Part shown: one piece after another, positions 1 through 64,000 of the stretch | Numbering within the stretch: position 1 is the stretch's first letter | How the letters are laid out: each line of letters opens with the position of its first letter | Assembly: GCA_016187515.1 (NCBI GenBank) | Contig: JACPJN010000008.1 | Coordinates: 4,525 to 68,524, forward strand | DNA length: 64,000 nt | From: Candidatus Uhrbacteria bacterium | GTDB taxonomy: Bacteria > Patescibacteriota > Patescibacteriia > GWA2-47-26 | Reading direction: 5' to 3' | The notes under the pieces: generated by a model | The model's database searches: none | Told to the model about the DNA's origin: nothing | What the model saw: the letters and a program-made list of their open reading frames with translations, nothing else | Translations under genes and position numbers: made by a program

Positions 1-3
1 GGA

Positions 4-588
4 TTGAAGCAAGGGCGGTACGGCAGCACCGTTACGGCGAAAACCGCCGGAGAAGTTATCGCGGCCTTAGCAAATTCCAGTTCGCTGGCGCCCAGAGTGA
101 TTCTTTACTCCGGCGACCTTGAAATTCTGGGTCGGGTGGCAATTCCTTCCACTCGCGGCGGAGTAACGGTCTTGGTTGATGGCAATCTATTGTTCGGATC
201 AGCTTCAGAATCAGCGCGCGTTGTCTATGAATCCGGCGTTAATTCCGATCCCCGTAAAATCCCGTCGGTCGCCTGGATCGCGCTTGATCCTAACCTGAAT
301 GATGATCTGGTAGAAGGCAATATTCAGATCGACCCTTCTGTCGGTGAGTTAGTGGGCGCTCTTTTTGCCGCCGATACCATTGCCACCGGCGCGGGAGGAA
401 GACAGCTTCAGGTGCAGGGGCTAATGGTGGCGCGGCGGTTTAGATTTGAGCGGGAATATACTCCTGATCCGGAGGAACCGCAGGGAGCGGAGGTAATTAT
501 TTATGACGGACGCGTGGCGCTCAATCCTCCTCCGGGACTTGCCGATCTGGTGAAAACCTTGCCAACCTCCAATGTGGTCCCGCGCTAG
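4..588 (+). CDS. hypothetical protein, 5' truncated by window edge
   Basis: ORF open from the window start. No recognisable motif. Immediately upstream of pilM. Confidence 0.3.
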   Translation: MKQGRYGSTVTAKTAGEVIAALANSSSLAPRVILYSGDLEILGRVAIPSTRGGVTVLVDGNLLFGSASESARVVYESGVNSDPRKIPSVAWIALDPNLNDDLVEGNIQIDPSVGELVGALFAADTIATGAGGRQLQVQGLMVARRFRFEREYTPDPEEPQGAEVIIYDGRVALNPPPGLADLVKTLPTSNVVPR

Positions 589-618
589 TGGATAAGACCT
601 ATTCGACCTATCGGACTT

Positions 619-1707
619 ATGAGCATATTTAAACGAAAACAAAAAGGATACCTGGGGATAGATTTTGGCGCGGGAGGAATTAAGGTTATCCAGCTTGCTC
701 CGGAGGGCGGGCGGGGAAACCTTTTTACCTATGGATTTACCGAACGCCCGCCCGAAGAGATTGGCGGGGACTACTTGGAATCCGCGGAGATTGCCGGCGG
801 TCTTTTAAAGCAGATCTGCGCCAGAGCGCGGACTTCGGTTACCCACGCGGTATCCGCCCTGCCGATCCCCACCGTATTTTCCGCCGTGTTATCCATCGCG
901 GCCGTGCCTAAAAAAGAGCTGCTCAAGGCCGTGGAGTGGGAGGCCAAAAAGCTTATCCCGCTTCCGCTGGAGGAAGTGCGCCTGGACTACAAAGAGCTTA
1001 ATCTAAAAGGCGAAAAGGCGGACCGCGGGGAAGAGCAAGGCGCCCGCGGCGGGTCGGCGGAGTCAATTGCGGTCTTGTTAACCGCGGCGCCGCGGAGTAT
1101 AATAGATAAGTACCTGGCCATTGCCAAAGTTGCCGGGCTGAATCTCGGCTCGCTCGAGACCGAGGCCTTCGCGCTCATCCGCGCCCTTATTGGAAAGGAC
1201 TTATCGCCCGCGGTTATCCTGGATATGGGGGCGCTCCGCTCCAACATTCTGATGGTTGATCGGGGAATTCCGATGTTTACGCGCTCCATAGAAATTGGAG
1301 GAAAACGGTGCACCGAGGCGATCGCGCAGTCCTTGAAGGTGAACCTTGGCCAGGCCGAGGCAATGAAGCGCGATGTAAGCGCGCCGGCGGGAGCGGCCCC
1401 CCCCTCGGATATTCCGCATATTTTGCAAGAGGTGCTTCAGCCGCTCGTGAATGAGATGAAGTATAGTTTTCATGTCTATCGCACGCGAAATGTCATTGCC
1501 CGTCCTCCGGAGCGAATCATTTTAACCGGAGGCGGCGCGCAAATTGCCGGATTTGCGGAGTTTCTTAGCCGAGAGTTCAATATTCGCGCGTTTATCGGCA
1601 ATCCTTGGGAGCGCGTGAATGTGCCTCCGGATTTAGCGCCCCTGCTTCAGGGATTTGGAAGCCGTTTCGCGGTCGCGATCGGACTCGCCTTGCGCAATAT
1701 TATCTAA
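619..1707 (+). CDS. pilM: type IV pilus assembly protein PilM (actin-like ATPase fold)
   Basis: N-terminus LGIDFGAGGIKVIQL is typical of PilM/FtsA-like proteins. First gene of a pilMNO-pilB-pilC cluster. Confidence 0.7.
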   Translation: MSIFKRKQKGYLGIDFGAGGIKVIQLAPEGGRGNLFTYGFTERPPEEIGGDYLESAEIAGGLLKQICARARTSVTHAVSALPIPTVFSAVLSIAAVPKKELLKAVEWEAKKLIPLPLEEVRLDYKELNLKGEKADRGEEQGARGGSAESIAVLLTAAPRSIIDKYLAIAKVAGLNLGSLETEAFALIRALIGKDLSPAVILDMGALRSNILMVDRGIPMFTRSIEIGGKRCTEAIAQSLKVNLGQAEAMKRDVSAPAGAAPPSDIPHILQEVLQPLVNEMKYSFHVYRTRNVIARPPERIILTGGGAQIAGFAEFLSREFNIRAFIGNPWERVNVPPDLAPLLQGFGSRFAVAIGLALRNII

Positions 1708-1715
1708 CCCTTGAT

Positions 1716-2318
1716 ATGGCCAAAAAAATAAGACCATCCGCGCCGGTGGAGGTTAGCTTACTGCCGGATGATCCGGGTCGGAGAGCGGATCACGGGCGTA
1801 AAAGTTTGGCGTACATACTTTGGCTGGTACTGCTCGCTCTTGTGGCGGGGCTCACGGTAACCGCCGGGTATTTTCGATTCTCCGCGAATAAGATGAGCGA
1901 TAAAAGCGCGGTATTGCTCCGGCAGCTGCGGGATCTGGACCGGCAGATTGGTGAAGCGGAGCGGAAGGTTGGTCCGGTGAAGGATATTGGCCGACGTATT
2001 GGGTTGGCCAAAAGCGCGCTGGCCCAGCACCTTAGCGGTTTTCCATTACTGGAAGCGCTTCAGGCGACCGCGATTCCCGAGGTGGTCGTTAAGCAAATCA
2101 ACGCGGATGCCAAAGGTACGGTAGTGCTCTCCGGCCGCGGTAAGACCGTCAGTACGGTAATTCGGCAAATTTTGGCCTGGAATGGCCACCCGGCGGTTCA
2201 AGATGTGAAAATTTCCGGAATTTCCAATATTCTAAATAACGTGGGAGAGCTGGAAGGGGTGGAGTTCACCGCGACACTGATTTTTGATTCCGCATTATTT
2301 ACAAGCGGTCTAAAATAG
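1716..2318 (+). CDS. pilN: PilN-like pilus assembly protein; start reassigned to the ATG at 1716
   Basis: Single N-terminal TM helix (LAYILWLVLLALVAGLTVTAGYF) followed by a coiled-coil region. Position after pilM. The ORF-track start at 1605 overlaps pilM in another frame. Confidence 0.55.
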   Translation: MAKKIRPSAPVEVSLLPDDPGRRADHGRKSLAYILWLVLLALVAGLTVTAGYFRFSANKMSDKSAVLLRQLRDLDRQIGEAERKVGPVKDIGRRIGLAKSALAQHLSGFPLLEALQATAIPEVVVKQINADAKGTVVLSGRGKTVSTVIRQILAWNGHPAVQDVKISGISNILNNVGELEGVEFTATLIFDSALFTSGLK

Positions 2319-2323
2319 CGGGT

Positions 2324-2998
2324 ATGTCAGTTTCATTTTTTTCACGCGTCAGCGCGCTTATCCCGGGGATTTTGGCGGTACTGGTTGGAACCATCGGATT
2401 CAGCGTTTTATTGCGGCCGGGCCTGGATCGTTTTCAGGAGATTCGCGCGGAGCTTAATGGGCGGCAGCGCGATTATCAGGACGCCCGGACGCGTTTTGGC
2501 GAATTAAGTGAAATTGAAAACCGGTTAAAAGCAATCAGCCCGGATGAGCTTAAAAAACTAAAAGCATTTTTCGTGGAAGCGCCGGAAGTTGCGCATCTGC
2601 TTAACGCTTTGGCGGATCGGGCGGCCGCGGCGGGTTTTTTTATCGGATCGCTGGAGGTCGGACGGGCACGGGAGACGGAAATAACGGGCCCGCTTACGGA
2701 TGTCAGCATTCAAGTGCAATTAAAAGGCGGAGGATATCGCGAGCTTAAGCAATTGCTTTATCTGCTCTCTAAAACCGTGCCGCTTCTGGATTTTACCTCT
2801 TTTGCTTTTCAACCCCAAAACGCGCTAGTCAGTTTGAATCTCAAAGCCCGGGCGGTCGTGAAAGCCGATACTCCGAGCGCGGTTCCGCTGGATGTGAGTT
2901 TTTTCACTGATCCGAATTTTCAGGCGCTTTCCGCTCCGGTGGATCTGCCGGCGCTCGAGGCGGTTGGCCGAGAAAATCCGTTCGCGCCCTTAGAGTGA
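2324..2998 (+). CDS. pilO: PilO-like pilus assembly protein
   Basis: N-terminal TM helix plus coiled coil. Gene order pilM-N-O. Confidence 0.5.
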   Translation: MSVSFFSRVSALIPGILAVLVGTIGFSVLLRPGLDRFQEIRAELNGRQRDYQDARTRFGELSEIENRLKAISPDELKKLKAFFVEAPEVAHLLNALADRAAAAGFFIGSLEVGRARETEITGPLTDVSIQVQLKGGGYRELKQLLYLLSKTVPLLDFTSFAFQPQNALVSLNLKARAVVKADTPSAVPLDVSFFTDPNFQALSAPVDLPALEAVGRENPFAPLE

Positions 2999-3059
2999 CT
3001 GTTGCCGATGGAGTAGTTTGACTCCGGGATTGGTCGGAAAATGAAACCACCACCGCAGT

Positions 3060-4802
3060 ATGCAATCGTTGGTACAGGTACAAAACGAATTTCTGAAATT
3101 TTTGGTTAGCCAGGGCCTCCTCTCTAATGAAAGCGCCCGGGAGGTTGAGCAGCACGCGAGCGCCGAAGGGGTTGCGGCTGATCAGCTGCTGGTCCGCGAG
3201 AAAATTATTTCCGAGGAGGAATTAACCAAGCGGAAGGCCGTTTTTTTCGGTATTCCGTACGCTGATCTAACCGGCCAGCGCGTTGATCCGCGAGTCCTAA
3301 AGATTATCCCCAAGCATGTCGCGGAGAACTATCACGTCGTCGCTTTCGGAAGGGATGCCGGCGAACTTAAAGTGGCAATTGCAGACCCGCGTAATTTTCA
3401 AGCGATGGCCGCGCTTGATGTGCTGGCCTCCAAGGTGAACCTGCGCTTGCGGTATTATGCCGCGTCACCCTCTAGTTTTGATTCCGCGTTTAAGGGCTAC
3501 GCGGAACTCAAAGGCGAAGTGGAGGAAGCCGCGGAAGTCGCCCGAAAAGAGCTGGAACCGACCGGCAAAAAGGACGCCGCGCCGGTAGCGGAGGTGATTA
3601 AAGGAGCGCCGGTTTCCCGCATCGTATCCGTTATTATGCGGCATGCCTATGAAGGGCACGCTTCCGATATTCACATCGAACTTCATCAAGGAACCTCGCG
3701 CGTGCGCTATCGGATTGACGGAGTATTGCGGACTACCCTGACCTTGCCGGAGGCGCTTCACTCTTCCATCATCGCGCGCGTTAAAGTGCTCGCCAATTTA
3801 AAACTCGACGAAACGCGGGTTCCCCAAGACGGCCGGATTACCGAGACGATTGGAGATAGACCCATTGATTTCCGCGTCTCCACTTTGCCGCTCCAGGAGG
3901 GGGTGGAAAAAGTAGTGCTCCGGATTCTTTCCACCGAAAGCGCGCCAACGCTGGCCGATCTCGGATTCAATGCCGAGCATATAAAAATTATTGAGAGTAA
4001 TATAAAAAAGCCGCACGGCCTGATCCTGATTTCCGGTCCAACCGGCGCGGGTAAGTCCACCACCCTGTACGCGATATTGACTTTGCTCAATCGCGAAGGG
4101 ATTAATATCGTGACCCTGGAAGACCCGATCGAATACTTCATTGAAGGGATTAATCAGTCGCAGATTCGTCCGGAGGTTGGCTATACTTTCGCCACCGGGC
4201 TGCGTTCAATCTTGCGCCAAGACCCCAATGTGATTATGGTCGGGGAGATTCGCGACGGAGAAACTGCCGAACTTGGCGTGCATGCCGGACTAACCGGACA
4301 CCTGCTGCTGACAACCATTCATACCAATGACGTGCTGGGCGTTATCCCGCGGCTTATTGATCTGAAAGTCGAACCGTTTTTGCTGGCCGCGACATTTATG
4401 CTGGGTATTGCCCAGCGCCTGGCCCGGAAGATCTGTCCGGATTGCAAGGAAACCGCGAAAATCCCCGATAGTTTGGCGGCCGCCATGCGGGACGAGCTGA
4501 AGAAAATTCCGAAGCGTTATCTTACGGACAATATCAATAGCGGCGCGCCCTTGACATTTTATCGCGGCCGGGGATGCCCAAAGTGTGGTACAATGGGTTA
4601 TCGGGGACGCGTGGCCGTCTCGGAAGTCCTGCAGGTAACGCCCGCCTTGTCGCAGCTAATCGCGGACGGTTTTAAAATGGGCGATGAAGTAACCCGCGAA
4701 TTATCCGCGCAAGAAATGATTAGCATGAAACAAGACGCCCTGCTAAAAGCGCTTCAAGGACTGACCACGATTGAGGAAGTTCTGCGCGTGAGTAAAGAAT
4801 GA
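3060..4802 (+). CDS. pilB: type IV pilus assembly ATPase PilB (GspE family)
   Basis: Walker A ISGPTGAGKSTTLYA, GspE signature region, and C-terminal zinc knuckle CPDCK...CPKCG. Confidence 0.9.
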   Translation: MQSLVQVQNEFLKFLVSQGLLSNESAREVEQHASAEGVAADQLLVREKIISEEELTKRKAVFFGIPYADLTGQRVDPRVLKIIPKHVAENYHVVAFGRDAGELKVAIADPRNFQAMAALDVLASKVNLRLRYYAASPSSFDSAFKGYAELKGEVEEAAEVARKELEPTGKKDAAPVAEVIKGAPVSRIVSVIMRHAYEGHASDIHIELHQGTSRVRYRIDGVLRTTLTLPEALHSSIIARVKVLANLKLDETRVPQDGRITETIGDRPIDFRVSTLPLQEGVEKVVLRILSTESAPTLADLGFNAEHIKIIESNIKKPHGLILISGPTGAGKSTTLYAILTLLNREGINIVTLEDPIEYFIEGINQSQIRPEVGYTFATGLRSILRQDPNVIMVGEIRDGETAELGVHAGLTGHLLLTTIHTNDVLGVIPRLIDLKVEPFLLAATFMLGIAQRLARKICPDCKETAKIPDSLAAAMRDELKKIPKRYLTDNINSGAPLTFYRGRGCPKCGTMGYRGRVAVSEVLQVTPALSQLIADGFKMGDEVTRELSAQEMISMKQDALLKALQGLTTIEEVLRVSKE

Positions 4803-4831
4803 TAAAGTAATAAAATAATAAAACTAATCGT

Positions 4832-5218
4832 ATGCCGCAATCGAAAAAGACCAAAATTCTAATTGTGGAGGATGATACCTTTCTCGCGGGCATTTACGCG
4901 AATAAATTTGAGAAGGAAGGATTTGAAGTGTCGCTGGCAACGGATGGCGAGGCGGGACTGAAGGCCGCCGGCAAAGAAAAACCCGACATCGTTCTGCTGG
5001 ATATTTTACTTCCCAAGCTGGACGGTTTTGAAGTGCTGGAAAAGTTAAAGGCGGATACGGGACTGCGCGCGATACCGGTAATCTTGCTCACTAATCTTGG
5101 ACAGAAAGAGGATGTTGATAAAGGACTGAAATTGGGCGCGGCCGACTACCTGATCAAGGCGCATTTCATGCCTTCGGAGACCGTAGATAAGGTGAAAAAG
5201 GTCTTGAGCGCGACATGA
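4832..5218 (+). CDS. CheY-like response regulator receiver domain protein (PilH-like single-domain regulator)
   Basis: KILIVEDD..DIVLLDILLPKLDGFEVL..PVILLTNLG..AADYLIK receiver-domain motifs including the phospho-acceptor Asp. 128 aa with no output domain. Confidence 0.8.
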   Translation: MPQSKKTKILIVEDDTFLAGIYANKFEKEGFEVSLATDGEAGLKAAGKEKPDIVLLDILLPKLDGFEVLEKLKADTGLRAIPVILLTNLGQKEDVDKGLKLGAADYLIKAHFMPSETVDKVKKVLSAT

Positions 5219-5232
5219 TCCGTTTTTAAATT

Positions 5233-6432
5233 ATGGCCGCCTTTAAGTATCGCGCCCGCAGCAAAGCGGGCAAGGTAATTGTCGGAAGGATTGACGCGCC
5301 CAGTATTCAGTTCGCGGAGGATACGCTTTCCGAGCGAGGGCTTCAGGTCATTCTTCTGGAGGAGACGCGCGAGCGCTTTACGATTTCATGGCTCCACGGC
5401 CGGGTTACCGCGCGTGAACTCGTTATTCTTTTTCGTCAGCTTTCCACGCTTTCCGGCGCGAACGTGCCGCTGGTGCAGTCCTTGCGGACGATTGTCGCGC
5501 AGACGACCAATCACGAGCTCAAACGCGTCCTGGCGCTTGTCGCTGACGACGTAGAGGGCGGAGCGCGGCTTTCTTTCGCGTGCGCGAAGCATCCGCGGAT
5601 CTTCACCAATTTTTTTGTAAGCATGCTGAAGTCCGGGGAAACCGCCGGCCGGCTCGCGGAGGTTCTGGAGTACCTTGCCAATCAAACCGAGAAAGAATAT
5701 GATTTGGTTTCCAAAGTGCGCGGGGCGCTGATCTACCCGGCGTTTATTGTTTTTGGAATGCTGGCGGTGGGCGTCGTGCTTTTGGTTTTTGTCATTCCCC
5801 AGCTTACCCAGGTCCTTATTGAATCCGGGGCTGAACTCCCCCTGACGACCCGGATGCTCATCACCAGTTCGGATTTCATGCGGAGCTTTTGGTGGCTGAT
5901 TCTGATTTTTATTGTGGCCGCCTTCGGCGCGTTCCGCTGGGGTTTGCGTTTTAGCGATTTTCGATTGCGGGTGGATACCTGGAAACTGCGGATGCCGATC
6001 CTGGGCACCCTGTTGCAGAAAATTTATTTGGCCAGGATTACGCGGAGTTTGCAGATCCTTATTTCCGGGGGAGTTGACGCGGTGGGGGCGCTCGAGGTGA
6101 CTTCCGACGTAGTGGGAAATAAATATTATGAGGAATTATTGCGGGAAACCAAGCGCGAAGTCGCGGATGGCAGTCCAATGACCACAGTACTCCAGCAAAG
6201 CCCGCTGGTTCCCGGAATGGTTTCCCAGATGCTTACGGTTGGCGAAGAAACCGGACAATTTACCGCCATTTTAGATAAACTGACCGGATTTTATACGCGG
6301 GAGGTTGATAATGCCGTAACCACCCTGGTTTCCGTGATCGAACCGCTGCTCATGGTTGTTATTGGGATTGGAGTGGGACTCGTGGTGGCCTCGATTATTT
6401 TGCCAATGTATCGGCTGGCGGGACAATTTTAA
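5233..6432 (+). CDS. pilC: type IV pilus inner-membrane platform protein PilC (GspF family)
   Basis: Two GspF-type repeats with TM segments. Follows pilB. Confidence 0.85.
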   Translation: MAAFKYRARSKAGKVIVGRIDAPSIQFAEDTLSERGLQVILLEETRERFTISWLHGRVTARELVILFRQLSTLSGANVPLVQSLRTIVAQTTNHELKRVLALVADDVEGGARLSFACAKHPRIFTNFFVSMLKSGETAGRLAEVLEYLANQTEKEYDLVSKVRGALIYPAFIVFGMLAVGVVLLVFVIPQLTQVLIESGAELPLTTRMLITSSDFMRSFWWLILIFIVAAFGAFRWGLRFSDFRLRVDTWKLRMPILGTLLQKIYLARITRSLQILISGGVDAVGALEVTSDVVGNKYYEELLRETKREVADGSPMTTVLQQSPLVPGMVSQMLTVGEETGQFTAILDKLTGFYTREVDNAVTTLVSVIEPLLMVVIGIGVGLVVASIILPMYRLAGQF

Positions 6433-6435
6433 GCG

Positions 6436-6532
6436 TGGTATACTAGTCCTATGTGGATAAGTGACCCCGATCGCGATCGGGGTCATCCTGAGGAGTCCCG
6501 ACCAAGTCGGGACGACGAAGGATCTCGCGCCT
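6436..6532 (+). promoter_or_regulatory. putative pilin promoter (extended -10 TGgTATACT at 6436-6444) and structured 5' UTR with two perfect hairpins (6463-6484 GACCCCGATCGCGATCGGGGTC; 6495-6513 GTCCCGACCAAGTCGGGAC)
   Basis: Read directly from the sequence. Sits between the pilC stop and the pilin ATG at 6533. Confidence 0.35.
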
Positions 6533-6976
6533 ATGAAGAAGAAGGGTTTTACCCTAATTGAGCTTTTAGTGGTCATCGCGATTATCGGAATACTCGCGGT
6601 AGTCAGCGCCGTATCGCTTAATCAGGCGCGCCGGCGCGCGCGGGATACCAAACGCGTCGCGGATATACAGCAGCTGCGCAATGCCATGCTGTTATATTCA
6701 AATTCGCGCGCGGATTATCCGGCCGGGAGCGGGGTTAACCTTGGCGAGGGAAACGCGCGCTGTCTTGATGATGACGGCTTGCACGACAATTGCGCTCCGG
6801 GCGGCCTGCTCATTATGGAGCGCGTGCCGGGCGAGGCGACAAACGGCCACCCCGAATATGTCTATACGAGGGTCGATGCCAATGAGTATCAGATTACGTT
6901 TCAATTGGAAGGGCCGATCGGCGATTTAGCCGGCGGGAATTGTACCGCCGATTCAGAGGCGATTACCTGTACTTAG
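6533..6976 (+). CDS. type IV pilin (prepilin with class III signal peptide MKKKG|FTLIELLVVIAIIGIL)
   Basis: Canonical prepilin peptidase cleavage motif G/FTLIE and hydrophobic N-terminal helix. Cys pair near the C-terminus. Start reassigned from 6461 to the ATG at 6533. Confidence 0.8.
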   Translation: MKKKGFTLIELLVVIAIIGILAVVSAVSLNQARRRARDTKRVADIQQLRNAMLLYSNSRADYPAGSGVNLGEGNARCLDDDGLHDNCAPGGLLIMERVPGEATNGHPEYVYTRVDANEYQITFQLEGPIGDLAGGNCTADSEAITCT

Positions 6977-7011
6977 GCCTCGTCCTTAAGCAAAAGAAAG
7001 GGGGTGAGACA

Positions 7012-7536
7012 ATGACAATAAGAATGAAAAATGCAAAATTGAAAATGCAAAATAGGCGGGGCTTCACCCTCATTGAACTTTTGGTAGTGATCGCGATTAT
7101 CGGAATACTCTCGACGCTGGCCGTTGTCTCACTTGGCAATGCTCGAGTACGCGCTCGAGATTCTAAGCGAGTGGCGGATATTCGCAATACCCAGACCGCG
7201 CTGGAGATCTACTACACCGACCGGACTGCCTATCCGGCGGCAGCTACCTCTGGCGCATGCGTGCCGGGAACTACGCTGGAAGGCTGCTGTCTGGAGAATG
7301 CGGCAACTGGCGGCGGATGGCTCGCGACCTGCACCAGCGCCAACCGTTTGATCACCGTGCCCAATGACCCGCGAAACGGGACCGGGACCACGGATGACTA
7401 TCTTTATCAGCAAAGCGGGAGCAATTACTCAATCACCTTTAACCTGGAGAGCGGCGCGGGGGATTTGAGCAGCGGAGCGAATTGCGCGCGGCCGTCTGGA
7501 ATTTCTGCAGTCGGTACAGGTACATGCGCGCCATAG
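7012..7536 (+). CDS. type IV pilin paralog with a long leader (MTIRMKNAKLKMQNRRG|FTLIELLVVIAIIGIL)
   Basis: Same prepilin N-terminal domain after a 17-aa K/M/Q/N-rich leader encoded by AAAATGCAAAAT-type repeats. The ORF-track start 6940 is a TTG; the ATG at 7012 is preferred. Confidence 0.75.
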   Translation: MTIRMKNAKLKMQNRRGFTLIELLVVIAIIGILSTLAVVSLGNARVRARDSKRVADIRNTQTALEIYYTDRTAYPAAATSGACVPGTTLEGCCLENAATGGGWLATCTSANRLITVPNDPRNGTGTTDDYLYQQSGSNYSITFNLESGAGDLSSGANCARPSGISAVGTGTCAP

Positions 7537-7563
7537 GGCCGATCCAGACGTAGTAAGGAAGCG

Positions 7564-7599
7564 AAGGCTGCCTCATGAAGAGGCAGCCTTTTGCGTTTT
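7564..7599 (+). terminator. rho-independent terminator after the second pilin (AAGGCTGCCTC-atgaag-GAGGCAGCCTT + TTTGCGTTTTG)
   Basis: Perfect 11-bp stem followed by a T-rich tract. Confidence 0.6.
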
Positions 7600-7617
7600 G
7601 TGATACAATAGTGGACT

Positions 7618-8487
7618 ATGACGGCAATCATTTTTGTCCTTGGTTTGGCTGTGGGTAGTTTTTTAAATGCTTATATTTGGCGTTTACACGCAATGACGGA
7701 TAGCCGCGGATTAAGTGGACAGCTAGCCGCGGATCACCGATTACCACGAATTTGGGAAGGACGATCAATGTGCCCCAAGTGCCGCAAGACCTTGCGCTGG
7801 TTGGAGTTAATTCCGCTGGTCTCATTTATTATCCAACTCGGCCGCTGCCGGGGGTGCAAGGCTCGTATTGATATCCAATATCCACTTGTTGAACTAGCGA
7901 CTGGTATTTTGTTCGTACTAAGTGTTTGGAATTTGTCCTCCCACGGCGGACCCGCCTCGGGCGGGGAAATTGGGATTTGGGATTTGTTTCGGATTTCGGA
8001 TTTCGGATTTCGGATTTTACCACAGTGGTACTTATTGGCCGTACTGGTCATTCTGTTCGTCTACGATCTTCGCTTTGGGTTGGTTCCGGACCGTGTCGTA
8101 TTGCCGGCAATCCTGATCGCCTTTCTGTATGGCATGATTCGTCCGGGTCAGATAAATCAATTATCCATGATTCATAATTCATTATTCATGATTCTGGCAA
8201 CCACGGTTGGCGCCGGCTTTTTCGCGCTTCAATACTATCTTTCCAAAGGCCGCTGGCTTGGCGCCGGCGACATCCGCATCGGCGCGCTGATGGGAGCGAT
8301 GCTGGGTTTTCCGCTGATTTTTGAAGGGCTGGCAGTGTCGTATTTTATAGGCGGCGCGGTGGGAATCGGATTGCTGGCGGCGGGACGAAAGCGGTTTGGG
8401 GAGACCCTGCCCTTGGGAACATTTTTAACCGTCGGCGCCGCGATCGCGTTTTTGTATGGTCAGGAGCTTTGGAACTGGTATTTTTGA
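7618..8487 (+). CDS. pilD: prepilin peptidase PilD (A24 family) carrying an in-frame repeat insertion at about 7920-8030
   Basis: N-terminal zinc-binding CPKC...CRGC domain and polytopic membrane peptidase domain with a GAGDIRIGALMGAMLG-type motif. The insertion encodes SSHGGPASGGEIGIWDLFRISDFGFRILPQ, made of tandem TCGGATTT and GGGATTTG repeats. Confidence 0.8.
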   Translation: MTAIIFVLGLAVGSFLNAYIWRLHAMTDSRGLSGQLAADHRLPRIWEGRSMCPKCRKTLRWLELIPLVSFIIQLGRCRGCKARIDIQYPLVELATGILFVLSVWNLSSHGGPASGGEIGIWDLFRISDFGFRILPQWYLLAVLVILFVYDLRFGLVPDRVVLPAILIAFLYGMIRPGQINQLSMIHNSLFMILATTVGAGFFALQYYLSKGRWLGAGDIRIGALMGAMLGFPLIFEGLAVSYFIGGAVGIGLLAAGRKRFGETLPLGTFLTVGAAIAFLYGQELWNWYF

Positions 8488-8491
8488 TAAT

Positions 8492-9223
8492 ATGAGTACG
8501 AATTGCGAATCTCGCGCAAATACTACTAATTCGAGTGATCGATATATTCGTAATATTCGCAACTCATTCGTTGATTCGTACACAGAGCGCGGAGCGCGAG
8601 GTTTTACGCTTATTGAGCTCTTGGTGGTGATTGCGATTTTTGGCATCGTGACAACCGCCGTGGTCGCTAATTTAAAAATCGGCGAGCAGGGAAGCGAGTT
8701 GCGCCTTTCCGCGCAGGCCCTGGTCAGCCAGCTTCGAGAAATGCAAACCATGGCGCAGACCGGTAAAACGGTTAAAATGTGCGCCGGGCAGGGCGCGGTT
8801 GGGTCCCCGGGATATTGCGAGGATAGGCAGGCCGGCGGCCTTTGCGAAAATACAAATATCCAGTGCGATTGCAGCTGTGTTGATCAAGTCCCGCCCGGCG
8901 GCTATGGTCTGCGCATTGATCGTACGGCCGTTACGGCTTTTGTGGATATCAATCGCTCCCATGTTTATGAGGAAGGAGAGGAATTTACCGGTGTGGACTT
9001 TGAACTTCCGCGGCGGATCGCGGTTTCCGAACTTATTCCCGCGGCTCCTCTGGATATTGTCTTTACTCCGCCCGCCGGATCCGTCTGGATTAACGGGTGC
9101 GATTCGGGAATTGCCGAAAATGACTGTCCTCCTGCCGCGCGGGTTACTTTAGGGCACGCGCGGCTCCCGCAAGTCCGGACCGTTACGATTTACCGCGTGA
9201 GCGGAAGAATCGAGTCGGAATAA
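8492..9223 (+). CDS. pseudopilin / minor pilin (prepilin-type N-terminal domain ..RG|FTLIELLVVIAIFGIV) with a long 37-aa leader; start uncertain
   Basis: Prepilin cleavage/methylation motif. ATG at 8492 in the frame of the 8456 ORF, which overlaps the pilD end. Many Cys in the C-terminal domain. Confidence 0.55.
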   Translation: MSTNCESRANTTNSSDRYIRNIRNSFVDSYTERGARGFTLIELLVVIAIFGIVTTAVVANLKIGEQGSELRLSAQALVSQLREMQTMAQTGKTVKMCAGQGAVGSPGYCEDRQAGGLCENTNIQCDCSCVDQVPPGGYGLRIDRTAVTAFVDINRSHVYEEGEEFTGVDFELPRRIAVSELIPAAPLDIVFTPPAGSVWINGCDSGIAENDCPPAARVTLGHARLPQVRTVTIYRVSGRIESE

Positions 9224-9239
9224 TTTTTTACGAAAATTT

Positions 9240-9806
9240 ATGCTCTCCCACGCGCGCGGCCAAGGCCTTCTGGAAACGGTTGTCGCGATCGGAATTATTA
9301 CGACCGGTCTGTTTTCGGTTATTACCCTGGTCATTTCCAATCTGACTACCCAGCGTGAAGCCGCGTTTCGCTATCAGGCCATGAATTTCGCGCGCGAGGG
9401 GGTTGAACTTGCGCGCAACATTCGCGACTCCAATTGGTTGACGGGGCAAGATGACGTGTGGGCCGGTCTGCCGGCGGGTCAGTTAATTCCGCAGTTTGCT
9501 ATTGGAGAGGCGGAAATTAGGTTTGAACCGGCGCAGACGGGATCCCGGATTATTTATCAATGCGAGGACGGCTCCTACGCGCAGGGCCGCGCCAGCTGTA
9601 CCGCACCCACGCCTTTTTCGCGCACTGTCACGCTCGATATCTTGCCTTGCGGCGAGGAGGAGACCGTCCCCTGCGAGGGGCTGGAGGGGCTTCCAAGCGA
9701 GCGGCGGGCGCGAATCGCGATGCGGGTAACTGTCGAGGTGGCGTGGATAGACCAGGAGCGGCCGCGGAGCGTCGAATTAAGTCAGCTGTTATATGACTGG
9801 CGTTAG
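9240..9806 (+). CDS. minor pilin-like protein (PilV/PilW-like), hydrophobic N-terminal helix
   Basis: ARGQG|LLETVVAIGIITTGLFSVITLVISNL resembles a degenerate prepilin N-terminus. Location within the pilus cluster. Confidence 0.4.
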   Translation: MLSHARGQGLLETVVAIGIITTGLFSVITLVISNLTTQREAAFRYQAMNFAREGVELARNIRDSNWLTGQDDVWAGLPAGQLIPQFAIGEAEIRFEPAQTGSRIIYQCEDGSYAQGRASCTAPTPFSRTVTLDILPCGEEETVPCEGLEGLPSERRARIAMRVTVEVAWIDQERPRSVELSQLLYDWR

Positions 9807-10455
9807 AAAATGTAAAATGCAAAATGTAAAATGTAAAATTTTAAATTTTAAATTTTTAATTTTACATTCCAATAGGGGTTTTACACTAATGGAAATGCTG
9901 GTTGCTCTGACGCTGTTTTCGGTAGTGGTAACCGTGACCACGGATTTATTTTTTACATTTCAGCGCACCAGCCGAAGGACGGAAAACTTGGAAAGCGTAG
10001 TGGCGAGCGGCCGCTTGATGATGGAGCAGATCGCCCGCGAGGCGCGGCAGGGGACGATTGATTACGATTGGTATGCGCGGCAGTCAATCGATCTTTCGGC
10101 GCGGGCGGCCCAGCCGGTTTTAGCGCTTCGTGATCGAGAGGGCGGTCAGGTTCAGTTTGAATTTGACGAAAACCTCGGGACGCTGATGATGAGCCGGCGG
10201 GGAGGAAATCCGGAATCCTTGAATTCTCCGGATACGGCGGTGCTGCGGAATGCATATTTCTCAATTACCCCGGCCAGTGACCCGTTTCAGTTTATTAGCG
10301 ACCAAGATGATCCGCGCGCGGGACAATTTGGCGCCGATATTCAGCCGCGCGTAACGATTCTTCTGGCGCTACGCACCGCGGCTTTGCGCGGTCAGCAAAA
10401 TTATCTCGAGTATGATCTGCAAACTACCATCTCCAGCCGCGTTTACCGAAGATAG
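9793..10455 (+). CDS. pseudopilin with prepilin-type N-terminal domain (..NRG|FTLMEMLVALTLFSVVV) and a long K/M/N-rich leader
   Basis: Cleavage motif G/FTLME. Leader encoded by AAATGTAAAATGCAAAATG repeats with several in-frame ATGs, so the true start is ambiguous (9793-9817). Confidence 0.55.
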   Translation: MTGVRKCKMQNVKCKILNFKFLILHSNRGFTLMEMLVALTLFSVVVTVTTDLFFTFQRTSRRTENLESVVASGRLMMEQIAREARQGTIDYDWYARQSIDLSARAAQPVLALRDREGGQVQFEFDENLGTLMMSRRGGNPESLNSPDTAVLRNAYFSITPASDPFQFISDQDDPRAGQFGADIQPRVTILLALRTAALRGQQNYLEYDLQTTISSRVYRR

Positions 10456-11215
10456 GCGCGGGCCCGCCCGCCTGAAATTTTTTCCGCGCAAAAATTTGGA
10501 CGGGTACGCCTTACTGCTTGCGCTTGTGATCGTGAGCGCGGTGCTTTCCGCCGCCTCCGCGCTGGCCAGAATTGTTTTGTCGGAAATTAGACAAACGCGC
10601 GAGCTGGTTGATTCAATTCAGGCCTACGGGCAGGCGGAAAGTTTAAGCGAGACCGCTCTTTTTCTGGTTCGAAACCGGGAGTCGCTTGACGACGCGCAGG
10701 GCGCGTTTCCTTCCGGAGTTACGGTTGAGGAGGCCGCGGAGGCCCAGTATTTTACGATTGAAGACAGCGATTTTGTTTCTTTGCCAATACCGTTAAGCCA
10801 GGGACGGGAGCAAGTCAATCCGCGAATTATCGAGTGGACTCCGCAGGCCCAGTGCGCGGACGTGAGTTGGATTGAAATCACGACGATTTCCTGGAATCAA
10901 GGACCGCCGGCCGATGAAGATCCTTTTCAGTTTCAGCACTATCAGTTCTCGCGAGGGAGCAACTTTAACGCCGTGTCCGGTTCGGATATTATTCAATTCC
11001 CGCCCGGAATTCCAACCGAAATGCGCGTCCGCGCGTTATTTTGCGGGATTGAGCGCCTGGGCATTTCCGGAATTCCCGGACGCCTGCGCGTCGCTTCCAG
11101 CGCGACCGAGAAGGGGGTGCGGCAGACGATTGAAACCTATATACCGCAGCGCGCGCCGGTGTCGGGCTTGTTTGATTTTGTGATATTTTCCGAGGAAGAA
11201 ATCGTCAAAAATTAG
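10412..11215 (+). CDS. hypothetical membrane-anchored protein, possibly pilus-associated (PilX-like position); start uncertain
   Basis: One N-terminal TM helix (LLLALVIVSAVLSAASALA). Last gene of the pilus cluster before ligA. Confidence 0.3.
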   Translation: MICKLPSPAAFTEDRRGPARLKFFPRKNLDGYALLLALVIVSAVLSAASALARIVLSEIRQTRELVDSIQAYGQAESLSETALFLVRNRESLDDAQGAFPSGVTVEEAAEAQYFTIEDSDFVSLPIPLSQGREQVNPRIIEWTPQAQCADVSWIEITTISWNQGPPADEDPFQFQHYQFSRGSNFNAVSGSDIIQFPPGIPTEMRVRALFCGIERLGISGIPGRLRVASSATEKGVRQTIETYIPQRAPVSGLFDFVIFSEEEIVKN

Positions 11216-11229
11216 ACCGGGATTAAAAT

Positions 11230-13392
11230 ATGACTAAACAAGAGGCAAAGCAGAGGATTTCCAAATTGCGTCAAGCGATTGATCATCATCGCTATCTTTA
11301 TCATGTGCTGGATCGGCAAGAGATCTCGGAAGCCGCGCTTGACTCGCTTAAGCATGAATTATTTAAGTTGGAGCAGGAGTTTCCGGAATTTATCACTCCG
11401 GATTCGCCAACCCAGCGGGTCGGCGGGGCGCCTTTACCCGAGTTTAAGAAGGTGCCGCATAAGACCCCAATGCTTTCAATGGAAGATGTGTTTACCGCGG
11501 AGGAATTAAGCGAGTGGCTGGCGCGTATTAAGCGGTTATATCCGGCAGGCGCGTATGATTTTTACGCCGAGTTAAAGATGGACGGGCTTGCGGTCTCACT
11601 TATCTATAAACGCGGCGTCCTCGCCGTTGGCTCTACGCGTGGCGATGGGAGAGTGGGGGAGGATGTCACCCAGAATTTAAAGACGATCGAAGCGATCCCG
11701 CTCCGATTACGTATCCCGACGGAGAAGGAGATCAGAGAAATTTTTGCGGATCATAACCCCTCCCAACCTCCCCTTACCTTAAGGGGAGGAGATCGATCAA
11801 TACCCCCTCTTAAGATAAGAGGGGGGAGGGGGAGTTATGAGGCCGCAGGAAAGGCAGTGTATAACAACATCAGGAATGCGCTTGAACATGGCGAGATTGA
11901 AGTGCGCGGCGAGGTGTTCATGCTGAAGAAAACATTTGACGCACTCAATCGCGCACAAAATAAAAAAGGAGAAGAGCCGTTTGCCAATCCGCGCAATGCC
12001 TCCGCCGGTGCGATACGCCAGCTTGATCCGGCGATCAGTGCGTCGCGAAAACTTTCTTTTTTTGGTTATGCGCTTCTTTGCGATCTTGGTTTGACCATGC
12101 ATGCGCAGGAACATGAACTCATGAAATTGCTCGGTGTGCCGATTAATCCTTTGAGCGAGCATTGTGCGACCGTTAATGAAGTTGCTGCATATCAGAAACA
12201 TATTCAGAAAATGCGCGAAAAACTGCCATATTGGACCGATGGGATTGTGGCAGTCGTAAATGATGATCGCACTTTTGAACGGTTAGGCGTGGTCGGCAAA
12301 ACCCCGCGCGGAATCGTGGCATATAAATTCCCGGCGGAGCAGTCAACCACACACGTGGCCGAGGTGCGCTGGCAGGTGGGACGCACTGGAGTGCTCACCC
12401 CCGTGGCGGTGATGGATCCGGTATTTGTGGCCGGTACGACGGTGAGGCACGCGACCCTCCATAATATGGACGAGATTGAGCGGTTGGGGCTCAAGATGGG
12501 GGATACGGTTATTTTGGAAAAAGCCGGAGATATTATTCCGAAGATCATCAAGGTGCTTCCCAAATTGCGGACGGGAAAAGAAAAAGCGATCCAGGCGCCC
12601 ACGCACTGTCCGGTCTGCGCCGCGCGCGTGGAACGTCCCGAGGGAGAGGTGGCCATTCAATGCACGAACAAAAATTGTCCGGCCAAGCACCATGAGCGGC
12701 TGATTCATTTCGTGTCTAGAAAGGCGTTTGACATCGATGGACTGGGAGAAAAGATTGTGAAGCAGCTTATGGATGTTGGTCTTATCTCCACCCCGGCGGA
12801 TATTTTTAAACTGGAAAAAAGCGATCTGGTGGATCTCGAGCGATTCGCCGACAAGTCGGCAGAAAATTTGATTGCCGCCATTGCTAAAGCCCGCGAGATC
12901 AGTTTACCGCGCTTTATTTTTGCCCTCGGAATCAAACATGTTGGTGAAGAGACCGCGGTGGATTTGGCGAAAAGGTTTGGTACGCTAAAGAAGATTCGCG
13001 AGGCCACGTTTGAAGAATTGAATTCGGTTCCGAACATCGGAGAAGTCGTGGCGCAGTCATTACACGAATACTTTTCCGACAAGCACAGCCAAAAGCTGAT
13101 TGACGACTTACTCGCGTCCGGCATCAAAGTTCAAAGCTCTAAGCTCTCTGCCATAAGCCCTAAGCTTCACGGCCTGACGTTCGTTTTGACCGGCGGCCTG
13201 GAATCCATGACCCGCGATGAAGCCAAAGAAAAAATCCGCGATTTAGGCGGCGATATTTCCAGTTCTGTCTCGAAGAATACCGACTATGTTGTGGTTGGCA
13301 GCGAGCCAGGGGATAAACTGGCGCGAGCTAAAAAATTAAATGTAAAAATACTTAACGAGAAGCAATTTCTGGAAATGCTAACGGAAAAGTAA
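11230..13392 (+). CDS. ligA: NAD-dependent DNA ligase LigA carrying an in-frame palindromic element insertion (11752-11839)
   Basis: KMDGLAVSL adenylation motif, Cys4 zinc finger CPVC..C..NCPAK, HhH region, C-terminal BRCT (LTFVLTGGLESMTRDEA). The insertion encodes HNPSQPPLTLRGGDRSIPPLKIRGGRGSY. Confidence 0.9.
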   Translation: MTKQEAKQRISKLRQAIDHHRYLYHVLDRQEISEAALDSLKHELFKLEQEFPEFITPDSPTQRVGGAPLPEFKKVPHKTPMLSMEDVFTAEELSEWLARIKRLYPAGAYDFYAELKMDGLAVSLIYKRGVLAVGSTRGDGRVGEDVTQNLKTIEAIPLRLRIPTEKEIREIFADHNPSQPPLTLRGGDRSIPPLKIRGGRGSYEAAGKAVYNNIRNALEHGEIEVRGEVFMLKKTFDALNRAQNKKGEEPFANPRNASAGAIRQLDPAISASRKLSFFGYALLCDLGLTMHAQEHELMKLLGVPINPLSEHCATVNEVAAYQKHIQKMREKLPYWTDGIVAVVNDDRTFERLGVVGKTPRGIVAYKFPAEQSTTHVAEVRWQVGRTGVLTPVAVMDPVFVAGTTVRHATLHNMDEIERLGLKMGDTVILEKAGDIIPKIIKVLPKLRTGKEKAIQAPTHCPVCAARVERPEGEVAIQCTNKNCPAKHHERLIHFVSRKAFDIDGLGEKIVKQLMDVGLISTPADIFKLEKSDLVDLERFADKSAENLIAAIAKAREISLPRFIFALGIKHVGEETAVDLAKRFGTLKKIREATFEELNSVPNIGEVVAQSLHEYFSDKHSQKLIDDLLASGIKVQSSKLSAISPKLHGLTFVLTGGLESMTRDEAKEKIRDLGGDISSSVSKNTDYVVVGSEPGDKLARAKKLNVKILNEKQFLEMLTEK

Positions 13393-13515
13393 CAAGGGTA
13401 GAAAATAATTAAAATCACTCAAAACGTCAAAATACTCAAAAGAATCCATAGCCCATAGCCGTAAAATACTCACGATCGTGAATAAAATTCTACTACGTCT
13501 GCCGTATTCATTATT

Positions 13516-14133
13516 ATGCCGCAAAAAAGTAAAAAGAGGAGTCCATCACGCACTCAGCGCATTTTAGCTAAAATTGATCCGGTGCTTACTCCCGCGCGAG
13601 AGGCATTGTATGAACTAAATCTATTTCTCGGAGCCGCTTCCGGATGGCATCCGATGAGTATTAGTGAATACGAAGACCGCCTTGCAGGGCAGCAGTGGCG
13701 TGAAAAGAAGGAGCGAATTCAATATCTCAAAGAACGGAAATGGATTGAAACGAAAAAGATAGGAAAAAAACTGATGGTGCGGCTTACCGAAAAGGGATGG
13801 CAACAGGTGTTGCGCGACCACATACGATGCACAAAAGTTATGTGCAAGGATGGGGTATGCATTCTCGTGATTTTTGATGTTCCGGAATCGCAACGGCATG
13901 TGCGCGATACATTGCGTTGGATTTTGTCGGAGTGTGGTTTTACTATGCTCCAGAAAAGCGTGTGGTACACCAATAAAGACGTACTTGAACCCCTCTGCGC
14001 GCTTCTTCAAGGAGCAAAACTCAATAAGTGGGTACGTATCATTGTAGGTAATGAGTTTCGGCAGTCGATGATAAAAAATGCAGTAGTTCGTCTGCACGCT
14101 AGGCAAAAGTCCGCAAAAAGCTCACGATCGTGA
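13516..14133 (+). CDS. winged-helix domain fused to a Cas2-like C-terminal domain (orphan Cas2 homolog)
   Basis: C-terminal half ILVIFDVPESQRHVRDTLRWILSECGFTMLQKSVWY..VRIIVGNEFRQSMI matches the Cas2 pattern (beta1-FD-V, basic helix, G-F/RxQxSV). N-terminal ~110 aa is wHTH-like (KKLMVRLTEKGWQ). No cas1 or CRISPR array in the window. Confidence 0.45.
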   Translation: MPQKSKKRSPSRTQRILAKIDPVLTPAREALYELNLFLGAASGWHPMSISEYEDRLAGQQWREKKERIQYLKERKWIETKKIGKKLMVRLTEKGWQQVLRDHIRCTKVMCKDGVCILVIFDVPESQRHVRDTLRWILSECGFTMLQKSVWYTNKDVLEPLCALLQGAKLNKWVRIIVGNEFRQSMIKNAVVRLHARQKSAKSSRS

Positions 14134-14144
14134 GCTTTTTGCGG
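14111..14144 (+). terminator. 34-nt perfect palindrome CCGCAAAAAGCTCACGATCGTGAGCTTTTTGCGG overlapping the stop codon of the Cas2-like gene; likely bidirectional terminator
   Basis: Perfect hairpin flanked by A and T runs. Identical copy at 58404-58437. Confidence 0.5.
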
Positions 14145-14436
14145 CAATGGACGGGGTAGTGTGTTTATTGGTGTGGTAGTGTTGCTGATATTTTTACTGG
14201 TAGTGTTGCTCGGTAGAGGTAGCAGAATCACTACTGCGCATTTGTCGCGGTATATTATTTACGATCGTAAATAATATACGGAAGGCGGAAGGATGACATG
14301 GCAAGCCAGTAGAGTCAATTATGGCAAATTGTGGAGAAAGTGGAGAAAAAGAAAACCGAGCGAGGGCTCGGTTGGCGGCGTGCGCGGTGCACGTTCGCCC
14401 TAGTGATACAGTCGTGGGTGGCCTGCCTGCTGTTGA

Positions 14437-15540
14437 TCAGGAAACTGGCGGACAGGTACCTCTGTGCATGCCTCCCTCGTCCGGTTCGGGGAGCGGCCAA
14501 GCATCCTCCGGCTCGTAGATCTTGCCGAGCGGAGACAGCTCCATGCGGATAATCCCTTGTGCATCCGTTGGCGCTGGCTTGGCGTTGGGCCAGTGGATCT
14601 GGCCGCAGCAGGGGGAATTGACAAGCATGTCACGGTAGAGCGGTACGGCTTGCCGGATGAGCGGCGATGGGTCGCTCCGTTCGAGATCCGCAAGTACCGG
14701 GCTCCAGATCCTCGCTCCTTCTGCGCGATCATCTTGATGCATCCCTGCGATGGCGTTAAGCCAGCCATGCAGCAGAGCGAGACGAACTTCCTCCGGCAGT
14801 CGGGTATCCCGGAAGCGCTGCACTCTTACGATGCTCGTGAGAGCGCCACGGCGCGTGAAATACACCGCGATCCGCATTGCGGCACGCGCGAGGTCTCCAT
14901 CGCAGTGCTGGATGTCGTCCGTCACGGTCTGCTCGAACCACGGTTCGGCCGCGAGCGCCCGGCTGCGCGAATTCTCAATAAGCGTGTCAGAGGGCGTCTT
15001 ACCAAGCTGGTCCGCAAGACCCCTGTACGCGTGGTAGCGTAGGTGGGCTTTGGTTTCCTTGGGATTAGGATGGCCATGAAGGTATTCACGCAGGAACGCG
15101 TAGAACTGATCGAACTCCGCCGGAGTACGCTTCGAAGGCGCGATCGCCCGATCGATGCGGATCTTGCCGTCCTCGTTACGTGCTGGCAAGAGACACAGCA
15201 GCGTATCCGGTGCGCTCGGGTCCGGAAACATGTCCGTGTAGTAGTCGAAGACCATGTATTCTCCGCACTGCCGCGGCTTGAAGGTAGCATCCACCTCCGA
15301 CTCGCCCTTGGGTGCGCAGGCGCTGCCGTTTTGGTTCGTGCGCATGTGGTAGCCCGTAGGGCAGGCGATCTGTTGAGATGCAACTGACGGTGCACGATCC
15401 GCGGGCTGCTTTTGTACCACACGGGACGTGAGCCAGTGCTCCTGCTTTTTCGAGGTCGCGCATCCGGCGAGCGCCAGAGCGCAGATCATGAGAACGTGCA
15501 AAGAGCGCATCGGGAATTCCTCCTTGTTTATGCTCTCCAT
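14437..15540 (-). CDS. hypothetical lipoprotein (signal peptide + lipobox LALAGC); GC-rich gene, likely horizontally acquired
   Basis: N-terminus MRSLHVLMICALALAGCATSKK. Local GC is clearly higher than flanking genes. Minus-strand terminator hairpin CCGAGCCCTCGCTCGG + T-run at about 14355-14385. Confidence 0.5.
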   Translation of the reverse strand: MESINKEEFPMRSLHVLMICALALAGCATSKKQEHWLTSRVVQKQPADRAPSVASQQIACPTGYHMRTNQNGSACAPKGESEVDATFKPRQCGEYMVFDYYTDMFPDPSAPDTLLCLLPARNEDGKIRIDRAIAPSKRTPAEFDQFYAFLREYLHGHPNPKETKAHLRYHAYRGLADQLGKTPSDTLIENSRSRALAAEPWFEQTVTDDIQHCDGDLARAAMRIAVYFTRRGALTSIVRVQRFRDTRLPEEVRLALLHGWLNAIAGMHQDDRAEGARIWSPVLADLERSDPSPLIRQAVPLYRDMLVNSPCCGQIHWPNAKPAPTDAQGIIRMELSPLGKIYEPEDAWPLPEPDEGGMHRGTCPPVS

Positions 15541-15673
15541 GGGGCTTAGGTAGCACTGGTGACTGGCTAAAAGAGCGTTGCCCCATCACTATTTTTAACC
15601 TATCACTGATTACAGTGAAAGTCAAGAGGTCGGCTATTGCATTGCGTTATAAAGTAGAGTACACTGTTTAACT

Positions 15674-15967
15674 ATGGCACTCACTAAAGCAGAAGTCCTG
15701 CATATTGCAAAATTGGCGCGGTTGGAGTTGAAGGAAGAAGAGGTGGAGAAATTTCGGACGCAGTTGTCCGAGATTTTGGAGTATGTGGGGCAGTTGCAAA
15801 AGGTGGACACGGCCGGGATTGAGCCGATTTCCCAAATTACGGGTTTGCAAAATGTAGTGCGGGAAGATTTGGTGCGCGGATGTGAACCGGACGTGCGGGA
15901 CGCTATGCTTGAGCAGTTTCCGAAAAGGAGAGGAGATTTGCTCGAGACACTAGGCGTGTTTGAGTAA
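15674..15967 (+). CDS. gatC: Asp-tRNA(Asn)/Glu-tRNA(Gln) amidotransferase subunit C
   Basis: 97 aa. MALTKAEVLHIAKLARLELKEEEVEKFRTQLSEILEYV is typical of GatC. Directly upstream of gatA. Confidence 0.8.
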   Translation: MALTKAEVLHIAKLARLELKEEEVEKFRTQLSEILEYVGQLQKVDTAGIEPISQITGLQNVVREDLVRGCEPDVRDAMLEQFPKRRGDLLETLGVFE

Positions 15968-16090
15968 TTTCTAATTGTTCTAATTATTCTAATTGATCTA
16001 AACAATGACTAATGTCCAATGACCAAAATTGGGATTTGGGGCTTGGGATTTGTTTAGAATAATTAGGTCAATTAGGTGAATTAGATCAAT
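15964..16090. repeat. AT-rich inverted-repeat element (arms ..TTCTAATTATTCTAATTGATCTAAACAA / TTGTTTAGAATAATTAGGTCAATTAGGTGAATTAGA) filling the gatC-gatA intergenic region
   Basis: Second copy at 17547-17658. The left end abuts the gatC stop codon TAA. Confidence 0.6.
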
Positions 16091-16092
16091 TT

Positions 16093-17556
16093 ATGCCAAA
16101 GCTCAACGAACTCACCATCACCGCCGCCCACGAGGGTTTAAAGCAAAAAGAATTTTCGTCCGAGGAATTGACGCGGGCGTGTCTTAGTCGTATTGCCGAG
16201 GTGGATGGCAAGATCGGCGCGTTTTTGACGGTGCTTGATAAAGAGGCGATCGCGCAGGCCAAAGCCGTGGATAAAAACATCAAGGCCGGTTTGATTCCGG
16301 GTCCGCTGGAGGGGATTCCGGTAGCGCTCAAAGATAATATGTTGGTGCAAGGAGTGAAATGCACGGCGTCTTCGCGTATTTTGGAAAACTACGTTGCGGC
16401 GTATGACGCAACAGTGGTTACAAAGCTCAAACGCGCCGGCGCGGTGATTTTAGGTAAGACCAACAATGATGAATTCGCCATGGGATCTTCCGGCGAAAAC
16501 TCGGCATTCAAGGTTACAAAAAATCCTCATGACCCGGAGCGCGTGCCGGGCGGATCCTCGGCTGGATCGGCGGCCGCAGTGGCGGCCCACGAAACAATCT
16601 ACGCGCTGGGATCTGATACGGGCGGCTCCATTCGTCAGCCGGCTGCGTTATGCGGCGTGGTGGGACTGAAGCCCACTTACGGTTCAGTGTCTCGGTATGG
16701 GTTAATTGCTATGTCATCCGGCTTAGATATCATTGGGCCGTTGACCAAAACCGTGGAAGATGCTCGGATTGTGTTTGATGCGATAAGAGGGAAAGACCCG
16801 ATGGATGCGACGACGGTGGAATTGAGAGAATCAGGAATCATGAATTATGAATCAGGGGTTGGGTTGAAAGACGTACGTATCGGTGTACCGAAGGAGTATT
16901 TTATTGATGGGATGGATAAGGAGACTGAAGCGCGGGTACGCGAGGGCATTGCACAGCTTAAAAAACTCGGCGCTCAAATTGTCGAAATTTCTTTACCATA
17001 TTCTCCGTATGCGCTGGCGGTCTATTATATTTTGATGCCGGCGGAGGTGTCGGCGAATTTGGCAAGGTATGATGGAATACGATATGGATATAGTGAATTA
17101 GTTCACAGTCCACAGTCGTCAGTTCACAGTTTGTTGGAGTTGTACGAGAAATCGCGTTCCGAAGGTTTTGGCGACGAGCCAAAGCGGCGGATTATGATCG
17201 GAACGTATGTGCTTTCGGCCGGATACGCCGATGCTTATTATAAAAAGGCACAAGCCGTTCGCACCCTCGTAAAGCGCGATTTTGATGAGGCCTTTTTGAA
17301 AGTGGATTGTATTGCCACTCCAACTACACCAACTCCGGCTTGGCTTATTGGCGAGAAGATGGATGATCCGCTGTCCATGTATCTTGCCGATATTTATACT
17401 GTGTCCGCAAATATCGCGGGGATTCCGGGAATTTCAGTACCTTGCGGCAAGGCGCAGGGGCTGCCGGTGGGGTTGCAAATTCTGGCGCCGCAGTTGCGAG
17501 AGGATGTGGTGTTTAGGGTGGCAGGAGCGTATGAGCAGAGTCGTACAAATTTCTAA
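16093..17556 (+). CDS. gatA: Glu-tRNA(Gln)/Asp-tRNA(Asn) amidotransferase subunit A
   Basis: Amidase signature GGSSGGSAAAVAA and GatA-length protein (487 aa). Confidence 0.9.
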   Translation: MPKLNELTITAAHEGLKQKEFSSEELTRACLSRIAEVDGKIGAFLTVLDKEAIAQAKAVDKNIKAGLIPGPLEGIPVALKDNMLVQGVKCTASSRILENYVAAYDATVVTKLKRAGAVILGKTNNDEFAMGSSGENSAFKVTKNPHDPERVPGGSSAGSAAAVAAHETIYALGSDTGGSIRQPAALCGVVGLKPTYGSVSRYGLIAMSSGLDIIGPLTKTVEDARIVFDAIRGKDPMDATTVELRESGIMNYESGVGLKDVRIGVPKEYFIDGMDKETEARVREGIAQLKKLGAQIVEISLPYSPYALAVYYILMPAEVSANLARYDGIRYGYSELVHSPQSSVHSLLELYEKSRSEGFGDEPKRRIMIGTYVLSAGYADAYYKKAQAVRTLVKRDFDEAFLKVDCIATPTTPTPAWLIGEKMDDPLSMYLADIYTVSANIAGIPGISVPCGKAQGLPVGLQILAPQLREDVVFRVAGAYEQSRTNF

Positions 17557-17658
17557 TTGCTCTAATTATTCTAATTGACCTAAACAATACACAATATCCA
17601 ATGTTCAATCTTGGGATTTGTTTAGAATAATTAGGTCAATTAGGTGAATTAGAAATTT
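17547..17658. repeat. second copy of the AT-rich inverted-repeat element, overlapping the last codons and stop of gatA
   Basis: About 90% identical arms to 15964-16090. Central loop contains TTGGGATTTG, as in the pilD insertion. Confidence 0.6.
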
Positions 17659-17661
17659 ACC

Positions 17662-18429
17662 ATGCTTCCTTATTTTAATACCTCGACTTTTTCGCTCGGT
17701 CCTCTCACCATCCACACCTGGGGTTTTGTGGTGTCTTTGGGATTTTTGGTAGCCATATTGGTGGCCTATCGCCGGGCAAAGCACACTGGACTCAATGCCA
17801 ATCGGGTGCTGGATCTTGCCTTTTGGATAATAGCGCTTGCATTTATCGGCGCGCGGATTTTCCATGTATTTTTTTACGAGTGGGGGTATTTTCAGGATCA
17901 TCTTTTTGAAATCGTTAGGATTGATCAGGGCGGACTATCGTCGTTTGGGGGGTTTATTGGCGCGACAGTAGCATTTATTATATTTACGCGGAAATATCAC
18001 CTGGATCGCTGGAGATACGCCGACCTGCTTATGTTCGCCTGGCCATTGGGCCATGCGCTTGGCCGCATCGGATGTTTTTTAACGCACATGCATCCCGGGC
18101 GATTGAGCAGCGTCTGGTGGGCAGTGCAATATCCGGGCGGCGCGCGGTTGGATATGGGAATGGCCGAGAGTGTCGTGTTATTAAGTTATTGGGTTATTAT
18201 GTTATTAGTTTCACGCAAACACAAACGGTTTGATGGGTTTTATCTTATATCCGGCATGATTTTTTATGGCGCCACGCGTTTCATCTTGGATTTTTTCCGC
18301 GCGACAGATCTGCCGATGTCGGACGCGCGCTATTTGGGATTGACGCCGGCGCAGTATGGCAGTATTGCCCTCGTGATTATCGCGCTGACGATTTGGAAAA
18401 AACGCGCGCAGTGGGTAAAGTCGGCGTAG
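17662..18429 (+). CDS. lgt: prolipoprotein diacylglyceryl transferase
   Basis: Polytopic membrane protein with the Lgt-typical N-terminus (FSLGPLTIHTWGFVVSLGFLVAILVAYRRA) and a conserved G..R..H region. Confidence 0.75.
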   Translation: MLPYFNTSTFSLGPLTIHTWGFVVSLGFLVAILVAYRRAKHTGLNANRVLDLAFWIIALAFIGARIFHVFFYEWGYFQDHLFEIVRIDQGGLSSFGGFIGATVAFIIFTRKYHLDRWRYADLLMFAWPLGHALGRIGCFLTHMHPGRLSSVWWAVQYPGGARLDMGMAESVVLLSYWVIMLLVSRKHKRFDGFYLISGMIFYGATRFILDFFRATDLPMSDARYLGLTPAQYGSIALVIIALTIWKKRAQWVKSA

Positions 18430-18452
18430 CGTGATATACTGAAAATGTTTAA

Positions 18453-18564
18453 GAATTAACACCTGCGCAGGTTCACACGAATATCCACGAATAGACGGCC
18501 GCCGGAAGCGACGGTTTCCTGCGCTGCTCTGGCCAGGCGGCCTTACAAATGAACACGAATAATC
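18453..18564 (+). repeat. ~110-nt element with three CACGAATA direct repeats flanking a GGCCGCC..GGCGGCC stem-loop; inverted second copy at 60074-60189
   Basis: Alignment of 18453-18564 with the reverse complement of 60074-60189 shows conserved flanks and outer stem with a divergent loop. Confidence 0.5.
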
Positions 18565-18597
18565 AATTGTTTAACGGTCTCATACTAATACCTGAAT

Positions 18598-20019
18598 ATG
18601 GCGTTTAAGCCCGGGGTGCACACCCCGACCATTTTTATTGTCCTTGGCGCAACCGGGGATTTGATGGCCAGAAAAGTTCTGCCCGCGCTTTTTAATTTGT
18701 TTGAGACCGGACGGCTTCCCGCGCGTTTTCAAGTAGTGGGTTTTTCGCGGCGTGAGCTCACTACCGCGGCTTTTCAGAAATATGTCGAGGATATTTTGCT
18801 GACGCATAAGGATATTCGGCCAAAACGGACGGCACGGAAGAAATTCATCAAGGCAATCCAGTATGTGCAGGGAAATTTTGATGGGGAGCGCGATTACGAG
18901 CGGCTGGCCAAAAAACTTGCGGAAATTGATAAGCAGTGGGGAATATGTTCCAGTAAATTATTTCATCTGGCGGTGCCGCCCCATCTTTATGAGACGATTC
19001 TAAAGCAGCTGGCCCGTTCCGGACTGACCAAGGGCTGCGGCCCGGATGGCGGATGGATGAAAGTGATTGTTGAAAAACCATTTGGGAAAAATTTTGAAAC
19101 CGCGGAAAAACTGGATACCCTCCTGGGAACGCTGTTTCGCGAAGGCCAGATTTACCGTATTGATCATTATCTGGGAAAGGCCATGATTCATAATATCCTG
19201 GCGTTTCGTTTTTCCAATAAGTTATTTGAAGAGGGCTGGGATCGGGATTCAATCGAGCAGATTAGGATCCGTTTGCTCGAAAATTTGGGCGTGAAAGATC
19301 GGGGCGCGTTTTATGACGGAATCGGCGCGCTTCGGGATGTTGGTCAAAATCATATGCTCCAAATGCTGGCGCTGACCACCATGGATCCGCCGCAGGAATT
19401 TAGCGCCGCGGGGATTCGCCGCAAGCGTTACGAACTCTTAAGCACTTTGCGGCCGTTTACTCGCGCGGCAATAAGAGCGCAGACCTCGCGCGGCCAGTAT
19501 CAAGGATATTCGAAAATAAAGGGAGTGGCCGCCGGATCAAAGACGGAAACATTTTTCAAAATTAACCTGGAGTTGGATGCGCCGCGCTGGAGGGGAGTGC
19601 CGATTACGCTGACGAGCGGAAAATCCATGGGTAGAAATGAAAAAGACATCACCATTGTCTTTAAGCATCCGACGCCGTGTCTGTGTCCCGCGCGCTCCCC
19701 GCATACTTTTCGCAATGAGGTGGTTTTTGAAATAGAACCCGAGGAATCAATTCGCATCCGTTTCTGGGCAAAAAAACCCGGACTGACGATGGAACTGGAG
19801 GAGCGCGAGTTTTATCTGCCGTACCATGAAAAGCGGGTGAGTCGGGTTGAAGAATACGCCAAACTCCTTTATGATTGTATTGCCGGAGACCAGACGCTTT
19901 TTGTCTCCACCGGCGAGGTACAAGCCATGTGGCGTTTTATTGATCCGATTGTGCGCGCCTGGCAAAAAAATTTAGTGCCGCTGGCGTATTATAAATCCGG
20001 TCAGCCGCCGAAATTATAA
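18598..20019 (+). CDS. zwf: glucose-6-phosphate 1-dehydrogenase
   Basis: GATGDLARKV NADP motif, RIDHYLGK active-site motif, EKPFG motif. Confidence 0.9.
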   Translation: MAFKPGVHTPTIFIVLGATGDLMARKVLPALFNLFETGRLPARFQVVGFSRRELTTAAFQKYVEDILLTHKDIRPKRTARKKFIKAIQYVQGNFDGERDYERLAKKLAEIDKQWGICSSKLFHLAVPPHLYETILKQLARSGLTKGCGPDGGWMKVIVEKPFGKNFETAEKLDTLLGTLFREGQIYRIDHYLGKAMIHNILAFRFSNKLFEEGWDRDSIEQIRIRLLENLGVKDRGAFYDGIGALRDVGQNHMLQMLALTTMDPPQEFSAAGIRRKRYELLSTLRPFTRAAIRAQTSRGQYQGYSKIKGVAAGSKTETFFKINLELDAPRWRGVPITLTSGKSMGRNEKDITIVFKHPTPCLCPARSPHTFRNEVVFEIEPEESIRIRFWAKKPGLTMELEEREFYLPYHEKRVSRVEEYAKLLYDCIAGDQTLFVSTGEVQAMWRFIDPIVRAWQKNLVPLAYYKSGQPPKL

Positions 20020-20031
20020 ATCCAGAACAAT

Positions 20032-20958
20032 ATGCGTAAGGAAATTGGCCTGATTGGGCTGGGAAAAATGGGAGCAGGATTGGCGCGCAATCTGCGCGGC
20101 CAGGGCTGGCAGGTGGTCGCCTTTAATCGTACGGCGCAGGTCACCCGCGCTATGGAACAAGAAGGGATTATTGGCGCCTACCATCTTGAGGGGTTGGTCC
20201 AGAAGCTAAAGGCGCCGCGGGTGGTGTGGCTCATGCTCCCCAGCGGAAAGCCGGTGGATGAGATGATCTTTGGTAAAGTTGGTCTGATACATCTCCTTTC
20301 CAAAGGTGATACAATTGTTGACGGAGCTAATTCCTATTTTAAGGATACGCAGGCGCGCTATAAAAAAATCGCCAAGACCGGAATTCGTTTTATTGATGTC
20401 GGTGTTTCCGGCGGCCCGGGAGGGGCCAGAGGCGGCGCGTGCATTATGGTCGGCGGGCCGAAAAAGTTATTTAAAGAACTTGAACCGCTGTTTCGGGACT
20501 TATCCGTGCCGGAAGGGTACGCGCATTTTGAAGGACTGGGCGCCGGACATTTTGTAAAAATGGTCCATAACGGCATTGAGTATGGCATGATGCAAGCGCT
20601 GGCCGAGGGGTTTGCGGTACTCAAGAAATCGCCATATCATATTGACCTAAAACGCGCCGCCGGTATTTACAATCGCGGTAGTGTAATTGAATCGCGTTTG
20701 GTTGGTTGGCTTAATAGCGCCTTTAAAGAATTCGGGATTGATTTAAAAGGGGTGGATGGTGCGGTCGGATATACCGGAGAAGGCGAGTGGACCGTAAAAA
20801 TCGCGAAAAAATTACAGGTCGCGGTTCCAATTCTCGAAGGATCTTTTAAGTTTAGAGTTGGATCGCAAAAAAATCCAAGTTATACCGGGAAATTGCTATC
20901 GGCGATGCGCAATCAATTCGGCGGTCATGCGCTTAAAAAAGCGCCGATACGGCATTAG
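20032..20958 (+). CDS. gnd: 6-phosphogluconate dehydrogenase, decarboxylating (short YqeC-like form)
   Basis: N-terminal Rossmann IGLIGLGKMGAGLARNL. Length and context (zwf-gnd-tal operon). Confidence 0.7.
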   Translation: MRKEIGLIGLGKMGAGLARNLRGQGWQVVAFNRTAQVTRAMEQEGIIGAYHLEGLVQKLKAPRVVWLMLPSGKPVDEMIFGKVGLIHLLSKGDTIVDGANSYFKDTQARYKKIAKTGIRFIDVGVSGGPGGARGGACIMVGGPKKLFKELEPLFRDLSVPEGYAHFEGLGAGHFVKMVHNGIEYGMMQALAEGFAVLKKSPYHIDLKRAAGIYNRGSVIESRLVGWLNSAFKEFGIDLKGVDGAVGYTGEGEWTVKIAKKLQVAVPILEGSFKFRVGSQKNPSYTGKLLSAMRNQFGGHALKKAPIRH

Positions 20959-20973
20959 TATAGGACATAAGAT

Positions 20974-21843
20974 ATGAAACCGGCAAATCTACGGACGAAA
21001 ATATTTCTTGATGGGGGAGATCCGGAGGAGACGCGCGAGATTATTGAGTTACTCGGATTTTTGGATGGACAAACCACTAATCCGACGCTGATTGCCAAAA
21101 ATCCGGAAGCAAAAGCGCGACTCGCGCGTGGGGGAAAATTTACGGAAAAAGAAATTTATGATTTTTATCGCGGCGTGGTAAAAGAAATATCGGTCATGAT
21201 CCCGGACGGCTCGGTGTCAATCGAGGTATACGCGGATGCTGCGACGCGTGCCGAGGATATGTTGAAGCAGGGGCGCGAATTTTTTGCGTGGGTACCCAAT
21301 GCCCATATTAAATATCCGACCACAAAAGCGGGGCTAGAAGCGGCGCAGCAGTCGGTCAAAGAGGGCCTGCGGGTGAATATGACGCTTTGTTTTTCGCAAG
21401 AACAGGCCGCAGCGGTGTATGCGGCAACACGAGGAGCCAAAAAGGGGCAAGTGTTTGTTTCGCCATTTGTAGGGCGGCTGGATGATAAGGGAGAAAACGG
21501 CATGGAGTTGATTGCCAATATTGTGCGGATGTACAAGGAAGGTGATGGACACACGGAAATTCTGACTGCCAGCGTGCGCACGCTGGAGCACTTTCTGTAT
21601 GCACTGGCGCTTAAATCTGATATAATTACTGCGCCGGCAAAAACCCTGCGCGAGTGGGCGGAAAAGGAGATGCCGGTGCCGCCGGAGGATTATGTTTATA
21701 ATGCGGGCGCACTCCAGGCGATTGCATACCAAAGCATCGCGCTGACGAAACCGTGGCAGGAATATAATATCGCGCACGCGCTTACGGATGCGGGGATTGC
21801 GAAATTTGCCGAGGATTGGAATGGATTGATAGCGAGTAAGTGA
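20974..21843 (+). CDS. tal: transaldolase family protein
   Basis: KIFLDGGDPEETREI...GQTTNPTLI matches the transaldolase/FSA N-terminal signature. Third gene of the pentose-phosphate operon. Confidence 0.7.
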   Translation: MKPANLRTKIFLDGGDPEETREIIELLGFLDGQTTNPTLIAKNPEAKARLARGGKFTEKEIYDFYRGVVKEISVMIPDGSVSIEVYADAATRAEDMLKQGREFFAWVPNAHIKYPTTKAGLEAAQQSVKEGLRVNMTLCFSQEQAAAVYAATRGAKKGQVFVSPFVGRLDDKGENGMELIANIVRMYKEGDGHTEILTASVRTLEHFLYALALKSDIITAPAKTLREWAEKEMPVPPEDYVYNAGALQAIAYQSIALTKPWQEYNIAHALTDAGIAKFAEDWNGLIASK

Positions 21844-21880
21844 GTAAGTGAGTAAGTGAATAAGTTGTAAGTAGTAGGTT

Positions 21881-22237
21881 ATGTTGGTCAAAACTTTTAA
21901 CGACATTATCGCGTGGCAGAAAGCGCATGAGCTGGCACTTGCAGTCTACAGAATTACCGAGAAGTTTCCGAAAACCGAAATCTTTGGATTAGTGAGTCAG
22001 ATGCGAAGGTGCGGGGTGTCGATCCCGTCAAATATCGCGGAAGGATTTAAAAGAAAATCAAAAAATGATTCAGTACATTTTTACAACATCGCGGAGGGAT
22101 CATTGGAAGAATTGAAGTATCAATTACTTTTGTCTTCAGATTTAGGTTATATTTCAAAGGAGGTCTATCAACAAATGAGCGCAATTGCGGACGAAACCGG
22201 TAAATTGTTGAATGGTTGGAAGAGGGCTCAAAAATGA
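21881..22237 (+). CDS. four-helix-bundle protein (23S rRNA intervening-sequence protein family)
   Basis: 118 aa. ..AWQKAHELALAVYRITEKFPKTEIFGLVSQMRRCGVSIPSNIAEG.. is typical of this family. Flanked by inverted GTAAGTGAATAAGT-type repeats. Confidence 0.75.
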   Translation: MLVKTFNDIIAWQKAHELALAVYRITEKFPKTEIFGLVSQMRRCGVSIPSNIAEGFKRKSKNDSVHFYNIAEGSLEELKYQLLLSSDLGYISKEVYQQMSAIADETGKLLNGWKRAQK

Positions 22238-22287
22238 ACTGCCTCACGACTTACCCACTTACCACTTATTCACTTATACACTGATCT

Positions 22288-23247
22288 ATGATGGACCAAG
22301 CAATTCGTGATTTTCCAAAACAATTTAAGTTTCGTCTCAAGATTGAGGGCGGCAAAGTTAAAAAATATAAAAAATTTTTGGTCTGCGGCATGGGCGGTTC
22401 AGGCCAGCCGCCGCAAGTGCTCAATAGCATTGCGCCGGAGCTGGATATTGTCGTGCACAAGGATTACGGATTGCCCGCCGGGGATCTGCGAAAGACGCTG
22501 GTGATCGCAATGTCATATTCTGGAGAAACCGAGGAAACTATTTCTGCTCTTGAGGAGGCAAAAGAAAAAGGCCTGCCGGCCGCAGTCGTGGCAACCGGCG
22601 GAACGCTTATCGCGCGCGCCAAGCAGTACGGGTTTCCGTATGTGCAAATTCCCAATACCGGTATTCAGCCGCGCACCGCGACCGGCTTGTTGTATTGCGC
22701 GCTTCTAAAACTCATGAAACAGAATGAGCTGTTGCGCGCCTGCCGCGATCTTGCAAAAACGCTGGGGCGTTCCGATGAAGAAGCGCGCGGAAAAGAACTC
22801 GCGCGGACACTGCAGGGCACAGTTCCACTGATCTACGCCTCCAGCCGGAATTTTCCGTTGGCCTATATGTGGAAGATTAAGTTCAATGAGACCGGAAAAA
22901 TTCCCGCGTTTTACAATGTATTTCCGGAATTAAATCATAACGAAATGACCGCGTTTGACATTAAAGACGCCACGCGCGGACTTTCGGAAAAATTTCATTT
23001 TATATTTTTGACCGATTCTACGGATTTACAAAAGAACCAAACTCGCATGGATGTTACGACAAAACTTTACCAGGATCGGGGATTGCGCGTGAGTACGATC
23101 ATGCTTTCCGGTGAAAACCGGCAAGCGCGCGTTTTTTCCGCCCTTATTTTGGGCGATTGGACCGCATTTTATACCGCGCAGCTGTATGGGCTGGAGGCGG
23201 AACAGGTGCCAATGGTGGAGGAGTTTAAATTATTGATGAGGAATTAG
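22288..23247 (+). CDS. SIS-domain bifunctional phosphoglucose/phosphomannose isomerase
   Basis: FLVCGMGGSGQ SIS motif. ~320 aa archaeal-type PGI/PMI architecture. Confidence 0.6.
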   Translation: MMDQAIRDFPKQFKFRLKIEGGKVKKYKKFLVCGMGGSGQPPQVLNSIAPELDIVVHKDYGLPAGDLRKTLVIAMSYSGETEETISALEEAKEKGLPAAVVATGGTLIARAKQYGFPYVQIPNTGIQPRTATGLLYCALLKLMKQNELLRACRDLAKTLGRSDEEARGKELARTLQGTVPLIYASSRNFPLAYMWKIKFNETGKIPAFYNVFPELNHNEMTAFDIKDATRGLSEKFHFIFLTDSTDLQKNQTRMDVTTKLYQDRGLRVSTIMLSGENRQARVFSALILGDWTAFYTAQLYGLEAEQVPMVEEFKLLMRN

Positions 23248-23262
23248 TGAAAGTGTATAAAC

Positions 23263-23420
23263 AGACCCCCTCTCACTCCCCCTTGAAAAGGGGTAGAAAA
23301 CGGCGGGACCCCCTCTAACTCCCCCTCGGAGAGGGGGAGAAGCGATCCGATTTCCTCCCCTTACCAAGGGGAGGTTAGGAGGGGTCTAACCGAGAGGGGG
23401 AGATCAGGAGGGGGTGGGAG
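23263..23420. repeat. two adjacent copies of the family-2 GC-rich palindromic element (GACCCCCTCTCACTCCCCCTTGAAAAGGGG.. / ..CCTCTAACTCCCCCTCGGAGAGGGGGAG..TTTCCTCCCCTTACCAAGGGGAGGTTAGGAGGGGTC)
   Basis: Intergenic, between the PGI stop and the cyclase gene. Same family as 50733-50810 and 58918-59000. Confidence 0.65.
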
Positions 23421-23429
23421 CAATTTCCT

Positions 23430-24059
23430 ATGAAAATTATCGACATTTCCGTGCCGCTCTATCCCGGCATGGCCACCTATCCGGGGGACCCCACCGTGGA
23501 ATTCAGACCGTGGCCCGGAAAGGATTGGGCGCTGACCGAGATTACTTTAGGAACGCATACCGGCACCCACGCGGATGCGCCCCGGCATGTATTTAAAAAT
23601 GGCGCGCGAATTGATGAATTGCCGCTTGAAAAATTTGTCGGCCCTTGCCGCGTACTGGATATGACCCATGTAAAGCACGCAATCGAACTGCGCGATCTCC
23701 AGGCGGCGCGGATTAAAAAAGGTGAGCGGATTCTTGTAAAAACGCGCAACTCGCTTCGGTCGCCAGAAGTGTTTCGCCCGGATTATGTGTATCTTTCCGG
23801 CGACGCAACGCAGTATCTGGCGAAATTGCCGATCACGCTTTTTGGAATTGACGCGTTTTCGGTAAAACAGCGCGGAAGCGGCGATCGGCGGCCGCATACG
23901 GTGTTGCTAAAGAAAAAGATTGTGATTTTGGAGCGGCTGGCGCTTCAGTCCGTCAAAGCCGGAGCATATTTTTTGGCGGCGCTTCCGCTTCGGTTGCGCG
24001 GATTGGACGGATCGCCGGTACGCGCGATATTACTGCAAGGAAAGGGGGTGAGCATATGA
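23430..24059 (+). CDS. cyclase family protein / kynurenine formamidase-like
   Basis: HTGTHADAPRH metal-binding motif of the putative cyclase (arylformamidase) family. Confidence 0.7.
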   Translation: MKIIDISVPLYPGMATYPGDPTVEFRPWPGKDWALTEITLGTHTGTHADAPRHVFKNGARIDELPLEKFVGPCRVLDMTHVKHAIELRDLQAARIKKGERILVKTRNSLRSPEVFRPDYVYLSGDATQYLAKLPITLFGIDAFSVKQRGSGDRRPHTVLLKKKIVILERLALQSVKAGAYFLAALPLRLRGLDGSPVRAILLQGKGVSI

Positions 24060-24514
24060 AAGGTCTTTTGTGTGGAAAAAGTTCCGTAAGTTGCGGAGAG
24101 TGGGGACTGCTTATACTTCGGGTGGCAGTTGGCTTGGTATTTTTTGCGCATGGGGCGCAGAAACTGCTCGGTTGGTTTGGCGGGCCGGGTATTGCCGGAA
24201 CCGCCGGTTTTCTTGGCCAGCTGGGATTTGCCGGCGCCGGATTCTGGGCTTGGGCGCTTGCGCTGGCGGAATTTTTCGGCGGCCTGGGATTGATTTTAGG
24301 ATTATGTACGGGCATTGCGGCGATTCTCCTTGGTATTGTTATGCTAGTCGCGCTCTTTACCGTGCATCTCAAAAACGGGTTTTTTGCTCCCGGCGGTATT
24401 GAATATGTGCTAGTACTGCTGGCCGCGGCTGCCGCGCTTGGTCTGGCCGGTCCGGGAAAATGGGCTCTTGGCGAGCGCCTCGGTTGTGATCGAAATAAGA
24501 ATGTGCTAAGCTAG
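24056..24514 (+). CDS. DoxX family membrane protein
   Basis: Four TM helices. VGLVFFAHGAQKLLGWFGG motif. Confidence 0.6.
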   Translation: MKGLLCGKSSVSCGEWGLLILRVAVGLVFFAHGAQKLLGWFGGPGIAGTAGFLGQLGFAGAGFWAWALALAEFFGGLGLILGLCTGIAAILLGIVMLVALFTVHLKNGFFAPGGIEYVLVLLAAAAALGLAGPGKWALGERLGCDRNKNVLS

Positions 24515-24523
24515 GGTTGCGCT

Positions 24524-25051
24524 ATGGAACCGCATATTATCAGCAAAAAAGCCATTGCGTTTTTGCGCAATCTGGTTTTTGGCGTAGAAGACAGTTTGGT
24601 GTCCACCGTGGGCCTGCTTTCCGGAATTGCCGTGGCCGGAACTTCGCGCGACACGATTTTCCTTACCGGGGTAGTGCTTATTTTTGTGGAGGCGTTTTCC
24701 ATGGGGGTGGGCAGTTTTATCTCGGAGCATGCGGTAGAAAGCTATGCCAGCAAAGAAAGCAAATCGAATGCCGATCACAGCCATACAAAACTCGGGGGGA
24801 TTGTGATGTTTTTCTCATATTTTGTAGCTGGCTTTATCCCGTTGTTTCCCTATATGGTCACCGAGGTTAAACGCGCTTTCCCATTTTCTATCCTGATTTC
24901 ACTGTTGGCGCTTTTTGGACTCGGAATTTTGACCGGTAAACTGTTTCGTCTTAATATCTGGTCCCGCGGTTGGCAAATGCTGATCCTGGGCGGGATCGCC
25001 ATTGCGCTCGGCATCATCGTTGGAAAAGGCGTGGAAGTATTTCTTGGGTAG
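24524..25051 (+). CDS. VIT1/CCC1-family (DUF125) membrane protein, putative Fe/Mn transporter
   Basis: GVEDSLVSTVGLLSGIA and EAFSMGVGSFISE motifs. Confidence 0.55.
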   Translation: MEPHIISKKAIAFLRNLVFGVEDSLVSTVGLLSGIAVAGTSRDTIFLTGVVLIFVEAFSMGVGSFISEHAVESYASKESKSNADHSHTKLGGIVMFFSYFVAGFIPLFPYMVTEVKRAFPFSILISLLALFGLGILTGKLFRLNIWSRGWQMLILGGIAIALGIIVGKGVEVFLG

Positions 25052-25062
25052 GTTTAAGGATT

Positions 25063-26886
25063 ATGACTGCAACTGAAGATATCAAGGCCCGCCTTGATAT
25101 CGTTGACGTTATCAATACTTACGTTCCCCTTAAACGCGCCGGAGTAAATTTCTCCGGCCGCTGTCCTTTTCATTCGGAAAAAACCCCCTCCTTCATGGTT
25201 TCGCGATCCAAACAGCTTTGGTATTGTTTTGGCGCGTGCAGTGAGGGCGGCGATATTTTCAAATTTGTAATGAAGATGGAGGGGCTGGAATTTTTGGAAG
25301 CGCTGAAATTGCTGGCGGATAAAGCCGGAGTGGTCTTGCCCAAATATGACCGCGCGCGAGACGCGCGGCGCAATGTGCTTTTGGATATCGTAAAAACCGC
25401 CGTAGAGATATACGCGCGCGAACTGAACAGTCCGCGCGGAAATTTTGCCCTTGAATATCTGAAGCGGCGCGGATTAGACCAAGCCGTAACCCGTCAGTTT
25501 GCGCTGGGGTACGCGCCGGATACCTGGGATACGCTTACCAAAGCGCTTTTGGAGAAATTTAAACCCGCGGATATCCTGGCCTCTGGAGTGGTAATCAAGA
25601 GTGAGCGCAACCAGGGCTTATATGATCGGTTTCGCCATCGGCTAATGTTTCCAATTTGCGATATTCATGGCAATCCGGTTGGATTTACCAGCCGGATTCT
25701 TGATGAGACCAGAAAGGAGGGGAAATATGTCAATACGCCGGAGACCCTGATATACAGCAAGGGTAAGGTTCTTTATGGGCTTAATCTGGCCCGCGAGGCG
25801 ATTCGCGCGCAGGACTGCGCGATGGTGGTGGAAGGAAACATGGATGTAATCGCTTGCCATCAATTCGGCATTGCTAATGTCGTCGCCTCCTCCGGCACGG
25901 CGCTTACGATTGACCAAGCTCGGCTGCTTAAGCGTTATACGCAGAATTTAAAAATTGCGTTTGACGCGGATCCGGCCGGGCAAAGCGCGGCCCGGCGCGG
26001 CATTGACGTGATCTTGCAGGAAGGCATGCGGGTCAAGATTATTACATTTCCGGAGGGGTGCGGCAAGGATCCGGACGAGTGCATCCGGAAGAGTAAGCCG
26101 GTTTTTGAAAGCGCGGTTTTAGAAGCCCGGGAGATTATGGAATATTATATCACGCGAGCGCTGGGTCAGTATGATATTAAAGGGGCCGAGGGACAATCGA
26201 AGTTTGCCAATCTAATGCTGCGCGAGATTCTCAAAGTAACGGACCTTATTGAGCAGGATTTTTGGTTAAAACGCATTGCGGAAATTTGCAAGGCCGATGA
26301 AAAAGTACTGCGCGCGCAACTGGCGCGTTTGAACACCCCGCCGTTGCGCGGATCCAGAAATGCTTCCGCGGAAGTATTGCCGAGTGCGGTTCGTCCGCCA
26401 AAAGCGCGGCTGGAACTTTTGTCCGAGCGAATTCTCGCGATATTTTTGCTTTCGCCGCAAGCGGCCGCGGATGGGCTGGCCTTGATCACCGCGGAGATGC
26501 TGGCGCCCCAGGTCTTGCGGGAACTTTACACCCGAGTTACTTTAGGATATAATGCGTATAATTCAATACCCAGGTCAGGCAATGCCGACCTAAACTTCCG
26601 CCAGTTTTGGCGAAATTGGGCCATAAAAGAGCCCCCCGACATTTTATCCACAGCCGATATCCTCGAACTCCTTGCGGATAAGGAGTTTGAAGGATGGTCT
26701 TTGCTTCAATTGAAGCACGAGGCAGAATTTATTATTGAAGAGGTGCGCCGCGAATATACCAAAGTTCGGCGGGCGAAACTGCGCGAGGCGATGAGTCAGG
26801 CCGAGCGTTTTGGCAATCATGCTCGCGCGGCAGAGCTTGCGCGGGAATTTAATGTGTTGCAAGCGGATACCACGAATAAAACGTAG
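25063..26886 (+). CDS. dnaG: DNA primase DnaG; start reassigned to the ATG at 25063
   Basis: CHC2 zinc finger [21 protein letters not shown] region (VEGNMDVIA). Upstream of rpoD, the classic operon. Confidence 0.9.
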
Positions 26887-26954
26887 CGGCGGCAAAAGCA
26901 CCGCATAAGCGCGGGGTAACTTTTTGTTTTGATTTTTTAATCGGGGTTCTACTA

Positions 26955-28124
26955 TTGGGTATGGTTAAAAAGAAAAGCACTAAGCAAAAAAAAGTCCCGG
27001 CGAAAAAACTCGGACGCCGGCCAAAAGTCCTGCCGCCCTCCGAAGCGGTGATCGCGCACGCGGTCGCGAAGGCGCGCCTGCGCGGGTTTATTACAGAAAC
27101 CGAATTGCTTTACGTGTTTACGGACTTGGAAGAATACCTGGCGGTCTATGAGGCGTTTTTGGATCGCCTGGACGAGCAGGGAATTATTGTGGTGGAGACG
27201 CGCGAGTCGCTGCTGGGGGCGCGTCCCCAGCAGGTCCCGGGCGCGCCCGCTATTCCAAAATTATCCGGAAAAGGGACGGTGGTAACCGACGCCGGCGAAA
27301 TAATGACTGATTCGGTTCAGGTGTATCTTCGAGAAATCGGCAAGATCCCGCTTTTAACTTCGGAAGAGGAAGTGGCGTTGGCGAAAAGAAAGGAACGCGG
27401 GGAAAAAGAGGCGGAGAAGCGGCTGATTGAGGCAAATTTGCGCTTAGTAGTATCGATCGCGAAAAAATTCGTGGGGAAAAGTCTTTCACTTTTAGATCTT
27501 ATTCAAGAGGGCAATGTGGGACTTTTTCGAGCGGTCCGAAAATTTGAATATCGCAAAGGATACAAATTCTCCACTTACGCGACTTGGTGGATTCGCCAAG
27601 CGATCACGCGCGCGCTCGCCGATCAATCGCGCACCATTCGAATCCCGGTGCACATGGTGGAGACGATCAACCGGTTTCAGACGATTGAGCGGCAGTTGAT
27701 TCAAGACCTTGGACGCGAACCGCTTCCCGAGGAAATCGCGGCCGAAATGGGCGAATCGGTGGAAAAGATCAATTACATTATTAAAATCTCGCAGGACACC
27801 GTCTCCTTGGAGACCTCGGTGGGGGATGATGAAGAGGATTCCACTTTGCTGGATTTTCTTGAAGATGTGCGGACGGTTGCGCCGGATCGTTCAGCCGCCC
27901 AGCAATTGCTGCGCGACTATGTTAAGGCGGCGATTTACGATCTTAGTTCGCGCGAGCAGAAAATTTTGGAGATGCGTTTTGGACTAACGGACGGCGTAAC
28001 CCATACGCTTGAAGAAGTCGGTCGGGAGTTTGACGTAACCCGCGAACGCATCCGTCAAATTGAGGCCAAAGCGCTTGACAAAATCCGCGGACACGCTATG
28101 CTGGAGAAGTTGAAAGATTACTAG
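26955..28124 (+). CDS. rpoD: RNA polymerase primary sigma factor (sigma-70)
   Basis: Region 2 ([40 protein letters not shown]), region 3, and region 4 HTH ([24 protein letters not shown]). Confidence 0.9.
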
Positions 28125-28154
28125 AATGCGGAGCAGTGGCGAAGAACAGCGAAT

Positions 28155-28270
28155 TCCGGGGTGGCGCAGCGGTAGCGTACGCCTTGGGCGGGAGTCGTGC
28201 CTGTCCGCCTCTGGCGGAGGTTCTGCGCCTTAGGCGCACTCGCCTATGGCGAGGAATCCTTACGTCGTGT
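28155..28270 (+). other. tRNA-like fragment: first ~25 nt identical to the tRNA-Asn 5' half, followed by three tandem triloop mini-hairpins (CCGCC-TCT-GGCGG, TGCGCC-TTA-GGCGCA, CTCGCC-TAT-GGCGAG). Not a canonical tRNA
   Basis: No anticodon or T arm can be folded. Identity with 28293-28317 read directly from the sequence. Confidence 0.3.
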
Positions 28271-28292
28271 ATAAATATATCGAGTTTCAGGC

Positions 28293-28364
28293 TCCGGGGT
28301 GGCGCAGCGGTAGCGCAGCTCCCTGTTAAGGAGTTGGTCGTGGGTTCGAATCCCACCCCCGGAG
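28293..28364 (+). tRNA. tRNA-Asn (anticodon GTT)
   Basis: Manual cloverleaf: acceptor TCCGGGG/CCCCGGA, D arm GCGC-AGCGGTA-GCGC, anticodon arm GCTCC-CTGTTAA-GGAGT, T arm GTGGG-TTCGAAT-CCCAC, discriminator G. 72 nt. Confidence 0.85.
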
Positions 28365-28510
28365 CCTGAAACTTACTATGTTCCATGTATATATCATCCA
28401 AAATCTTACTCGTGGTACGCGTTATGTGGGTAGTGCCGAGGATGAGGAATCCCACTCTCGGAGGCATAGTGAGAATTAAATTTCAATATTCTTCACTCGA
28501 CCCCCAAGCC

Positions 28511-28557
28511 CAACCGGGCTGATTTTTGTTTTTGAGGTGGTAGAGTGGGGGAATATG
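28511..28557 (+). promoter_or_regulatory. conserved box: small terminator hairpin (AGCCCAACCGGGCT) + TTGATT-17nt-TAGAGT promoter-like spacing, ending GGGGGAATATG (probable leaderless start). Copies at 29551-29599, 29841-29913, 31165-31213; variant at 28753-28809
   Basis: Four to five near-identical copies. Each precedes either an S element or a cassette gene ATG. Confidence 0.4.
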
Positions 28558-28580
28558 TTTGAAATACAAAACAAAGTGCA

Positions 28581-28752
28581 TTCTGCAATTCTGCGGAATC
28601 GCAGACCAAGAGGTGGGGAGGTGGGGGTCAACTCAATATCACCACCGCATCCCCCAAATGTCATCCCCGAGCGGCATCGGGGATCCAGTCAATTTCCCCT
28701 CTCCGACCGAGGTCGGAGGGATTAAGGCCTGCCTGCGCAGGCAGGGGTGGTT
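28581..28752 (+). repeat. S element copy 1: ~170-nt GC-rich structured repeat with four predicted hairpins
   Basis: TCTGCGGAATCGCAGA, TCCCCGAGCGGCATCGGGGA, CTCCGACCGAGGTCGGAG, GCCTGCCTGCGCAGGCAGG. About 90-95% identical to 29621-29820 and 30891-31089. Confidence 0.7.
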
Positions 28753-28806
28753 TTACTGCTCAAAGAGGGTTTACTTCAATGCTAAAAAGTGGTAGGATGG
28801 GGGAAT

Positions 28807-29415
28807 ATGAATCAGGAGGAAATTAAAAAGTTCTTGGAGTCATTTCAATCAAGGCAAGACAGGACTATCGTGATTGTTGATTATGGAAATGTAGAAAAGT
28901 GGAAAAATAGCTTAGGTTGGAAAGTTGGTATTAAGCAGTTGGGTAATCTTGTAAAACACTTTTCCAGCGGCAAGCAATTTTTACGTAGATTCTACTACGG
29001 GTCAGATTATGGGAAGAATGAGCGATCAACTTTGCGGTCCGAGTGGTCACGCTCGGCTACCGATCGCGCAAAGATGAACCGTTTTGAGGTGGTGACGAAA
29101 CGCGTCAAATGTATGCATAGCCAATCCAGCAAATATGGCTTTGAAAAGAAATGCGACTTAGATGTGGAGATGACCGTTGATCTTATCAAGGAGCGTGATA
29201 ATTATGACACGATTATTATCTTTTCAGGTGACGGAGACCTAATGTATGCAATTCGATATTTACGCGACATGTATGACAAGAAGTGTATTGTGTTTGGAGC
29301 CCGCGGACATATTGGGAGAGAGGTATTTGATGCGAAAGTTGAGGGGTTTGTAAATAATATTTTGTTTGCTGATGACTTTGAATATCGCCTTAATGACGCA
29401 CGATTTCGATGCTAA
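28807..29415 (+). CDS. NYN-domain (LabA-like, PIN-fold) putative RNase; cassette gene 1
   Basis: IVIVDYGNV ... CDLDVEMTVD ... IIIFSGDGDLMYA acidic motifs of NYN/LabA domains. Start taken at the ATG of the conserved box (ORF-track GTG at 28789 is in frame). Confidence 0.65.
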   Translation: MNQEEIKKFLESFQSRQDRTIVIVDYGNVEKWKNSLGWKVGIKQLGNLVKHFSSGKQFLRRFYYGSDYGKNERSTLRSEWSRSATDRAKMNRFEVVTKRVKCMHSQSSKYGFEKKCDLDVEMTVDLIKERDNYDTIIIFSGDGDLMYAIRYLRDMYDKKCIVFGARGHIGREVFDAKVEGFVNNILFADDFEYRLNDARFRC

Positions 29416-29620
29416 AAATCAAAAACCCGCCCAAATAGGCGGATTTTGATCAAAATGGGGTAAGCCCAAAGCTTACATTAATAATGTATCAAGCAAGCGC
29501 TGATTTGTCAATAGTTTTATCCACATGCGGTTTTTGGTTGAAAATCAGGCCATTCGGGCTTGAGTTTTTGTTTTTGAGGTGGTAGAGTGGGGGAATATGG
29601 CAATGCACAATTGAACACTC

Positions 29621-29855
29621 GGTCTGCGATTCGCGCGAATCGCAGACCGAGAGGTGGGGAGGTGCGGGTCAACTCAATATCACCACCGCATCCCCCAAAT
29701 GTCATCCCCGAGCGGCATCGGGGATCCAGTCAATTTCCCCTCTCCGACCGAGGTCGGAGGGATTAAGGCCTGCCCGCCAATCGCCTGACGGCTCAAGCCG
29801 GATGGCAGGCGGGGGTGGTTGCCAACCGCCCGCCCCAAGCCCCAATCGGGCTTGA
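29621..29855 (+). repeat. S element copy 2 (with an extra 3' extension carrying a GGTTGCCAACC hairpin and a terminator-like AGCCCCAATCGGGCT + T-run)
   Basis: Aligns with copies 1 and 3. An indel in the GCCTGCC..GGCAGG arm. Confidence 0.7.
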
Positions 29856-29910
29856 TTTTTTGTTTTTCAAGGGTTTACTTCAATGCTAAAAGGTGGTAGA
29901 GTGGGGGAAT

Positions 29911-30627
29911 ATGAATGAGGAGGAAAAAATAAGAGAGATGGCCATCGAGTTTGCGAAGCGAAATAAAAAGCGTATCGCAAAAGTACTGACTGATCCAAAG
30001 GTGTATGCGCCGGATCCTAATCCGATATCGGTGTTTATGGCTGGTTCTCCCGGCGCGGGGAAAACGGAATTGTCAAAAAACCTGATTGATCTTTTGGAAC
30101 GGGAACGAGAGCGCCGCGTCATTCGTATTGATGGCGATGAAGTCCGTCCGCTTATCCCCGGATATACCGGGGTAAATTCAAACTTATTTCATGGCGCTAT
30201 ATCTCTTATCGTTGAAAAAATGCAGGATTTGGCGTTGCATCAAGGTCAAACGTTTATATTGGACGGAACCATGGCAAATACTAATAAAGCAGTTGATAAT
30301 GTGCAGAGGTCGCTCGATAAGAATCGCACGGTTATAGTGTTTTATGTTTACCAACGACCCGAAGTCGCTTGGCAGTTTACACAAGCTCGCGAAGCGAAAG
30401 AAGGAAGGAATATACCCAAGTCGGCATTTATTGAACAATTCTTTGGTGCAAAGGATACCGTGCGCCGCGTTCATGAATTATTTCCAAGGAACGTAATGAC
30501 GTTTCTCGTAAAAAAGGATTTCAAAAATCGGACAGTTGAACATGTTAAGCTTGAGCATTCCGGTGCCGCGCTTGACACATATATCGGGGAGACGTATACT
30601 AAAGATGAACTTGAGCAACACTTATGA
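29911..30627 (+). CDS. zeta-toxin-like P-loop kinase (AAA/Zeta_toxin family); cassette gene 2
   Basis: Walker A MAGSPGAGKTEL, Walker B-like FILDGT, and overall similarity to zeta toxin / UDP-GlcNAc kinases. Confidence 0.6.
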   Translation: MNEEEKIREMAIEFAKRNKKRIAKVLTDPKVYAPDPNPISVFMAGSPGAGKTELSKNLIDLLERERERRVIRIDGDEVRPLIPGYTGVNSNLFHGAISLIVEKMQDLALHQGQTFILDGTMANTNKAVDNVQRSLDKNRTVIVFYVYQRPEVAWQFTQAREAKEGRNIPKSAFIEQFFGAKDTVRRVHELFPRNVMTFLVKKDFKNRTVEHVKLEHSGAALDTYIGETYTKDELEQHL

Positions 30628-30806
30628 AATTATTCAATATTTTTAAAAAACCAACTGAAGCCAAGCGTTCAGGGGGTTTTTCCGATTTCTTTTTGCATGC
30701 AAACGAAGAAGAAAAACGCAGAGTTATTGAAGAGGCCGCGCGGCGGGCCAACGAGGATCAACGCCGTCTGGTTGAACAATACGAAGCCCAAAAGAAAACC
30801 GCCTAA
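30624..30806 (+). CDS. small charged protein (60 aa) translationally coupled (ATGA overlap) to the zeta-like kinase; possible cognate antitoxin/partner
   Basis: Overlapping stop/start. Highly charged, helical sequence EEEKRRVIEEAARRANEDQRRLVEQYEAQKK. Confidence 0.35.
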   Translation: MKLFNIFKKPTEAKRSGGFSDFFLHANEEEKRRVIEEAARRANEDQRRLVEQYEAQKKTA

Positions 30807-30821
30807 CCCGGGCGGTTTTTT
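30795..30821 (+). terminator. rho-independent terminator (ACCGCC-TAACCCG-GGCGGT + TTTTTT)
   Basis: Stem-loop plus T-run; contains the stop codon of the small ORF. Confidence 0.6.
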
Positions 30822-30890
30822 AGTACATCATAGAAACAGCCATGCTCACAGCTCACAAATCACCAAGCTCACAAAGGGCTTGATTTTTTC

Positions 30891-31089
30891 TATTCTGCGA
30901 TTCTGCGGAATCGCAGACCAAGAGGTGGGGAGGTGCGGGTCAACTCAATGTCATCACCGCGCCCCCCAATGTCATCCCCGACCTGATCGGGGATCCAGTC
31001 AATTTCCCCTCTCCGACCGAGGTCGGAGGGATTAAGACCTGCCCGCCAATCGCCTGACGGCTCAAGCCGGATGGCAGGCGGGGGTGGTT
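30891..31089 (+). repeat. S element copy 3, followed by a half copy of the family-1 palindromic element (31111-31150) and the conserved box
   Basis: Aligns with copies 1-2. A frame-breaking difference relative to copy 1 shows it is non-coding. Confidence 0.7.
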
Positions 31090-31210
31090 GCAAACAATCC
31101 GCCAATCAATTCCTCCCCTTAAGGTAAGGGGAGGCGAGGAGGGGTTATGCTTCCGTCTCAATCCCAATCGGAGTTGATTTTTTGTTTTTGAGGTGGTAGG
31201 ATAGGGGAAT

Positions 31211-31915
31211 ATGGAGGACACAAATCAAACTACAAACAAGGCCTTTACAATCCATGATCTGCCTTTTGAGGAGCGTCCGCGAGAGCGACTGGCGCAACTT
31301 GGTGAACAAGCGCTTTCAGCACAGGAATTGTTGCAGATTATTCTTGGCCGAGGCGTGGCCGGAGAATCAGTCGCGGTAACTTCCCAAAAGTTAATTTCAC
31401 GCTTTGGCAGTCTTCCAAAACTATCCGAAGCAAGTGTTGAAGAATTATCGCAGATAAAAGGCATTGGTCTTGCGAAAGCCGCTCAAATTAAAGCCGCGTT
31501 TGAAATCGGGCGGCGGGTTTCCACGCAGACCGCGCCTTACAAAAGCAAAGAGCTGAATGATCCTGAAAAAGTATTTCGGCTGATAAAAAGCAAACTCAAG
31601 GATTATCACAAAGAGCATTTTTACATTATTCCCATCAATAGTAGGAATTGGTCGGTGGCGGAAGTATCCATTGGCACACTTAACGCCAGCTTAGTGCATC
31701 CCCGCGAGGCATTTTCGCAAGCGATAAAGGCGAACGCCGCCTCGGTAATTTTCGCGCACAACCACCCGTCCGGAGATCCTGAACCTTCCGAAGACGACCT
31801 TGCAATCACAAAACGACTGGTTGAGGCGGGAAAACTGCTAGGAATTGAAGTGTTGGATCACCTTGTTGTCGTTCAAAATGGATTTTTTAGTTTCAAGGAG
31901 AAAGGCCTGATTTAG
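31211..31915 (+). CDS. radC: RadC-like JAB/MPN domain protein (UPF0758); cassette gene 3
   Basis: HhH region (GIGLAKAAQIKAAFEIGRR) and JAMM-like motif SVIFAHNHPSGDPEPSEDDLAITKRL. Confidence 0.75.
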   Translation: MEDTNQTTNKAFTIHDLPFEERPRERLAQLGEQALSAQELLQIILGRGVAGESVAVTSQKLISRFGSLPKLSEASVEELSQIKGIGLAKAAQIKAAFEIGRRVSTQTAPYKSKELNDPEKVFRLIKSKLKDYHKEHFYIIPINSRNWSVAEVSIGTLNASLVHPREAFSQAIKANAASVIFAHNHPSGDPEPSEDDLAITKRLVEAGKLLGIEVLDHLVVVQNGFFSFKEKGLI

Positions 31916-32052
31916 TTATACACAGCCGGAGTTTGACAGAATTCAGGATGTACATTATTATGTACATATCATCATTTTAAAAATGATGCGGGATAAAACC
32001 CTGTAAAAATGTTTCTCGCAGTACGTAACTGCAGTTAACAAACGGAAACGCT

Positions 32053-32424
32053 ATGAATACTAAGACCACCATATCCATATCCGAGGCAAGGAAAAATATT
32101 TTTGACATCGCAGATGATGTTCAAAAACCAAATAATTATTACACACTAACCGAAAACGGACGGCCTAAGGCAGTCATTCTTTCGGCTGAAGAATTTGAGT
32201 CATGGCAGGAAACTCTTGAGGTAATGCGCGATTTTCCGGATTTGGATAAGGACGTAAAGGAAACGGATCGTGCGGTTGCAAGCGGTGAATGCAAGAAATG
32301 GGCGACTCTTGATGATATTCTTGCCAAAGAAGGATATATTGTGGCGGACCGGCCTAAACAAAAATATGGAGTATCAACTAAGGTTCAAATCAAGCGCGGA
32401 AAGAGAGTTAGAAAAAATAGATAG
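32053..32424 (+). CDS. Phd/YefM-family type II antitoxin
   Basis: N-terminus TISISEARKNIFDIADDV..YTLTENGRPKAVILSAEEFESWQETLEV is typical of YefM/Phd. Confidence 0.65.
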   Translation: MNTKTTISISEARKNIFDIADDVQKPNNYYTLTENGRPKAVILSAEEFESWQETLEVMRDFPDLDKDVKETDRAVASGECKKWATLDDILAKEGYIVADRPKQKYGVSTKVQIKRGKRVRKNR

Positions 32425-32617
32425 TCGTTATAAACCCCGCATCCTTGAGGCAATCGTCAGCATTAGGCAGGATCCCTATATTGGCAAGAAATTAGAGGGG
32501 GATAGAAAAGGAGAATGGTCATATCGCGTATGGCCATATCGTATTATTTATCGCATTTACAAACACGAATTGTTGATAATCATCATCCGCATCGGGCACC
32601 GGCAGGGGGTGTATTAA
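32366..32617 (+). CDS. RelE/ParE-family type II toxin (overlaps the antitoxin 3' end in another frame)
   Basis: C-terminal WSYRVWPYRIIYRIYKHELLIIIIRIGHRQGVY matches RelE/ParE. Start taken at the internal ATG 32366 of the 32270 ORF. Confidence 0.6.
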   Translation: MEYQLRFKSSAERELEKIDSRYKPRILEAIVSIRQDPYIGKKLEGDRKGEWSYRVWPYRIIYRIYKHELLIIIIRIGHRQGVY

Positions 32618-32620
32618 AAT

Positions 32621-35023
32621 ATGACACAATATAAAAATCTGGAAGAAAAAATTGGTGCATACCTGGACAGCAATGAAAAACAGACTGTCAATTTTAAGGC
32701 CAGTGATTGGAGTGTTGTGTATGGTAATAAAATTAAACAGCATAAGGTTGTAAATAAAGTTACAGGAGATGAGGAATTTGTACGAATGTATTTGGTTTCA
32801 AAATTAGTGAACGAATTAGGGTATAAAGATGAAAATATTGAACTCGAAAAAACTTACCAAGCAGGACGACCCAAAACTATAAAGCCTAGGATTGACGTTA
32901 TTGTAAAAGATTCAAAAGGCAATCCTTTCTTTTTTATAGAGATTAAAGCTCCTGAAGAATTTGAAGCGGGTAAAAGTTTGATTGAAGATCAACTCTTCGG
33001 GTTGGCGGCGTTGGAGGAGGGAAAGTACGGTACGAATATAAAATATTTAGTTTACTTTTCAGTTGACGTCAATGATGTTGGTGCAATTAGAGATAAGTTA
33101 ATTGTGATTGATTACCAAAAATACCGTACATATGAGGTATGGGAAAAAGATGGTTTTCTGTCAGTAGCGGATGAATTGCCCGCGCGATACGAAATGGCAC
33201 AGAAAGAACCCTATATAAAAGGTGGCAAGAAGGATTTACTAAAAACTTTTGATAAAACTGATTTGAATTCCTTACGTGCAAACTTGCACAATGTACTATG
33301 GGGTGGTGGCGGTACAGATGATAATGACGTATTCGCCTATTTGGTAAATATAGTATTGGCCAAGATTCAAGATGAAGGTGAAAAAGCAGATGGTGAAAAA
33401 TATGATTTTCAGATCTTTACCTATGAAAAACAAGGGGGTGAAAAGTTTGAAAGCGATGAAGAGCTTTTCGAGAGAATTAATGGACTATATAGGCGAGCAC
33501 TCAAACAAAGACTGTATATAACCGATGAGGCGAAGTTAAAAAAGAGTTTTGTTATTGATGAAAACAAATTTTCTTTGAACAAATTAAAATATGCGGTTGG
33601 TGCATTAGAAAAATATTCTTTTGTTGATGGAAAAAATAATTTTGATGGCAAAGATATTTTGGGCGACTTTTTTGAGGGTATTATTCGTGAGGGGTTTAAA
33701 CAGACAAAGGGTCAATTTTTTACGCATATCAATGTGGTCCGGTTCATGCTTTGGGGTCTGCAGCTTGATAAGCTCGCCATTGAAAGGGTAAATAAGGATG
33801 TTGAACTGCCGTATCTTATTGATCCAAGTGCAGGCAGTGGCACATTTCTTATTGAATACATGAAATTTATTACTGACAATCTCAAGCGGAGATTTAGGAA
33901 TCAACTTGCGAAAAAACGAGATGTCGAGGATAAATTTCATCAGTGGTTTTTACCAGACCATCGTGAGAATAAATGGGCAGAAAAATTTATCTACGGTGTA
34001 GAGATAAATTTTAATCTCGGAACTGCTACTAAGGTGAACATGATCCTGCATGGTGACGGTTCCACCAATGTTTTTGTCAAGGATGGTCTTTTGCCATTTC
34101 GATTTTATGATAAGGAGACGGCACCGAATTTTCTTAAGCAATACGAGGAAGAAAAGACGTATTTTGATAAGGAGGTAAATGCGCAATTTGATGTAGTCAT
34201 TAGCAATCCACCCTTTAGTGTTGATTTGGATAATGAAACAAAAAAGAGTGTGAAGAAGGAGTTTATCTTTGGTGATAAAAAGAACTCGGAAAATTTGTTT
34301 ATAGAAAGGTGGTATCAATTACTGCGTGAAAATGGCCGACTAGGAGTTGTTTTGCCCGAAAGCGTGTTTGACACCACGGAAAACAAATATATCCGCCTGT
34401 TCATCTATAAATATTTCAAAGTAAAAGCAGTCGTGAGTTTGCCCCAGCTTACCTTTGAGCCATTTACTTCCACTAAAACCAGCCTGCTTTTCGCCCAAAA
34501 GAAAACCAAAGCAGAAATAGAAGAATGGAATAAACTCTGGAGCAAATACTCAAACGAATGGAGCGCGCTCAAAACCCGATGTGAAAATCTACTTGCTGTA
34601 TACCTTGAAGACAAAGACAGAAAAAAACTGCCCTCGATTAAGGATCTGAAAGAAGCTGAAGAAAAGCAAATTCTCGCGCGAATGCTCAAGGATTATCTTG
34701 AAGAAGACGACAAGAAGCTTTCTGCTAAGGCGCTGGTAGAAAAGTATCAAGACGAGCTCAAAGAGCTTTGCAAATACGATAATGACACCAAGGACGCATT
34801 TGGCTTTGTAAATACTTGGTGGGTATTTGGCGAAGTGGCAAAAGAGCTCAATTACAAAATCTTTATGGCGGAAGTGGAAAATGTGGGCTACAAGCGCACC
34901 AAGCGCGGCGAAAAACCGATGTCAAACGAACTATATCGCACAAACAGCAAGGGTGAGATTTTGATTGATGACGGCGAAACCAGAACCGCGCTGGATTATA
35001 TGAGAAAAATTGAGTGGGAGTAA
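32621..35023 (+). CDS. restriction-modification enzyme: N-terminal PD-(D/E)xK nuclease-like domain (HsdR_N-like, ..RIDVIVKD..FFFIEIK..) fused to a gamma-class N6-adenine DNA methyltransferase
   Basis: MTase motif I IDPSAGSGTFL and motif IV VISNPPF. N-terminal D..EIK nuclease motif. Followed by a specificity-subunit gene, giving a Type IIB/IIG- or Type I-like architecture without a separate HsdR. Confidence 0.7.
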   Translation: MTQYKNLEEKIGAYLDSNEKQTVNFKASDWSVVYGNKIKQHKVVNKVTGDEEFVRMYLVSKLVNELGYKDENIELEKTYQAGRPKTIKPRIDVIVKDSKGNPFFFIEIKAPEEFEAGKSLIEDQLFGLAALEEGKYGTNIKYLVYFSVDVNDVGAIRDKLIVIDYQKYRTYEVWEKDGFLSVADELPARYEMAQKEPYIKGGKKDLLKTFDKTDLNSLRANLHNVLWGGGGTDDNDVFAYLVNIVLAKIQDEGEKADGEKYDFQIFTYEKQGGEKFESDEELFERINGLYRRALKQRLYITDEAKLKKSFVIDENKFSLNKLKYAVGALEKYSFVDGKNNFDGKDILGDFFEGIIREGFKQTKGQFFTHINVVRFMLWGLQLDKLAIERVNKDVELPYLIDPSAGSGTFLIEYMKFITDNLKRRFRNQLAKKRDVEDKFHQWFLPDHRENKWAEKFIYGVEINFNLGTATKVNMILHGDGSTNVFVKDGLLPFRFYDKETAPNFLKQYEEEKTYFDKEVNAQFDVVISNPPFSVDLDNETKKSVKKEFIFGDKKNSENLFIERWYQLLRENGRLGVVLPESVFDTTENKYIRLFIYKYFKVKAVVSLPQLTFEPFTSTKTSLLFAQKKTKAEIEEWNKLWSKYSNEWSALKTRCENLLAVYLEDKDRKKLPSIKDLKEAEEKQILARMLKDYLEEDDKKLSAKALVEKYQDELKELCKYDNDTKDAFGFVNTWWVFGEVAKELNYKIFMAEVENVGYKRTKRGEKPMSNELYRTNSKGEILIDDGETRTALDYMRKIEWE

Positions 35024-35966
35024 ATCTATGTTTAAGCTTTGGAGTGAGCAAAATAATGAGGCGAAACAATTACTGAGTCCCAACCTTGATTTAAGGAGTT
35101 GGGACGATCTTTCAAATGAAGAAAAGGAAAAGATGTGGAATTTCCTTAAAGAATGGTTTAATCGCGAGGATGACCCGCGAGTTTTACTCGCGATTATTCA
35201 TTTAAATGAAGTGCATAAATTTAGGTCGTATGCGAGGGCGACGTTAGAGCATCCTTCTCCGAGGAGTTCCTCTGCGGATTTTAAGAATATATTTTTTAAT
35301 GAGAGCCGCCATGTTGTATTAGAATGCTTATCCTGCTTTTGCAAATCTGTTCTCGACGAACGCCGGCGTGATAGCGGGAGAATTTATCGACATGATTATG
35401 ATTCAGATGAAGAATACATGGAGGCATTGACCAGATGGCGATTTAACGAATTTGATAAATTCACAGAGAGAATCAATGATGTCTTTGAACATTTCAGTAT
35501 TAATTTGATTCTTACTCGAAGCGGATTTATTGATAGACAGGATCCGAAAGTAGTGCAGGAAATTTATGTACCAGTTTTAAATTTTCTTTCCTTGCCGAAA
35601 TGGAGAGATGTTAACAGAGACCTCAGTGATGCCTTCAAGGAATATCAAATAAAGACCGCGCAGAGTTATAGTAATTGCATCACGCATGCGGTCTCAGGCG
35701 TGCAGGCTTTTTTGCAGATTTTGGTGCATGAGCAAACAGGCGGCGAATATGGTATTAGCAACCTTATAAAACAAGCGCAAGAAAAAGGTCTCATTCCGGA
35801 GGATAAATTTTCCAATGCCATTTTTAAAAACGTAGAAACAATTTTGATGGGTGAGAGAGGGAAAACTGGAGATGCTCATCCAAAGCAAGAATATGCGAAT
35901 GAAAAGAACGCTCGTTTGGTCTTAAATTTGATTATGATATTCATCCAGCACTGTATTCAGAAATAA
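35010..35966 (+). CDS. hypothetical 318-aa protein embedded between the MTase and S genes; candidate accessory defence gene
   Basis: 14-nt overlap with the MTase stop; the S gene starts 3 nt after its stop (tight operon). No recognisable motif. Confidence 0.4.
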   Translation: MSGSKSMFKLWSEQNNEAKQLLSPNLDLRSWDDLSNEEKEKMWNFLKEWFNREDDPRVLLAIIHLNEVHKFRSYARATLEHPSPRSSSADFKNIFFNESRHVVLECLSCFCKSVLDERRRDSGRIYRHDYDSDEEYMEALTRWRFNEFDKFTERINDVFEHFSINLILTRSGFIDRQDPKVVQEIYVPVLNFLSLPKWRDVNRDLSDAFKEYQIKTAQSYSNCITHAVSGVQAFLQILVHEQTGGEYGISNLIKQAQEKGLIPEDKFSNAIFKNVETILMGERGKTGDAHPKQEYANEKNARLVLNLIMIFIQHCIQK

Positions 35967-35968
35967 CT

Positions 35969-37426
35969 ATGTCACTAAAACAATTTACAACTGACTTTCG
36001 GGAATTAGCTCAAGATAGTTTTTTGAGAAGTGACGAGAAATACCATGTCTTTTTAAATTCATCAGACTGGAATTTATTCGGTAACAAAGACAAAGATTTG
36101 GTAGCACTGAGAGACATTTTGATTGATGACTACCAAAATTTTAAATATGACGAGGGCGAGGAGTACAAAGGAATCCCGACAGGACAAACATATTTGGACG
36201 AAGACGGTTATATCAAAAGTTTCGATTTAGTAACGGCCGAAGATCATCCTGGGAGGTTGAAATATAGAGTTTCAAATGACAATATTCTTATTTCAAGCTT
36301 GAGATTGGCAAAATCTCCCGCTTTGTATTTTGAAAAAGAATATTTGGCTGGTTATGTTTTTTCAAACGGCTTTTATATCTATAAAGTCAAAGAGGGATGG
36401 AACAAGAAATTTCTTTTGTATATTTTACGGACAAAACGATTAAAAAGTATTTTGGATAATAACATCTATAGGGGCATTGGAATTTCTGCATACAAAGATG
36501 ATGATTTAAAGAAAATAAAAATTCCTCTAGTTTCAAAATCTACCCAAGACAAAATCGTTGCACGAATTGAGCCAATTGAGAAGAGGATTAAAGAGCTCAA
36601 AAATCAGATCACGCCGCCGCAGGAGGTTATCAATGAAGTTTTTGCACGAGAGTTTAAGTTTGATTTAAAGAAGTTTGAGGAACTAAAGAATATCAAGAAT
36701 TATTATCTTGAGCTGTCTAAATTTGCGGACAATAGAGATATTCGGCAAAGCGTTAAATTTCACAGAGAAGCAGGGGCATTTGTGATAGATCAGTCGAAAA
36801 AAGTTACCAACAAAAAAATAAAGCATTTTTTGGCGGAGCCGATCGTGCTTGGTAAAGGCGTTTCGCCTTCAAATTATGACGAGAATGGTGACTACTTCTA
36901 TGTTTCAATGGCGAATATCAAAAACTGGAAATTCGAAAGCGAAGATTCAAAATTAGTTTCAAACGAATATTCAAAAAAAAATCAGAACAAAACAGTTGCA
37001 AAAAACGATATTTTAATCGCCCGTTCCGGCGAGGGAACTATAGGGAAAGTCGCGCTAATTGACGATGAAGATTTGAAGGGAATTTTTGCCGATTTTACAA
37101 TGCGAGTTAGATTGCAAAATTATGCCCCTTTGTTTGCTTATTATTATTTTAGAACTGAATATTTCCAGTATTTAGTCGAGGTGAATAAAAAAGGACTTGG
37201 AAACAATACCAACATTTTCCCGAGCCAGATTCAGGAATTTCCGATGATTGATGTTTCTCTCAAAAACCAGCAAAAAATTGTGGCCGAAATCAAGACGGAG
37301 CTGGACGCGCAGGAAGAAATGAACCGAAAAATTGAAACCGAGCGAAATAAAATAGATGAAATCATAGAAAAGCTGATCCAGCATGCGAGATATCAACCCA
37401 CACCAGAACGGTTTTACAGCCCTTGA
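35969..37426 (+). CDS. hsdS: restriction system specificity (S) subunit with two target-recognition domains
   Basis: Two variable regions separated and followed by conserved coiled-coil repeats (IKELKNQI.., IVAEIKTELDAQEEMNRKIETERNKIDEIIEKLI) typical of HsdS. Confidence 0.7.
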   Translation: MSLKQFTTDFRELAQDSFLRSDEKYHVFLNSSDWNLFGNKDKDLVALRDILIDDYQNFKYDEGEEYKGIPTGQTYLDEDGYIKSFDLVTAEDHPGRLKYRVSNDNILISSLRLAKSPALYFEKEYLAGYVFSNGFYIYKVKEGWNKKFLLYILRTKRLKSILDNNIYRGIGISAYKDDDLKKIKIPLVSKSTQDKIVARIEPIEKRIKELKNQITPPQEVINEVFAREFKFDLKKFEELKNIKNYYLELSKFADNRDIRQSVKFHREAGAFVIDQSKKVTNKKIKHFLAEPIVLGKGVSPSNYDENGDYFYVSMANIKNWKFESEDSKLVSNEYSKKNQNKTVAKNDILIARSGEGTIGKVALIDDEDLKGIFADFTMRVRLQNYAPLFAYYYFRTEYFQYLVEVNKKGLGNNTNIFPSQIQEFPMIDVSLKNQQKIVAEIKTELDAQEEMNRKIETERNKIDEIIEKLIQHARYQPTPERFYSP

Positions 37427-37465
37427 CTTTGTGTAGTTAATCAGTATAATGATTAGACAATTGCT

Positions 37466-38359
37466 ATGTCAGATCCATTTACAATTCGTATATTTGTTCC
37501 GGAGGGCGATCCGGAAGGGATTCGTATTATTGATCGCCTTAATTCGACAGGTACTTTTTTTGCATTTCCAAGAGCAAAATGGGCGCAAATGCGCAATCAT
37601 GAAAAACTTAATCAAGCCGGAATTTATATTTTAAACGGTTATGCAAATCCGGACGATGAATTGCCGACTATTTATGTTGGTCAAGCAGATGTAGTTAAGA
37701 ATAGAATTGAGCAGCATACGCGGAATAAAGATTTTTGGGACAAAGGAGTGGTGTTTGTTTCTTCAAACATGAATGTGACATACGCAAAGTGGCTTGAGTA
37801 TGCCCTAGTTAAGCAAGCATCGGAGGCTGGACGGAGTATACTTGAAAATGGTAATAATCCGCAGGAGCCCAACATTTCTGAATCGGAAAAAGCGGACATG
37901 CAAGTTTTTCTAAAGGAAATCTATCAGACATTACCGCTCGTTGGTCTGAGTGCATTTGAGATACCTAAGACAGTTGCGAAGCCGGAGACAGTGCGCCAAG
38001 AACATGCCAGCGATAGAGATACGATTGTGGTTCCGGCTCAAGAGGATGGATTTAAGCGGGTATTCCTCGGAGAAAATGCGTGGTGGTCTGTTCGCATATC
38101 CGGCGGCATGCTTGATAAGATTCGATATATCGCAGCATATCAAGTCGCACCAATAAAAGCCATTACACATATTGCTCAAGTGAATCGTATTGAACCGTAT
38201 GGTGAAGAGGGAAAATACAAATTAATCTTTACAGAGCCCGCAAGGCGTTTGGATAATCCAATTCCATTTGGCAATGCGCCACAGGGGATGATGCAAGGTC
38301 CAAAATACACGAATTTTGAAAAATTGAAGAAGGCAAAACAATTAACGGATCTTTTTTAA
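37466..38359 (+). CDS. GIY-YIG nuclease-family protein with an uncharacterised C-terminal domain
   Basis: GIYILNG..TIYVGQA..VKNRIEQH matches the GIY / YIG / catalytic Arg-Glu pattern. Co-oriented 39 nt after the S subunit gene. Confidence 0.55.
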   Translation: MSDPFTIRIFVPEGDPEGIRIIDRLNSTGTFFAFPRAKWAQMRNHEKLNQAGIYILNGYANPDDELPTIYVGQADVVKNRIEQHTRNKDFWDKGVVFVSSNMNVTYAKWLEYALVKQASEAGRSILENGNNPQEPNISESEKADMQVFLKEIYQTLPLVGLSAFEIPKTVAKPETVRQEHASDRDTIVVPAQEDGFKRVFLGENAWWSVRISGGMLDKIRYIAAYQVAPIKAITHIAQVNRIEPYGEEGKYKLIFTEPARRLDNPIPFGNAPQGMMQGPKYTNFEKLKKAKQLTDLF

Positions 38360-38385
38360 GTGTGTAGTGAATTTAACCCCGCACA

Positions 38386-38557
38386 CTCATCCTTACAAAC
38401 TCCAGTATTTAAGGATGAAAGTGGTCATACAGATTTTTGCACTGGATAGAGGGCCTTGCGCCGGATTCCGTGGCCTGCCCCCACACCAATTTTAGAAATA
38501 TTGGTGTGGGGGCAGGCCGCGAGGCATTTGTGCTTATATATTTTTTCCGTGGATGAT
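38386..38557 (+). repeat. R2 element copy 1 (~170 nt: CCTTAAAT..ATTTAAGG hairpin, then a 20-bp perfect stem GCCTGCCCCCACACCAAT-TTTAGAAAT-ATTGGTGTGGGGGCAGGC, then a T-run)
   Basis: Direct repeat of 39769-39939 (~90% identical). A partial third copy of its first arm at 38703-38740, followed by a partial S element at 38744-38790. Confidence 0.6.
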
Positions 38558-38915
38558 CATGTGAAATCTCTCCCACCCCCTCTAACTCCCCCTCGGGCAG
38601 GGGGAGAAATTTTATTGGGCAGGAGGGGAAAGTGATAACCGAATACTCGCCAAAAGATTTTAAAAATTTTTAATCCCACACCCCAAACTCCCAACCCCAA
38701 ACCATCCTTAAATTCTCAAGTATTTAAGGATAAAAAATCTCCATTCTGCGATTCCCTCCTACGGCGGACAGGCGCGCGAATCGCAGAATGCCGCAGTGGA
38801 CAGGCACACGTTAAGCGGGGTAGGCAGGAATCCAAAACGCGTCACCATTGGCGCGTTTGTGCATATACTTGACATTTTCCTTCATTTATGAAACAATGTC
38901 TTCAGGAGGAAAACA

Positions 38916-39623
38916 ATGGAAAATCGTTCATTTTCATTTGATACATACCAGGCCACACATCCAAAGACCGATGCGGTGTGGAAAGCACTTTGCGCCGGCC
39001 CGCTTCGTGCGGCAATTCAAGCCACGTTGAAGCTGTTCGTCGAAGATGCTTGTCGGTTTTTTGTCATCCATGCGGGGCAAGTACAGACCCTATCGCATGA
39101 TCAGCGCATTGAATTGTACTACCTTCATTACATTAGCCCTTTGTGTTCGCCGGGAAGCCTTCCAGATACCAAACCCCGCGAGGTATTCTCACGGGTACTC
39201 ATTGCCGCGATTACTGAATTCGTGGATTTGGAATCCGGACGTACATTCCCCGGCGCCAAGAGTCGCAAAGTTACCTTAGGCGAAGTCCATGAAACAAGTT
39301 TCGGGGGTGATGCCTCGGGTGAGAATGGTATAAGGATTGTGGATGCGGAAATTGAATTACTGCGGCATGTGTGGGATGAACTCTGCCAGCTAAAGGAGGT
39401 ATCGGATCTTGAGGATCGGACCGCAGGGGCGCCGGTTCTGAATTTTCCGTCGTCGTTGGATAGCGAATTCTGCGCGGAGGAGTTTTCCAGCGTGTGTATG
39501 GGTTCGTTCCTGCGTGTCCTTGTGGACAATATTCTCCACCTGTATGATTATTTCGGTGATCCGCAGTACGTGCGAGAAATGGCGGAGCAAGCGGCGCGCG
39601 AGGAAGCCAGATCTGGTAACTAG
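38916..39623 (+). CDS. hypothetical protein (235 aa), GC-rich, flanked by R2 direct repeats
   Basis: Strong RBS GGAGGAAAACA before the ATG. No recognisable motif. Confidence 0.4.
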   Translation: MENRSFSFDTYQATHPKTDAVWKALCAGPLRAAIQATLKLFVEDACRFFVIHAGQVQTLSHDQRIELYYLHYISPLCSPGSLPDTKPREVFSRVLIAAITEFVDLESGRTFPGAKSRKVTLGEVHETSFGGDASGENGIRIVDAEIELLRHVWDELCQLKEVSDLEDRTAGAPVLNFPSSLDSEFCAEEFSSVCMGSFLRVLVDNILHLYDYFGDPQYVREMAEQAAREEARSGN

Positions 39624-39768
39624 CCTATAAGGAGGGGTGCTCGACATTGCGCCGCACGACCCGGCATTTTGCCGTGGTCTTTTTTTGTAAAATGACCCAG
39701 AATTTCTTGACACCACCCCTCGCCGGGCGGGGGAGTGGGCGGATGTTCCACCCCCCCCCCAACACCAA

Positions 39769-39939
39769 CTCATCCTTAAATTCTCAAGTATTTAAGGATG
39801 AAAGTGGTCATCAGATTTTTACATTGTATAGACGGCCTTGCGCCGGATTCCGTGGCAAGCCCCCACACCAATTTTAGAAATATTGGTGTGGGGACAGGCC
39901 GCGAGGCAGTTGTGCCTATACATTTTTTCCGTGGATGAT
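39769..39939 (+). repeat. R2 element copy 2, preceded by a C10 homopolymer (39751-39760)
   Basis: Aligns with 38386-38557. Confidence 0.6.
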
Positions 39940-40016
39940 TAGGATGGCATATAGTCCCGCGTACGACACTTTGTCTCGCGCGCTTGTTGGTATTTGATGG
40001 CGATGGTATACTATAG

Positions 40017-40529
40017 GTGTATATGGTAAAAAATCCCAAAATTAACGAGAAAAAGTACCGCAATGCCGTGCTTTTTTTCGCGAATAAGATTCGCAATGGT
40101 ACACTGGGCAAACTGAAGCTGATGAAGCTTTTGTATTATCTTGATTTTGATTTTTTTGAGAAGTATGGCCGGTCGGTGACTGGAGACGAATATTTGCGTT
40201 TTGAAAATGGGCCGGTACCACGGATGGCCGAGAAGACATTAAAGCGGATGCGGGGCAAGGAAATAAAAATTGTGAACCGCAAGATGCAAAAAGGATATAA
40301 TGATCAGCAGCACATTGAGCCGCTTATCACATTTGATCCAAGTTCTTTTTCACGAGAAGAAATTTTGATGATGGAAGAAATTGCTGATAAGTGGGAGAGG
40401 TTTACCGGAACGGAAATGAAAAGTGCGAGTCATGGTGAAGCGCCATGGATCGCCACAAAGCCGAACGATGTTATTGACTATAATCTTTCGTATTACCGCA
40501 ATAAATATGCCGAGATGGAACGGCTTTAG
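40017..40529 (+). CDS. Panacea-domain (DUF4065, SocA/PanA-like) putative antitoxin
   Basis: KLKLMKLLYYLDFDFFEKYGRSVTGDEYLRFENGPVPRM matches the DUF4065 core (KLQKLLYF....G.pl..d.f.aw.GPV). Confidence 0.6.
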   Translation: MYMVKNPKINEKKYRNAVLFFANKIRNGTLGKLKLMKLLYYLDFDFFEKYGRSVTGDEYLRFENGPVPRMAEKTLKRMRGKEIKIVNRKMQKGYNDQQHIEPLITFDPSSFSREEILMMEEIADKWERFTGTEMKSASHGEAPWIATKPNDVIDYNLSYYRNKYAEMERL

Positions 40530-40535
40530 TGTGGT

Positions 40536-40871
40536 ATGGAAATTTCTCGGCACGATGCTATTGAAAAAGATTTTCGTGCGTTAAGACGTTCTGCCGCGCC
40601 GCAAGAATCGCTTGAGGCATGGGAACGCCTTTTTTGTTTAAAGGGGTTACGGGAAACGCCGGCAATTGACGCGTTCCCCGGGTTTGGCGGGCGGAAAATT
40701 TTCAAAGGGCGAGTGGTGCCGCTTAAAGAAAATGTGGGCAAGTCAAAAGGGTATAGGGTTATTTTTGAGATGGTTCATGAAAGTCATTGTATCATTTTGG
40801 TTTTTTCGCGACATGGCGTGTACCATACTGAAACGGAGCTAGTTGCGCTAATTAAAGAACGCCTTCATTAA
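40536..40871 (+). CDS. putative RelE/ParE-fold toxin partner of the Panacea antitoxin
   Basis: C-terminal KSKGYRVIFEMVHESHCIILVFSRHGVYH resembles the RelE/ParE/HigB C-terminal strand motif. 7-nt intergenic gap. Confidence 0.45.
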   Translation: MEISRHDAIEKDFRALRRSAAPQESLEAWERLFCLKGLRETPAIDAFPGFGGRKIFKGRVVPLKENVGKSKGYRVIFEMVHESHCIILVFSRHGVYHTETELVALIKERLH

Positions 40872-41009
40872 AAGGGCGCTTGGGAGTGTTTACGGGAACT
40901 TGGTCAACGGGCAGGGGGAGAAATTTTAATGGGCAGGCGCTAGCCATCCTTCGACCGACGGTTGCTGTGGATAAGCAGATGTTGTACAATGCCACAATAA
41001 AAAATAAAT

Positions 41010-41201
41010 GTGGATAGCTTTAATATGCACGATCTTTCCTGCGCGACCTGCGGCTCGCTTGCCGAGGGGTTTAAGTGCGCCGCGTGCGGAATTGAACAGG
41101 ACGAGTTTGAGGCCGGGCATTTGTGCGGCGACGAGCACCTGATGCCGAAATGCTCGATCTGCAGCGAGGCCGAAACCGAATGCAATTGCGATAGTTTATA
41201 G
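41010..41201 (+). CDS. small Cys-rich protein (63 aa, 9 Cys: CxxC, CxxC, CxxC, CNC) - zinc-ribbon-like
   Basis: Cys spacing read directly from the translation. Followed by a strong terminator. Confidence 0.4.
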   Translation: MDSFNMHDLSCATCGSLAEGFKCAACGIEQDEFEAGHLCGDEHLMPKCSICSEAETECNCDSL

Positions 41202-41206
41202 GGCAT

Positions 41207-41243
41207 AAAAACATATCCCCCTTATCGGGGGATATGTGTTTTT
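41207..41243 (+). terminator. rho-independent terminator (ACATATCCCCC-TTAT-CGGGGGATATGT + TTTTTAA)
   Basis: Perfect 11-bp stem plus T-run. Confidence 0.7.
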
Positions 41244-41268
41244 AATTTGTATGCTATAATACGCATAT

Positions 41269-41841
41269 ATGGGTATGGGATCCAAACTCTACGCTATCCA
41301 GAGTATCGCTCTGGCGGTGGGTATCATTATTGTTTTTAATCTTTTTGTTAATTTTGGCGTTCGGACGTTTTACGCGCCCCTGAAATACGAGCAATTTTGC
41401 GAGGAAGGGAAGGCCGCTCGGGCCTACTCCGAGCGTCAGTCCTGCGAGGGGGTGGGTGGATTTTGGTATGAGCCCGGCGCCAATCCCCATGGCAGTCCGT
41501 ATCCGGCCCGTCCGGTCGCGGTCGGCGAGAAGTATGAGCCGCAAGGATGGTGCGATCCGAATTATCAGTGCAATAAAAATTTCCAGAACTCGAGCGAGTT
41601 ATATAATCGCAATGTTTTTATTGTCCTGATCATTGCCGGGGTCTCAGCGCTGGCAATCGGACTTTTTATTAAGGCCGCGACCGCGGTGGCCACCGGATTT
41701 ATTTTTGGCGGGGTAGTATCGCTTATTGTCGGCACGATTCGCTATTGGTCGGACATGCAGGAGTACTTGCGGTTTATTATTCTGGGAATCGCGCTGGTAA
41801 TTCTCATCCTGGTTGGATGTCGGCGCCTTAAATCCGCGTAG
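41269..41841 (+). CDS. hypothetical membrane protein (3 TM helices, Cys/Pro-rich periplasmic loop)
   Basis: Hydrophobicity pattern only. Confidence 0.35.
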   Translation: MGMGSKLYAIQSIALAVGIIIVFNLFVNFGVRTFYAPLKYEQFCEEGKAARAYSERQSCEGVGGFWYEPGANPHGSPYPARPVAVGEKYEPQGWCDPNYQCNKNFQNSSELYNRNVFIVLIIAGVSALAIGLFIKAATAVATGFIFGGVVSLIVGTIRYWSDMQEYLRFIILGIALVILILVGCRRLKSA

Positions 41842-42020
41842 GATTTATATGTCATCGCCGAAGTCCGTACCGCTAAGGGCGGAACGCCGCGAGCGAAAGA
41901 AAAAAATCAAAATGGTGATCCACGGCAAGGGAGTAAAAACGCAGCCGTCTTACGGAATTCCCCGCTGCGCGCGGCGCGTAAAGCGGAGTCGGATCTTAGC
42001 CGGGCCTTCTCGCTCGGTTT

Positions 42021-42063
42021 AGACGGACGTGTAATGCTTTTGGAGCTGGCACGTCCACTTTTT
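42021..42063 (+). terminator. putative terminator / attenuator immediately upstream of the ECF sigma gene (GGACGTG..CACGTCC + ACTTTTTT)
   Basis: 7-bp stem with a long loop followed by a T-run that ends at the sigma ATG. Confidence 0.35.
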
Positions 42064-42064
42064 T

Positions 42065-42604
42065 ATGGAGGGCAAGCCGATAATCTACGCCTCCGATATA
42101 CTTGATCTTGACGTGTTTGAGCGGCTTTATCGCGAATACGGGCAGCGCCTCTACCGGTTTATCTGGCTGCGAGTCGGACAGCGCGAGGACGCGGAAGATA
42201 TTCTCGCCACGGTATTTGTCCGGCTTTGGGAATTTTCGGAAAAATATCCCCAGACCCCCATTCGCTCGGTAAATGCCCTGCTTTATCGAATTGCGCGCAA
42301 TGCCGTGATTGACGCGCGGCGCAAGCGCAAAATCCCGCTGCTGTCCATGGAAGAGTTGAGCGCCCAAGGAATGGAATTTGAGGACGCTGCCCAACCCGAT
42401 CCGCGCGTCAGTTCGGAAATATCCTTGGTGCGGGAGGTGATGCGTTCACTTCAAAGCGCGGAATATGAAATTATCGAGCTGCGTTTTGTGGAGGGCTTCA
42501 AAGTCGCGGATATCGCCGCGCTTTACGGGATTTCCGAAAACAGCGCGGCCGTGCGCATTCATCGCGCCATGAAAGGTCTAAAGAAATTGATGAAAACCGG
42601 TTAG
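42065..42604 (+). CDS. ECF-type sigma-70 family sigma factor
   Basis: Region 2 (YRFIWLRVGQREDAEDILATVFVRLWE) and region 4 HTH (KVADIAALYGISENSAAVRIHRAMKGL). Confidence 0.75.
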   Translation: MEGKPIIYASDILDLDVFERLYREYGQRLYRFIWLRVGQREDAEDILATVFVRLWEFSEKYPQTPIRSVNALLYRIARNAVIDARRKRKIPLLSMEELSAQGMEFEDAAQPDPRVSSEISLVREVMRSLQSAEYEIIELRFVEGFKVADIAALYGISENSAAVRIHRAMKGLKKLMKTG

Positions 42605-42614
42605 CTTACCTACT

Positions 42615-43586
42615 ATGAACGAAGATCGAATCCAGCATCTTTTATCGCGGCTTGGTCAGGCGCGCCTGGACCAAGATACATCCGGGCGCATTTTTGGAGC
42701 GATCCGCCGGCGCTTGACCGTAAGGGAAACTTCCCCGCGATGGCGCGCCTGCGATTTTATGCCCGCGCTTTGTATGTTGCGGCGTTTTTCCTGTGTGGGA
42801 ATTATACTGGTCGCGATTATCATTGCCGCGGGAGGCGGAACAATTGCCGCGGCGCAAGTCGCCATGCCCGGCCATCCTTTTTATGGACTTAAACTCGTAA
42901 GCGAGCGGGTTTTCGAGCAGTTGACCCCGGGCGGTGAAGCGCGCCTGAATCTGTATAATGATCTGGTCGCGCGCCGCGCGCAAGAGCTGGCTAGCTTAAA
43001 AGTTCAAGCGCTTATTCCGCGCGATGGTCAGACGGCTTTATTGCGCCAGGGCGTTAAAAAAACCGCCGCGCGGCTGACCCAAAATATCGCGAATCTAAGG
43101 CAGGATGTGAATAAAATTTCCGCGAGCCCAGCCGCGAAAAAGTCATTCCCGACCCTGCAAACCCTAAATACCCGCGTGGAGGTTTTGGAAACCGTGCTTA
43201 ATGATCTTCAGGATACCGTGCCGCAAGATAGCCAGGCGGCGCAAACGGTGACCCAAGCGCAGCAGGCGGTTGAGGATTTGCAGGTGACGGTCAAGACCAT
43301 CGTGGCTCCTTCTTCCCGGGCAGAGGCCGGCGCGGCCTTGGAGGAGGCCCAAGCCGTGCTGGCCGAGATCCGGCGGGCGGAAGATCATCTTTCCAGCATG
43401 GGAATTTCCTCCACAGTGGGCATTACCGAGGACCTAAGGACTATGAGCGCGATGCTGAAGGATACTGATTCGTTTTTAGCCCGTGAACAATACTCCGAGG
43501 CCTATATGCTGGCCAAGACCGCGACTCGGATGGGCGACAAGATCTTGCGCGCCCTTGGCGATCGCCTGATTAACCGAGTTAAGTGA
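42615..43586 (+). CDS. putative anti-sigma factor / membrane-anchored coiled-coil protein
   Basis: Single TM helix (GIILVAIIIAAGGGTIAAA) then a long helical extracytoplasmic region. Directly downstream of the ECF sigma gene. Confidence 0.35.
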   Translation: MNEDRIQHLLSRLGQARLDQDTSGRIFGAIRRRLTVRETSPRWRACDFMPALCMLRRFSCVGIILVAIIIAAGGGTIAAAQVAMPGHPFYGLKLVSERVFEQLTPGGEARLNLYNDLVARRAQELASLKVQALIPRDGQTALLRQGVKKTAARLTQNIANLRQDVNKISASPAAKKSFPTLQTLNTRVEVLETVLNDLQDTVPQDSQAAQTVTQAQQAVEDLQVTVKTIVAPSSRAEAGAALEEAQAVLAEIRRAEDHLSSMGISSTVGITEDLRTMSAMLKDTDSFLAREQYSEAYMLAKTATRMGDKILRALGDRLINRVK

Positions 43587-43641
43587 GCTTACGGCAGCCG
43601 GCGCATTTGTCGTCTTCCAGTATTTCGGGTATACTGGGGGC

Positions 43642-44208
43642 ATGAGATTTTTCAGGTTATTGCTTCCCAGCGTAGTCATTGTAATTGCCGCCTCCGGGGC
43701 TTACGCCGGAGCGCCGGATATTTTTATTATTTCTCCCGCGCCCGGCGAAGTGATTGTCGGCAGCCAGGCCGCGCTTAAAGTCGAACTTGCTCCGCGATTC
43801 ACGCTGACCGATCCGGAATTATATCCGCGCCACGCGGATGGACAAGGGCATCTGCATATTTGGCTGGACACGCTTCCCCGCCATGATGACGCGGTATCCA
43901 CGGTGCTTACCGATACTTCCGAGTATACTTTAAAGAATGTTGCGCCGGGCTTGCACACGATCTACGCTGAATTCTTTCGCAATGACCATGCCGCCTATGA
44001 ACCGCGCGTGATTGGGAGCGTTGAATTTGAAAACACGGCGGAGGTGATTTTTCCAGCCGGAGGCGTAGCCGCGCCCGGAGTCGGCGCGCCAGCGAGCAGC
44101 AGCGGAATTTTTCTGCCGGCCGGACGTTCCAACGCGATTTTGAGCATTGCGCTAATTCTGGCGGCCCTCGGCATACTCTGGTATCTATTGGGACGGAAGC
44201 GGAAGTAG
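43642..44208 (+). CDS. exported protein with signal peptide and C-terminal TM anchor
   Basis: N-terminal signal LLLPSVVIVIAASGAYA. C-terminal ILSIALILAALGILWYLLGRKRK. GHLHIWLD motif. Confidence 0.35.
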   Translation: MRFFRLLLPSVVIVIAASGAYAGAPDIFIISPAPGEVIVGSQAALKVELAPRFTLTDPELYPRHADGQGHLHIWLDTLPRHDDAVSTVLTDTSEYTLKNVAPGLHTIYAEFFRNDHAAYEPRVIGSVEFENTAEVIFPAGGVAAPGVGAPASSSGIFLPAGRSNAILSIALILAALGILWYLLGRKRK

Positions 44209-44211
44209 GAT

Positions 44212-46200
44212 ATGGCCATACCTTACGCGCGGGATTTGAATCGCGAACAATTAGCAGTGGTGCAAGGGGGCGACGGCCCCTGTTTGGTCTTGGCCGGAGC
44301 CGGAACCGGAAAGACGCGCACCATTACCTATCGGGTCGCGTATTTACTGGAGCAGGGGGTGGCGCCCGGGCGCATTCTGCTCGTAACTTTTACCAACAAA
44401 GCCGCGCGGGAAATGCTCCGCAGGGTGGAACTCTTGATGGGTGCCCGGCCGCAAGGGCTCTGGGGCGGGACCTTTCACCATGTGGGTCACGCGCTCCTGC
44501 GCCGTTACGGGTCGCGCATCGGAATTCCGCCGTCATTTACAATTTTGGACGCGGATGACAATGCCGAATTGCTGAAAGCCGTAATGGCGGCCAGCGGCCG
44601 CGGTAAAAAAAGTGATCAGTACTTTCCGGCGCCGGACGTGGTGGAAAATCTGATCAGTTTCGCGGCCAATAGCGGACGTCCGCTGCCGGAGCTTATTTTA
44701 GAGTGGCTGCCGCGGCATGCTGATAAAACTCCGGAACTGCTGCGTATCGCGGCCGCTTATGAGCAAAGAAAACGTGAGCGGAATGTCGTCAGTTTTGATG
44801 ATCTCTTGGCTTTTTGGCTGCGCATTTTACGGGAGCGTCCGGAAGTGCGTGAAAAGCTGGGCGGAAAATTTGACTACATCTTAATTGATGAATATCAAGA
44901 TACGAATCGCCTGCAAGGGATGATTGTGGAGGAATTGGCGCGGGGCGCGAAAAATGTTTTGGTCGTCGGCGATGACGCCCAGTCCATCTATGCTTTCCGC
45001 GCCGCCACGGTTGAAAATATTATGCGCTTTCCGGAGGTCTTTCCCGGAGCGCGAACCTTCCGGCTGGTGCAGAATTATCGTTCCACCCAGGCGATTTTGG
45101 ATCTTGCCAATGCCGTAATTATTTGCAATCGCCGGCAGTTTGAAAAAGAACTGCGTACCGTGCGTGGCCGCGGATCTACACCGGAGCTCATCGGCTGCGC
45201 GGATAATCGCGAGGAAGCCCGATTTATTGTTGATCGCGTGCTGGAATTTCATAGTGAAGGCGAAACACTTTTGGAGAGCGCGGTATTATTCCGAGCCGCG
45301 TATCATGGCATGCAGATTGAACTGGAACTTCAAAAACGCGGCGTGCCCTACATTATTCGGGGCGGAATTCGGTTTTTTGAGCAGGCGCACATTAAGGATG
45401 TGGTGGCGTATTTGCGCGTGGTCGCCAATCCGCTAGACGAATTAGCGTGGCAGCGCATGCTTAAAATGGAAGAGGGGATCGGCGATAAAACGGCGGCAGT
45501 GATTGTAGAAAAGTTGATTCATAACGCCCCCCCGCCCCCTCTTACCTTAAGAGGGGGAGCGGCTGACAATCCTCCCCTTAAGATAAGGGGAGGTGCAGGA
45601 GGGGTTATGAAAAGCGAAGCAGGATTAGCAAAGGTGCTCCGGCGCGTGGATCACCTTAAGACCGTGCCGCAGGTTGATAAAATGATTTCGTATGTGCTGG
45701 AGGCGTTTTATGCGGATTATGCTCAAGCGCAGTTCGAAAATGCGACGGAGCGGCTGGAGGATCTTGAGCAACTGGCCTTGTTTGCGGCCTCCTATGAAAA
45801 ATTGGAGGAATTTTTAGCCGATGCGACGCTTTCGGAAGGATTTCGCGGTGATCGCGCCGCGGCAACGCCGCAGGATGCGGATAAAGAATATCTGGTGCTC
45901 TCGACCATCCATCAGGCCAAAGGTCTGGAATGGAAAAATGTATTTGTGGTCGGACTGGTTGACGGACAATTTCCGCATCACAAATCCCGCGCGCGCCGCG
46001 AGGAGCTGGAAGAAGAACGCCGTTTATTTTATGTGGCGATTACCCGCGCGCGGGAGCGGCTCTACTTAACTTATCCGCTAACAAGCTTAGCGGCGCTGGG
46101 AACCGCGATACACCAGCCGTCGCTGTTTGTGCGCGAACTTGATCCGGAATTATATCAAGAGATCCGGAATGAGGAAACCGTGATTGAATATGCGGACTAA
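44212..46200 (+). CDS. pcrA: ATP-dependent DNA helicase PcrA/UvrD family with an in-frame palindromic element insertion (45520-45609)
   Basis: Walker A AGAGTGKTRT, motifs TFTNKAAREM, DEYQDTN, and a C-terminal UvrD domain. Insertion encodes HNAPPPPLTLRGGAADNPPLKIRGGAGGVM. Confidence 0.85.
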   Translation: MAIPYARDLNREQLAVVQGGDGPCLVLAGAGTGKTRTITYRVAYLLEQGVAPGRILLVTFTNKAAREMLRRVELLMGARPQGLWGGTFHHVGHALLRRYGSRIGIPPSFTILDADDNAELLKAVMAASGRGKKSDQYFPAPDVVENLISFAANSGRPLPELILEWLPRHADKTPELLRIAAAYEQRKRERNVVSFDDLLAFWLRILRERPEVREKLGGKFDYILIDEYQDTNRLQGMIVEELARGAKNVLVVGDDAQSIYAFRAATVENIMRFPEVFPGARTFRLVQNYRSTQAILDLANAVIICNRRQFEKELRTVRGRGSTPELIGCADNREEARFIVDRVLEFHSEGETLLESAVLFRAAYHGMQIELELQKRGVPYIIRGGIRFFEQAHIKDVVAYLRVVANPLDELAWQRMLKMEEGIGDKTAAVIVEKLIHNAPPPPLTLRGGAADNPPLKIRGGAGGVMKSEAGLAKVLRRVDHLKTVPQVDKMISYVLEAFYADYAQAQFENATERLEDLEQLALFAASYEKLEEFLADATLSEGFRGDRAAATPQDADKEYLVLSTIHQAKGLEWKNVFVVGLVDGQFPHHKSRARREELEEERRLFYVAITRARERLYLTYPLTSLAALGTAIHQPSLFVRELDPELYQEIRNEETVIEYAD

Positions 46201-47494
46201 GCCAACCGTTTATCTTGACCATGCGGCGGCAACGCCGCTGGATCCGCGCGTGGCGGAAGCAATGGTGCCATACTTACGCGCAGAATATGGCAATCCATCC
46301 GCGCTTTACGCACTGGGACGTGCCGCACGCGAGGCAGTGGATAACGCGCGGGAGACCGTGGCGCGCATTTTGAATTGCCGCGCGGCGGAGATTGTATTTA
46401 CCGGCAGTGGAACCGAGTCGGACAATTTGGCGGTGTTTGGCGTGGCAAAAAACTACGCACATAACTCACCCCATCCCTCCCTTACCTCCGACGCCCTGAA
46501 GGGTCGGAGTCCGACCGAAGCGTCGGACTTAGGGGAGGGGGCCGATACAAATACCCCCCTTAGGGTAAGGGGGGGCAGGGGGGTTACGAAGGGCCACCTT
46601 ATCACCACCGCCATTGAACACCATGCCGTGCTCAATCCCTGCCGCGCGCTTGAAAAAGAGGACTATGCAGTAACTTATTTGAAAGTGGAACATGATGGAT
46701 TGATAACCCCGGAGCAACTTAGAGCCGCAATTCGGCCGGACACCGTGTTAATCTCAATAATGTATGCAAATAACGAGATCGGCACCATTGAGCCAATCGC
46801 GGCGCTGACCCGCGCGGTACGGGCGTGGAAAAAAGAACACGGTAGAAAGGAAAACGACCCGCCGTTTTTTCACACGGACGCGTGTCAGGCCGCCGGATAT
46901 CTGGACATGGATGTGGGGCGACTGGGTGTGGACTTGCTCACACTGAATGCCAGTAAAATCTACGGCCCAAAAGGTGTGGGAGCATTGTATGTGCGGCGAG
47001 GAATAAAATTGCAACCGTGCATTTACGGCGGCGGACAAGAGTTTGGGTTGCGCTCCGGCACAGAAAACGTGGCGGCGATTGTGGGGATGGGGAAGGCGCT
47101 GGAGTTGGTGGTGAGATTAAGAGACCAAGAGATTAAGAGATTAAGTGGGTTGCGGGATCGGTTGATTGCGGGGATTTTGGCGCGTGTGGAAGGTGCGGAA
47201 TTGAATGGACACCCCACGCAACGCCTGCCCAATAATGTGAATATCTCAATTTCCGGCATTGAGGGCGAGGCCATGCTATTCTATTTGGATGAACATGGAA
47301 TCTCGGCCGCTACCGGTTCGGCTTGCGAGTCCGCCGGTCCGGATCCATCGCATGTTGTTCAGGCGCTAGGAAAATCCCGCGACGCCGCGCGATCCAGTAT
47401 TCGCTTTACCCTGGGGCGCGGGACAATGAAGGACGACGTTGAGTATGTGTTGGAGGTATTACCGGGAATAGTTCAAAAATTGCGCCACAAATAA
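46184..47494 (+). CDS. cysteine desulfurase (NifS/IscS/class V aminotransferase) with a 128-nt in-frame composite palindromic insertion (46460-46587)
   Basis: LDHAAATPLDPRV N-terminus and the PLP-lysine region NASKIYGPKGVGALYVRR. Insertion encodes HNSPHPSLTSDALKGRSPTEASDLGEGADTNTPLRVRGGRGVT. Confidence 0.8.
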   Translation: MNMRTKPTVYLDHAAATPLDPRVAEAMVPYLRAEYGNPSALYALGRAAREAVDNARETVARILNCRAAEIVFTGSGTESDNLAVFGVAKNYAHNSPHPSLTSDALKGRSPTEASDLGEGADTNTPLRVRGGRGVTKGHLITTAIEHHAVLNPCRALEKEDYAVTYLKVEHDGLITPEQLRAAIRPDTVLISIMYANNEIGTIEPIAALTRAVRAWKKEHGRKENDPPFFHTDACQAAGYLDMDVGRLGVDLLTLNASKIYGPKGVGALYVRRGIKLQPCIYGGGQEFGLRSGTENVAAIVGMGKALELVVRLRDQEIKRLSGLRDRLIAGILARVEGAELNGHPTQRLPNNVNISISGIEGEAMLFYLDEHGISAATGSACESAGPDPSHVVQALGKSRDAARSSIRFTLGRGTMKDDVEYVLEVLPGIVQKLRHK

Positions 47495-47602
47495 TTTGTA
47501 ACGATTGTTCAACGGTCTCAACTGTGCGGGTTTGACGCGGTTTTTTTGTTATGATACATTAAAATCAGAAGGAAGTTCTTTCAATAAACCGAGGAGGCCA
47601 AC

Positions 47603-47743
47603 ATGAACAGTTGGGAAGTGGCACCAGTAGCCGTGCTTGCCAGCACGCTCGTAATTGTCGTGTTTCTGGCGGTCGGTATTGCCGCGTGGGAGGCGCATGG
47701 GTGGTGGGAACGTCGGAAACAGCGGCGTGCGGGATGGAACTGA
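47603..47743 (+). CDS. small membrane protein (46 aa, one TM) with strong SD GAGGAGG
   Basis: SD 8 nt upstream. TM helix VAVLASTLVIVVFLAVGIAAW. GC-rich local composition. Confidence 0.3.
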   Translation: MNSWEVAPVAVLASTLVIVVFLAVGIAAWEAHGWWERRKQRRAGWN

Positions 47744-47758
47744 ATCTCGGAGGCGATC

Positions 47759-47986
47759 ATGACTGAAAAACAATGGATGCGGGTACGCGGTCCGATCTTT
47801 CTCATGATGCTCGGCGGATTGATCTGGGGGATCATCAAGATCCAACTGGGTCCACATCGCGAGATCTTCCGGAGCTTTCTGTGGGAGACGATGGTTGTGT
47901 TAGCCCTGGTGTTCGCACTATTGAACGTTCCGTTAACCTTGCTCGCGTGGCACGAGGCAAAGCGGCGCACGGCGCGGCAAATTTAG
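47759..47986 (+). CDS. small membrane protein (75 aa, two TM) with SD GGAGG; overlaps the previous ORF region (16-nt gap)
   Basis: SD plus hydrophobic helices. Same GC-rich mini-island. Confidence 0.3.
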   Translation: MTEKQWMRVRGPIFLMMLGGLIWGIIKIQLGPHREIFRSFLWETMVVLALVFALLNVPLTLLAWHEAKRRTARQI

Positions 47987-48113
47987 CCATGTACCTTCGA
48001 ACAGTCGGTTCTCTCGCGGAGCCGGCTCTTTTCTTTTTTTGTGAAATTTGGTAGTGTGTTGGCATAACCCCTCCTCGCCTCCCCTTACCTTAAGGGGAGG
48101 AAATTGTTAGAGT

Positions 48114-49337
48114 ATGCAGCAGGTCTATGTAGTGCATTATCATGAAATCGCCTTAAAGGGCCGGAATCGGCCGGATTTTTTGCGGCAGCTGCAGGAAAAT
48201 ATTTGCCGGGCAACCGGGCTTCGGAAGGGGAGTGTGAAGATTGTGTCGGGGCGGCTACTGGTGCGACCCCCTCTTAATCTCCCCCTTGAAAAGGGGGAGA
48301 AAATTGTTCGCGCATTGCAACGGACGTTTGGGATTTCTTCGTTTTCACCGGCGGCGCTTGTTAAGGCGGAGTATGGAGAGATTGTGCAAGCAGTAAAAAG
48401 CTCCATAGTTCCAAGTATGGAACTTTTTACCAAGTGGAATACTTTTGCAATTAGAGCCACGCGCGGGGATAAAGAGTTTTCCCTGACCTCTAAGGAAATT
48501 GAAGTCAAGCTAGGAGATTTTGTGCGTGAAAAGTTTAAGAAAAAAGTGGATCTTGAAAGTCCGGATGTTACATTTTATGTTGAAGTTTTTTCCGCCAAAG
48601 GCGGATCCGCCTCGGGAGGACCCGGTGGCGCCGTGGTGTATACCGAAAAAATTCCTGGTCCGGGCGGTCTGCCGGTTGGCACGCAGGGAAAAGCGGCCGT
48701 GATGCTCTCGGGCGGCATTGATTCGCCAGTGGCCGCCTATCGCATATTAAAACGCGGCGCACCGATTGTGGGTGTGCATTTTCATAGTTACCCATTTACT
48801 TCTCGCGCTTCAATTGATAAAGTAAAAGAGCTGGCCGGAGTACTGGCGCGATATGGCGGCCCATTTAAATTGTTCCTGGTCCCGCTTACCGACGCGCAAA
48901 AAGCCGTAATACAGAATTGCGAGGAACGTTATCGCGTGCTGCTATATCGGCGGCTGATGGTGCGGATTGCGCAGGAACTGGCGCGCCACGAAGGCGCGCA
49001 AGCGTTGGTTACCGGGGAAGCGCTCGGGCAAGTCGCTTCGCAGACCATTGAAAACATCGGGGTAACGGACGCGGCCGCAACACTGCTCATCCTGCGCCCG
49101 CTTATCGGCTATGACAAAGAGGAAATCATCGCGGAGGCAAAACGCATCGGCACGTACGAAATTTCCATCCTGCCGCATGATGATTGCTGTACCATAATGA
49201 TGCCGAAAAATCCCGCTACCCGGGCGCGGCTTTCGGATGTGGAGCGAGAAGAAGTAAAGTTGGAGGTGAGTCGTCTTATTGATAACGCATTAGAATGCGC
49301 AGAACTCATAACCCTCCCCAGCCCTCCCTTATCTTAA
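48114..49337 (+). CDS. thiI: tRNA 4-thiouridine synthase ThiI (THUMP + PP-loop) carrying three repeat insertions
   Basis: PP-loop SGGIDSPVAAY. Insertions: 48265-48305 (PPLNLPLEKGEKI), 48595-48625 (GGSASGG mini-palindrome), and the last 10 codons plus stop lie inside element 49307-49394. Confidence 0.8.
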   Translation: MQQVYVVHYHEIALKGRNRPDFLRQLQENICRATGLRKGSVKIVSGRLLVRPPLNLPLEKGEKIVRALQRTFGISSFSPAALVKAEYGEIVQAVKSSIVPSMELFTKWNTFAIRATRGDKEFSLTSKEIEVKLGDFVREKFKKKVDLESPDVTFYVEVFSAKGGSASGGPGGAVVYTEKIPGPGGLPVGTQGKAAVMLSGGIDSPVAAYRILKRGAPIVGVHFHSYPFTSRASIDKVKELAGVLARYGGPFKLFLVPLTDAQKAVIQNCEERYRVLLYRRLMVRIAQELARHEGAQALVTGEALGQVASQTIENIGVTDAAATLLILRPLIGYDKEEIIAEAKRIGTYEISILPHDDCCTIMMPKNPATRARLSDVEREEVKLEVSRLIDNALECAELITLPSPPLS

Positions 49338-49401
49338 GGGAGGGAGACGATCGCGATCCCCCTCTTAAGGTACGAGGGGGTAGGGGGAGTTATGAATTAA
49401 T

Positions 49402-50085
49402 ATGTCAAATTTCTATATTGTTGCCACTCCCATCGGCAATCTTGAGGATATTACCTTGCGGGCGCTTCGCGTGCTTAAGGAAGTGGATTTTATCATTTGT
49501 GAAGACACGCGGGTAACCAGCAAATTACTGGCGCGTTATGAGATAAAAAAGCCGCTGGTCAGTTATTTTCAGCATAGTCAACTCTCGCGCGTGGATGAAA
49601 TTATCGCCCGGCTTCGCCGGGGTGAAAATGCGGCGCTGGTTACCGATGCCGGAACGCCGGGAATTTCTGATCCGGGCGGCGTACTCATCAGGCAAATTAA
49701 CCAATTAACTAATCAACTAATTAACATCGTTCCCATTCCCGGTCCCTCGGCATTGACGGCGGCGCTTTCCATCTCCGGTTTTCCCACGGACAAATTTTTA
49801 TTCCTGGGTTTTCCGCCGCATAAAAAAGGACGGCAGAAGTTTTGGCAGCGCGTGGCAGAGAGTGAGGAAACCACAGTATTCTACGAATCCCCGCATCGCA
49901 TCTTGAAGTCGCTCAATGAACTCAAAAATAACTTAATAACTCAATCACATAATAACCCGATCGTCGTCTGCCGCGAACTGACCAAGATGTTTGAATCCAT
50001 ATATCGTGGTACAATGGAAGAAGTGCTTGAAAAAGCACAGCGCGATCCGATAAAAGGGGAATATGTCGTTGTGATAGGTAAGTAG
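49402..50085 (+). CDS. rsmI: 16S rRNA (cytidine1402-2'-O)-methyltransferase RsmI
   Basis: MSNFYIVATPIGNLEDITLRALRVLKEVDFIICEDTR tetrapyrrole-methylase-fold N-terminus. Small low-complexity insertion INQLTNQLIN encoded by AATTAAC-type repeats. Confidence 0.8.
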   Translation: MSNFYIVATPIGNLEDITLRALRVLKEVDFIICEDTRVTSKLLARYEIKKPLVSYFQHSQLSRVDEIIARLRRGENAALVTDAGTPGISDPGGVLIRQINQLTNQLINIVPIPGPSALTAALSISGFPTDKFLFLGFPPHKKGRQKFWQRVAESEETTVFYESPHRILKSLNELKNNLITQSHNNPIVVCRELTKMFESIYRGTMEEVLEKAQRDPIKGEYVVVIGK

Positions 50086-50094
50086 CAAATGAAA

Positions 50095-50515
50095 AAGCCG
50101 AGCAGGCGCCTGCTCGGCCCGGAGTTGGAGCGCTGTCGGTCGGGGGTACCAACCAACAGTCCCATGGATGCTCCGTCTCCTTAGGGACGTGTTTCGCCCG
50201 CGCGTCGTCATGGGGGCGACGGCCGCGCGTAACGCCACACGAACCCTATCGGAACAAGAGGGCCCGCAACTCGTACTGCGCCGGACGCCGTGGTGATGGC
50301 GAGGGGAGCGCGATCCACAGCGCCTCGGCAGCTAACGAGTTTTGGGCCCAAGGTAGAGGGCTGGTACTCCACCGGTTCAGGGTCGCCGGGGGTGGTTGGC
50401 GGCCTAGGGTACCGGCAGAGTACCAAGCCCGGCAGGAGATGGTGGTATCGCTCCACCGCATGTGGGATAGAATACCCACATTCTGCGTAACAGTCCCCTG
50501 AAAGTACTATACACA
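50095..50515 (-). ncRNA. candidate structured ncRNA (~400 nt, ~60% GC) ending in a minus-strand rho-independent terminator (GCCGAGCAGGCGCCTGCTCGGC + TTTTTC at 50091-50122); identity undetermined
   Basis: Long GC-rich non-coding gap between rsmI and metG in an otherwise tightly packed region. Perfect 9-bp-stem hairpin followed by a T-run on the minus strand. No conserved RNase P / tmRNA / SRP / T-box motifs recognised by eye. Confidence 0.3.
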
Positions 50516-50524
50516 CTAAATCAT

Positions 50525-52240
50525 ATGCTCAAAAAGTTGTCAAGTACAGGCAAGAAATTCTATATCACAACTCCAATTTACTACGTCAACGACGTGCCGC
50601 ATATTGGGCATGCGTATACGACGATTGCGGCGGATGTGTTGGCGCGGTATTATCGGGCGCGCGGCGAGCCGGTGCGTTTTTTGTGCGGCACGGATGAGAA
50701 CGCGCAGAAGAATGTGGAGGCGGCGTTGCGACACACCCCCTCTAACTCCCCCTCGGAAAGGGGGAGAAAACAATTTCCTCCCCTTTTGAAGGGGAGGTTA
50801 GGAGGGGTCCGTGAAGTTGTCCAGCAGTACGTTGATGAAATGTCGGCGAAGTGGCAGCGCACGTGGGACGAGCTCCAGATTTCCAATGACGATTTTATCC
50901 GCACTACCGAGCCGCGGCATGTAAAATATGTGGAGAAATTTTGGGGCCTGGTAAAAAAGGGCGATATTTATAAAGGCCAGTACGAGGGTCTGTATTGTAC
51001 CGGTTGTGAAGCGTACAAAACCGAAACCGAACTTGTAAAAGGCAAGTGCCCGGATCATAATCGCGCGCCGGAAAAATTAAGCGAGGAAAATTATTTTTTC
51101 AAACTTTCCGCGTATCGCAAAAAATTGTTAGCGCATATTAAAAAGCATCCCGAATTTATTCAGCCCGAAGCGCGGCGCAATGAAGTAACGGCGTATATTC
51201 GCGACCACACGGCGGATTTCAGCATTTCGCGAAAAAATTTGGAGTGGGGGATTCCGGTTCCGGGCGATCCGTCGCAGACGATCTATGTCTGGTTTGACGC
51301 GCTGCTCAACTACATTAGTGCAGTAACTCCCTCACCCCCTCCTCAATCCTCCCCCATCAAGGGGGAGGAAGAAAAAGGAAGTTCCCCTCCCCTTGTGGGA
51401 GGGGTTAGGGGAGGGGTCAATGGTGAGGGGTGGTGGCCGGCGGATTTGCATCTGGTTGGCAAAGACATAATCAAATTTCACTGCGCCTACTGGCCGGCCA
51501 TGCTAATGTCAGCCGGACTTCCGCTTCCACGAACAATTTTTGCGCATGGATTTTTCACCGTGGATGGCCAGAAAATGAGCAAAACCATCGGCAATGTTGT
51601 TGATCCGGTGGCAATGGCGAAAAAATATGGTAATGACGTTTTGCGTTATTATTTAATGCGTGAAATTCCGTTTGGCGGAGATGGAGATTTTTCCGAAGCG
51701 CGTTTACGGGAGCGCTACAATGGCGAGCTGGCCAACGGGCTTGGAAATTTGGTGGCGCGAGTATTGACGATGGTGGAGAAGTACAGTGAAGGTGTGGTTC
51801 ATAACCCCTCCCAACCTCCCCTTACCTTAAGGGGAAGAGACGATCGCGTACCCCCTCTTAAGGTAAGAGGGGGCGAGGGGGAGTTATGGCAACAATACGA
51901 ATCCCACATGGCACAATATCAGCTTGACCGCGCGCTAGACACGGTGTGGAAATTTATTAGCGCACTGGACGCTTTGATTGATCAGGAACAGCCGTGGAAA
52001 TTGGCAAAACATGACAAAGAGCGCCTTAATATGGTATTATATACTTTAGCCGAGAATTTACGTCACATCGCTTGGATGCTCCTGCCTTTTATGCCGGAGA
52101 CCGCGGGAAAGATCTTTGAACAACTTGGTGTGCCACGCGAGACCTCCGAACGCACGTATGAACAGGCAAAAGAATGGGGCGGCCTCAAATCCGGCACAAA
52201 AATCGAGCGAGGAGATTCCTTATTTCCACGATTAATATAA
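50525..52240 (+). CDS. metG: methionyl-tRNA synthetase with three in-frame palindromic element insertions (50733-50810, 51323-51432, 51800-51888)
   Basis: HIGH motif (VPHIGHAYT), KMSKS (KMSKTIGN), zinc knuckle CTGCEAYKTETELVKGKCPDH. Insertions encode TPSNSPSERGRKQFPPLLKGRLGGV, a Pro/Gly-rich 35-aa segment, and HNPSQPPLTLRGRDDRVPPLKVRGGEGEL. Confidence 0.9.
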   Translation: MLKKLSSTGKKFYITTPIYYVNDVPHIGHAYTTIAADVLARYYRARGEPVRFLCGTDENAQKNVEAALRHTPSNSPSERGRKQFPPLLKGRLGGVREVVQQYVDEMSAKWQRTWDELQISNDDFIRTTEPRHVKYVEKFWGLVKKGDIYKGQYEGLYCTGCEAYKTETELVKGKCPDHNRAPEKLSEENYFFKLSAYRKKLLAHIKKHPEFIQPEARRNEVTAYIRDHTADFSISRKNLEWGIPVPGDPSQTIYVWFDALLNYISAVTPSPPPQSSPIKGEEEKGSSPPLVGGVRGGVNGEGWWPADLHLVGKDIIKFHCAYWPAMLMSAGLPLPRTIFAHGFFTVDGQKMSKTIGNVVDPVAMAKKYGNDVLRYYLMREIPFGGDGDFSEARLRERYNGELANGLGNLVARVLTMVEKYSEGVVHNPSQPPLTLRGRDDRVPPLKVRGGEGELWQQYESHMAQYQLDRALDTVWKFISALDALIDQEQPWKLAKHDKERLNMVLYTLAENLRHIAWMLLPFMPETAGKIFEQLGVPRETSERTYEQAKEWGGLKSGTKIERGDSLFPRLI

Positions 52241-52350
52241 TTCAATAAAACTCCTCCCCTTAAGATAAGGGGAGGTTGGGAGGGGTTATGACAATTGACA
52301 TAACTCCCCCTGCCCCCTCTTACCTTAAGAGGGGGGATGCATTGGCAAAT

Positions 52351-52851
52351 ATGATCACCCCTTTTGACCTCATTCTCATTCTTATCGTGTTCTCCTTCGT
52401 CCTTTTCGGACTTTGGTTTGGTCTGATTCACGCCATTGGCGGACTGCTCGGTACGATTGTTGGCGCGGTGGTCGCTTCCAAATATTACCGAAAATGGGGA
52501 ACCACCAATCTTGGACAAGTAGTTTCTTTTATCGTGCTGTTTACGTTAAGCAGTCGGCTGACCGGTTTTGTTTTTTATGGAATTGAAAAAGCGCTCAAGC
52601 TTGCCAATATCTTGCCTGGAATTAAAACCATCAATCGGTTGGCCGGCGGTATCCTTGGGCTGGTGGAGGGAGTAATTGTAGTGGGAGTGGCGCTGGCCTT
52701 TGCGACCCGTTTTCCTTTTCCGCTTTTAATCACCGCAGTCGGCCGTTCGGAAATGGCGCAATTTTTAATCGGAGTTGGCGCGTCCGTAATTCCATATTTC
52801 CCACGGTTACTAGAGCAGATTCAAGGAGCTTCCCGCGTCTTGCCCGAGTAA
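52351..52851 (+). CDS. cvpA: CvpA-family membrane protein; start uncertain (the ORF track begins inside repeat element 52251-52336)
   Basis: MITPFDLILILIVFSFVLFGLWFGLIHAIGGLLG is typical of the CvpA N-terminus. Four TM helices. Confidence 0.5.
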   Translation: MITPFDLILILIVFSFVLFGLWFGLIHAIGGLLGTIVGAVVASKYYRKWGTTNLGQVVSFIVLFTLSSRLTGFVFYGIEKALKLANILPGIKTINRLAGGILGLVEGVIVVGVALAFATRFPFPLLITAVGRSEMAQFLIGVGASVIPYFPRLLEQIQGASRVLPE

Positions 52852-52857
52852 GCGGTT

Positions 52858-53805
52858 ATGTTAATTGATTATCACGCCCATGTAAATTTTGGCGCATTTA
52901 AGGATGATGCGGAGGCGGTGATCAAACGCGCGCTTGACAGCGGCGTTTTTATGATTTTAGTGGGCACGCAGATTGACACGTCGCGGCGCGCGGTGGAGAT
53001 GGCGTCTATGCACAAAACAGGCGTGTGGGCGTCGGTGGGATTGCATCCGATACATTTAGAAAAAACCGAGCGCGATGAGGAAGAGAGTCATTTTATTTCA
53101 CGCGCCGAGGTGTTTGATCCGGCTGCCTACCGCGCGTTGGCACAGCACGAAAAAGTTGCCGCAATAGGGGAGTGTGGCCTTGATTATTGGCACATTGTAG
53201 ATGCGCAGACCCCTCCTATCCTCCCCTTGGCAAGGGGAGGAAAAATTTCTCCCCCTCTTGGAGGGGGAGTGAGAGTGGGTCCGGAGTGGGTTCAGGAAGT
53301 CAAAGCGCGTCAGCACCGAACATTTCGCCAGCATCTTGATTTAGCCGACGAGCTGGATTTACCGCTAATTTTGCATTGCCGGGGGAGCGTGGGTGATCCA
53401 GAAGATGCCTACCGCGACATGCTGGTGATTTTGCGCGAGTACGTGGAAGGCGGAAAAATAAAACGGCGCGGCTCTATCCATTGTTTTGTGTCCACTTGGG
53501 ACATCGCGCAAGATTTTCTGGGCCTGGGATTTCATATTGGATTTACCGGTGTAATTACATTTGTAAAAAGTGGCGTTGGCCCGTATGATGAGGTGGTACG
53601 CAATGTGCCACTTGAGCGCATTCTGGTGGAAACCGATTGTCCGTATCTTGCGCCAGTCCCGATGCGGGGAAAGCGCAATGAGCCGCTCTACGTCCGCTAT
53701 GTGGCGGAAAAAGTGGCGGAGATCAAGGGGATGAATCGGATGGATGTGAAAAAGCAGTTGTTCGAGAATACGTTAAGAGTGTTCTATAAAATTTCCTCCC
53801 CTTAA
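52858..53805 (+). CDS. tatD: TatD-family metal-dependent hydrolase/DNase with an in-frame element insertion (53208-53282); its stop codon lies inside a terminal element (53793-)
   Basis: N-terminal IDYHAHVNF, LHCR and ETDCPYL motifs. Insertion encodes TPPILPLARGGKISPPLGGGVRVGPEW. Confidence 0.75.
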   Translation: MLIDYHAHVNFGAFKDDAEAVIKRALDSGVFMILVGTQIDTSRRAVEMASMHKTGVWASVGLHPIHLEKTERDEEESHFISRAEVFDPAAYRALAQHEKVAAIGECGLDYWHIVDAQTPPILPLARGGKISPPLGGGVRVGPEWVQEVKARQHRTFRQHLDLADELDLPLILHCRGSVGDPEDAYRDMLVILREYVEGGKIKRRGSIHCFVSTWDIAQDFLGLGFHIGFTGVITFVKSGVGPYDEVVRNVPLERILVETDCPYLAPVPMRGKRNEPLYVRYVAEKVAEIKGMNRMDVKKQLFENTLRVFYKISSP

Positions 53806-53910
53806 GATAAGGGGAGGTCAGGAGGCGTTATGAAAAGTTCATAACTCACCCCAGCCCTCTCTTATCTTTCCGCCCGAGGCGGATCCGCCTCGGGCGGAAA
53901 GAGAGGGGGA
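53793..53910. repeat. cluster of palindromic elements (family 1: TTCCTCCCCTTAAGATAAGGGGAGG..GTTATG / CATAACTCACCCCAGCCCTCTCTTATCTT, plus GGSASGG-type CCGCCCGAGGCGGATCCGCCTCGGGCGG)
   Basis: Read directly from the sequence. Provides the tatD stop codon. Confidence 0.6.
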
Positions 53911-54008
53911 TTGATAAAAAAAAGCCGCCGGATCCGGAGGGGGGCGCTGCGCGGATTGACTCACGCGCATCCGAATCCGACGGCGGGGTGTAGAAGGAGC
54001 GGGGCGGG

Positions 54009-54407
54009 CTATTTGGCGGACGGGTCCGCGGGCGGCGACGCCTCCGGGTGTTCGATGCCCTCGATGATGTCGAGGAAGAGTTCGCACTGGACAAGCGCCG
54101 CTTTGCTCATTCGGAGATGCTCTGCGAGTTGTTCTGCATTCGGCCTCCGGATACAAAATTCGATTTCGATGCCGACTTGAGTGTGCAAGAGTTGCGCCAT
54201 TGCATTGTAAAATGCCGGAGCATCACAACTCTCTTTCCACTCGGCATTGACCCTTCGCATCGCCGCGATGGCCCGCCGGCAGACCGTAGGTGAGAGACCG
54301 GTGAGTTGCTCGCCGAGTACTTGTATTTGTTTTTGTTTCATTGCCATTGCTGACATCCTCCTTTGTGGTATTGACAGTTGTGGTAGGTGCTGAATATAGG
54401 GTAACAT
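54009..54407 (-). CDS. hypothetical protein on the opposite strand in a GC-rich segment
   Basis: Only long ORF in the 53.9-54.4 kb GC-rich gap. No motif recognised. Start ambiguous (several in-frame Met). Confidence 0.3.
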   Translation of the reverse strand: MLPYIQHLPQLSIPQRRMSAMAMKQKQIQVLGEQLTGLSPTVCRRAIAAMRRVNAEWKESCDAPAFYNAMAQLLHTQVGIEIEFCIRRPNAEQLAEHLRMSKAALVQCELFLDIIEGIEHPEASPPADPSAK

Positions 54408-54419
54408 AGAACATAAGCT

Positions 54420-55238
54420 ATGTCAAGTGTATCCGTCATTATCCCGTGCTACAATGCCGAGCGCACGATTGAGCGGTGCTTGGAGTCAATTTTCGCGCAG
54501 ACGTATCGGAATGTTCACATTGTCATTGTGAATGATGGTTCTACGGATGCCACACTTTCAGTAGTGCACGATACGATTTCACGATTGCGCAATCGTGAAA
54601 TGCGTATCGAGGTGGTGTCGCAGGAAAATCGAGGGGCTAACGCGGCGAGAAATAGGGGATTTGCGGAATGTGTGACACATAACCCACCCCAACCCTCCCT
54701 TACCTTAAGGGAGGGGGAATCGTCCAGGGTTCCTCCCCTTAGGGTAAGGGGAGGTGAGGAAGGGTTACGAACCGCGCACTATGCGCTCTTCTGTGATGCG
54801 GATATTGTGCTCCGCCGCGACTGCCTTGAAAAAATGGTACGCGCGCTAGAGGAACACCCCGATGTATCATATGCTTACTCTTCATTTAAATTCGGATGGA
54901 AAACATTTAAGCTCTGGCCGTTTGATGCAGAGCGCTTGCATAAAATGCCATACATCCACACGACGTCGCTCATTCGCGCGGATCACTTTCCCGGTTGGGA
55001 TGAATCCATAAAACGCCTGCAGGACTGGGACCTTTGGCTTACCATGCTTGAACAAGGACACACCGGCGTATGGATTCCCGAAGTGCTATTTCGCGTGATA
55101 AATACCAAAGGCACCATGAGCACGTGGCTGCCCTCATTTGCCTATAACATCCCCAAATGGCTGGGAATACAACCCAAGGCCGTAATGCTCTATAATGAGG
55201 CCGTGGCGCGTATAAAAGCGAAACATAACCTAAAATAG
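54420..55238 (+). CDS. family 2 glycosyltransferase with an in-frame palindromic element insertion (54678-54769)
   Basis: VSVIIPCYNAERTIERCLESIFAQTY..VIVNDGSTD GT2 N-terminus. Insertion encodes HNPPQPSLTLREGESSRVPPLRVRGGEEGLR. Confidence 0.8.
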   Translation: MSSVSVIIPCYNAERTIERCLESIFAQTYRNVHIVIVNDGSTDATLSVVHDTISRLRNREMRIEVVSQENRGANAARNRGFAECVTHNPPQPSLTLREGESSRVPPLRVRGGEEGLRTAHYALFCDADIVLRRDCLEKMVRALEEHPDVSYAYSSFKFGWKTFKLWPFDAERLHKMPYIHTTSLIRADHFPGWDESIKRLQDWDLWLTMLEQGHTGVWIPEVLFRVINTKGTMSTWLPSFAYNIPKWLGIQPKAVMLYNEAVARIKAKHNLK

Positions 55239-55343
55239 TCATTCCGAGCGGCGCGTAAGCGAAGCGAGGAATCTCTTACGCCTGCCATGGTGAAGAGATT
55301 GCCACGTCGCTCCGACTGAAACGTCGGAGCTCCTCGCAATGAC
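55238..55343. repeat. ~105-nt MITE-like element with terminal inverted repeats GTCATTCCGAGCG...CGCTCCTCGCAATGAC and internal hairpins (AATCTCTT..AAGAGATT; GCTCCGAC-TGAAAC-GTCGGAGC)
   Basis: Starts at the last base of the GT2 stop codon and contains the candidate ATG (55339) of the ABC permease. Confidence 0.55.
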
Positions 55344-56151
55344 TGATAGAAATATGCGGAAATACTGGACAATTTTTCGGGTGGTGCTGGAAAATAATCT
55401 GATGTATCGCGGGCACGCGTTTGTCTGGATGCTTTTTGATTTGCTTTGGATCGGGGTCTTCCCGTTTATCTGGTTTTTCATTATTAATGCGCAGGGCGGG
55501 GAAATTCAAGGGTGGAACAACTCCGCAATTATTGTGTACTACGTGTTTATGGCGGTTTTGAGCAACATTGTTTTAATGCATCCGGAAGCCCATATGGCGT
55601 ATGAAATTTACGAAGGAAAATTTTCAAATTACGTGATAAAACCGCACAGTTATCTCCTCTATGTGTTTTTGCACGAAAGCGCCTATAAAATGGTGCGTTT
55701 TCTGGCGTTCATACCTTTTGCGGTGCCTTTGATTTGGGCAATACAGCACTTCGGCGGATCTGGCGCAGTGCTGCCGCAATTGCCGTTTATTATCCTGGCG
55801 ACTTTGTTGGCGATGCCGATTTTTTTCCTGGTGGCGGCCATCATCGGTATGACATGTTTTTGGCTGGAGGACTCCTACGCCGCGCGCACCATCTTCTGGG
55901 CCTCCTCCGGACTTTTCGGCGGGCAATATGCGCCATTTGAGCTCATGCCGCCGATCTTGAATACTGTTGCGTCTGCGCTGCCCTTTAAATATGCGATTTA
56001 TTTTCCTTTGCGGCTCATCAGTCAGCAAGTGCCGCGCGCGGAGATGCTGCGCGGCTTGGGAATACAGCTCGTATGGATTGCGGCACTTTTTGTTTTGAGT
56101 TCAATTATCTGGAAAAAAGGACTTAAGCGCTACAGCGCGGTAGGACGTTAG
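55339..56151 (+). CDS. ABC-2 family transporter permease
   Basis: Six predicted TM helices. Followed by a second permease and an ABC ATPase. An alternative start at 55354 is possible. Confidence 0.6.
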   Translation: MTDRNMRKYWTIFRVVLENNLMYRGHAFVWMLFDLLWIGVFPFIWFFIINAQGGEIQGWNNSAIIVYYVFMAVLSNIVLMHPEAHMAYEIYEGKFSNYVIKPHSYLLYVFLHESAYKMVRFLAFIPFAVPLIWAIQHFGGSGAVLPQLPFIILATLLAMPIFFLVAAIIGMTCFWLEDSYAARTIFWASSGLFGGQYAPFELMPPILNTVASALPFKYAIYFPLRLISQQVPRAEMLRGLGIQLVWIAALFVLSSIIWKKGLKRYSAVGR

Positions 56152-56155
56152 TGCT

Positions 56156-56941
56156 ATGCGGCGATATTTTAGAATCTTGAAAGTACTGGTGCGGGTGTCG
56201 TTTATTCGCGATATCGTATTTCGCGGAGCATTTTATATTGATTTATTTCACGCGGTACTCTGGCTGGGATTGTTTTTCCTAGTGATTGAGGTATTTTTTT
56301 CGCATACCGAATCCATCGTGGGTTGGACCAAAGGTAATTTGATCGTCCTGCTCGGAATATGGTCGCTTTTGGATGATCTGGCCAGTGGAACATTCTGGGA
56401 AGGCGTGAAACGGATTCCCACGCTTGTGGCCGATGGAAATATGGACTTTATTCTGACCCGTCCCGTAGATTCACAGTTCCTTATCGCGGCAGAACGTTTT
56501 CGGTTTAGTCGGGTGATTCCGCTTATCGCCGATATTGCGCTGATTTCTTATGGGCTTTCAATTGGCAGTATTGGTTCATTATGGACGATCCTGTTGGGAT
56601 TTCCCATTGTTATAATTGCCGGTTATCTGACCGTGTTATCCGTATTTTATCTGCTGCATACGCTGGGATTTTGGTTTTTACGCATTGATAACATTTGGGC
56701 GCTCTATGAGGGTATTGAAAATATCGGCAAGTACCCACTGGATGTGTTTGGGCGGCATATCAAACTGGTTTCGCTTACGGTAGTGCCGCTTACGGTCATG
56801 TTTACACTTCCGGCGGAAGCGCTTGTCGGATTTTTGTCCGGAGCAGAAGTAATCAACGCGCTGCTGGTGAGTGCCCTATTTTTATGGCTGACGCGGAAGT
56901 TTTATCAGTATTCGGTGCGGCGGTATAGCTCGGTGGCCTAG
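56156..56941 (+). CDS. ABC-2 family transporter permease (second membrane component)
   Basis: Polytopic membrane protein, paralogous architecture to the preceding gene. Confidence 0.6.
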   Translation: MRRYFRILKVLVRVSFIRDIVFRGAFYIDLFHAVLWLGLFFLVIEVFFSHTESIVGWTKGNLIVLLGIWSLLDDLASGTFWEGVKRIPTLVADGNMDFILTRPVDSQFLIAAERFRFSRVIPLIADIALISYGLSIGSIGSLWTILLGFPIVIIAGYLTVLSVFYLLHTLGFWFLRIDNIWALYEGIENIGKYPLDVFGRHIKLVSLTVVPLTVMFTLPAEALVGFLSGAEVINALLVSALFLWLTRKFYQYSVRRYSSVA

Positions 56942-56948
56942 CACGCTT

Positions 56949-57060
56949 CTCCTCCCCTTAGGGTAAGGGGAGGTTGGCCTGCCTGCGCAGGCAGGGAGGG
57001 GTTACGAGATGTGCATGGCTCATAACCCACCCTACCCTCCCTTATCTTAAGGGAGGGGAT
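56949..57060. repeat. intergenic palindromic element pair (family 1 arms CCTCCCCTTAGGGTAAGGGGAGG / CATAACCCACCCTACCCTCCCTTATCTTAAGGGAGGGG) enclosing GCCTGCCTGCGCAGGCAGG, the same hairpin found in the S elements
   Basis: Read directly from the sequence. Confidence 0.6.
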
Positions 57061-57094
57061 CCATTGATTTGTGCACAACTGCAATGTATAATAA

Positions 57095-58078
57095 ATGAAT
57101 ATGCTAATCATTGAAGTAAAAAATCTTACCAAGAAGTACGAATACTATAAAAAGGCCCCTGGGCTTTTGGCATCGGTAAAAAGTTTATTCCATCGCGAAA
57201 AACTTTATACGAAGGCCGTGGACAATATCTCGTTTTCCGTTGAAGAAGGAGAATTAGTCGGTTTTTTAGGTCCCAATGGCGCGGGAAAGACCACCACGCT
57301 CAAGATGCTCTCCGGAATTTTATATCCGACAAGCGGCGAAGCGCGCGTACTGGGTTACACGCCCTGGGAGCGCAAGAAACAGTATCAAAAGCAATTTGCC
57401 ATTGTGATGGGACAGAAAAATCAGTTGTGGTGGGATTTGCCGGCGATGGACAGTTTTATTTTGAACAAGGAAATTTACGAGGTGCCTGATGCGCAATTCA
57501 AGCAGACGGTGGACGAACTGGCCGAACTTCTGGAAATTAAGGATATTCTTGACGTGCAAGTGCGCAAACTCTCGCTGGGCCAGCGCATGAAGTGTGAACT
57601 TATCGCGGCGTTGCTACATCAGCCAAAAGTGCTATTTTTGGATGAGCCGACCATTGGCCTGGACGTGGTGTCGCAGCAAAAAATGCGTGAGTTTATCAAA
57701 ACGTACAATGAACAGAAAAAAACCACGATTTTGCTAACCTCGCATTATATGGAAGACGTGGAGGCGCTGTGCAAGCGGATTATTATTATTGATCACGGTC
57801 AAATTCTCTATGACGGCGCGCTTGCGGATCTGATGGAAAAGTATGTGGATCATAAAGTGCTGACGGTAACCTTTACCAAGGCGGTGGAGCGTGGCGATTT
57901 GGAAAAATATGGCGAGATTAAGGAGAGCGCGCCCTTTCGGGCGCTACTCCACATTCCAAAAACGGAGGTTAAAAAGTCCGCCGCCGCGATTCTGACCAAA
58001 CTGCCGGTTGATGATATTTTGATTGACGAGGTGCCGGTGGAGGAGGTGATACGCAAGATTTTTACGGCACACAGATAG
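57095..58078 (+). CDS. ABC transporter ATP-binding protein
   Basis: Walker A GPNGAGKTTTLKMLSG, ABC signature LSLGQRMK, Walker B VLFLDEPTIGLD. Confidence 0.85.
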   Translation: MNMLIIEVKNLTKKYEYYKKAPGLLASVKSLFHREKLYTKAVDNISFSVEEGELVGFLGPNGAGKTTTLKMLSGILYPTSGEARVLGYTPWERKKQYQKQFAIVMGQKNQLWWDLPAMDSFILNKEIYEVPDAQFKQTVDELAELLEIKDILDVQVRKLSLGQRMKCELIAALLHQPKVLFLDEPTIGLDVVSQQKMREFIKTYNEQKKTTILLTSHYMEDVEALCKRIIIIDHGQILYDGALADLMEKYVDHKVLTVTFTKAVERGDLEKYGEIKESAPFRALLHIPKTEVKKSAAAILTKLPVDDILIDEVPVEEVIRKIFTAHR

Positions 58079-58088
58079 CCACGGATCG

Positions 58089-59681
58089 ATGACCAGATTG
58101 CCACAGATCACGGATATGCGATTTCGTACTCTCGTTTTGATATTTCTTCTTGCCGAGCTTGTTTCATACACGGGATATTTTTTTCCAGCAATAAATACCG
58201 CGGGATTTTTTGTGACTGTGGCGGCGGCGTTGGTGCTATCGCTTAAGCGGCTGGAGTATGGATTGTATTTTGTATTGGCGGAATTGATTTTGGGAGGGAA
58301 AAGCGGAGCGCTGTTTTCTTTTGAATATGGGGGATTTTTTCTTTCGCTGCGCATGGCATTGTTTATCGTGATCATTGCAGTATGGTTTGCTAAAATGATC
58401 GGCCGCAAAAAGCTCACGATCGTGAGCTTTTTGCGGCAGCCATCTTTAAGATGGTGGGGCATTCTAGGTATCGCTGTGCTCTGGGGAATTATAGTTGGAC
58501 TTGCGCGCGGCAATGATTTTGGCAATGTGTTCCTAGATGCGAATGGATATTTTTATGCCGCATTAATTTTGCCAGTGTGGTGGGCGCTTAAGGGTGCGAA
58601 TTACGAATCCGTTGCGAATTCACGAATCTCGAATTCGGAGATTCGCAAATCCCAGTCGAATTCGCAATTCGCACCCCTCGGTACAGTGTTTTTTGCCGCC
58701 ACCACCCTCCTCGCGCTGAAGACGCTTTTTGCGGTGTATCTTTTTACCCACGCCGGCAGTAATTTTATTGGCGCGAATTTGGCGCCGTTTTATCGGTGGA
58801 TCAGGGATACCGGAGTAGGGGAGATTACTTGGCTGCCCGGAAATTTCGCAAGAGTGTTTTTCCAGAGTCAGATTTATAATGTGATGGCGTTTTTCGCGGT
58901 GCTGGTTATTCTGATGCGCACCCCCTCTCACTCCCCCTCGGAAAGGGGGAGAAATTGGTTGCAATTTCCTCCCCTTTTCAAGGGGAGGTTCGGAGGGGTC
59001 TTGATTCTCAATACCGCCGTCATCATTGTTTCCCTTTCCCGCAGTTTTTGGGTGGGGATGATCGCGGGATTGCTCGTGGTCGCGGTGGTCTCGGGCCGTA
59101 TCGGACGGATACGGCATATCGGACGCCTGGTCGGCCTCCTTGCGGGTTCCGCGGTCGCGGCAGTACTGCTGCTTCTTGCCTTCGCCCGTTTTCCATTCCC
59201 CAAACCGGCCCCGGCGGATTTGGGAACCGCGGTCCAAAGCCGGCTGGAAGCCGGAGACGCCGGACAAAGCCGCTGGAATCTTTTGCCGGCAATGTGGAGT
59301 ACCGTTCGTGAGCATCCAATCCTTGGCAGCGGATTTGGGCGCACGGTAACGTATATCTCGAATGATCCCAGAGTTCGTGAGGTTAGCCGTACCGGAGAAT
59401 ATACAACTTACGCTTTTGAATGGGGGTGGATTGACGTGTGGGTGAAGATGGGACTGATGGGACTTATAGGTCTTATCGGTCTTATGGGACGCATAGGAAT
59501 TATGCTCTACCGTCGGGCAAAAACTGACCCTCGGGCCTTGGCTGCTCTTGCAGTTCTCGCTGTTCTTGCTTCAATCAATATATTTACCCCCTACTTAAAT
59601 CACCCCTTGGGGCTGGGCATTTTAATCCTGCTTGCCGGGATAAGTATCGCTTGTCAGGAGAAGCGCCTTATGGTATCCTGA
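58089..59681 (+). CDS. large polytopic membrane protein (possible O-antigen ligase/polymerase-like) carrying three repeat insertions
   Basis: >10 TM helices. Insertions: the 34-nt CGATCG palindrome (58404-58437, encodes KKLTIVSF), GAATTCGC-type tandem repeats (58612-58680, ANSRISNSEIRKSQSNSQF), and a family-2 element (58918-59000, PSHSPSERGRNWLQFPPLFKGRFGGV). Confidence 0.4.
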   Translation: MTRLPQITDMRFRTLVLIFLLAELVSYTGYFFPAINTAGFFVTVAAALVLSLKRLEYGLYFVLAELILGGKSGALFSFEYGGFFLSLRMALFIVIIAVWFAKMIGRKKLTIVSFLRQPSLRWWGILGIAVLWGIIVGLARGNDFGNVFLDANGYFYAALILPVWWALKGANYESVANSRISNSEIRKSQSNSQFAPLGTVFFAATTLLALKTLFAVYLFTHAGSNFIGANLAPFYRWIRDTGVGEITWLPGNFARVFFQSQIYNVMAFFAVLVILMRTPSHSPSERGRNWLQFPPLFKGRFGGVLILNTAVIIVSLSRSFWVGMIAGLLVVAVVSGRIGRIRHIGRLVGLLAGSAVAAVLLLLAFARFPFPKPAPADLGTAVQSRLEAGDAGQSRWNLLPAMWSTVREHPILGSGFGRTVTYISNDPRVREVSRTGEYTTYAFEWGWIDVWVKMGLMGLIGLIGLMGRIGIMLYRRAKTDPRALAALAVLAVLASINIFTPYLNHPLGLGILILLAGISIACQEKRLMVS

Positions 59682-60067
59682 AAACGGCTATGGGAGCGCG
59701 TATATTGATTATCGCGACCACGATATTTACGTGGCTGCTGTGGGGATTTGTGCTGATCCGTTTTGAGCCATCGGCCGGCGCGCCCTGGTCGCTAATTTTA
59801 TTTTATGGGACGCTGACCCTCGCGCTGTTTGGAACTTTTCTCAATATCGGAATGGCCTGGAATACTCGGAATCTTGGACGCCTCCCACTCGGCGGCGAAA
59901 CCGGAATCATTATTCGGCACGCGGTATTGCTGACGTTATTTATTCTGGTCATTTTAAATCTGGCGGCAATCCGTCTGCTGCGCGTCTGGAGCGTAATTCC
60001 GCTCGCGCTCTTGGTTATCCTGATTGAATTTTTTCTTGACTCGCTTATCCGACGCGGCGCCCGCTAG
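59651..60067 (+). CDS. hypothetical membrane protein (4 TM)
   Basis: Hydrophobicity only. 31-nt overlap with the upstream gene. Confidence 0.35.
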   Translation: MSGEAPYGILKTAMGARILIIATTIFTWLLWGFVLIRFEPSAGAPWSLILFYGTLTLALFGTFLNIGMAWNTRNLGRLPLGGETGIIIRHAVLLTLFILVILNLAAIRLLRVWSVIPLALLVILIEFFLDSLIRRGAR

Positions 60068-60073
60068 CCCGAC

Positions 60074-60189
60074 CTATACTATATTCGTGGTCATTCGTCA
60101 GGCCGCCTGGTAAGCGCCTCGCCGGAATACTGCGGTTTTGGCGGCCGTCTATTCGTGGATATTCGTGTAAACTGCGCAGGAGTTAATTC
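60074..60189 (-). repeat. inverted copy of the CACGAATA-repeat / GGCCGCC-stem element (see 18453-18564), upstream of proS
   Basis: Reverse complement aligns with 18453-18564 at the flanks and outer stem. Confidence 0.5.
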
Positions 60190-60206
60190 TTCAACACTCT
60201 CATCCT

Positions 60207-61469
60207 ATGCGACAATCTTTGCTTTTCGGAAAAACCCTGCGCGAGCTTCAAAGCGATGAGGTTAGCGTGAACGCGAAGCTGCTGCTGCGCGGCGGTTTTA
60301 TTGACAAACTCATGTCCGGCAGTTATACCTATCTTCCTTTGGGGCTGGCGGTTTTGCAAAACATCGCGGCGCTTATCCGCCAAGAGATGAACGCGATCGG
60401 CGGACAGGAGGTCTTAATGCCGGCGCTGCATCCCAAGGAGGCCTGGGAACAAACCGGACGCTGGAAAGATCCCGGGCGCGAGGTGATGTTCCAGTTTTCC
60501 GGGCGCGGCGATCGCCAGTACGGTTTGGGCTGGACCCACGAGGAGATTATTACTCCGCTCGCCAAAAAATTCGTTTCCTCGTATAAGGACTTGCCGCTTA
60601 AGCTCTACCAGATCCAGACGAAATTTCGCGATGAGCCGCGCGCGAAATCCGGCCTGCTGCGGGGACGCGAATTTATGATGAAAGATCTTTATAGTTTCCA
60701 CGGGAGCGAAACGGATCTGGATGAGTTTTATGAAAGGGCCAAGGGCGCGTATTTAAAAATTTTTAAGCGCGCGGGTCTGGAGGCGATTTTAACGGAAGCG
60801 TCCGGGGGCGCCTTTAGCCAGTATTCGCACGAGTTTCAGGTGGCCACCCCGGCGGGTGAGGATATTGTTATCACTTGCGCCGGCTGCGATTATGCTCAAA
60901 ATCGAGAAATCGCGAAACAGAAATCCGGTGATGCTTGTACGCGCTGTAAAGGCGAGATCCAGGCGCAGCGCGCCATTGAAGTCGGTAATATCTTCAAATT
61001 AAAAACGCGTTTTACCGAGGCCGTTCGTTTTACTTATCGCGGCGAAGACGGAACGAGCAATCCGGTGCTGATGGGCTGCTACGGAATCGGGCTGGGCCGG
61101 GTTATGGGCGCGATCGTCGAGGTACATCATGATGAGCGCGGCATCCTCTGGCCAGAGGCGGTCGCGCCATTTTCGGCGCACCTCCTGCGTCTGCAGCGCG
61201 ACCGGCGCCTCGGTAAGACCGCGGACGCACTGTACGCGTCTTTACAAAAATCCGGGTTTAGCGTATTGTACGATGATCGCGAGGAATCCTCGATTGGCGA
61301 AAAACTCGCTGACGCGGATTTAATCGGTATTCCGCTGCGCCTGGTAATCAGCGAAAAAACGCTTGAAAAAAATCAAATCGAAGTGAAGCTGCGCGGCGAG
61401 CCGGCGGCGGCGCTGATGCCGGAAAAAGATTTAATCAAATATCTTAAAACGGTTTTGGGCAGGGTTTGA
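60207..61469 (+). CDS. proS: prolyl-tRNA synthetase (short form without INS editing domain)
   Basis: Class II motif 2 region YQIQTKFRDEPRAKSGLLRGREFMMKDLYSF. C-terminal zinc-binding CAGC..CTRC and anticodon-binding domain. Confidence 0.75.
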   Translation: MRQSLLFGKTLRELQSDEVSVNAKLLLRGGFIDKLMSGSYTYLPLGLAVLQNIAALIRQEMNAIGGQEVLMPALHPKEAWEQTGRWKDPGREVMFQFSGRGDRQYGLGWTHEEIITPLAKKFVSSYKDLPLKLYQIQTKFRDEPRAKSGLLRGREFMMKDLYSFHGSETDLDEFYERAKGAYLKIFKRAGLEAILTEASGGAFSQYSHEFQVATPAGEDIVITCAGCDYAQNREIAKQKSGDACTRCKGEIQAQRAIEVGNIFKLKTRFTEAVRFTYRGEDGTSNPVLMGCYGIGLGRVMGAIVEVHHDERGILWPEAVAPFSAHLLRLQRDRRLGKTADALYASLQKSGFSVLYDDREESSIGEKLADADLIGIPLRLVISEKTLEKNQIEVKLRGEPAAALMPEKDLIKYLKTVLGRV

Positions 61470-61506
61470 GCGCTATGCCCTTCACTACGGGGTTCTACTA
61501 CCGGAT

Positions 61507-62562
61507 ATGCTGGAGAAAATTTTCGGACATTTTTCCAAAGATGTCGGCATTGACTTGGGGACCGCCAATACCCTGGTGTACGTGCGCGATGCCGGGATTG
61601 TGATCAATGAACCCACGGTGGTCTCCATCAATACCCGCACGGATCAATTGGTGGCGGTCGGCTGCGCCGCGCGCGACATGATCGGCAAGACCCCGTCCTA
61701 TATTACCACCACCCGTCCGCTGATCAAGGGAATTATTTCGGATTTCGAAGTTACCGAAAAGATGCTGCGGCATTTCATCGAAAAGATTCACGCGGATACG
61801 ATGGCGTGGTATCCGCGCCCGCGCGTGGTCATCGGCGTGCCGCTGGACTTGACCGAAGTTGAACGCAAGGCCGTTGAAGACGCCGTGCTTTCCGCCGGAG
61901 CCCGGGCCGTTTATTTGGTTGAAGAACCCATGGCCGGCGCGATCGGCGCGCGCTTGCCGATTAAAGAAGCCGTGGGGACCATGCTGATCGACATCGGCGG
62001 GGGCGTTACGGAAATCGCGGTGCTCTCGCTTAGCGGAGCGGTAAATTGGCGCGTGATACCGATTGCCGGAAGCGAATTAAATCGCAGCATTATTCAGTAT
62101 GCCCGGGATATGTTCAACCTGCTCCTGGGGGAGCGCACCGCCGAGGAAATGAAAATTCGCATTGGTTCCGCGATTGAGCTGGCTACACCGCTCGAGGGTC
62201 CGATGCGCGGGCGCGACCTGTTAACCGGACTGCCGAAAGAAATTATGGTAACCGACAGCCAGATTCGCGAGGCAATTTCGCGGTCGGTAAAACAGATTAT
62301 TGAAAGCGTAAAACTTACCCTCGAGACCACCCCGCCGGAACTCGTTGCCGATATTTATGAACGCGGGATTGTCATGATGGGCGGGGGCGCGCTATTGCGC
62401 GGTCTGGATAAATTAATCGCCAAAGCGACCGAGATTCCGGTGCGCGTGGCGGATGATCCGCTTACTTGCGTAGTGCGGGGAACCGGGGTTATTCTTGAGG
62501 ATGACCTATTGCTGCATGAGATCGCGCTGCCCTCTCCTTCCACGGCCGGTATAATGCGCTAA
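61507..62562 (+). CDS. mreB: rod shape-determining protein MreB
   Basis: Actin-fold motifs DLGTANTLVYV, GGGVTEIAV. Typical length. Confidence 0.9.
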   Translation: MLEKIFGHFSKDVGIDLGTANTLVYVRDAGIVINEPTVVSINTRTDQLVAVGCAARDMIGKTPSYITTTRPLIKGIISDFEVTEKMLRHFIEKIHADTMAWYPRPRVVIGVPLDLTEVERKAVEDAVLSAGARAVYLVEEPMAGAIGARLPIKEAVGTMLIDIGGGVTEIAVLSLSGAVNWRVIPIAGSELNRSIIQYARDMFNLLLGERTAEEMKIRIGSAIELATPLEGPMRGRDLLTGLPKEIMVTDSQIREAISRSVKQIIESVKLTLETTPPELVADIYERGIVMMGGGALLRGLDKLIAKATEIPVRVADDPLTCVVRGTGVILEDDLLLHEIALPSPSTAGIMR

Positions 62563-62570
62563 CATAATAT

Positions 62571-63401
62571 TTGCCAGAGGTCTATATGCGCGGGTACGCG
62601 CGGGCGACGCGAGCAGTAATCCTTTTTTGTATCGGCCTCCTCGCGATTTTTGGGTTGGGCCGATTGCGCGCGGAAAATTATCCGCTCGCGTTTTTACGCC
62701 GCGTAGTTGATCCCGGCGCTACTTTGGCGCTGCAGCTGAAACAGCGGGTGTTTACCGGCCTGCGAGCGCTTACTGCCGGACCGCGGCTGCAGGGCGAAAT
62801 AGATCTTTTGCGGCGTGAATTTGCGCAGGTCGCCCAAGAAAACGCCCGCCTCTTGGAGCTTCGCGAGGAAAATGCTCGTCTGCGCCGCGTACTCGATTTC
62901 CGCGAGAAAAATGAATTGCGCGTTAGTATCGCCCGGGTGGTGGGAAAAACGTCGGTCGGCGGAACAACGTTTTTTACCCTTAATCAAGGCGCGGATGACG
63001 GGATTGCCCCGGGTTTCGCGGTTCTCGCGGATCAGGTCTTTGTCGGCAAAATTGTCAAAGTGAATTCGCGCTGGAGTATTGCCGCGCCGCTTACCGCTCC
63101 CGGAATCCGCACCGCCGCGACGCTTTCGGGCCATGAAAAGAACGCCGGAATTTTGGAGGGTGAACTTAATCTCGGCGCGGTCCTGCGCTTTATTCCCAAG
63201 GATGTAACGGTGCGCGAGGGCACGCCGATTATGAGCTCCGGACTGGAAGAAAACGTTCCGCGCGGCCTGCTGATTGGGCTCGTGGAGCGCGTTCTGTCTC
63301 AAGAGCAGGATCTTTTTCAAACTGCTTATCTCAAAGTCCCGCTGCGCCTGGAAGACGCCGCGCTGGTTAGTGTGATTATCGCGCCGGCCGCCTCGCTATA
63401 G
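62571..63401 (+). CDS. mreC: rod shape-determining protein MreC
   Basis: N-terminal TM, coiled coil (LQGEIDLLRREFAQVAQENARLLELREENARLRRVL), C-terminal beta domain. Follows mreB. Confidence 0.7.
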   Translation: MPEVYMRGYARATRAVILFCIGLLAIFGLGRLRAENYPLAFLRRVVDPGATLALQLKQRVFTGLRALTAGPRLQGEIDLLRREFAQVAQENARLLELREENARLRRVLDFREKNELRVSIARVVGKTSVGGTTFFTLNQGADDGIAPGFAVLADQVFVGKIVKVNSRWSIAAPLTAPGIRTAATLSGHEKNAGILEGELNLGAVLRFIPKDVTVREGTPIMSSGLEENVPRGLLIGLVERVLSQEQDLFQTAYLKVPLRLEDAALVSVIIAPAASL

Positions 63402-63430
63402 AACTCCGGTGAATTATTAATTATTCAATT

Positions 63431-63952
63431 ATGCGAACTGTTCTCCGGCGCGCCGTATCCGGCCTCGGGCTCTTAATTATCGCCGGGGCCGTTTTAGCTC
63501 TGCTTAACAATCCGTACCTGAACGTCCCCGTGCTGTCGCTTATCGTGGTGCGGCTGATTGCCTCGCGATATTTCGCCCGCGTTTGGGCAATTTTGGTTGG
63601 CCTTATCGTGGAGATAAACTCGCCGTTTCCCGGACTGGTCTACGGAGTCAGCGTTCTTGCGGCCTACTTTTTCCTGGAAATATACGCGCTCCATTTCGTA
63701 AGCCGGCAGACCTTTCTGGGCGTCCTCATTTGCGGTTTGCTGACAGCAGCGGTCGCGGAAGCAACTATGCTGCTGCTGATATTTTTGAAAATCGGATCGC
63801 CCGCCGGATGGATTCCTCATCTGGATTGGGCGTATGGGATTTCCGCGCTTCGGCAGGGCGCGCTGACCTCCGGCGCGGCGGCGGTCATCGCGGTTTTTGG
63901 CATTCGCCGGTATTCTCCGCGTTTGCGGGGCACGGTGATTGCCAGTAGATAA
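63431..63952 (+). CDS. mreD: MreD-like membrane protein
   Basis: Small polytopic membrane protein immediately after mreC. Confidence 0.45.
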   Translation: MRTVLRRAVSGLGLLIIAGAVLALLNNPYLNVPVLSLIVVRLIASRYFARVWAILVGLIVEINSPFPGLVYGVSVLAAYFFLEIYALHFVSRQTFLGVLICGLLTAAVAEATMLLLIFLKIGSPAGWIPHLDWAYGISALRQGALTSGAAAVIAVFGIRRYSPRLRGTVIASR

Positions 63953-63968
63953 AAATGGATTTAGCCAT

Positions 63969-64000
63969 CCTGCAATTCCGCAGAATCGCAGACACCATAA
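63969..64000 (+). repeat. start of another S-element copy (CTGCAATTCCGCAGAATCGCAGAC..) truncated by the window end
   Basis: Matches the first 25 nt of S element copy 1 (28583-28607) with the palindromic core inverted. Confidence 0.4.

Follow-up and report, generated by a model that had tools for sequence, protein, structure and literature searches.

REP-like palindromic elements inserted in frame in genes of a Candidatus Uhrbacteria genome and associated elsewhere with DUF559 nuclease genes

A 64-kb stretch of DNA from a Candidatus Uhrbacteria genome, of the Candidate Phyla Radiation (CPR), carries about 19 copies of palindromic elements that fall into at least two related families. Eleven of the copies in this stretch, which was analysed as a whole and is called the window below, are genic and have an open frame; they lie in ligA, uvrD/pcrA, a cysteine desulfurase gene, thiI, metG (three copies), tatD, a GT2 glycosyltransferase gene and a Wzy-like gene. 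We interpret the elements as REP/REPIN-like selfish palindromic DNA that is tolerated in protein loops, an account to which we assign a probability of roughly 0.75; the candidate favoured within it for their spread is a DUF559 nuclease. The elements are repeated and polymorphic among sister lineages, they keep the frame of their hosts open, their hairpins are held by covariation, and they lack target-site duplications (TSDs). Their mode of spread we infer from the company that they keep in other genomes.

Results

The elements are assembled from a unit of about 40 nt, in which a conserved tail, (TCA)TAAC plus CCCYCCC in family F1, is followed by a perfect 10-bp hairpin with a pure pyrimidine 5' arm and a pure purine 3' arm. 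Two inverted units around a spacer of 4-40 nt form a full element of 75-110 nt. The layout of F1 is TCATAAC - hairpin - spacer - hairpin - GTTATGA and that of F2 is GACCCCCTC...GGAGGGGTC; at least three families, F1, F2 and F3, are built to this one design. The F1 copy in ligA (11752-11839) reads CATAACCCCTCCCAACCTCCCCTTACCTTAAGGGGAGG-agatcgatcaata-CCCCCTCTTAAGATAAGAGGGGG-GAGGGGGAGTTATG. Units were seen in full elements, as halves alone and in inside-out pairs, and the basic element is a REP-like half, a tail plus one hairpin. The preliminary description of this DNA had presented the element as bipartite, which is true of the full copies, but the bipartite form is not obligate. A 23-nt hairpin with a tail of about 15 nt agrees with the REP type, which is an imperfect palindrome of 20-40 nt whose conserved tail is unpaired and which is found both singly and in inverted dimers.

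Matches to the 12-mer core, with up to two mismatches, number 37 in the window versus 4.2 ± 2.1 in shuffled sequence, and 37 or more were reached in none of 100 shuffles. The predicted fold, whose z-scores lie between -3.5 and -6.4, is an outer stem enclosing two hairpins. Among the matches of a scan across phyla, three unconstrained pairs of the hairpin are Watson-Crick in 97-99% of cases, versus 54-85% if the positions were independent, and G.T pairs are nearly nil at these positions; we infer that palindromy is kept at the DNA level. The tail, (TCA)TAAC / GTTA(TGA), is kept in 32 full copies, the ends of F1 being TCATAAC/GTTATGA. Flanking bases matching as a target-site duplication would were zero in 27 of these 32 copies, and no target motif was found. 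In Rfam the sole match above gathering thresholds was a tRNA; matches to miRNA precursors at relaxed thresholds were weak and reflect generic hairpins only. Readings as CRISPR, intein or intron were rejected because regular spacers are lacking, because the elements fall short of the length required and because the frame stays open.

All copies listed in the preliminary description are present where it placed them, as six full copies, two halves and three inside-out pairs, and the host genes that it named encode LigA, MetRS, UvrD/PcrA, a class-V aminotransferase, ThiI and GT2, as it had proposed. Within ligA (ORF 11230-13392) the full F1 copy encodes HNPSQPPLTLRGGDRSIPPLKIRGGRGSY (aa 175-204), and a peptide across the junction of host and insert would read ...EIFADHNPSQPPLTLR.... 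Full F1 copies also lie in the 2B-domain region of uvrD/pcrA (45520-45609; ORF 44212-46200), in the cysteine desulfurase gene (46460-46587; ORF 46184-47494), where two extra nested hairpins are found at ~46488-46528, in metG as the third of its inserts (51800-51888; aa 426-455), and in the GT2 gene (54678-54769; ORF 54420-55238). A further full F1 copy at the 3' end of thiI (49307-49394) encodes the C-terminal ~9 residues (ITLPSPPLS) and contributes the TAA stop codon at 49335-49337. An F1 left half, consisting of the CATAAC tail and one hairpin, lies 13 nt upstream of the thiI start codon (48063-48100), and an intergenic F1 right half lies upstream of radC (31111-31150; radC at 31211). Of the intragenic copies, all said in the preliminary description to end with GTTATG, those in the GT2 and cysteine desulfurase genes end with GTTACG.

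In the inside-out pairs a right half precedes a left half. The pair between metG and cvpA (52251-52338) consists of an F1 right half (52251-52291), which ends GGAGGGGTTATG, 7 nt, and an F1 left half (52299-52338). In the pair after tatD (53794-53900) the TAA stop codon of tatD falls within CTTAAG of the right half, which is of F1, and the hairpin loop of the left half contains a nested palindrome (TCCGCCCGAGGCGGATCCGCCTCGGGCGGA). In the intergenic pair at 56951-57060 the right half carries a nested CCTGCCTGCGCAGGCAGG. An ATG of the element was considered as the start of cvpA and rejected; CvpA orthologues begin at MITPFD (~window position 52351), 21 codons downstream, and the metG/cvpA pair is therefore probably intergenic.

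Copies of F2 and variant type had been missed in the preliminary description. Three lie between genes: an F2 half (23264-23301) next to a full F2 copy (23307-23387), together spanning 23264-23387, and an F2 half at 38574-38611. The others are an F2 half inside thiI (48263-48304; ORF 48114-49337), encoding RPPLNLPLEKGEKI; the first insert of metG (ORF 50525-52240), which is a full F2 copy (50732-50810; aa ~70-96), and its second, an F2 variant (51335-51415; aa ~271-297); a full F2 copy in the opposite orientation in tatD (53207-53283; ORF 52858-53805); and a full F2 copy in the Wzy_C/O-antigen-ligase-like gene (58919-59001; ORF 58089-59681).

Arms composed purely of pyrimidines or purines are free of stop codons in all frames of both strands, and stops are possible solely in the loop and tail motifs, TTAAG and TAAC. 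The frame that begins CAT AAC is the sole forward frame open in all full F1 copies, and, as had been claimed, all internal F1 copies (5/5) are read in it. Stop codons in the TTAAG and TAAC motifs account for this single tolerated F1 frame, much as the preliminary description had suggested. Its remark on the common orientation of the copies is uninformative, the element being a near-perfect palindrome. The F1 copy at the thiI 3' end is read in another frame, and the ORF ends at the first TAA of the copy; in F2 copies two to four of the six frames are open. An insertion in the right frame is therefore read through as a peptide of ~25-43 residues, Pro/Ser-rich and then Gly/Arg-rich. Conservation of the frame suggests that the inserts are translated. 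In an AlphaFold model of MetRS (pTM 0.80) the only internal segments with pLDDT below 50 are the three inserts, with residues 74-92, 270-300 and 432-449 corresponding to inserts 1, 2 and 3, respectively. The insert peptides are predicted to be disordered and to lie in surface loops.

Comparison with PDB homologues of LigA, MetRS and cysteine desulfurase, all of which lack the segments, shows true insertions. Orthologues of unrelated lineages are likewise without them, as are several close relatives. The claim of in-frame insertion in essential genes is supported. LigA residues 162-221 are unaligned to E. coli 2owo; among close relatives the LigA insert is missing in P0244, P0249 and P0251, P0246 has a half copy and P0247 has an element of a different family. 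In cysteine desulfurase there is a clean 40-residue insertion between neighbouring residues of PDB 9wep. TatD had no match in the PDB at E <= 1e-40. In PcrA the element peptide aligns, with no net gap, to 30 residues of the 2B domain, and this copy is for that reason not established as a pure insertion.

Relatives at 71-77% identity differ by presence or absence, or by a swap of family, at the MetRS, cysteine desulfurase, TatD, GT2, ThiI, Wzy and LigA sites. The cysteine desulfurase site is empty in L197 and holds an F3-type element in L196; the tatD site is empty in L197 and holds an F3 element in L195; the GT2 site is occupied by F2 in L195 and by F3 in L197; and at the site of the F2 half in thiI there is nothing in L196 and a different insert in L197. 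The orthologous uvrD site of L197 carries an F1 copy of another sub-variant. The third metG insert is 88% identical in L195/L196, compared with 72% for the flanks in the gene, but orthologous UvrD copies are only 66% identical, and raised DNA conservation is thus not universal.

Near-identical F1 units occur in Nitrospirota, Desulfuromonadales/Geobacter, Dehalococcoidia, Proteobacteria and many CPR groups. More than 114 loci of public genomes carry the unit, and in many non-CPR phyla it is found with its termini included. F1 is not a CPR-specific feature. A literature search by sequence found the 12-mers printed in no paper, and we found no paper describing a case from the CPR/Patescibacteria; the novelty claimed for the CPR holds to that extent, but the element itself is present in many phyla. 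Outside the window 106 half copies and 64 full copies were found. Of the full copies in the window 8/10 are intragenic, as are 7/15 of those from other CPR genomes but only 3/46 of those from outside the CPR, and the contrast between CPR and non-CPR genomes is significant with the window excluded (Fisher p = 0.0012).

ORFs were clustered from 114 loci that together hold 180 elements and amount to ~750 kb. DUF559 (PF04480, E = 1e-32 to 1e-36) was the only small protein family that recurred beside the elements across phyla. Its genes lie between element halves, with the junction [hairpin]-GGGGGnGTT-ATG...stop-[TAAC-CCCCC]-[hairpin], such that the start codon is the ATG of the element's GTTATG, and the inside-out geometry around them is the same as that of the pair at 52251-52338. 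The subfamily occurs in CPR genomes, where it is bordered by F1-type halves. Around DUF559 genes the halves vary in orientation, and there is thus no fixed transposon-like structure. In a sample of 80 metagenomic DUF559 genes picked on protein similarity alone, such a hairpin lies no more than 80 nt from a gene end in 62 (78%), and in 32 of them both ends are so flanked; hairpin density is 5.6/kb near the ends of these genes versus 0.58/kb elsewhere. Clades of the protein track hairpin type, the observed value being reached in 0 of 2000 permutations, a match that could partly stem from common ancestry of the host genomes. Neither DUF559 nor a transposase was found in the window (Pfam on 30 ORFs, tblastn with DUF559) or in 60 kb of syntenic DNA of relatives; the scan of the window gave only restriction-modification, toxin-antitoxin and housekeeping genes. 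The only solved DUF559 structure is 3HRL.

Discussion

Elements of this kind are known. RPE-1 to RPE-10 are palindromic elements that lie in frame in Rickettsia housekeeping genes, and also between genes, with no known transposase (PMC10969869, PMC3733652), and in-frame REP dimers that encode 20-30 aa are on record for the genes of UvrD, ligase and tRNA synthetases (Di Nocera et al. 2013, PMC3733652). The phenomenon is therefore less novel than the preliminary description implied, in-frame REP dimers having already been found outside Rickettsia (PMC3733652); the family, the CPR host, the spread of F1 across phyla and the pairing with DUF559 look new. The parallel that it drew with Rickettsia palindromic elements is valid as regards mechanism: in both, an in-frame palindromic repeat sits in unrelated housekeeping genes of a reduced genome and adds a peptide compatible with the fold, without destroying the protein. 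In composition and motif the elements show no relationship to RPEs, F1 having a GC-rich motif (CCYCCCCTTA..TAAGGGGRGG) with homopyrimidine and homopurine arms. RPE-1 is ~150 bp long, as against 75-130 nt here. RPEs are restricted to Rickettsia; F1, with Candidatus Uhrbacteria as its host here, extends over many phyla. RPE-4/6 are CGTC-tagged REPs (PMC3733652), whereas the tag of F1 is TAAC/GTTA.

MITEs such as Correia, ERIC, Chunjie and Nezha are likewise small, repeated, non-coding and foldable, and some of them fuse in frame. They are, however, defined by terminal inverted repeats together with a TSD produced by a DDE transposase, and their usual length is 100-400 bp. F1 has a 7-nt terminal inverted repeat and no TSD, its halves occur independently, and the loci yielded no insertion sequence whose ends match. 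F1 was also considered as the Geobacter MITE Chunjie and rejected, Chunjie being 178-235 bp long and having direct repeats.

In the reading that we prefer, a tightly packed CPR genome would leave little intergenic room, and the copies that survive would largely be those lying in frame in permissive loops; others would survive at gene ends, the element providing the stop codon. A role of DUF559 in the spread of the elements is suggested by guilt by association. A trans-acting DUF559 nuclease, a Vsr-like PD-(D/E)xK enzyme, is the best-supported candidate, at what we judge to be about even odds. The nuclease, encoded elsewhere in the genome, would act in trans by analogy with RAYT in REPtrons. 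It would cut at the junction of hairpin and tail, after which the elements would be dispersed, or swapped at sites already occupied, through repair or through copying from other copies. The organisation that we propose to call REPtron-like is one in which repeat units directly flank the nuclease gene and its clades match the repeat type, and both features were found. More tentatively, at odds that fall somewhat short of even, DUF559, which is very widespread, could be the dedicated partner of a large non-GTAG REP-like superfamily, with one hairpin type per clade, in which case REPtron-like systems would, in contrast to RAYT-REPIN systems, have crossed phyla and would remodel essential proteins of gene-dense CPR genomes through inserted and swapped disordered loops.

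The strongest alternative, which we nonetheless consider unlikely, is that DUF559 is a free-standing homing-type endonuclease that inserts in the linker between halves, the elements serving as its landing sites and spreading otherwise. The Vsr/DUF559 clan contains a group I intron homing endonuclease (PMC3424549), the gene-less pairs at 52251-52338, 53794-53867 and 56951-57060 resemble empty sites, and the use of the element's GTTATG as the DUF559 start codon fits such an insertion. Homing would leave unexplained how the elements multiply and how families are swapped at sites, and the variable orientation of the halves around the gene also argues against it. The match of clades to hairpin types is compatible with both homing and trans-acting mobilisation.

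It is less probable again that these are classical REPINs moved by a RAYT (Y1/HUH tyrosine transposase) elsewhere in the genome, the link to DUF559 being incidental. The build is REPIN-like: hairpin units with an unpaired tail form inverted dimers and also occur as singlets, and there is no TSD. Elements provide stop codons for flanking ORFs, an enzyme gene is flanked by repeats in variable organisation, and intragenic REP dimers of RAYT-associated families are on record (PMC3733652). The GTAG tag is missing, however, and neither it nor CGTC is found in the 32 full copies, in which the conserved tail is TAAC/GTTA. There was no RAYT (Y1 HUH) among the ORFs of the 114 element-bearing loci or of the window, and no recurrent Y1 transposase-like family in the ~750 kb clustered, the recurrent clusters other than DUF559 being housekeeping genes. 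The gene flanked here, unlike that of REPtrons, encodes a DUF559 PD-(D/E)xK nuclease, and the flanking hairpins at 78% of homologues, sampled independently of the elements, argue against an incidental link. The intragenic share in the window (8/10) is far above that usual for REPs, and whereas the literature describes REPIN-RAYT systems as inherited vertically and specific to lineages, F1 is near-identical across phyla.

Host selection on the inserts as beneficial modules, whether functional peptides or regulatory structures in mRNA or DNA, we regard as improbable. It could account for an orthologous MetRS copy that is better conserved than the surrounding gene, for elements that provide stop codons and SD-ATG signals at gene boundaries, and for an enrichment in repair and aminoacyl-tRNA synthetase genes that recurs in other phyla (PMC3733652). 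In sister lineages, by contrast, the site is empty or holds elements of unrelated families, whose encoded peptides differ. Disorder is predicted for the peptides, the scarcity of G.T pairs favours pairing at the DNA level over the RNA level, and non-CPR copies are mostly intergenic.

There is very little to recommend a reading of the elements as integron attC-like sites (R'' ..TAAC / R' GTTA..) moved by an integrase, with DUF559 as a common cassette. Sites of the attC type form a single hairpin of R''-L''...L'-R' layout with extrahelical bases, are recognised by IntI and stand in cassette arrays beside intI; their core sites are RYYYAAC and GTTRRRY. The TAAC...GTTA ends resemble these, attC sites are imperfect palindromes of a length that the elements fit, the outer stem is compatible, genes lie between full elements, and many of the host phyla are known integron carriers. 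Lone halves and inside-out pairs are common, however, in-frame copies in essential genes misfit the geometry of cassette insertion, no integrase recurs near the elements in the clustering of the 114 loci, and the hairpin is conserved in sequence across phyla whereas attC is conserved in structure and not in sequence. Repeats can be misassembled in a metagenome-assembled genome, but the view that the segments are artefacts of assembly, which the preliminary description had named as a possible refutation, or else low-complexity loops of an ordinary kind, is effectively refuted by intact reading frames and downstream homology at the 11 genic copies, by recovery of the insert in independent assemblies of different samples (the MetRS F1 copy in two from JGI), and by the more than 114 public loci.

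Selfish DNA inside essential proteins, of the Rickettsia type, is extended to the Candidate Phyla Radiation, and such elements may explain many of the hitherto unexplained short insertions in CPR proteins as well as trouble in the annotation and alignment of CPR metagenome-assembled genomes. DUF559 gains a candidate function that can be tested, and REP families without a RAYT gain a candidate mobiliser. The presence of different families at one codon-level site among sister lineages suggests a preference for targets that are already occupied, which, if true, would be a new route of protein-loop evolution. With regard to a possible phage vector, the hairpin is present on 8 viral contigs only. 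The near-identity of one REP-like family across phyla runs counter to the idea that REP systems are bound to their lineages and inherited vertically.

Structure and reading frame of the elements

The F1 copy inside ligA (11752-11839) reads CATAAC-CCCTCC-CAA-(CCTCCCCTTA cct TAAGGGGAGG)-13 nt-(CCCCCTCTTA aga TAAGAGGGGG)-GAGGGGGA-GTTATG, where parentheses enclose the two inverted hairpins. All of the copies listed in the preliminary description were recovered by searching for repeats, by scanning for hairpins and with an nhmmer profile of five copies, which confirms that description's observation of a palindromic repeat. Allowing up to two mismatches, the window contains 37 matches to the F1 core 12-mer, versus 4.2 ± 2.1 in dinucleotide shuffles. 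A second family, F2, has the form GACCCCCTCT-(CTCCCCCT cggaa AGGGGGAG)-spacer-(CCTCCCCTT ttg AAGGGGAGG)-TTAGGAGGGGTC; F2 and one variant of it lie at 23264-23387, 38574-38611, 48263-48304, 50732-50810, 51335-51415, 53207-53283 and 58919-59001. Relatives carry a third family, F3 (CCCCTCACC...(CCCTCTCCC/GGGAGAGGG)...GGTGAGGGG). Folded as single strands, full elements form an outer stem enclosing two hairpins (z = -3.5 to -6.4 relative to shuffles). Full copies terminate in TCATAAC...GTTATGA (n = 32); target-site duplications are absent, with zero matching flank bases in 27 of the 32, and no flanking target motif was found among them.

Mini-palindromes such as CCTGCCTGCGCAGGCAGG and TCCGCCCGAGGCGGATCCGCCTCGGGCGGA are nested in the hairpin loops or tails of elements at 46488-46528, 53868-53900 and 56976-56993, and at two loci in other genomes (L013 and L107). 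Because the CCTGCC..GGCAGG motif turns up again in Nitrospirota, within F1 copies, it is possibly a tiny mobile palindrome in its own right, with the elements as its targets.

All six F1 full copies have a single open forward frame, CAT AAC ..., and the five gene-internal copies all read in it, as had been claimed from the sequence. The copy at the 3' end of thiI is in a different frame; its first TAA ends the ORF, and the native C-terminus is replaced. Each hairpin arm consists of either pyrimidines or purines alone, a composition that rules out stop codons in all six frames. Stops are possible only in the TTAAG and TAAC motifs, which bears out the earlier suggestion that stop codons account for the single frame. 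F2 copies leave two to four of the six frames open. Conservation of the reading frame implies that the inserts would be translated, yielding peptides that are Pro/Ser/Leu-rich and then Gly/Arg/Glu-rich.

Insertion into host genes

The host ORFs encode LigA, MetRS, UvrD/PcrA, a class-V aminotransferase (cysteine desulfurase), ThiI, TatD, a GT2 glycosyltransferase, a Wzy_C protein and CvpA. Of these, MetRS and LigA match, with no difference, NCBI proteins from a Candidatus Uhrbacteria bacterium that are encoded on a contig of 80.9 kb. The claim of in-frame insertion is upheld by alignment to orthologs. The solved structure of E. coli LigA offers no equivalent of residues 162-221 of the window's LigA, the cysteine desulfurase carries a clean 40-residue insertion flanked by residues that are adjacent in 9wep, and the three extra or unalignable stretches of MetRS relative to solved structures coincide exactly with its three elements. 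AlphaFold modelling of MetRS with its three inserts (pTM 0.80) gave exactly three internal segments (74-92, 270-300 and 432-449) that have pLDDT below 50 and lack secondary structure; they correspond to the inserts, and each is bounded by confidently folded elements. The PcrA element peptide, in the region of the 2B domain, aligns to a solved structure without a net gap, so that here the element may have replaced a segment of the host protein.

The insertion sites are polymorphic among close relatives (62-77% identity). MetRS varies from 490 to 587 aa (typically about 500 aa), with inserts gained or lost at three sites. Three lineages have F1 at the LigA site, one has just its right half, another has an unrelated palindrome, and several relatives have no insert. 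Comparison with syntenic neighbourhoods of related Uhrbacteria (L195/L196 and L197/L198) revealed sites occupied by different families: the cysteine desulfurase site holds F1 in the window and F3 in L196 and is empty in L197; the TatD site holds F2 in the window and F3 in L195 and is likewise empty in L197; and the GT2 site holds F1, F2 and F3 in the window, L195 and L197, respectively. At the UvrD site, the window and L197 alike carry F1. Every alternative insert in L195-L198 folds, as DNA, into a palindromic element. Assembly artefacts are ruled out, since the same MetRS F1 copy is found in two independent JGI assemblies. In another Uhrbacteria genome (JACQSD010000076; L021 2460-5342), a valyl-tRNA synthetase carries an F3-type insert, TSPQPSPKGRGRKSPLLIGEGEGEV, so that aminoacyl-tRNA synthetases of this clade commonly contain in-frame elements.

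Constraint on the elements probably acts on DNA rather than protein. Between lineages, orthologous MetRS F1 copies share 88% identity and the gene around them 72%, and the UvrD F1 copies of the window and L197 are distinct sub-variants whose two arms have changed in concert. Among matches to the hairpin pattern described below, the three stem pairs left free are Watson-Crick in 97-99% of cases (54-85% expected under independence) and G.T pairs are nearly absent, as a need for pairing in both DNA strands would predict.

Distribution across phyla

CPR specificity does not hold for F1. An exact 23-nt hairpin pattern, searched against one genome per GTDB species, matched at least 114 stretches, where about 4-5 are estimated by chance. 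The matches listed include many Patescibacteria groups, and also Nitrospirota, Geobacter/Desulfuromonadales, other 'Deltaproteobacteria', Dehalococcoidia, Gammaproteobacteria, Myxococcota and Kapaibacteria; almost all have the (T)CATAAC-YCCYCC tail, and many the full bipartite form. Mis-binning is an unlikely source of this range, because the neighbouring genes at non-CPR loci (histidine kinases, GGDEF proteins, pilus ATPases) are typical of those phyla. Full copies that lie within an ORF and have 50 or more of its codons on both sides make up 8/10 in the window, 7/15 in other CPR genomes and 3/46 in non-CPR genomes (other CPR versus non-CPR, window excluded, Fisher p = 0.0012).

At least four full F1 copies with near-identical spacers stand in tandem, with a period of about 220 nt, in a Desulfuromonadaceae contig (JAQUHA010000012; L016 2700-4230), directly adjoining a DUF559 gene. 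Eight viral or viral-like IMG/VR contigs (L201-L208) carry the F1 hairpin, some in two or three copies.

A candidate partner enzyme

No transposase, RAYT or DUF559 gene lies within the 64-kb window. Clustering of all ORFs from the 114 listed element loci brought out one small family found repeatedly next to elements from different phyla, PF04480 (DUF559; E = 1e-32 to 1e-36). The junctions have the form (hairpin)-GGGGGnGTT-ATG...DUF559...stop-(TAAC-CCCCC)-(hairpin), so that the element's GTTATG supplies the start codon. The window's gene-less pairs (52251-52338, 53794-53867 and 56951-57060) have this same inside-out geometry.

The reverse test used the best 80 metagenomic loci of at least 581 confirmed DUF559 homologues, picked by protein similarity alone. 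A perfect C-rich/G-rich hairpin lies within 80 nt of a gene end in 62 of these 80, and at both ends in 32; hairpin density is 5.6/kb near gene ends versus 0.58/kb elsewhere. The architecture is kept across diverged lineages, and hairpin type follows DUF559 clade: TTA..TAA (F1-type) hairpins occur in 12/13 members of one clade and TTT..AAA in 10/10 of another, and none of 2000 label permutations reached the observed within-type similarity. This DUF559 subfamily is common in CPR genomes; in examples from Zambryskibacteria and Giovannonibacteria, F1-type halves flank the genes in variable orientation.

Since hairpins flank DUF559 genes and clades match hairpin type, we propose DUF559, at roughly even odds, as the candidate cognate enzyme that would move the elements. 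The main alternative is a homing-type relationship, in which the DUF559 gene targets the elements. The clan includes both Vsr and a homing endonuclease (PMC3424549), and the sole solved DUF559 structure, 3HRL, is described as an 'endonuclease-like protein'.

Relationship to known repeats

Since Rickettsia palindromic elements and REP dimers are both documented, in-frame palindromic insertion is a known kind of phenomenon. It is the hallmark of the Rickettsia elements (PMC10969869), and the parallel drawn with them earlier is valid as far as mechanism goes. Di Nocera et al. (2013) described GTAG- and CGTC-tagged REPs and REP dimers in frame inside genes of several phyla, the dimers encoding 20-30 aa, with UvrD/Rep helicases, DNA ligase and tRNA synthetases prominent among the hosts, different REPs at about one site in recB, and no known transposase for CGTC REPs (PMC3733652). 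These helicase, ligase and synthetase classes also host elements in the window. In the literature searched, which covered few subscription journals, we found no report of this TAAC/GTTA-tagged family, of such elements in CPR/Patescibacteria, of a REP family common to several phyla, or of a link between DUF559/Vsr-like nucleases and REP-type repeats. The window elements are best classified as REP/REPIN-like. They differ from the known kind in their tag, in a range that crosses phyla, in the exceptionally large number of in-frame copies carried by a CPR genome, and in having a candidate partner enzyme other than RAYT; the role of DUF559 is one that we infer.

Other features of the window

Between tatD and the GT2 gene, about 615 nt (53806-54419) begin with an inside-out element pair and contain a minus-strand 132-aa ORF (54009-54407) with no Pfam match. 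Both related genomes lack this stretch. With the pair at its start, it is possibly a small insert that arrived at the site of an element. Between the cysteine desulfurase gene and thiI, the window has about 620 nt with no convincing gene (47495-48113), where relatives have genes for a peroxiredoxin (AhpC-TSA) and an Fe-superoxide dismutase.

Directly after a tRNA (28293-28364), the region 28500-31210 comprises about three tandem units of roughly 1.04-1.27 kb, in which conserved leader segments of 80-155 nt and a TTTTTGTTTTTGAGGTGGTAGAGTGGGGGAATATG motif precede differing small genes (an NYN domain at 28789, a Zeta toxin at 29893 and an ORF without assigned family at 30697). The arrangement resembles a cassette array in a tRNA integration hot spot. 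A low-GC island (32000-38400; 0.37-0.40 versus about 0.52 elsewhere) encodes a Phd/YefM antitoxin, an 800-aa N6-methylase/Eco57I-like fusion, a type I specificity subunit and two ORFs without a Pfam match, and is probably a horizontally acquired restriction-modification island.

Several further repeats were found. A 128-nt direct repeat (38430-38557 and 39812-39939; 92% identical) with an internal 53-nt palindrome brackets an ORF without a Pfam match (38916-39623), and a 46-nt repeat with a ATCCTTAAAT..ATTTAAGGAT hairpin has copies at 38375, 38690 and 39758. An AT-rich 73-nt repeat (15966-16038 and 17548-17658; 85% identical) lies on either side of an amidase gene (16093-17556), its downstream copy forming a 51-nt inverted repeat. 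The 36-nt perfect palindrome CCGCAAAAAGCTCACGATCGTGAGCTTTTTGCGG, unrelated to F1 and F2, occurs in two identical copies 44 kb apart (14111-14146 and 58403-58438), and a 91-nt inverted repeat (18471-18561 and 60082-60172; 81% complementary) has arms 41.5 kb apart.

Follow-up and report, generated by a model that had tools for sequence, protein, structure and literature searches.

PaaX of E. coli and Pseudomonas is a phenylacetyl-CoA-responsive repressor built of an N-terminal winged helix, a central Cas2-like domain and a C-terminal domain, PaaX_C (PF07848 + PF20803 + PF08223; PDB 8a39). PaaX represses its own promoter, and the E. coli operator, TGATTC-N27-GAATCA, holds two half-sites ~33 bp apart (PMC9493321). 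The same fold is found in the Cas2 proteins of CRISPR systems, with those of type II-A (6jhz, 8ia4, 5zyf) being especially close to the protein described here, and in VapD of the VapXD system (6zn8, 6zi1). A literature search, incomplete in its coverage, returned nothing linking PaaX with Cas2 or with CPR bacteria, and nothing describing CGATCG-centred palindromes. Patescibacteria largely lack CRISPR-Cas, and regulation in CPR is almost unexplored. Here, a 64-kb stretch of Uhrbacteria DNA (the window, meaning the whole stretch analysed) is described that contains a gene for a winged-helix-Cas2-like protein (the wH-Cas2-like gene), bordered by palindromes that are the most informative feature of the locus.

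Gene and neighbourhood

The wH-Cas2-like gene follows ligA and precedes a convergent ORF without a Pfam match, after which come gatC, gatA and lgt (Table 1); no paa genes lie beside it. NCBI protein P0001 is identical to the product and of the same length, and was named "Cas2" by NCBI on a marginal, partial match. In Uhrbacteria, orthologs with 50-77% identity occupy the same position, in the order pilus genes, ligA, X, a variable slot, gatC, gatA and lgt, where X is the ortholog. A tblastn search with the 205-aa protein found no second family copy in the window. In general, the window consists of CPR housekeeping DNA, including type IV pilus genes, sigma-70, pentose-phosphate enzymes, tRNA synthetases and MreBC.

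Table 1 Features of the wH-Cas2-like locus and of related sites in the window.
Feature	Position	Strand	Description
ligA	11230..13392		gene preceding the wH-Cas2-like gene
Upstream site	13467..13484	.	core TCACGATCGTGA at 13470-13481, dyad ~41 nt before ATG
-10-like TAAAAT	13483-13488		abuts upstream core on gene side
wH-Cas2-like gene	13516..14133	+	ATG start, 205 aa, TGA stop at 14131-14133
Winged-helix region, residues 49-105	13660..13830	+	predicted; long recognition helix, beta-hairpin wing 77-90, linker helix
Cas2-like (PaaX_M) domain, residues 112-181	13849..14058	+	signature F-D-V-P-E...R...R..L...F..Q-K-S-V-W
Stop-codon palindrome CCGCAAAAAGCTCACGATCGTGAGCTTTTTGCGG	14111..14144	.	perfect, 34 nt, core TCACGATCGTGA at 14122-14133
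Second downstream site	14250..14279	.	perfect 30-nt palindrome, TACGATCGTA centre at 14260-14269
Convergent ORF	14437..15540	-	between the wH-Cas2-like gene and gatC
O-antigen-ligase-like (Wzy-like) gene	58089..59681		contains the solo copy
Solo copy	58402..58437	.	perfect, 36 nt, core TCACGATCGTGA at 58414-58425

Clustering of the neighbours of family members across 80 loci revealed no conserved partner gene, the biggest cluster covering 8 loci. The recurrent neighbours are housekeeping genes (LepA, ClpB, PBP2, TrxB, DsbA), and neither cas nor defence genes recur near family members in these loci. Operon-partner and toxin-antitoxin ideas were ruled out by this clustering. A CRISPR array was sought across the 64-kb window with tandem-repeat, direct-repeat and Rfam scans, all of them negative; no match to Cas1 was seen among the window's 26 other ORFs (138-800 aa) scanned against Pfam, and no cas genes were found in the related loci examined. 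The sequence-only reading of this DNA had likewise seen neither an array nor cas1 nearby, and for the window these scans agree with it.

Domain architecture and fold

The C-terminal part of the protein matches the Pfam family PF20803, "PaaX protein central Cas2-like domain", over residues 112-181 with an E-value of 3e-14 and 53.3 bits (cutoff 24), and the same family is matched by 38/38 close homologs. The Pfam Cas2 family PF09827 covers residues 116-151 only and, with 21.2 bits (E 3e-4), stays below its cutoff of 23.8. NCBIfam TIGR01573 (cas2) reaches 26.9 bits against a cutoff of 24.5 (E 4e-6), over model positions 3-38 of 96, and the residues on which both matches lie form beta1-alpha1-beta2. 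It is because TIGR01573 just passes, over beta1-alpha1-beta2 only, that the protein received its NCBI name. In addition, PADLOC Cas2 matches at E 1e-6, and PDB sequence and profile searches gave weak Cas2 matches only.

Kinship with PaaX extends beyond this domain. TIGR02277 (PaaX) aligns residues 71-175 to PaaX 44-148, with a score of 22.7 against an equivalog cutoff of 264.55, and an hhalign alignment to E. coli K-12 PaaX runs colinearly through residues 65-173 (PaaX 58-166), beginning with the recognition helix and reaching the second helix of the middle domain. In these alignments, recognition helix and wing are paired with PaaX residues 44-80 (TIGR02277) or 58-90 (hhalign). Pfam searches of the 205-aa protein found no match to PF07848, to PF08223 or to an HUH-type domain, and a single helix (residues 185-204) is all that follows the Cas2-like domain. 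A DUF6293_C winged helix is matched weakly in 25/38 homologs.

An AF2 model built on 101 homologs (pLDDT 89.7) places three helices and a beta-hairpin wing (77-90) in residues 12-105, a beta-alpha-beta-beta-alpha-beta fold in residues 114-179 and the C-terminal helix in residues 185-204. The top Foldseek match of the whole model is PaaX of E. coli W (8a39, E 9e-4 over 130 columns); Cas2 structures come next, with E-values of 3e-3 to 5e-2 and TMt of 0.45-0.62, all of these structure E-values being modest. VapD structures match the fold more weakly (E 0.08-0.6), and a shallower earlier model gave the same fold matches.

These results bear out the sequence-only reading in its description of the ORF: the Cas2-like nature of the C-terminal part is seen in PF20803, PF09827, TIGR01573 and the predicted fold, and the winged-helix-like N-terminal half in the three helices and wing, colinear with the recognition helix and wing of PaaX. 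Its name for the protein, an orphan Cas2-like protein, captures the Cas2 fold and signature but not the affiliation, which is with the PaaX family and not with CRISPR Cas2. It had also set a PaaX-type family lacking a Cas2 fold against its own proposal; the assignment proved to be of PaaX type (PF20803), while the domain so assigned is itself a Cas2 fold. Judged by its profile matches and predicted structure, the 205-aa protein is a member of the PaaX superfamily that has no PaaX_C and has kept the Cas2 signature.

A large family with an invariant Cas2-like signature

When 1.84 billion representative proteins were searched with a profile, 4,683 family clusters (50% identity) were obtained at E <= 1e-3, of which 1,499 reach E <= 1e-10. 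Among the best 150 matches, nearly all are 160-210 aa long, within a range of 124-239 aa. Relatives among species-representative genomes come nearly all from Patescibacteria (Uhr-, Wolfe-, Yanofsky-, Harrison- and Saccharibacteria, and others). A 270-aa form is found in Pontiella/Kiritimatiellales, and relatives of 255-275 aa (Pontiella, some CPR) combine PaaX_M and PaaX_C with the same FDVPE...QKSVW motif. No phage genome matched the family, and plasmids gave a single weak match, annotated as a PaaX-family regulator. Family membership, fold and conserved synteny are shown by the analysis.

Among 184 aligned family members, D121, R130 and S148 are invariant (100%), and conservation reaches 99% for P123, 98% for R134 and W150, 97% for E124 and F120 and 91% for Q146. 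The most conserved positions all fall within the Cas2-like domain, and positions L71, L90, T91 and G94 of the winged helix reach 92-99%. According to hhalign, E. coli PaaX has LLSEG in place of FDVPE and APSLM in place of QKSVW. Canonical PaaX has lost the residues of Cas2 catalytic type, and their invariance in the present family suggests that the domain is more than a scaffold for dimerisation.

The breadth of the family bears on whether the protein is a genuine CRISPR Cas2, be it an orphan, a remnant of an adaptation module or the partner of a cas1 elsewhere in the genome. The TIGR01573 score, the PADLOC match and the Cas2 fold with its signature would fit such a protein. However, these matches span ~36 residues, PF09827 stays below threshold where PaaX_M scores far higher, and the domain is fused to a DNA-binding one; the ~4,700 clusters are mostly patescibacterial, a genome can hold several paralogs, and neither cas1 nor an array turned up in the window or related loci. 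A CRISPR role is therefore extremely improbable. The sequence-only reading had offered three functions, namely regulator, adaptation-module remnant and VapD-like toxin. A remnant sits poorly with a very large, conserved family that is syntenic as ligA-X-gatC and has no cas genes in related loci, and a VapD-like toxin with a fold match weaker than that to Cas2 or PaaX and with the lack of a conserved partner gene. It is the regulator that is supported.

Palindromic sites in the window

The core TCACGATCGTGA is present at three places in the window, namely upstream of the gene, at its stop codon and in the solo copy (Table 1). As the sequence-only reading had noticed, the stop codon lies inside a perfect 34-nt palindrome, and it is the last triplet of the core that serves as the TGA stop. 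Shuffles of the window contained zero such matches, and the palindrome can form a 15-bp hairpin of -26 to -28 kcal/mol. The solo copy holds this whole 34-nt palindrome with zero mismatches. It comprises exactly 12 codons and is in frame within the Wzy-like gene, at a hypervariable loop between transmembrane helices where Wzy-like homologs have unrelated loops of variable length. Judged from these sequences, it looks like a recent in-frame insertion. On the plus strand upstream of the wH-Cas2-like gene, a simple promoter scan detected no convincing sigma-70 promoter, and scan and inspection together no convincing -35 element.

Sites across the family

Two peptide motifs of the FDVPE branch served to select the related loci, whose gene boundaries are crude longest-ORF calls. 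In L001, L003, L005 and L007, the orthologs are preceded by the same core, and the downstream sites of orthologs overlap the stop codon or follow it by up to ~60 nt. Some orthologs end in ...SRS and the stop, encoded by TCACGATCGTGA, and L001 has two downstream sites, as in the window. In the 16.6-kb orthologous loci L001 and L003, ACGATCGT is confined to the sequence directly ahead of the gene and to the stop codon or the nucleotides just behind it. The long form of Pontiella (L051) has the same flanking palindrome.

The gene is associated with the palindrome both statistically and phylogenetically. Across 82 loci, with shared ancestry ignored in all of these statistics, gene flanks contain the exact 12-mer 24 times in 34 kb versus 6 times in 1,000 kb elsewhere, and the density of CGATCG is 2.78/kb in flanks versus 0.26/kb elsewhere (Fisher p = 9e-75). 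CGATCG is located within 260 nt of 60 of the 76 family genes with complete flanks, and on both sides of 47 of them. Long palindromes adjoin 38/75 family genes versus 48/457 other genes. When long perfect palindromes are considered, the centre is CGATCG in 55 of the 80 beside family genes, and in 6 of 114 elsewhere (~1 Mb).

The sites themselves take two forms: perfect palindromes without a spacer, whose arms measure 13-27 nt, are numerous, and so are sites that consist of the 12-nt core and have no long arms. Arms vary from genome to genome and from paralog to paralog, and a single contig can hold several paralogs, each with its own palindrome arms. Arm identity is 0.86 between the upstream and downstream copies of one gene versus 0.38 between genes. 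Further solo copies are found in L019, L035, L060 and L067. The family gene and a neighbouring gene of ~1,700 aa are both enclosed by three identical palindromes in L019 and L067, an arrangement that suggests small regulons. A metagenome scan with the 26-nt inner palindrome retrieved one unrelated 1.5-kb contig without a family gene.

These patterns might be explained by a nuclease or maintenance enzyme specific for palindromes. The cognate palindrome, in duplex, cruciform or hairpin form, would be the target of a wH-Cas2 dimer, and a retained acidic and basic site of Cas2 type on the dyad axis would cut or process the CGATCG centre, thereby generating, homogenising or spreading the palindromes in a way functionally akin to REP elements with their RAYT transposase. 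Such an activity would account for the 91-100% conservation (n=184) of D121, E124, R130, R134, Q146 and S148, which canonical PaaX does not have. It would also fit palindromes that are strictly perfect, with arms that change fast yet co-vary and upstream and downstream copies that are near-identical, as well as the identical 34-nt palindrome placed in frame in the variable loop of the Wzy-like protein, the extra solo copies in the four loci named above and the several paralogs per genome with arms of their own. However, copy number is low, with 6 CGATCG-centred long palindromes away from family genes in ~1 Mb. The Uhrbacteria gene is stably syntenic and not mobile, many sites are the bare 12-nt core, and the protein has no transposase-type motif. 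Furthermore, the catalytic residues of Cas2 are dispensable for its own main role. In view of these points, an enzyme of this kind is unlikely. A bolder form of the idea, which is quite unlikely, could be speculated from the same sequence patterns: the wH-Cas2 proteins of CPR would be active, site-specific nucleic-acid enzymes whose Cas2-type active site works on the dyad of their own CGATCG-centred palindromes, and they would create, homogenise and occasionally transpose these palindromes, including in frame into genes. If so, they would be a Cas2-fold counterpart of REP/RAYT and a surviving link between a Cas2-like nuclease and PaaX repressors.

DNA site, RNA hairpin or terminator

The sites could also act after transcription. 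The palindromes downstream of the gene in the window are predicted to form very stable hairpins flanked by runs of A and T, whereas the upstream site forms no stable hairpin (-3.1 kcal/mol, z = 0.1) and still keeps the core. Across the related loci, arm mismatches on the sense strand showed no excess of G:T over A:C, and selection for an RNA hairpin was discarded on this G:U bias test. Upstream sites are present in 19/28 cases with a divergent upstream gene and in 30/41 with a co-directional one, and this similar frequency means that they are not merely terminators of the preceding gene. A terminator-only function was rejected on three grounds: conservation of the core extends across phyla, divergent promoter regions contain it as well, and its structure is weak at the upstream site of the window. 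In the window, L001 and L015, the core is directly adjoined on its gene side by a -10-like hexamer. The upstream palindrome of L005 is followed, further downstream, by a strong promoter, TTGTTA-N17-TGATATAAT.

RNase activity is known for VapD and for some Cas2 proteins, and is also stated in titles of PDB entries, which makes action on RNA conceivable. The 5' and 3' hairpins with GAUC loops would be bound or cleaved, and termination or mRNA stability would be controlled for the gene's own transcript and a few others. Stable folding of the downstream palindromes, with A and T runs like those of bidirectional terminators, would suit this idea, as would the position of the downstream site, which overlaps or follows the stop codon and is thus transcribed. 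Against it, the sense strand has no G:U tolerance, the upstream site keeps its core though unstable as a hairpin, and upstream sites are equally found in divergent promoter regions and, in L005, ahead of the promoter; the winged helix and the kinship with PaaX point to duplex DNA. Action at the RNA level is accordingly very unlikely. The features of the sites favour recognition by a two-fold symmetric protein at the DNA level, while the downstream copies may double as bidirectional terminators.

Site geometry and a putative autoregulatory mechanism

When half-sites are aligned from the dyad, they consist of an invariant centre (extended consensus TTCACGA|TCGTGAA), a variable symmetric spacer and an outer box 12-20 nt from the dyad, with the two outer boxes ~32 bp apart. 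The outer box TTGACTAAA/TTGTAGTAAA goes with 'LKRQGF' recognition helices and the outer box CCGC/GCGGC with the 'LKERKWIETK' helices of Uhrbacteria, a correlation that is confounded by phylogeny. The spacing of the outer boxes resembles that of the PaaX operator.

From their sequence and placement, the palindromes are probably the protein's own DNA-binding sites, and it is moderately likely that the protein, a short member of the PaaX family, is an autoregulated dimeric repressor. Binding to the palindromes, the contacts between domains and DNA, and repression as the outcome are all steps that we infer. The Cas2-like domains would dimerise, as they do in Cas2 and PaaX, and the dimer would bind long operators of two-fold symmetry. 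The two winged helices would then read the paralog-specific outer boxes, while the invariant face of the Cas2-like dimer would lie over the invariant CGATCG centre. With sites in its own promoter region and at or behind its stop codon, the protein may repress or insulate its own transcription, possibly by looping. A few other targets may exist too, and in the window one would be the site inside the cell-envelope (Wzy-like) gene. Some observations go against a repressor: perfect palindromes of 30-54 nt are unusual as operators, the near-identical arms and the solo copy in a coding region look more like copying or mobility than like operators selected independently, and the invariant residues of Cas2 type suggest a function beyond dimerisation.

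Implications

The protein family is already in databases (PF20803) and is mis-named Cas2 by NCBI. The name "CRISPR-associated endonuclease Cas2" is mis-annotated on thousands of Patescibacteria proteins and inflates their apparent cas content. The gene and its palindrome provide a testable protein-DNA pair for what is possibly one of the commonest regulator families of CPR. A PaaX branch with the full Cas2 signature bears on how a Cas2-like nuclease fold gave rise to transcription factors, or the reverse. Finally, perfect co-varying palindromes and a solo copy in frame hint at a putative, unusual way of generating or moving binding sites.

Comparison with known systems

PaaX is the top structural match and has winged helix, linker helix and Cas2-fold middle domain in the same order. 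It differs in its CoA-sensing effector domain PaaX_C and its paa context, neither of which is found here, and the Cas2 signature (FDVPE, R, R, QKSVW) kept in the present protein has been lost from E. coli PaaX. In addition, the sites described here share an invariant centre, CGATCG, form full palindromes in many cases and lie on both sides of the gene. CRISPR Cas2 shares the ferredoxin-like fold, the Asp that ends beta1, the arginines of alpha1 and the Q-x-S-V-aromatic motif in beta2. Yet, it is a stand-alone protein of ~80-120 aa, whereas the 205 aa here include a winged-helix region of ~110 aa at the N-terminus and an extra helix at the C-terminus. The similarity is limited to ~36 residues, no cas1 or array was found, and the large family is present in multiple copies in genomes that generally have no CRISPR.

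VapD resembles the protein as a stand-alone Cas2-fold protein outside CRISPR; unlike it, the present protein has a DNA-binding domain and, over 80 loci, neither a VapX-like partner nor a conserved small adjacent gene. REP/RAYT systems are comparable by analogy only, as there too a gene is flanked by cognate palindromes of which extra copies occur elsewhere. However, REP elements number tens to hundreds of copies per genome, versus 6 dispersed in ~1 Mb of related loci here. The HUH/Tyr motif of RAYT is absent from the present protein, which has another fold and chemistry, and its orthologs are stably syntenic.

Repeats and palindromes

An element of ~80-90 nt is repeated in the window, with a copy number of at least 9-12. 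CATAAC...GTTATG borders it on its two sides, and it contains either a single CCTCCCCTTAnnnTAAGGGGAGG-type hairpin or two of them. The copy in ligA is in-frame and is translated as ...PPLTLRGGDRSIPPLKIRGGRG..., and homologs of the Wzy-like (O-antigen-ligase-like) protein display a variable loop with 'PPLxLRGG' insertions resembling this element-encoded stretch. Some copies are located directly 5' of gene starts, where they could be a source of a GGAGG and an ATG. Besides the palindromes linked to the regulator, the PaaX-superfamily protein with a Cas2-like domain, the window carries a second palindrome family with the centre GGATCC (TCCGCC..GGCGGATCCGCC..GGCGGA), which is also found in another Parcubacteria genome (locus L038, ~1976). 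Finally, two copies of a 73-nt intergenic repeat, 85% identical to each other and containing TTCTAATTG 9-mers, are found at gatC and gatA.

Features of the window and of related loci
Feature	Sequence	Position	Detail
CATAAC...GTTATG element	window	11752-11839	within ligA
CATAAC...GTTATG element, further copies	window	~45520, 48063, 49307, 51800, 52247, 53789, 54678, 57021	
GGATCC-centred palindromes	window	53865-53902; 48589-48620; 7934-7965	
73-nt repeat	window	15966-16038; 17548-17620	starting at the 3' ends of gatC and gatA, respectively
367-aa ORF	window	14437-15540 (-)	lipoprotein-type signal
tRNA	window	28293-28364	adjoining the tandem units
Tandem-unit ORFs, one per unit	window	28789.., 29893.., 31211..	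208-244 aa; each 3' of the common upstream block
N6-methylase/Eco57I-type fusion	window, low-GC island		800 aa
HsdS-like specificity subunit	window, low-GC island		
Giant proteins	L019; L067	2745-7820; 3927-9251	~1,700 aa; adjoining the family gene
Family paralogs	L007 contig MGDU01000010.1	7989-8636; 16008-16628	

Other segments of the window

The slot between the regulator and gatC is variable, holding the 367-aa ORF in the window and an unrelated 190-aa ORF in the related locus L001, while it is empty in the related locus L003. No Pfam family was found for the 367-aa ORF, and the kilobase around it is GC-richer (0.56). Further downstream, 28500-31950 comprises three tandem repeat units of ~1.0-1.3 kb each, sharing upstream blocks of 118-155 nt with 88-96% identity, and they resemble an array of paralogous gene cassettes beside a tRNA. 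The segment 32000-38400 has a GC content of 0.34-0.41, compared to ~0.52 in the remaining window. In addition to the methylase fusion and the specificity subunit, it encodes two ORFs without a Pfam match, and it is probably a restriction-modification system gained horizontally.

Family genes in related loci

Three paralogs of the regulator's family are encoded on a single 98.6-kb Uhrbacteria contig (loci L007 and L006), each with a CACGATCGTG site upstream, the arms of which differ, and a TrwB/TraG-like coupling protein is encoded between two of them. In two other related loci, L019 and L067, the family gene is adjoined by a gene for a giant protein, and the N-termini of these two proteins are alike (...THEFLT.../...THAFLT...). 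As each giant gene is flanked on both sides by the palindrome that also flanks the adjoining family gene, the giant proteins may be regulon members.

Follow-up and report, generated by a model that had tools for sequence, protein, structure and literature searches.

Organization of the tRNA-Asn-proximal region

The current study concerns an uncultured groundwater Candidatus Uhrbacteria bacterium (Patescibacteria/CPR), of which 64 kb (the window) were inspected together with ~10 kb pieces of two relatives. Downstream of a tRNA-Asn, the window encodes three unrelated single genes or gene pairs separated by two kinds of repeats, a short box abutting start codons and a longer hairpin-rich element termed S (Table 1). 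All three S copies and five box copies are located on the + strand no more than 2.7 kb 3' of the tRNA. The initial annotation had recognized these repeats and correctly named the genes of units 1 to 3 as NYN, zeta kinase with a coupled 60-aa ORF, and RadC. However, its description of the genes as toxin-like was overstated for two of the three: NYN belongs to a widespread Patescibacteria family of ~200 aa (885 Patescibacteria homologues, 65–77% identical over their full length) and RadC matches the NCBIfam RadC equivalog NF000642 (242.5 bits vs a cutoff of 180), neither being obviously a toxin. A consensus promoter (TTGACA-17-TATACT) was found by promoter scan inside the zeta 3' end at 30572–30600. 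Logan contigs assembled from other sequencing runs cover 29769–30929 and 31121–38506 with 100% identity; ten of them begin at 31121/31128 and are likewise 100% identical, and one (L091) is 100% identical over the zeta unit. These contigs end abruptly inside repeats. As independent contigs match at 100%, units 2 and 3 are real and not an assembly artefact.

We also observed a small-RNA-like gene convergent with NYN. It has a predicted promoter (TTGACA-17-TACATT) at 29511–29483, a 5' hairpin at 29476–29460, and a predicted terminator at 29447–29422 with a U-run extending to the NYN stop codon. It is kept in L097, L098, and L136 with two compensatory pairs as well as minus-strand-only G-U pairs.

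Table 1. Features of the tRNA-Asn-proximal region and the remainder of the putative island (window coordinates).
Feature	Position	Strand	Evidence	Remarks
tRNA-Asn (GTT)	28293..28366	+	ARAGORN; Rfam tRNA 70.4 bits	left anchor of variable island
Small hairpin (AGCCCAACCGGGCT) and T-run	28507..28533	+	terminator scan; aligned with other copies	terminator-like 5' part of long-form module
Box 1a, orphan, GGTGGTAGAGTGGGGGAATATG	28536..28557	+		ATG 28555-28557, then 22-nt spacer and S1
S1	28580..28752	+		hairpin mosaic H1-H5, short H5; weak terminator-like end CCTGCCTGCGCAGGCAGG+GGTGGTTTTA
Box 1b, variant with AGGGTTTACTTCAATGCTAAAA upstream	28766..28809	+		ends at NYN ATG
NYN/LabA-like gene, 202 aa, MBI2552555.1 (NCBI)	28807..29415	+	Pfam PF01936, E=1.2e-14	unit 1
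Small-RNA-like gene	29413..29511	-	promoter and terminator scan	convergent, 3' of NYN
Left flank of unit 2: TTGTCAATAG..TTATCCACATG..GGTTGAAAAT, then hairpin and T-run	29494..29575	+		shared with L092, upstream of its S copy
Box 2a, orphan	29578..29599	+		ATG 29597-29599, 5-codon ORF only, then spacer and S2
S2	29618..29866	+		H1 (15-bp stem), H2, H3, H4, long H5, H6, then terminator-like hairpin 29836-29854 and T-run
Box 2b, AGGGTTTACTTCAATGCTAAAA variant	29870..29913	+		ends at zeta ATG
Zeta_toxin-family P-loop kinase	29911-30627	+	Pfam PF06414, E=6e-42	unit 2
60-aa ORF	30624-30806	+		stop/start overlap (ATGA) with zeta
Hairpin and T-run abutting S3	30864..30889	+		short-form junction T-run+CT+ATTCTGCG, same as in L092
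S3	30890..31095	+		H1-H6; upstream orphan box absent
Extra palindromic module CCTCCCCTTAAGGTAAGGGGAGG..GGAGGGGTTATG	31106..31153	+		family with at least 9 other copies in window
Hairpin, T-run, and box 3 (GGTGGTAGGATAGGGGAATATG)	31157..31213	+		ends at RadC ATG
RadC, 234 aa	31211..31915	+	Pfam PF04002 and PF20582	unit 3; UPF0758 N-terminal/HhH and JAB domains
Rest of putative island	31916..42064	+		Phd/ParE pair, N6-methylase, specificity subunit, PDC-S32 and PDC-S14 candidates, unknown ORFs, SocA/Panacea-domain protein

A box fused to start codons

The 22-nt box, GGTGGTAGAGTGGGGGAATATG, occurs at 28536, 28788, 29578, 29892, and 31192 (up to three mismatches), with no further copies in the rest of the 64 kb and none expected from shuffled sequence. 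Contrary to the original proposal, the architecture is not the same in every unit, since unit 3 lacks an upstream orphan box. In the boxes directly before NYN and zeta, AGGGTTTACTTCAATGCTAAAA takes the place of the hairpin/TTGATT/T-run part. Among eight aligned box copies from three related genomes, sequence homology stops precisely at the ATG, beyond which lie NYN, zeta (twice), RadC, DUF3800, and three orphan spacers. For NYN, a start at this ATG agrees with its full-length 202-aa homologues, and DUF3800 likewise begins (MPYIFLDESG) at the box ATG. Sequence comparison supports the box being an expression signal joined to start codons. The original view of the box as a -35/-10 leaderless promoter is plausible, because a Shine-Dalgarno sequence is missing from most host genes and a -10-like TAnnnT hexamer lies 6–8 nt before the ATG in several, although the box scores only 8/12 matches in a generic sigma-70 consensus scan, below its threshold. 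A box variant in the relative L135 (TAGAGG, GGAGG) has lost the -10 T and gained a canonical Shine-Dalgarno, which favours a ribosome-binding site over a leaderless promoter.

S is a mosaic of palindromic modules

The S copies are highly alike as first reported (~90–95%), with a measured pairwise identity of 88–96% over their alignable parts. The S reading frame is not kept between copies, a search with one S frame yielded no homologue, and the 56-codon ORF opened by the box 1a ATG matched none of 1.84 billion representative proteins, all in agreement with the earlier exclusion of a protein-level role; by these criteria, S is non-coding. It likewise matched nothing in genome, metagenome, viral, plasmid, and phage collections. 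Rather than the single element initially described, S is a mosaic of palindromic modules that also occur separately. H1 is found alone at 63969–63995 within a 97-nt spacer and with a loop insertion at 38744–38790, while the short H5 form stands alone at 56976–56996, all three fragments having been spotted previously. Furthermore, H5 of S2 and S3 contains a nested insert of 27 nt, and both copies also have H6. L135 carries H1 twice, and the S copy of L092 (GCA_016203545.1, a related Uhrbacteria genome) is precisely devoid of the H4 palindrome, with different modules where H5/H6 would stand. The core modules H2–H4 were observed in intergenic DNA only. Terminator-like small hairpins with T-runs were identified by terminator scan at 28507, 28728, 29545, 29836, and 30864; the terminator-like stem thought to end every S copy is present in S2 and S3, but is weak in S1.

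S folds as a row of local hairpins, with a z of about -5.6 for either strand. All five one-sided substitutions in H2 (5/5) stay paired via G-U on the + strand only, whereas pairs are broken by a further change in H2 and a single one in H1. The suggested covariation analysis of the S hairpins revealed no compensatory double changes among the compared copies. The G-U pattern hints at selection for a + strand RNA fold and is easier to reconcile with a functional RNA than with a purely selfish DNA repeat. Conceivably, S could thus be a discrete small RNA gene regulating or guarding adjacent genes in cis or trans, with the orphan box as promoter, a start near the ATG, a ~22-nt single-stranded leader, H1–H6, and termination at the hairpin and T-run. 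The terminator-box-ATG-spacer-H1 order is kept as a unit in units 1 and 2 and at an unrelated L135 locus, with a recognizably homologous spacer, which would likewise be compatible with a separate promoter for S. S is also 90% identical between the host and L092, while housekeeping genes in that locus are 74–80% identical, and terminator-like sites end S2 and S3. However, the promoter box is absent from S3 and the L092 copy, the module content varies (H4 deleted in L092, H1 alone in L135), both strands fold equally stably, no Rfam family was matched, and the three neighbouring proteins are unrelated, two of them not evident toxins. Together with the missing double changes, this makes a small RNA gene an unlikely, if respectable, candidate.

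Somewhat more doubtful still is a cis-acting 5' leader or attenuator, in which a transcript from the orphan box would pass through a short leaderless ORF into the hairpins, with conditional termination controlling the downstream gene. Units 1 and 2 do exhibit the order of promoter-like box, mini-ORF, hairpins, terminator, and gene, and the box-H1 unit of L135 sits before an ArsR-like gene. Yet the mini-ORFs (56, 5, and 29 codons) are unconserved in length and frame, each downstream gene comes with a box copy or separate promoter of its own, the upstream box is absent from unit 3 and L092, and the folds showed no evident alternative antiterminator pairing.

A variable island among relatives

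The locus downstream of tRNA-Asn varies among relatives, as the suggested comparison of this region revealed: L133 and L135 retain rpoD-tRNA-Asn, and the genes beyond differ from those of the host. In L133, these are GIY-YIG, methylase, DUF3800, and ResIII. In L135, an ECF sigma gene directly follows tRNA-Asn and is just 37% identical to window 42065–42604, from which the right island boundary is tentatively placed at 42064. Island GC drops to 0.34–0.41 at 32–38 kb. In L092, a DUF3800 gene precedes the left flank-S-box-zeta segment (87–96% nucleotide identity), the left flank of unit 2 being 86% identical to L092 9652–9727 (blastn). Exchange between copies is indicated, because the L092 S copy agrees with S3 at its 5' junction and with unit 2 in its flanks. 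Another intergenic block (~175 nt, 91% identical) is likewise duplicated, ahead of two other island genes. The S and box repeats are confined to a narrow lineage.

The window contains 59 perfect hairpins (stem of at least 8 bp) vs 2–5 in shuffles. Its palindrome families were also observed in frame within MetRS, LigA, UvrD, and other genes. The modules that make up S are of this abundant palindromic type.

Relation to known systems

Unrelated single genes in a row, structured repeats between them, and a variable locus are all reminiscent of integron arrays (intI, attI, attC). The initial annotation accordingly proposed an integron-like logic. In such a system, S/box would be a recombination site, and exchange at the box would fuse the ATG of a captured gene to a portable start signal. 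This could account for the end of homology at the ATG in eight copies that are followed by five different sequences, the zeta unit following another gene in a relative, and the variability beside tRNA-Asn. The unrelated 22-nt stubs after two orphan boxes could be remnants of lost genes, and two boxes are preceded by a remnant similar to the NYN 3' end (TTCAATGCTAAAAA). Nevertheless, we consider gene capture of this kind highly improbable. In line with the annotated lack of an integrase or transposase, no integrase or other recombinase was found among the tested island ORFs (Pfam, NCBIfam, PADLOC) or other tested window ORFs. S hairpins are local, without attC architecture or attC-like pairing of S ends, and neither a GTTRRRY core nor a conserved core site at both cassette ends is present. 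S lies 5' of the genes and is missing from the junction between NYN and box 2a, and each gene has its own signal, unlike integron cassettes, which share a common Pc promoter. The same data are also explained by homologous recombination between repeats.

Type III toxin-antitoxin systems (ToxIN, CptIN, TenpIN) similarly order a structured non-coding RNA region, a terminator, and a protein gene, and S does precede a possibly toxic zeta gene in this manner. That S would be an RNA antitoxin for each downstream toxin, as also raised initially, is nonetheless scarcely credible: S has no tandem repeat array, no protein resembles the ToxN/AbiQ/CptN endoribonucleases, a single RNA would need to neutralize three unrelated proteins, and in unit 3 the predicted promoter lies between S and the gene, with none before S. 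Both proposals failed their defining tests, with no recombinase, attC-type structure, tandem RNA repeat, or ToxN-type toxin.

Closer parallels exist among extragenic repeats. Like S, the BIMEs/REP of enterobacteria and pseudomonads are short GC-rich palindromic units in variable intergenic mosaics, co-transcribed with neighbouring genes, with 3' terminator-like hairpins, many copies per genome, and a lineage-restricted distribution. The sequences are unrelated, however; the modules of S exceed BIME units in length and variety, a RAYT (TnpA-REP) gene was not observed in the 64 kb, the S mosaic is tied to a start-codon-abutting box, and related palindromes also occur in frame within genes. The Correia elements of Neisseria and BOX elements of Streptococcus pneumoniae are likewise modular hairpin-forming intergenic repeats that may carry promoter or terminator signals and alter adjacent expression, but Correia elements have terminal inverted repeats, which S lacks, and a TA target duplication, and BOX has a defined boxA-B-C order, whereas the order of S modules is not fixed. 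Rickettsia palindromic elements (RPE) resemble the palindromic families of the host generally (one copy in unit 3) in being both intergenic and in frame within essential protein genes, although their phylum and sequences differ and H2–H4 were observed between genes only. Propagated promoters upstream of non-homologous genes are an established concept (PMPs; Matus-Garcia, Nijveen and van Passel 2012, PMC3488235), and the box resembles them in placing near-identical sequence before non-homologous genes of the same and related genomes. In contrast to PMPs, which are 50–100 nt upstream stretches without such precision (PMC3488235), the box has an invariant core of ~22–40 nt ending exactly at the ATG, and its promoter activity is putative. 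Mobile promoters inserted at random would not typically show such an exact end of homology in all copies.

A probable propagated start-signal block

The reading we favour, at a probability slightly above even (roughly 0.55), is a variable accessory island in which a terminator/start-signal block was propagated to the genes, with BIME-like hairpin mosaics on its flanks. The 28.4–32 kb segment would be the tRNA-proximal part of this accessory/defence island, with three neighbouring, mutually unrelated transcription units (NYN; zeta kinase and 60-aa ORF; RadC), each presumably begun at a box ATG. The propagated box of 22–40 nt would comprise a terminator hairpin and T-run, weak -35/-10 elements, and a G-rich stretch directly before the ATG, serving as either a leaderless-mRNA promoter or a ribosome-binding region; any promoter or terminator activity of S/box is predicted at the consensus level. 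S itself is a lineage-restricted, non-coding mosaic of independent BIME/REP-like palindromic modules, usually ending with an intrinsic-terminator-like hairpin. S-box-zeta occurs downstream of another gene in a relative, and S and box were probably copied jointly, both within the island and between related genomes, through duplication, gene conversion, and homologous recombination, the same route by which mobile promoters and mosaic extragenic repeats are propagated. Most likely, the S/box block acts as an insulator of neighbouring genes, by virtue of its hairpin stack and terminator, and as a ready-made start signal. The small-RNA-like gene 3' of NYN and the in-frame palindromic insertions may perhaps be more novel than S/box itself.

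Results

Three units follow tRNA-Asn, built from a GC-rich hairpin element (S1-S3), a 22-nt start-signal repeat ending in ATG (the box, GGTGGTAGAGTGGGGGAATATG) and a gene encoding an NYN-domain protein, a zeta kinase or RadC, respectively. By pairwise alignment, the S copies are 88-96% identical over their alignable stretches. The box 22-mer occurs five times at ≤3 mismatches, always on the + strand, with zero copies expected from shuffles, and the rest of the 64-kb window contains no further copy at this threshold. Three copies supply, with their final 3 nt, the start codons for the NYN, zeta kinase and RadC genes; the other two are orphan boxes, in which the ATG is followed by ~22 unrelated nt and then by S. 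A terminator scan also located five terminator-like sites. The initial annotation described one architecture shared by all units, with S ending in a terminator. The units are indeed similar, but not identical, with unit 3 having no orphan box, and the terminator of S1 is weak, the hairpin and T-run sites of S2 (29836) and S3 being terminator-like. Upstream of the NYN and zeta boxes, AGGGTTTACTTCAATGCTAAAA replaces the hairpin, TTGATT and T-run of the other copies, and these two upstream regions have 57 nt in common at 93%. Units 2 and 3 are not an assembly artefact: within the same project, other sequencing runs gave independent short-read contigs that cover 29769-30929 and 31121-38506 with 100% identity and break off within the repeats. 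Separately, TTC(A/G)ATGCTAAAAA has three copies, one at the NYN stop codon and one just 5' of each of the NYN and zeta boxes, which looks as if an NYN-like 3'-end remnant had been carried along with the box.

Positions of the repeat array, its genes and other features in the window
Feature	Position	Remark
tRNA-Asn(GTT)	28293-28366	
S1	~28580-28752	≤2.9 kb past tRNA-Asn
S2	~29618-29835	≤2.9 kb past tRNA-Asn
S3	~30890-31095	≤2.9 kb past tRNA-Asn
Box copies	28536, 28788, 29578, 29892, 31192	+ strand
Terminator-like sites	28507, 28728, 29545, 29836, 30864	small hairpin and T-run
NYN-domain gene	28807-29415	+ strand, box start
Zeta_toxin-family kinase	29911-30627	stop overlaps 60-aa ORF start
60-aa ORF	30624-30806	coupled to zeta
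RadC	31211-31915	
H1 copies outside the array	63969-63995; 38744-38790	
Lone short-form H5	56976-56996	
Additional module of S3	31106-31153	
TTC(A/G)ATGCTAAAAA copies	29405-29418; 28775-28788; 29879-29892	
sRNA-like gene	29413-29511	minus strand
Pseudo-copy of tRNA-Asn	28155-28260	5' of tRNA-Asn
Truncated GIY-YIG ORF with tRNA-like stub	28378-28479	3' of tRNA-Asn
Second duplicated intergenic block	38385-38558; 39768-39940	~175 nt
Partial third copy of its first hairpin	38690-38735	
MetRS palindromes	50732-50810; 51347-51404; 51799-51880	in frame
LigA palindrome	11751-11832	in frame
UvrD palindrome	45519-45600	in frame
Other in-gene palindromes	46458-46574; 48263-48304; 52306-52335; 53208-53269; 54677-54758; 58919-59001	
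CCGCAAAAAGCTCACGATCGTGAGCTTTTTGCGG palindromes	14111-14146; 58403-58438	36 nt, identical

When eight boxes from three genomes are aligned, homology ends exactly at the ATG in all eight, the copies preceding NYN, zeta, RadC, DUF3800 or orphan spacers. Upstream sequence at least 80% identical before non-homologous genes, as seen here, is the property that defines putative mobile promoters. The promoter likeness of the box is one of consensus only (TTGATT or TTTACT, 16-17 nt, TAGAGT or TAGGAT) and falls under the threshold of a generic scan. Genes of the window are almost all on the + strand. A Shine-Dalgarno sequence precedes very few of them, and a -10-like TAnnnT hexamer lies 6-8 nt 5' of the ATG in several (e.g. 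2324, 7618, 41269 and 43642). Because of this rarity and these hexamers, leaderless or non-Shine-Dalgarno initiation is probably common in this Uhrbacteria genome. The box itself is a candidate promoter for a leaderless start, given a -35-like hexamer that both upstream variants have at 16-17 nt, the TGgTAGAGT motif and the genome-wide lack of Shine-Dalgarno sequences. Alternatively, it may be a ribosome-binding region, a reading favored by the box variant at locus L135 of a related genome, where the -10 T is lost and GGAGG gained. The exact ATG junction is also the sole feature keeping alive a more ambitious scenario, in which box and S would form a portable gene-capture and expression platform of CPR bacteria, with start codons joined to a leaderless signal, recombination occurring at the block, a transcribed S RNA being required and orphan boxes representing empty or decayed slots. 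We regard this scenario as highly improbable.

The suggestion that S does not encode protein held up. Its frame differs between copies, the one S frame searched has no homologue, and none of 1.84 billion representative proteins matches the 56-aa ORF that opens at unit 1's orphan ATG; a coding function was therefore rejected. In Rfam 15, no family matches S at the gathering score, which only the tRNA passes in the window, and a search relaxed to E up to 10 likewise returned no match on S. Exact-pattern scans recovered neither the S core nor the H1/H2 junction from genome, metagenome (two patterns) or viral contigs, nor the box pattern from viral contigs, and blastn found no match to S2 plus box among plasmids and phages.

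S folds as a row of local hairpins, namely modules H1-H6 and a terminator-like hairpin, with near-equal energies on the two strands (-132.7 versus -136.3 kcal/mol) that do not indicate a strand. Conceivably, S is a discrete sRNA transcribed from the orphan box as its promoter. Terminator, box, spacer and H1 are conserved as a unit, and one-sided substitutions in H2 retain + strand G-U pairing in 5/5 cases, both of which speak for such an RNA; two other changes, one each in H2 and H1, break pairs, and a covariation check, of low power with 3-4 S copies, found no double compensatory change. We hold a discrete sRNA to be unlikely, and we consider it improbable that the hairpins of S serve as a leader or attenuator.

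S is a mosaic of modules, not a single unit. S1 carries a short form of H5 that also stands alone elsewhere in the window, S2 and S3 carry a 27-nt nested insert within H5 as well as H6, and the additional module of S3 is one of a family that has nine or more further copies. S fragments had been reported outside the array, and this was confirmed: housekeeping genes flank the 97-nt spacer in which the H1 copy at 63969 stands alone, and the other H1 copy has an insertion in its loop. S1-S3 and a copy from a related genome (locus L092) differ by entire modules, which is the mosaic organization typical of BIME and REP sequences. Furthermore, perfect hairpins with stems of 8 bp or more number 59 in the window and 2-5 in shuffles; palindromes so far over chance, mostly intergenic, are again expected of REP and BIME sequences, but many copies are intragenic, which is atypical for REP. 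Neither complementarity between box and S (an "anti-box") nor an origin of the box in the tRNA D-arm was convincing on inspection by eye.

Palindromic families also occur in frame within housekeeping and essential genes, namely those for MetRS (three insertions), LigA, UvrD, cysteine desulfurase, ThiI, CvpA, TatD, a GT2 glycosyltransferase and a Wzy-like protein. These GC-rich palindromes add peptide inserts (example families CCTCCCCTTACCTTAAGGGGAGG and CTCCCCCTCGGAAAGGGGGAG), split the Pfam domain matches of MetRS, LigA, UvrD, cysteine desulfurase and GT2, and, here in a CPR genome, resemble Rickettsia palindromic elements. A pair of perfect palindromes, CCGCAAAAAGCTCACGATCGTGAGCTTTTTGCGG, lies 44 kb apart, one copy intergenic and the other inside the Wzy-like ORF.

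Proteins of the window are identical to NCBI entries MBI2552555.1, MBI2552556.1 and MBI2552558.1 (Candidatus Uhrbacteria MAG, 80.9-kb contig). The nearest RpoD among species-representative genomes is 66% identical (Candidatus Falkowbacteria), and the best non-self RpoD matches in a larger protein collection reach 79-82%. At L092 (GCA_016203545.1, Uhrbacteria MAG), a 75-nt left flank, S, hairpin and T-run, box and zeta gene occur in this order, 3' of a DUF3800 gene instead of NYN. This block is 87% identical to that of the window overall (S ~90%, box 96%), compared with 74-80% for the housekeeping genes of the locus. Its S is missing precisely the H4 palindrome and has other modules in place of H5/H6. 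The 5' junction of this S (T-run, CT and ATTCTGCG) is of the S3 type and the flanks are of the unit 2 type, a mismatch indicating exchange between copies. Elsewhere in this locus, a box lacking S lies straight after a UvrD-like gene and ends at the DUF3800 ATG (MPYIFLDESG). At L135 (GCA_964495135.1, RpoD 79%), a hairpin and T-run, the box variant GAGGTGGTAGAGGGAGGGGATATG, a recognizably homologous spacer and H1 are found in an unrelated locus, 5' of an ArsR-like gene. The idea of H1 as operator of this gene was dropped, the window being without an orthologue of the protein.

A comparison of relatives downstream of tRNA-Asn, which the initial annotation had proposed, revealed different genes there. 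Locus L133 (RpoD 82%) has a GIY-YIG gene, a methylase, DUF3800 and a ResIII helicase, and L135 has an ECF sigma gene directly, with a distant match (37%) to window 42065-42604. In more distant CPR, contigs L011 (12361-12433) and L012 (20847-20919) end at or <150 nt past tRNA-Asn, 3' of rpoD, which fits the idea that in other lineages, too, the DNA following tRNA-Asn is variable or rich in repeats. Our preferred reading of the stretch from 28.4 to ~42 kb is a variable accessory island adjoining tRNA-Asn, with a tentative right boundary. Beyond RadC it encodes Phd/ParE, an N6-methylase, a specificity subunit, two PADLOC candidate defence proteins and a SocA/Panacea-domain protein, and GC drops to 0.34-0.41 at 32-38 kb.

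Several smaller features accompany the island. A pseudo-copy of the first 23 nt of tRNA-Asn, followed by short hairpins, precedes the tRNA, and a truncated GIY-YIG ORF (MFHVYIIQNLTRGTRYVGSAEDE...) fused to a tRNA 3'-end-like stub follows it; in L133 (11268-11345, 11503-11805), an intact GIY-YIG ORF lies between tRNA-Asn and a tRNA 3'-half-like sequence with an inserted hairpin. Partial tRNA-Asn copies were rejected as a far attR, as the tRNA 3' end is not repeated elsewhere in the window. A second duplicated intergenic block, 91% identical between copies and containing a hairpin with a 19-bp stem, precedes a 235-aa ORF of unknown function and the SocA/Panacea-domain gene; intergenic-block copying is therefore not peculiar to S.

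Regarding the box-led genes, which had been called toxin-like, only the zeta kinase bears a toxin-family name, and it scores far under the PezT equivalog cutoff; RadC scores above the cutoff of the NCBIfam RadC equivalog. The ~200-aa family that includes the NYN protein is 65-77% identical over many Patescibacteria lineages (885 homologues) and is found in varied gene contexts. The exact NYN protein has no record in other samples, and viral contigs yielded no close orthologues, only relatives at ≤32% identity. A near-consensus promoter, TTGACA-17-TATACT (11/12), lies inside the zeta 3' end (30572-30600), 24 nt 5' of the 60-aa ORF, which may be independently expressed, as expected of an antitoxin-like partner.

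An sRNA-like gene is convergent with and abuts NYN. Its signals run from a consensus promoter (29511-29483) through a 6-bp hairpin and an invariant linker to a long terminator whose U-run extends to the NYN stop codon, and the whole element is ~64 nt. The same element adjoins NYN in three other CPR taxa (L097 6619-6722, L098 6604-6703, L136 1637-1738). Across the set, the promoter is TTGAC(A/T)-17/18-TAnAnT, the linker AUUUUGAUCGAAAUCCGCC is invariant, the GTAAGC/GCTTAC hairpin has two compensatory pairs and terminator G-U pairs are valid on the minus strand only (n=4 sequences), a pattern that, in four sequences only, is suggestive and no proof. It has no Rfam match, and a motif scan did not find it in viral contigs. 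The element may act on NYN, either as an antitoxin or as an antisense regulator. In addition, several CPR genomes have copies of the motif TTGTCAA-N2-5-TT(A/G)TCCACA 3' of an NYN or DUF3800 gene (window 29505-29525, L092 9664-9685, L133 15243-15262, L097 ~6700-6722); the second half of this motif is the DnaA-box consensus TTATCCACA and, on the minus strand, the motif lies just 5' of the -35 of the convergent promoter. A second case of a gene with a convergent structured RNA occurs 3' of the L092 DUF3800 gene (9498-9650, minus strand), where a promoter, TTGACA-17-TATAGT, leads into a strongly structured stretch of ~140 nt (-64.9 kcal/mol, z -5.2) and then a terminator.

Discussion

The array was initially likened to integrons and type III toxin-antitoxin systems. 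Integrons have an adjacent intI tyrosine recombinase and promoterless cassettes under one common promoter, and their attC sites are imperfect inverted repeats with R''/L'' pairing with L'/R' and a GTTRRRY core at cassette boundaries. As already noted initially for integrases, no recombinase family matched the ORFs tested at 28.4-42 kb or the other tested window ORFs. An inverted-repeat search found no attC-type end-to-end pairing in S, whose folds are consecutive local hairpins, no common core site was seen at both unit ends, and each gene has its own box copy, with terminator-like sites between units. An integron-like capture system, which fails these defining features, has in our view a very slim chance of being correct. 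In type III systems, the antitoxin consists of tandem direct RNA repeats and the toxin is a ToxN/AbiQ/CptN/TenpN endoribonuclease. Tandem repeat searches (TRF) of 28100-32100 detected only trivial 8-11-nt two-copy repeats, and Pfam, NCBIfam and PADLOC identified NYN, Zeta_toxin and RadC proteins, with none of these toxins. S as a type III antitoxin thus fails the defining features of that class, and its probability is close to negligible.

Among repeat families, a MITE was rejected, as the ends of S have no terminal inverted repeats and target-site duplications would be shorter and less variable than the flanking direct repeats of hairpin and T-run. REP sequences have a cognate RAYT and a conserved 5' GTAG tetranucleotide. 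GTAG is present within the box (GGTGGTAG), and the scanned window ORFs include no RAYT (IS200/IS605-like TnpA) gene. The closest known kinds to box and S are BIME/REP mosaics and putative mobile promoters (PMC3488235), with Correia and BOX elements as functional analogues. The reading we favor, with a probability of roughly 0.55, is that a terminator/start-signal block has been propagated before accessory genes, with BIME-like hairpin mosaics on its flanks. Block and mosaics would spread by duplication and recombination to positions 5' of such genes, where the block would insulate neighbouring genes and provide initiation signals.

As sequences, box and S are new and confined to a narrow lineage; as a kind they are already known, and they open no new class of system. 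Their value is partly one of annotation, as these repeats break assemblies and orphan ATGs invite false ORFs, and context alone is no ground for labelling NYN or RadC as toxins. The sRNA-like gene at NYN and the in-frame palindromes might matter more than box and S. For Uhrbacteria, a tRNA-Asn-linked variable island is now documented, and a reduced CPR genome with almost no Shine-Dalgarno sequences may wire its acquired accessory genes by copying a terminator/start block together with hairpin mosaics.
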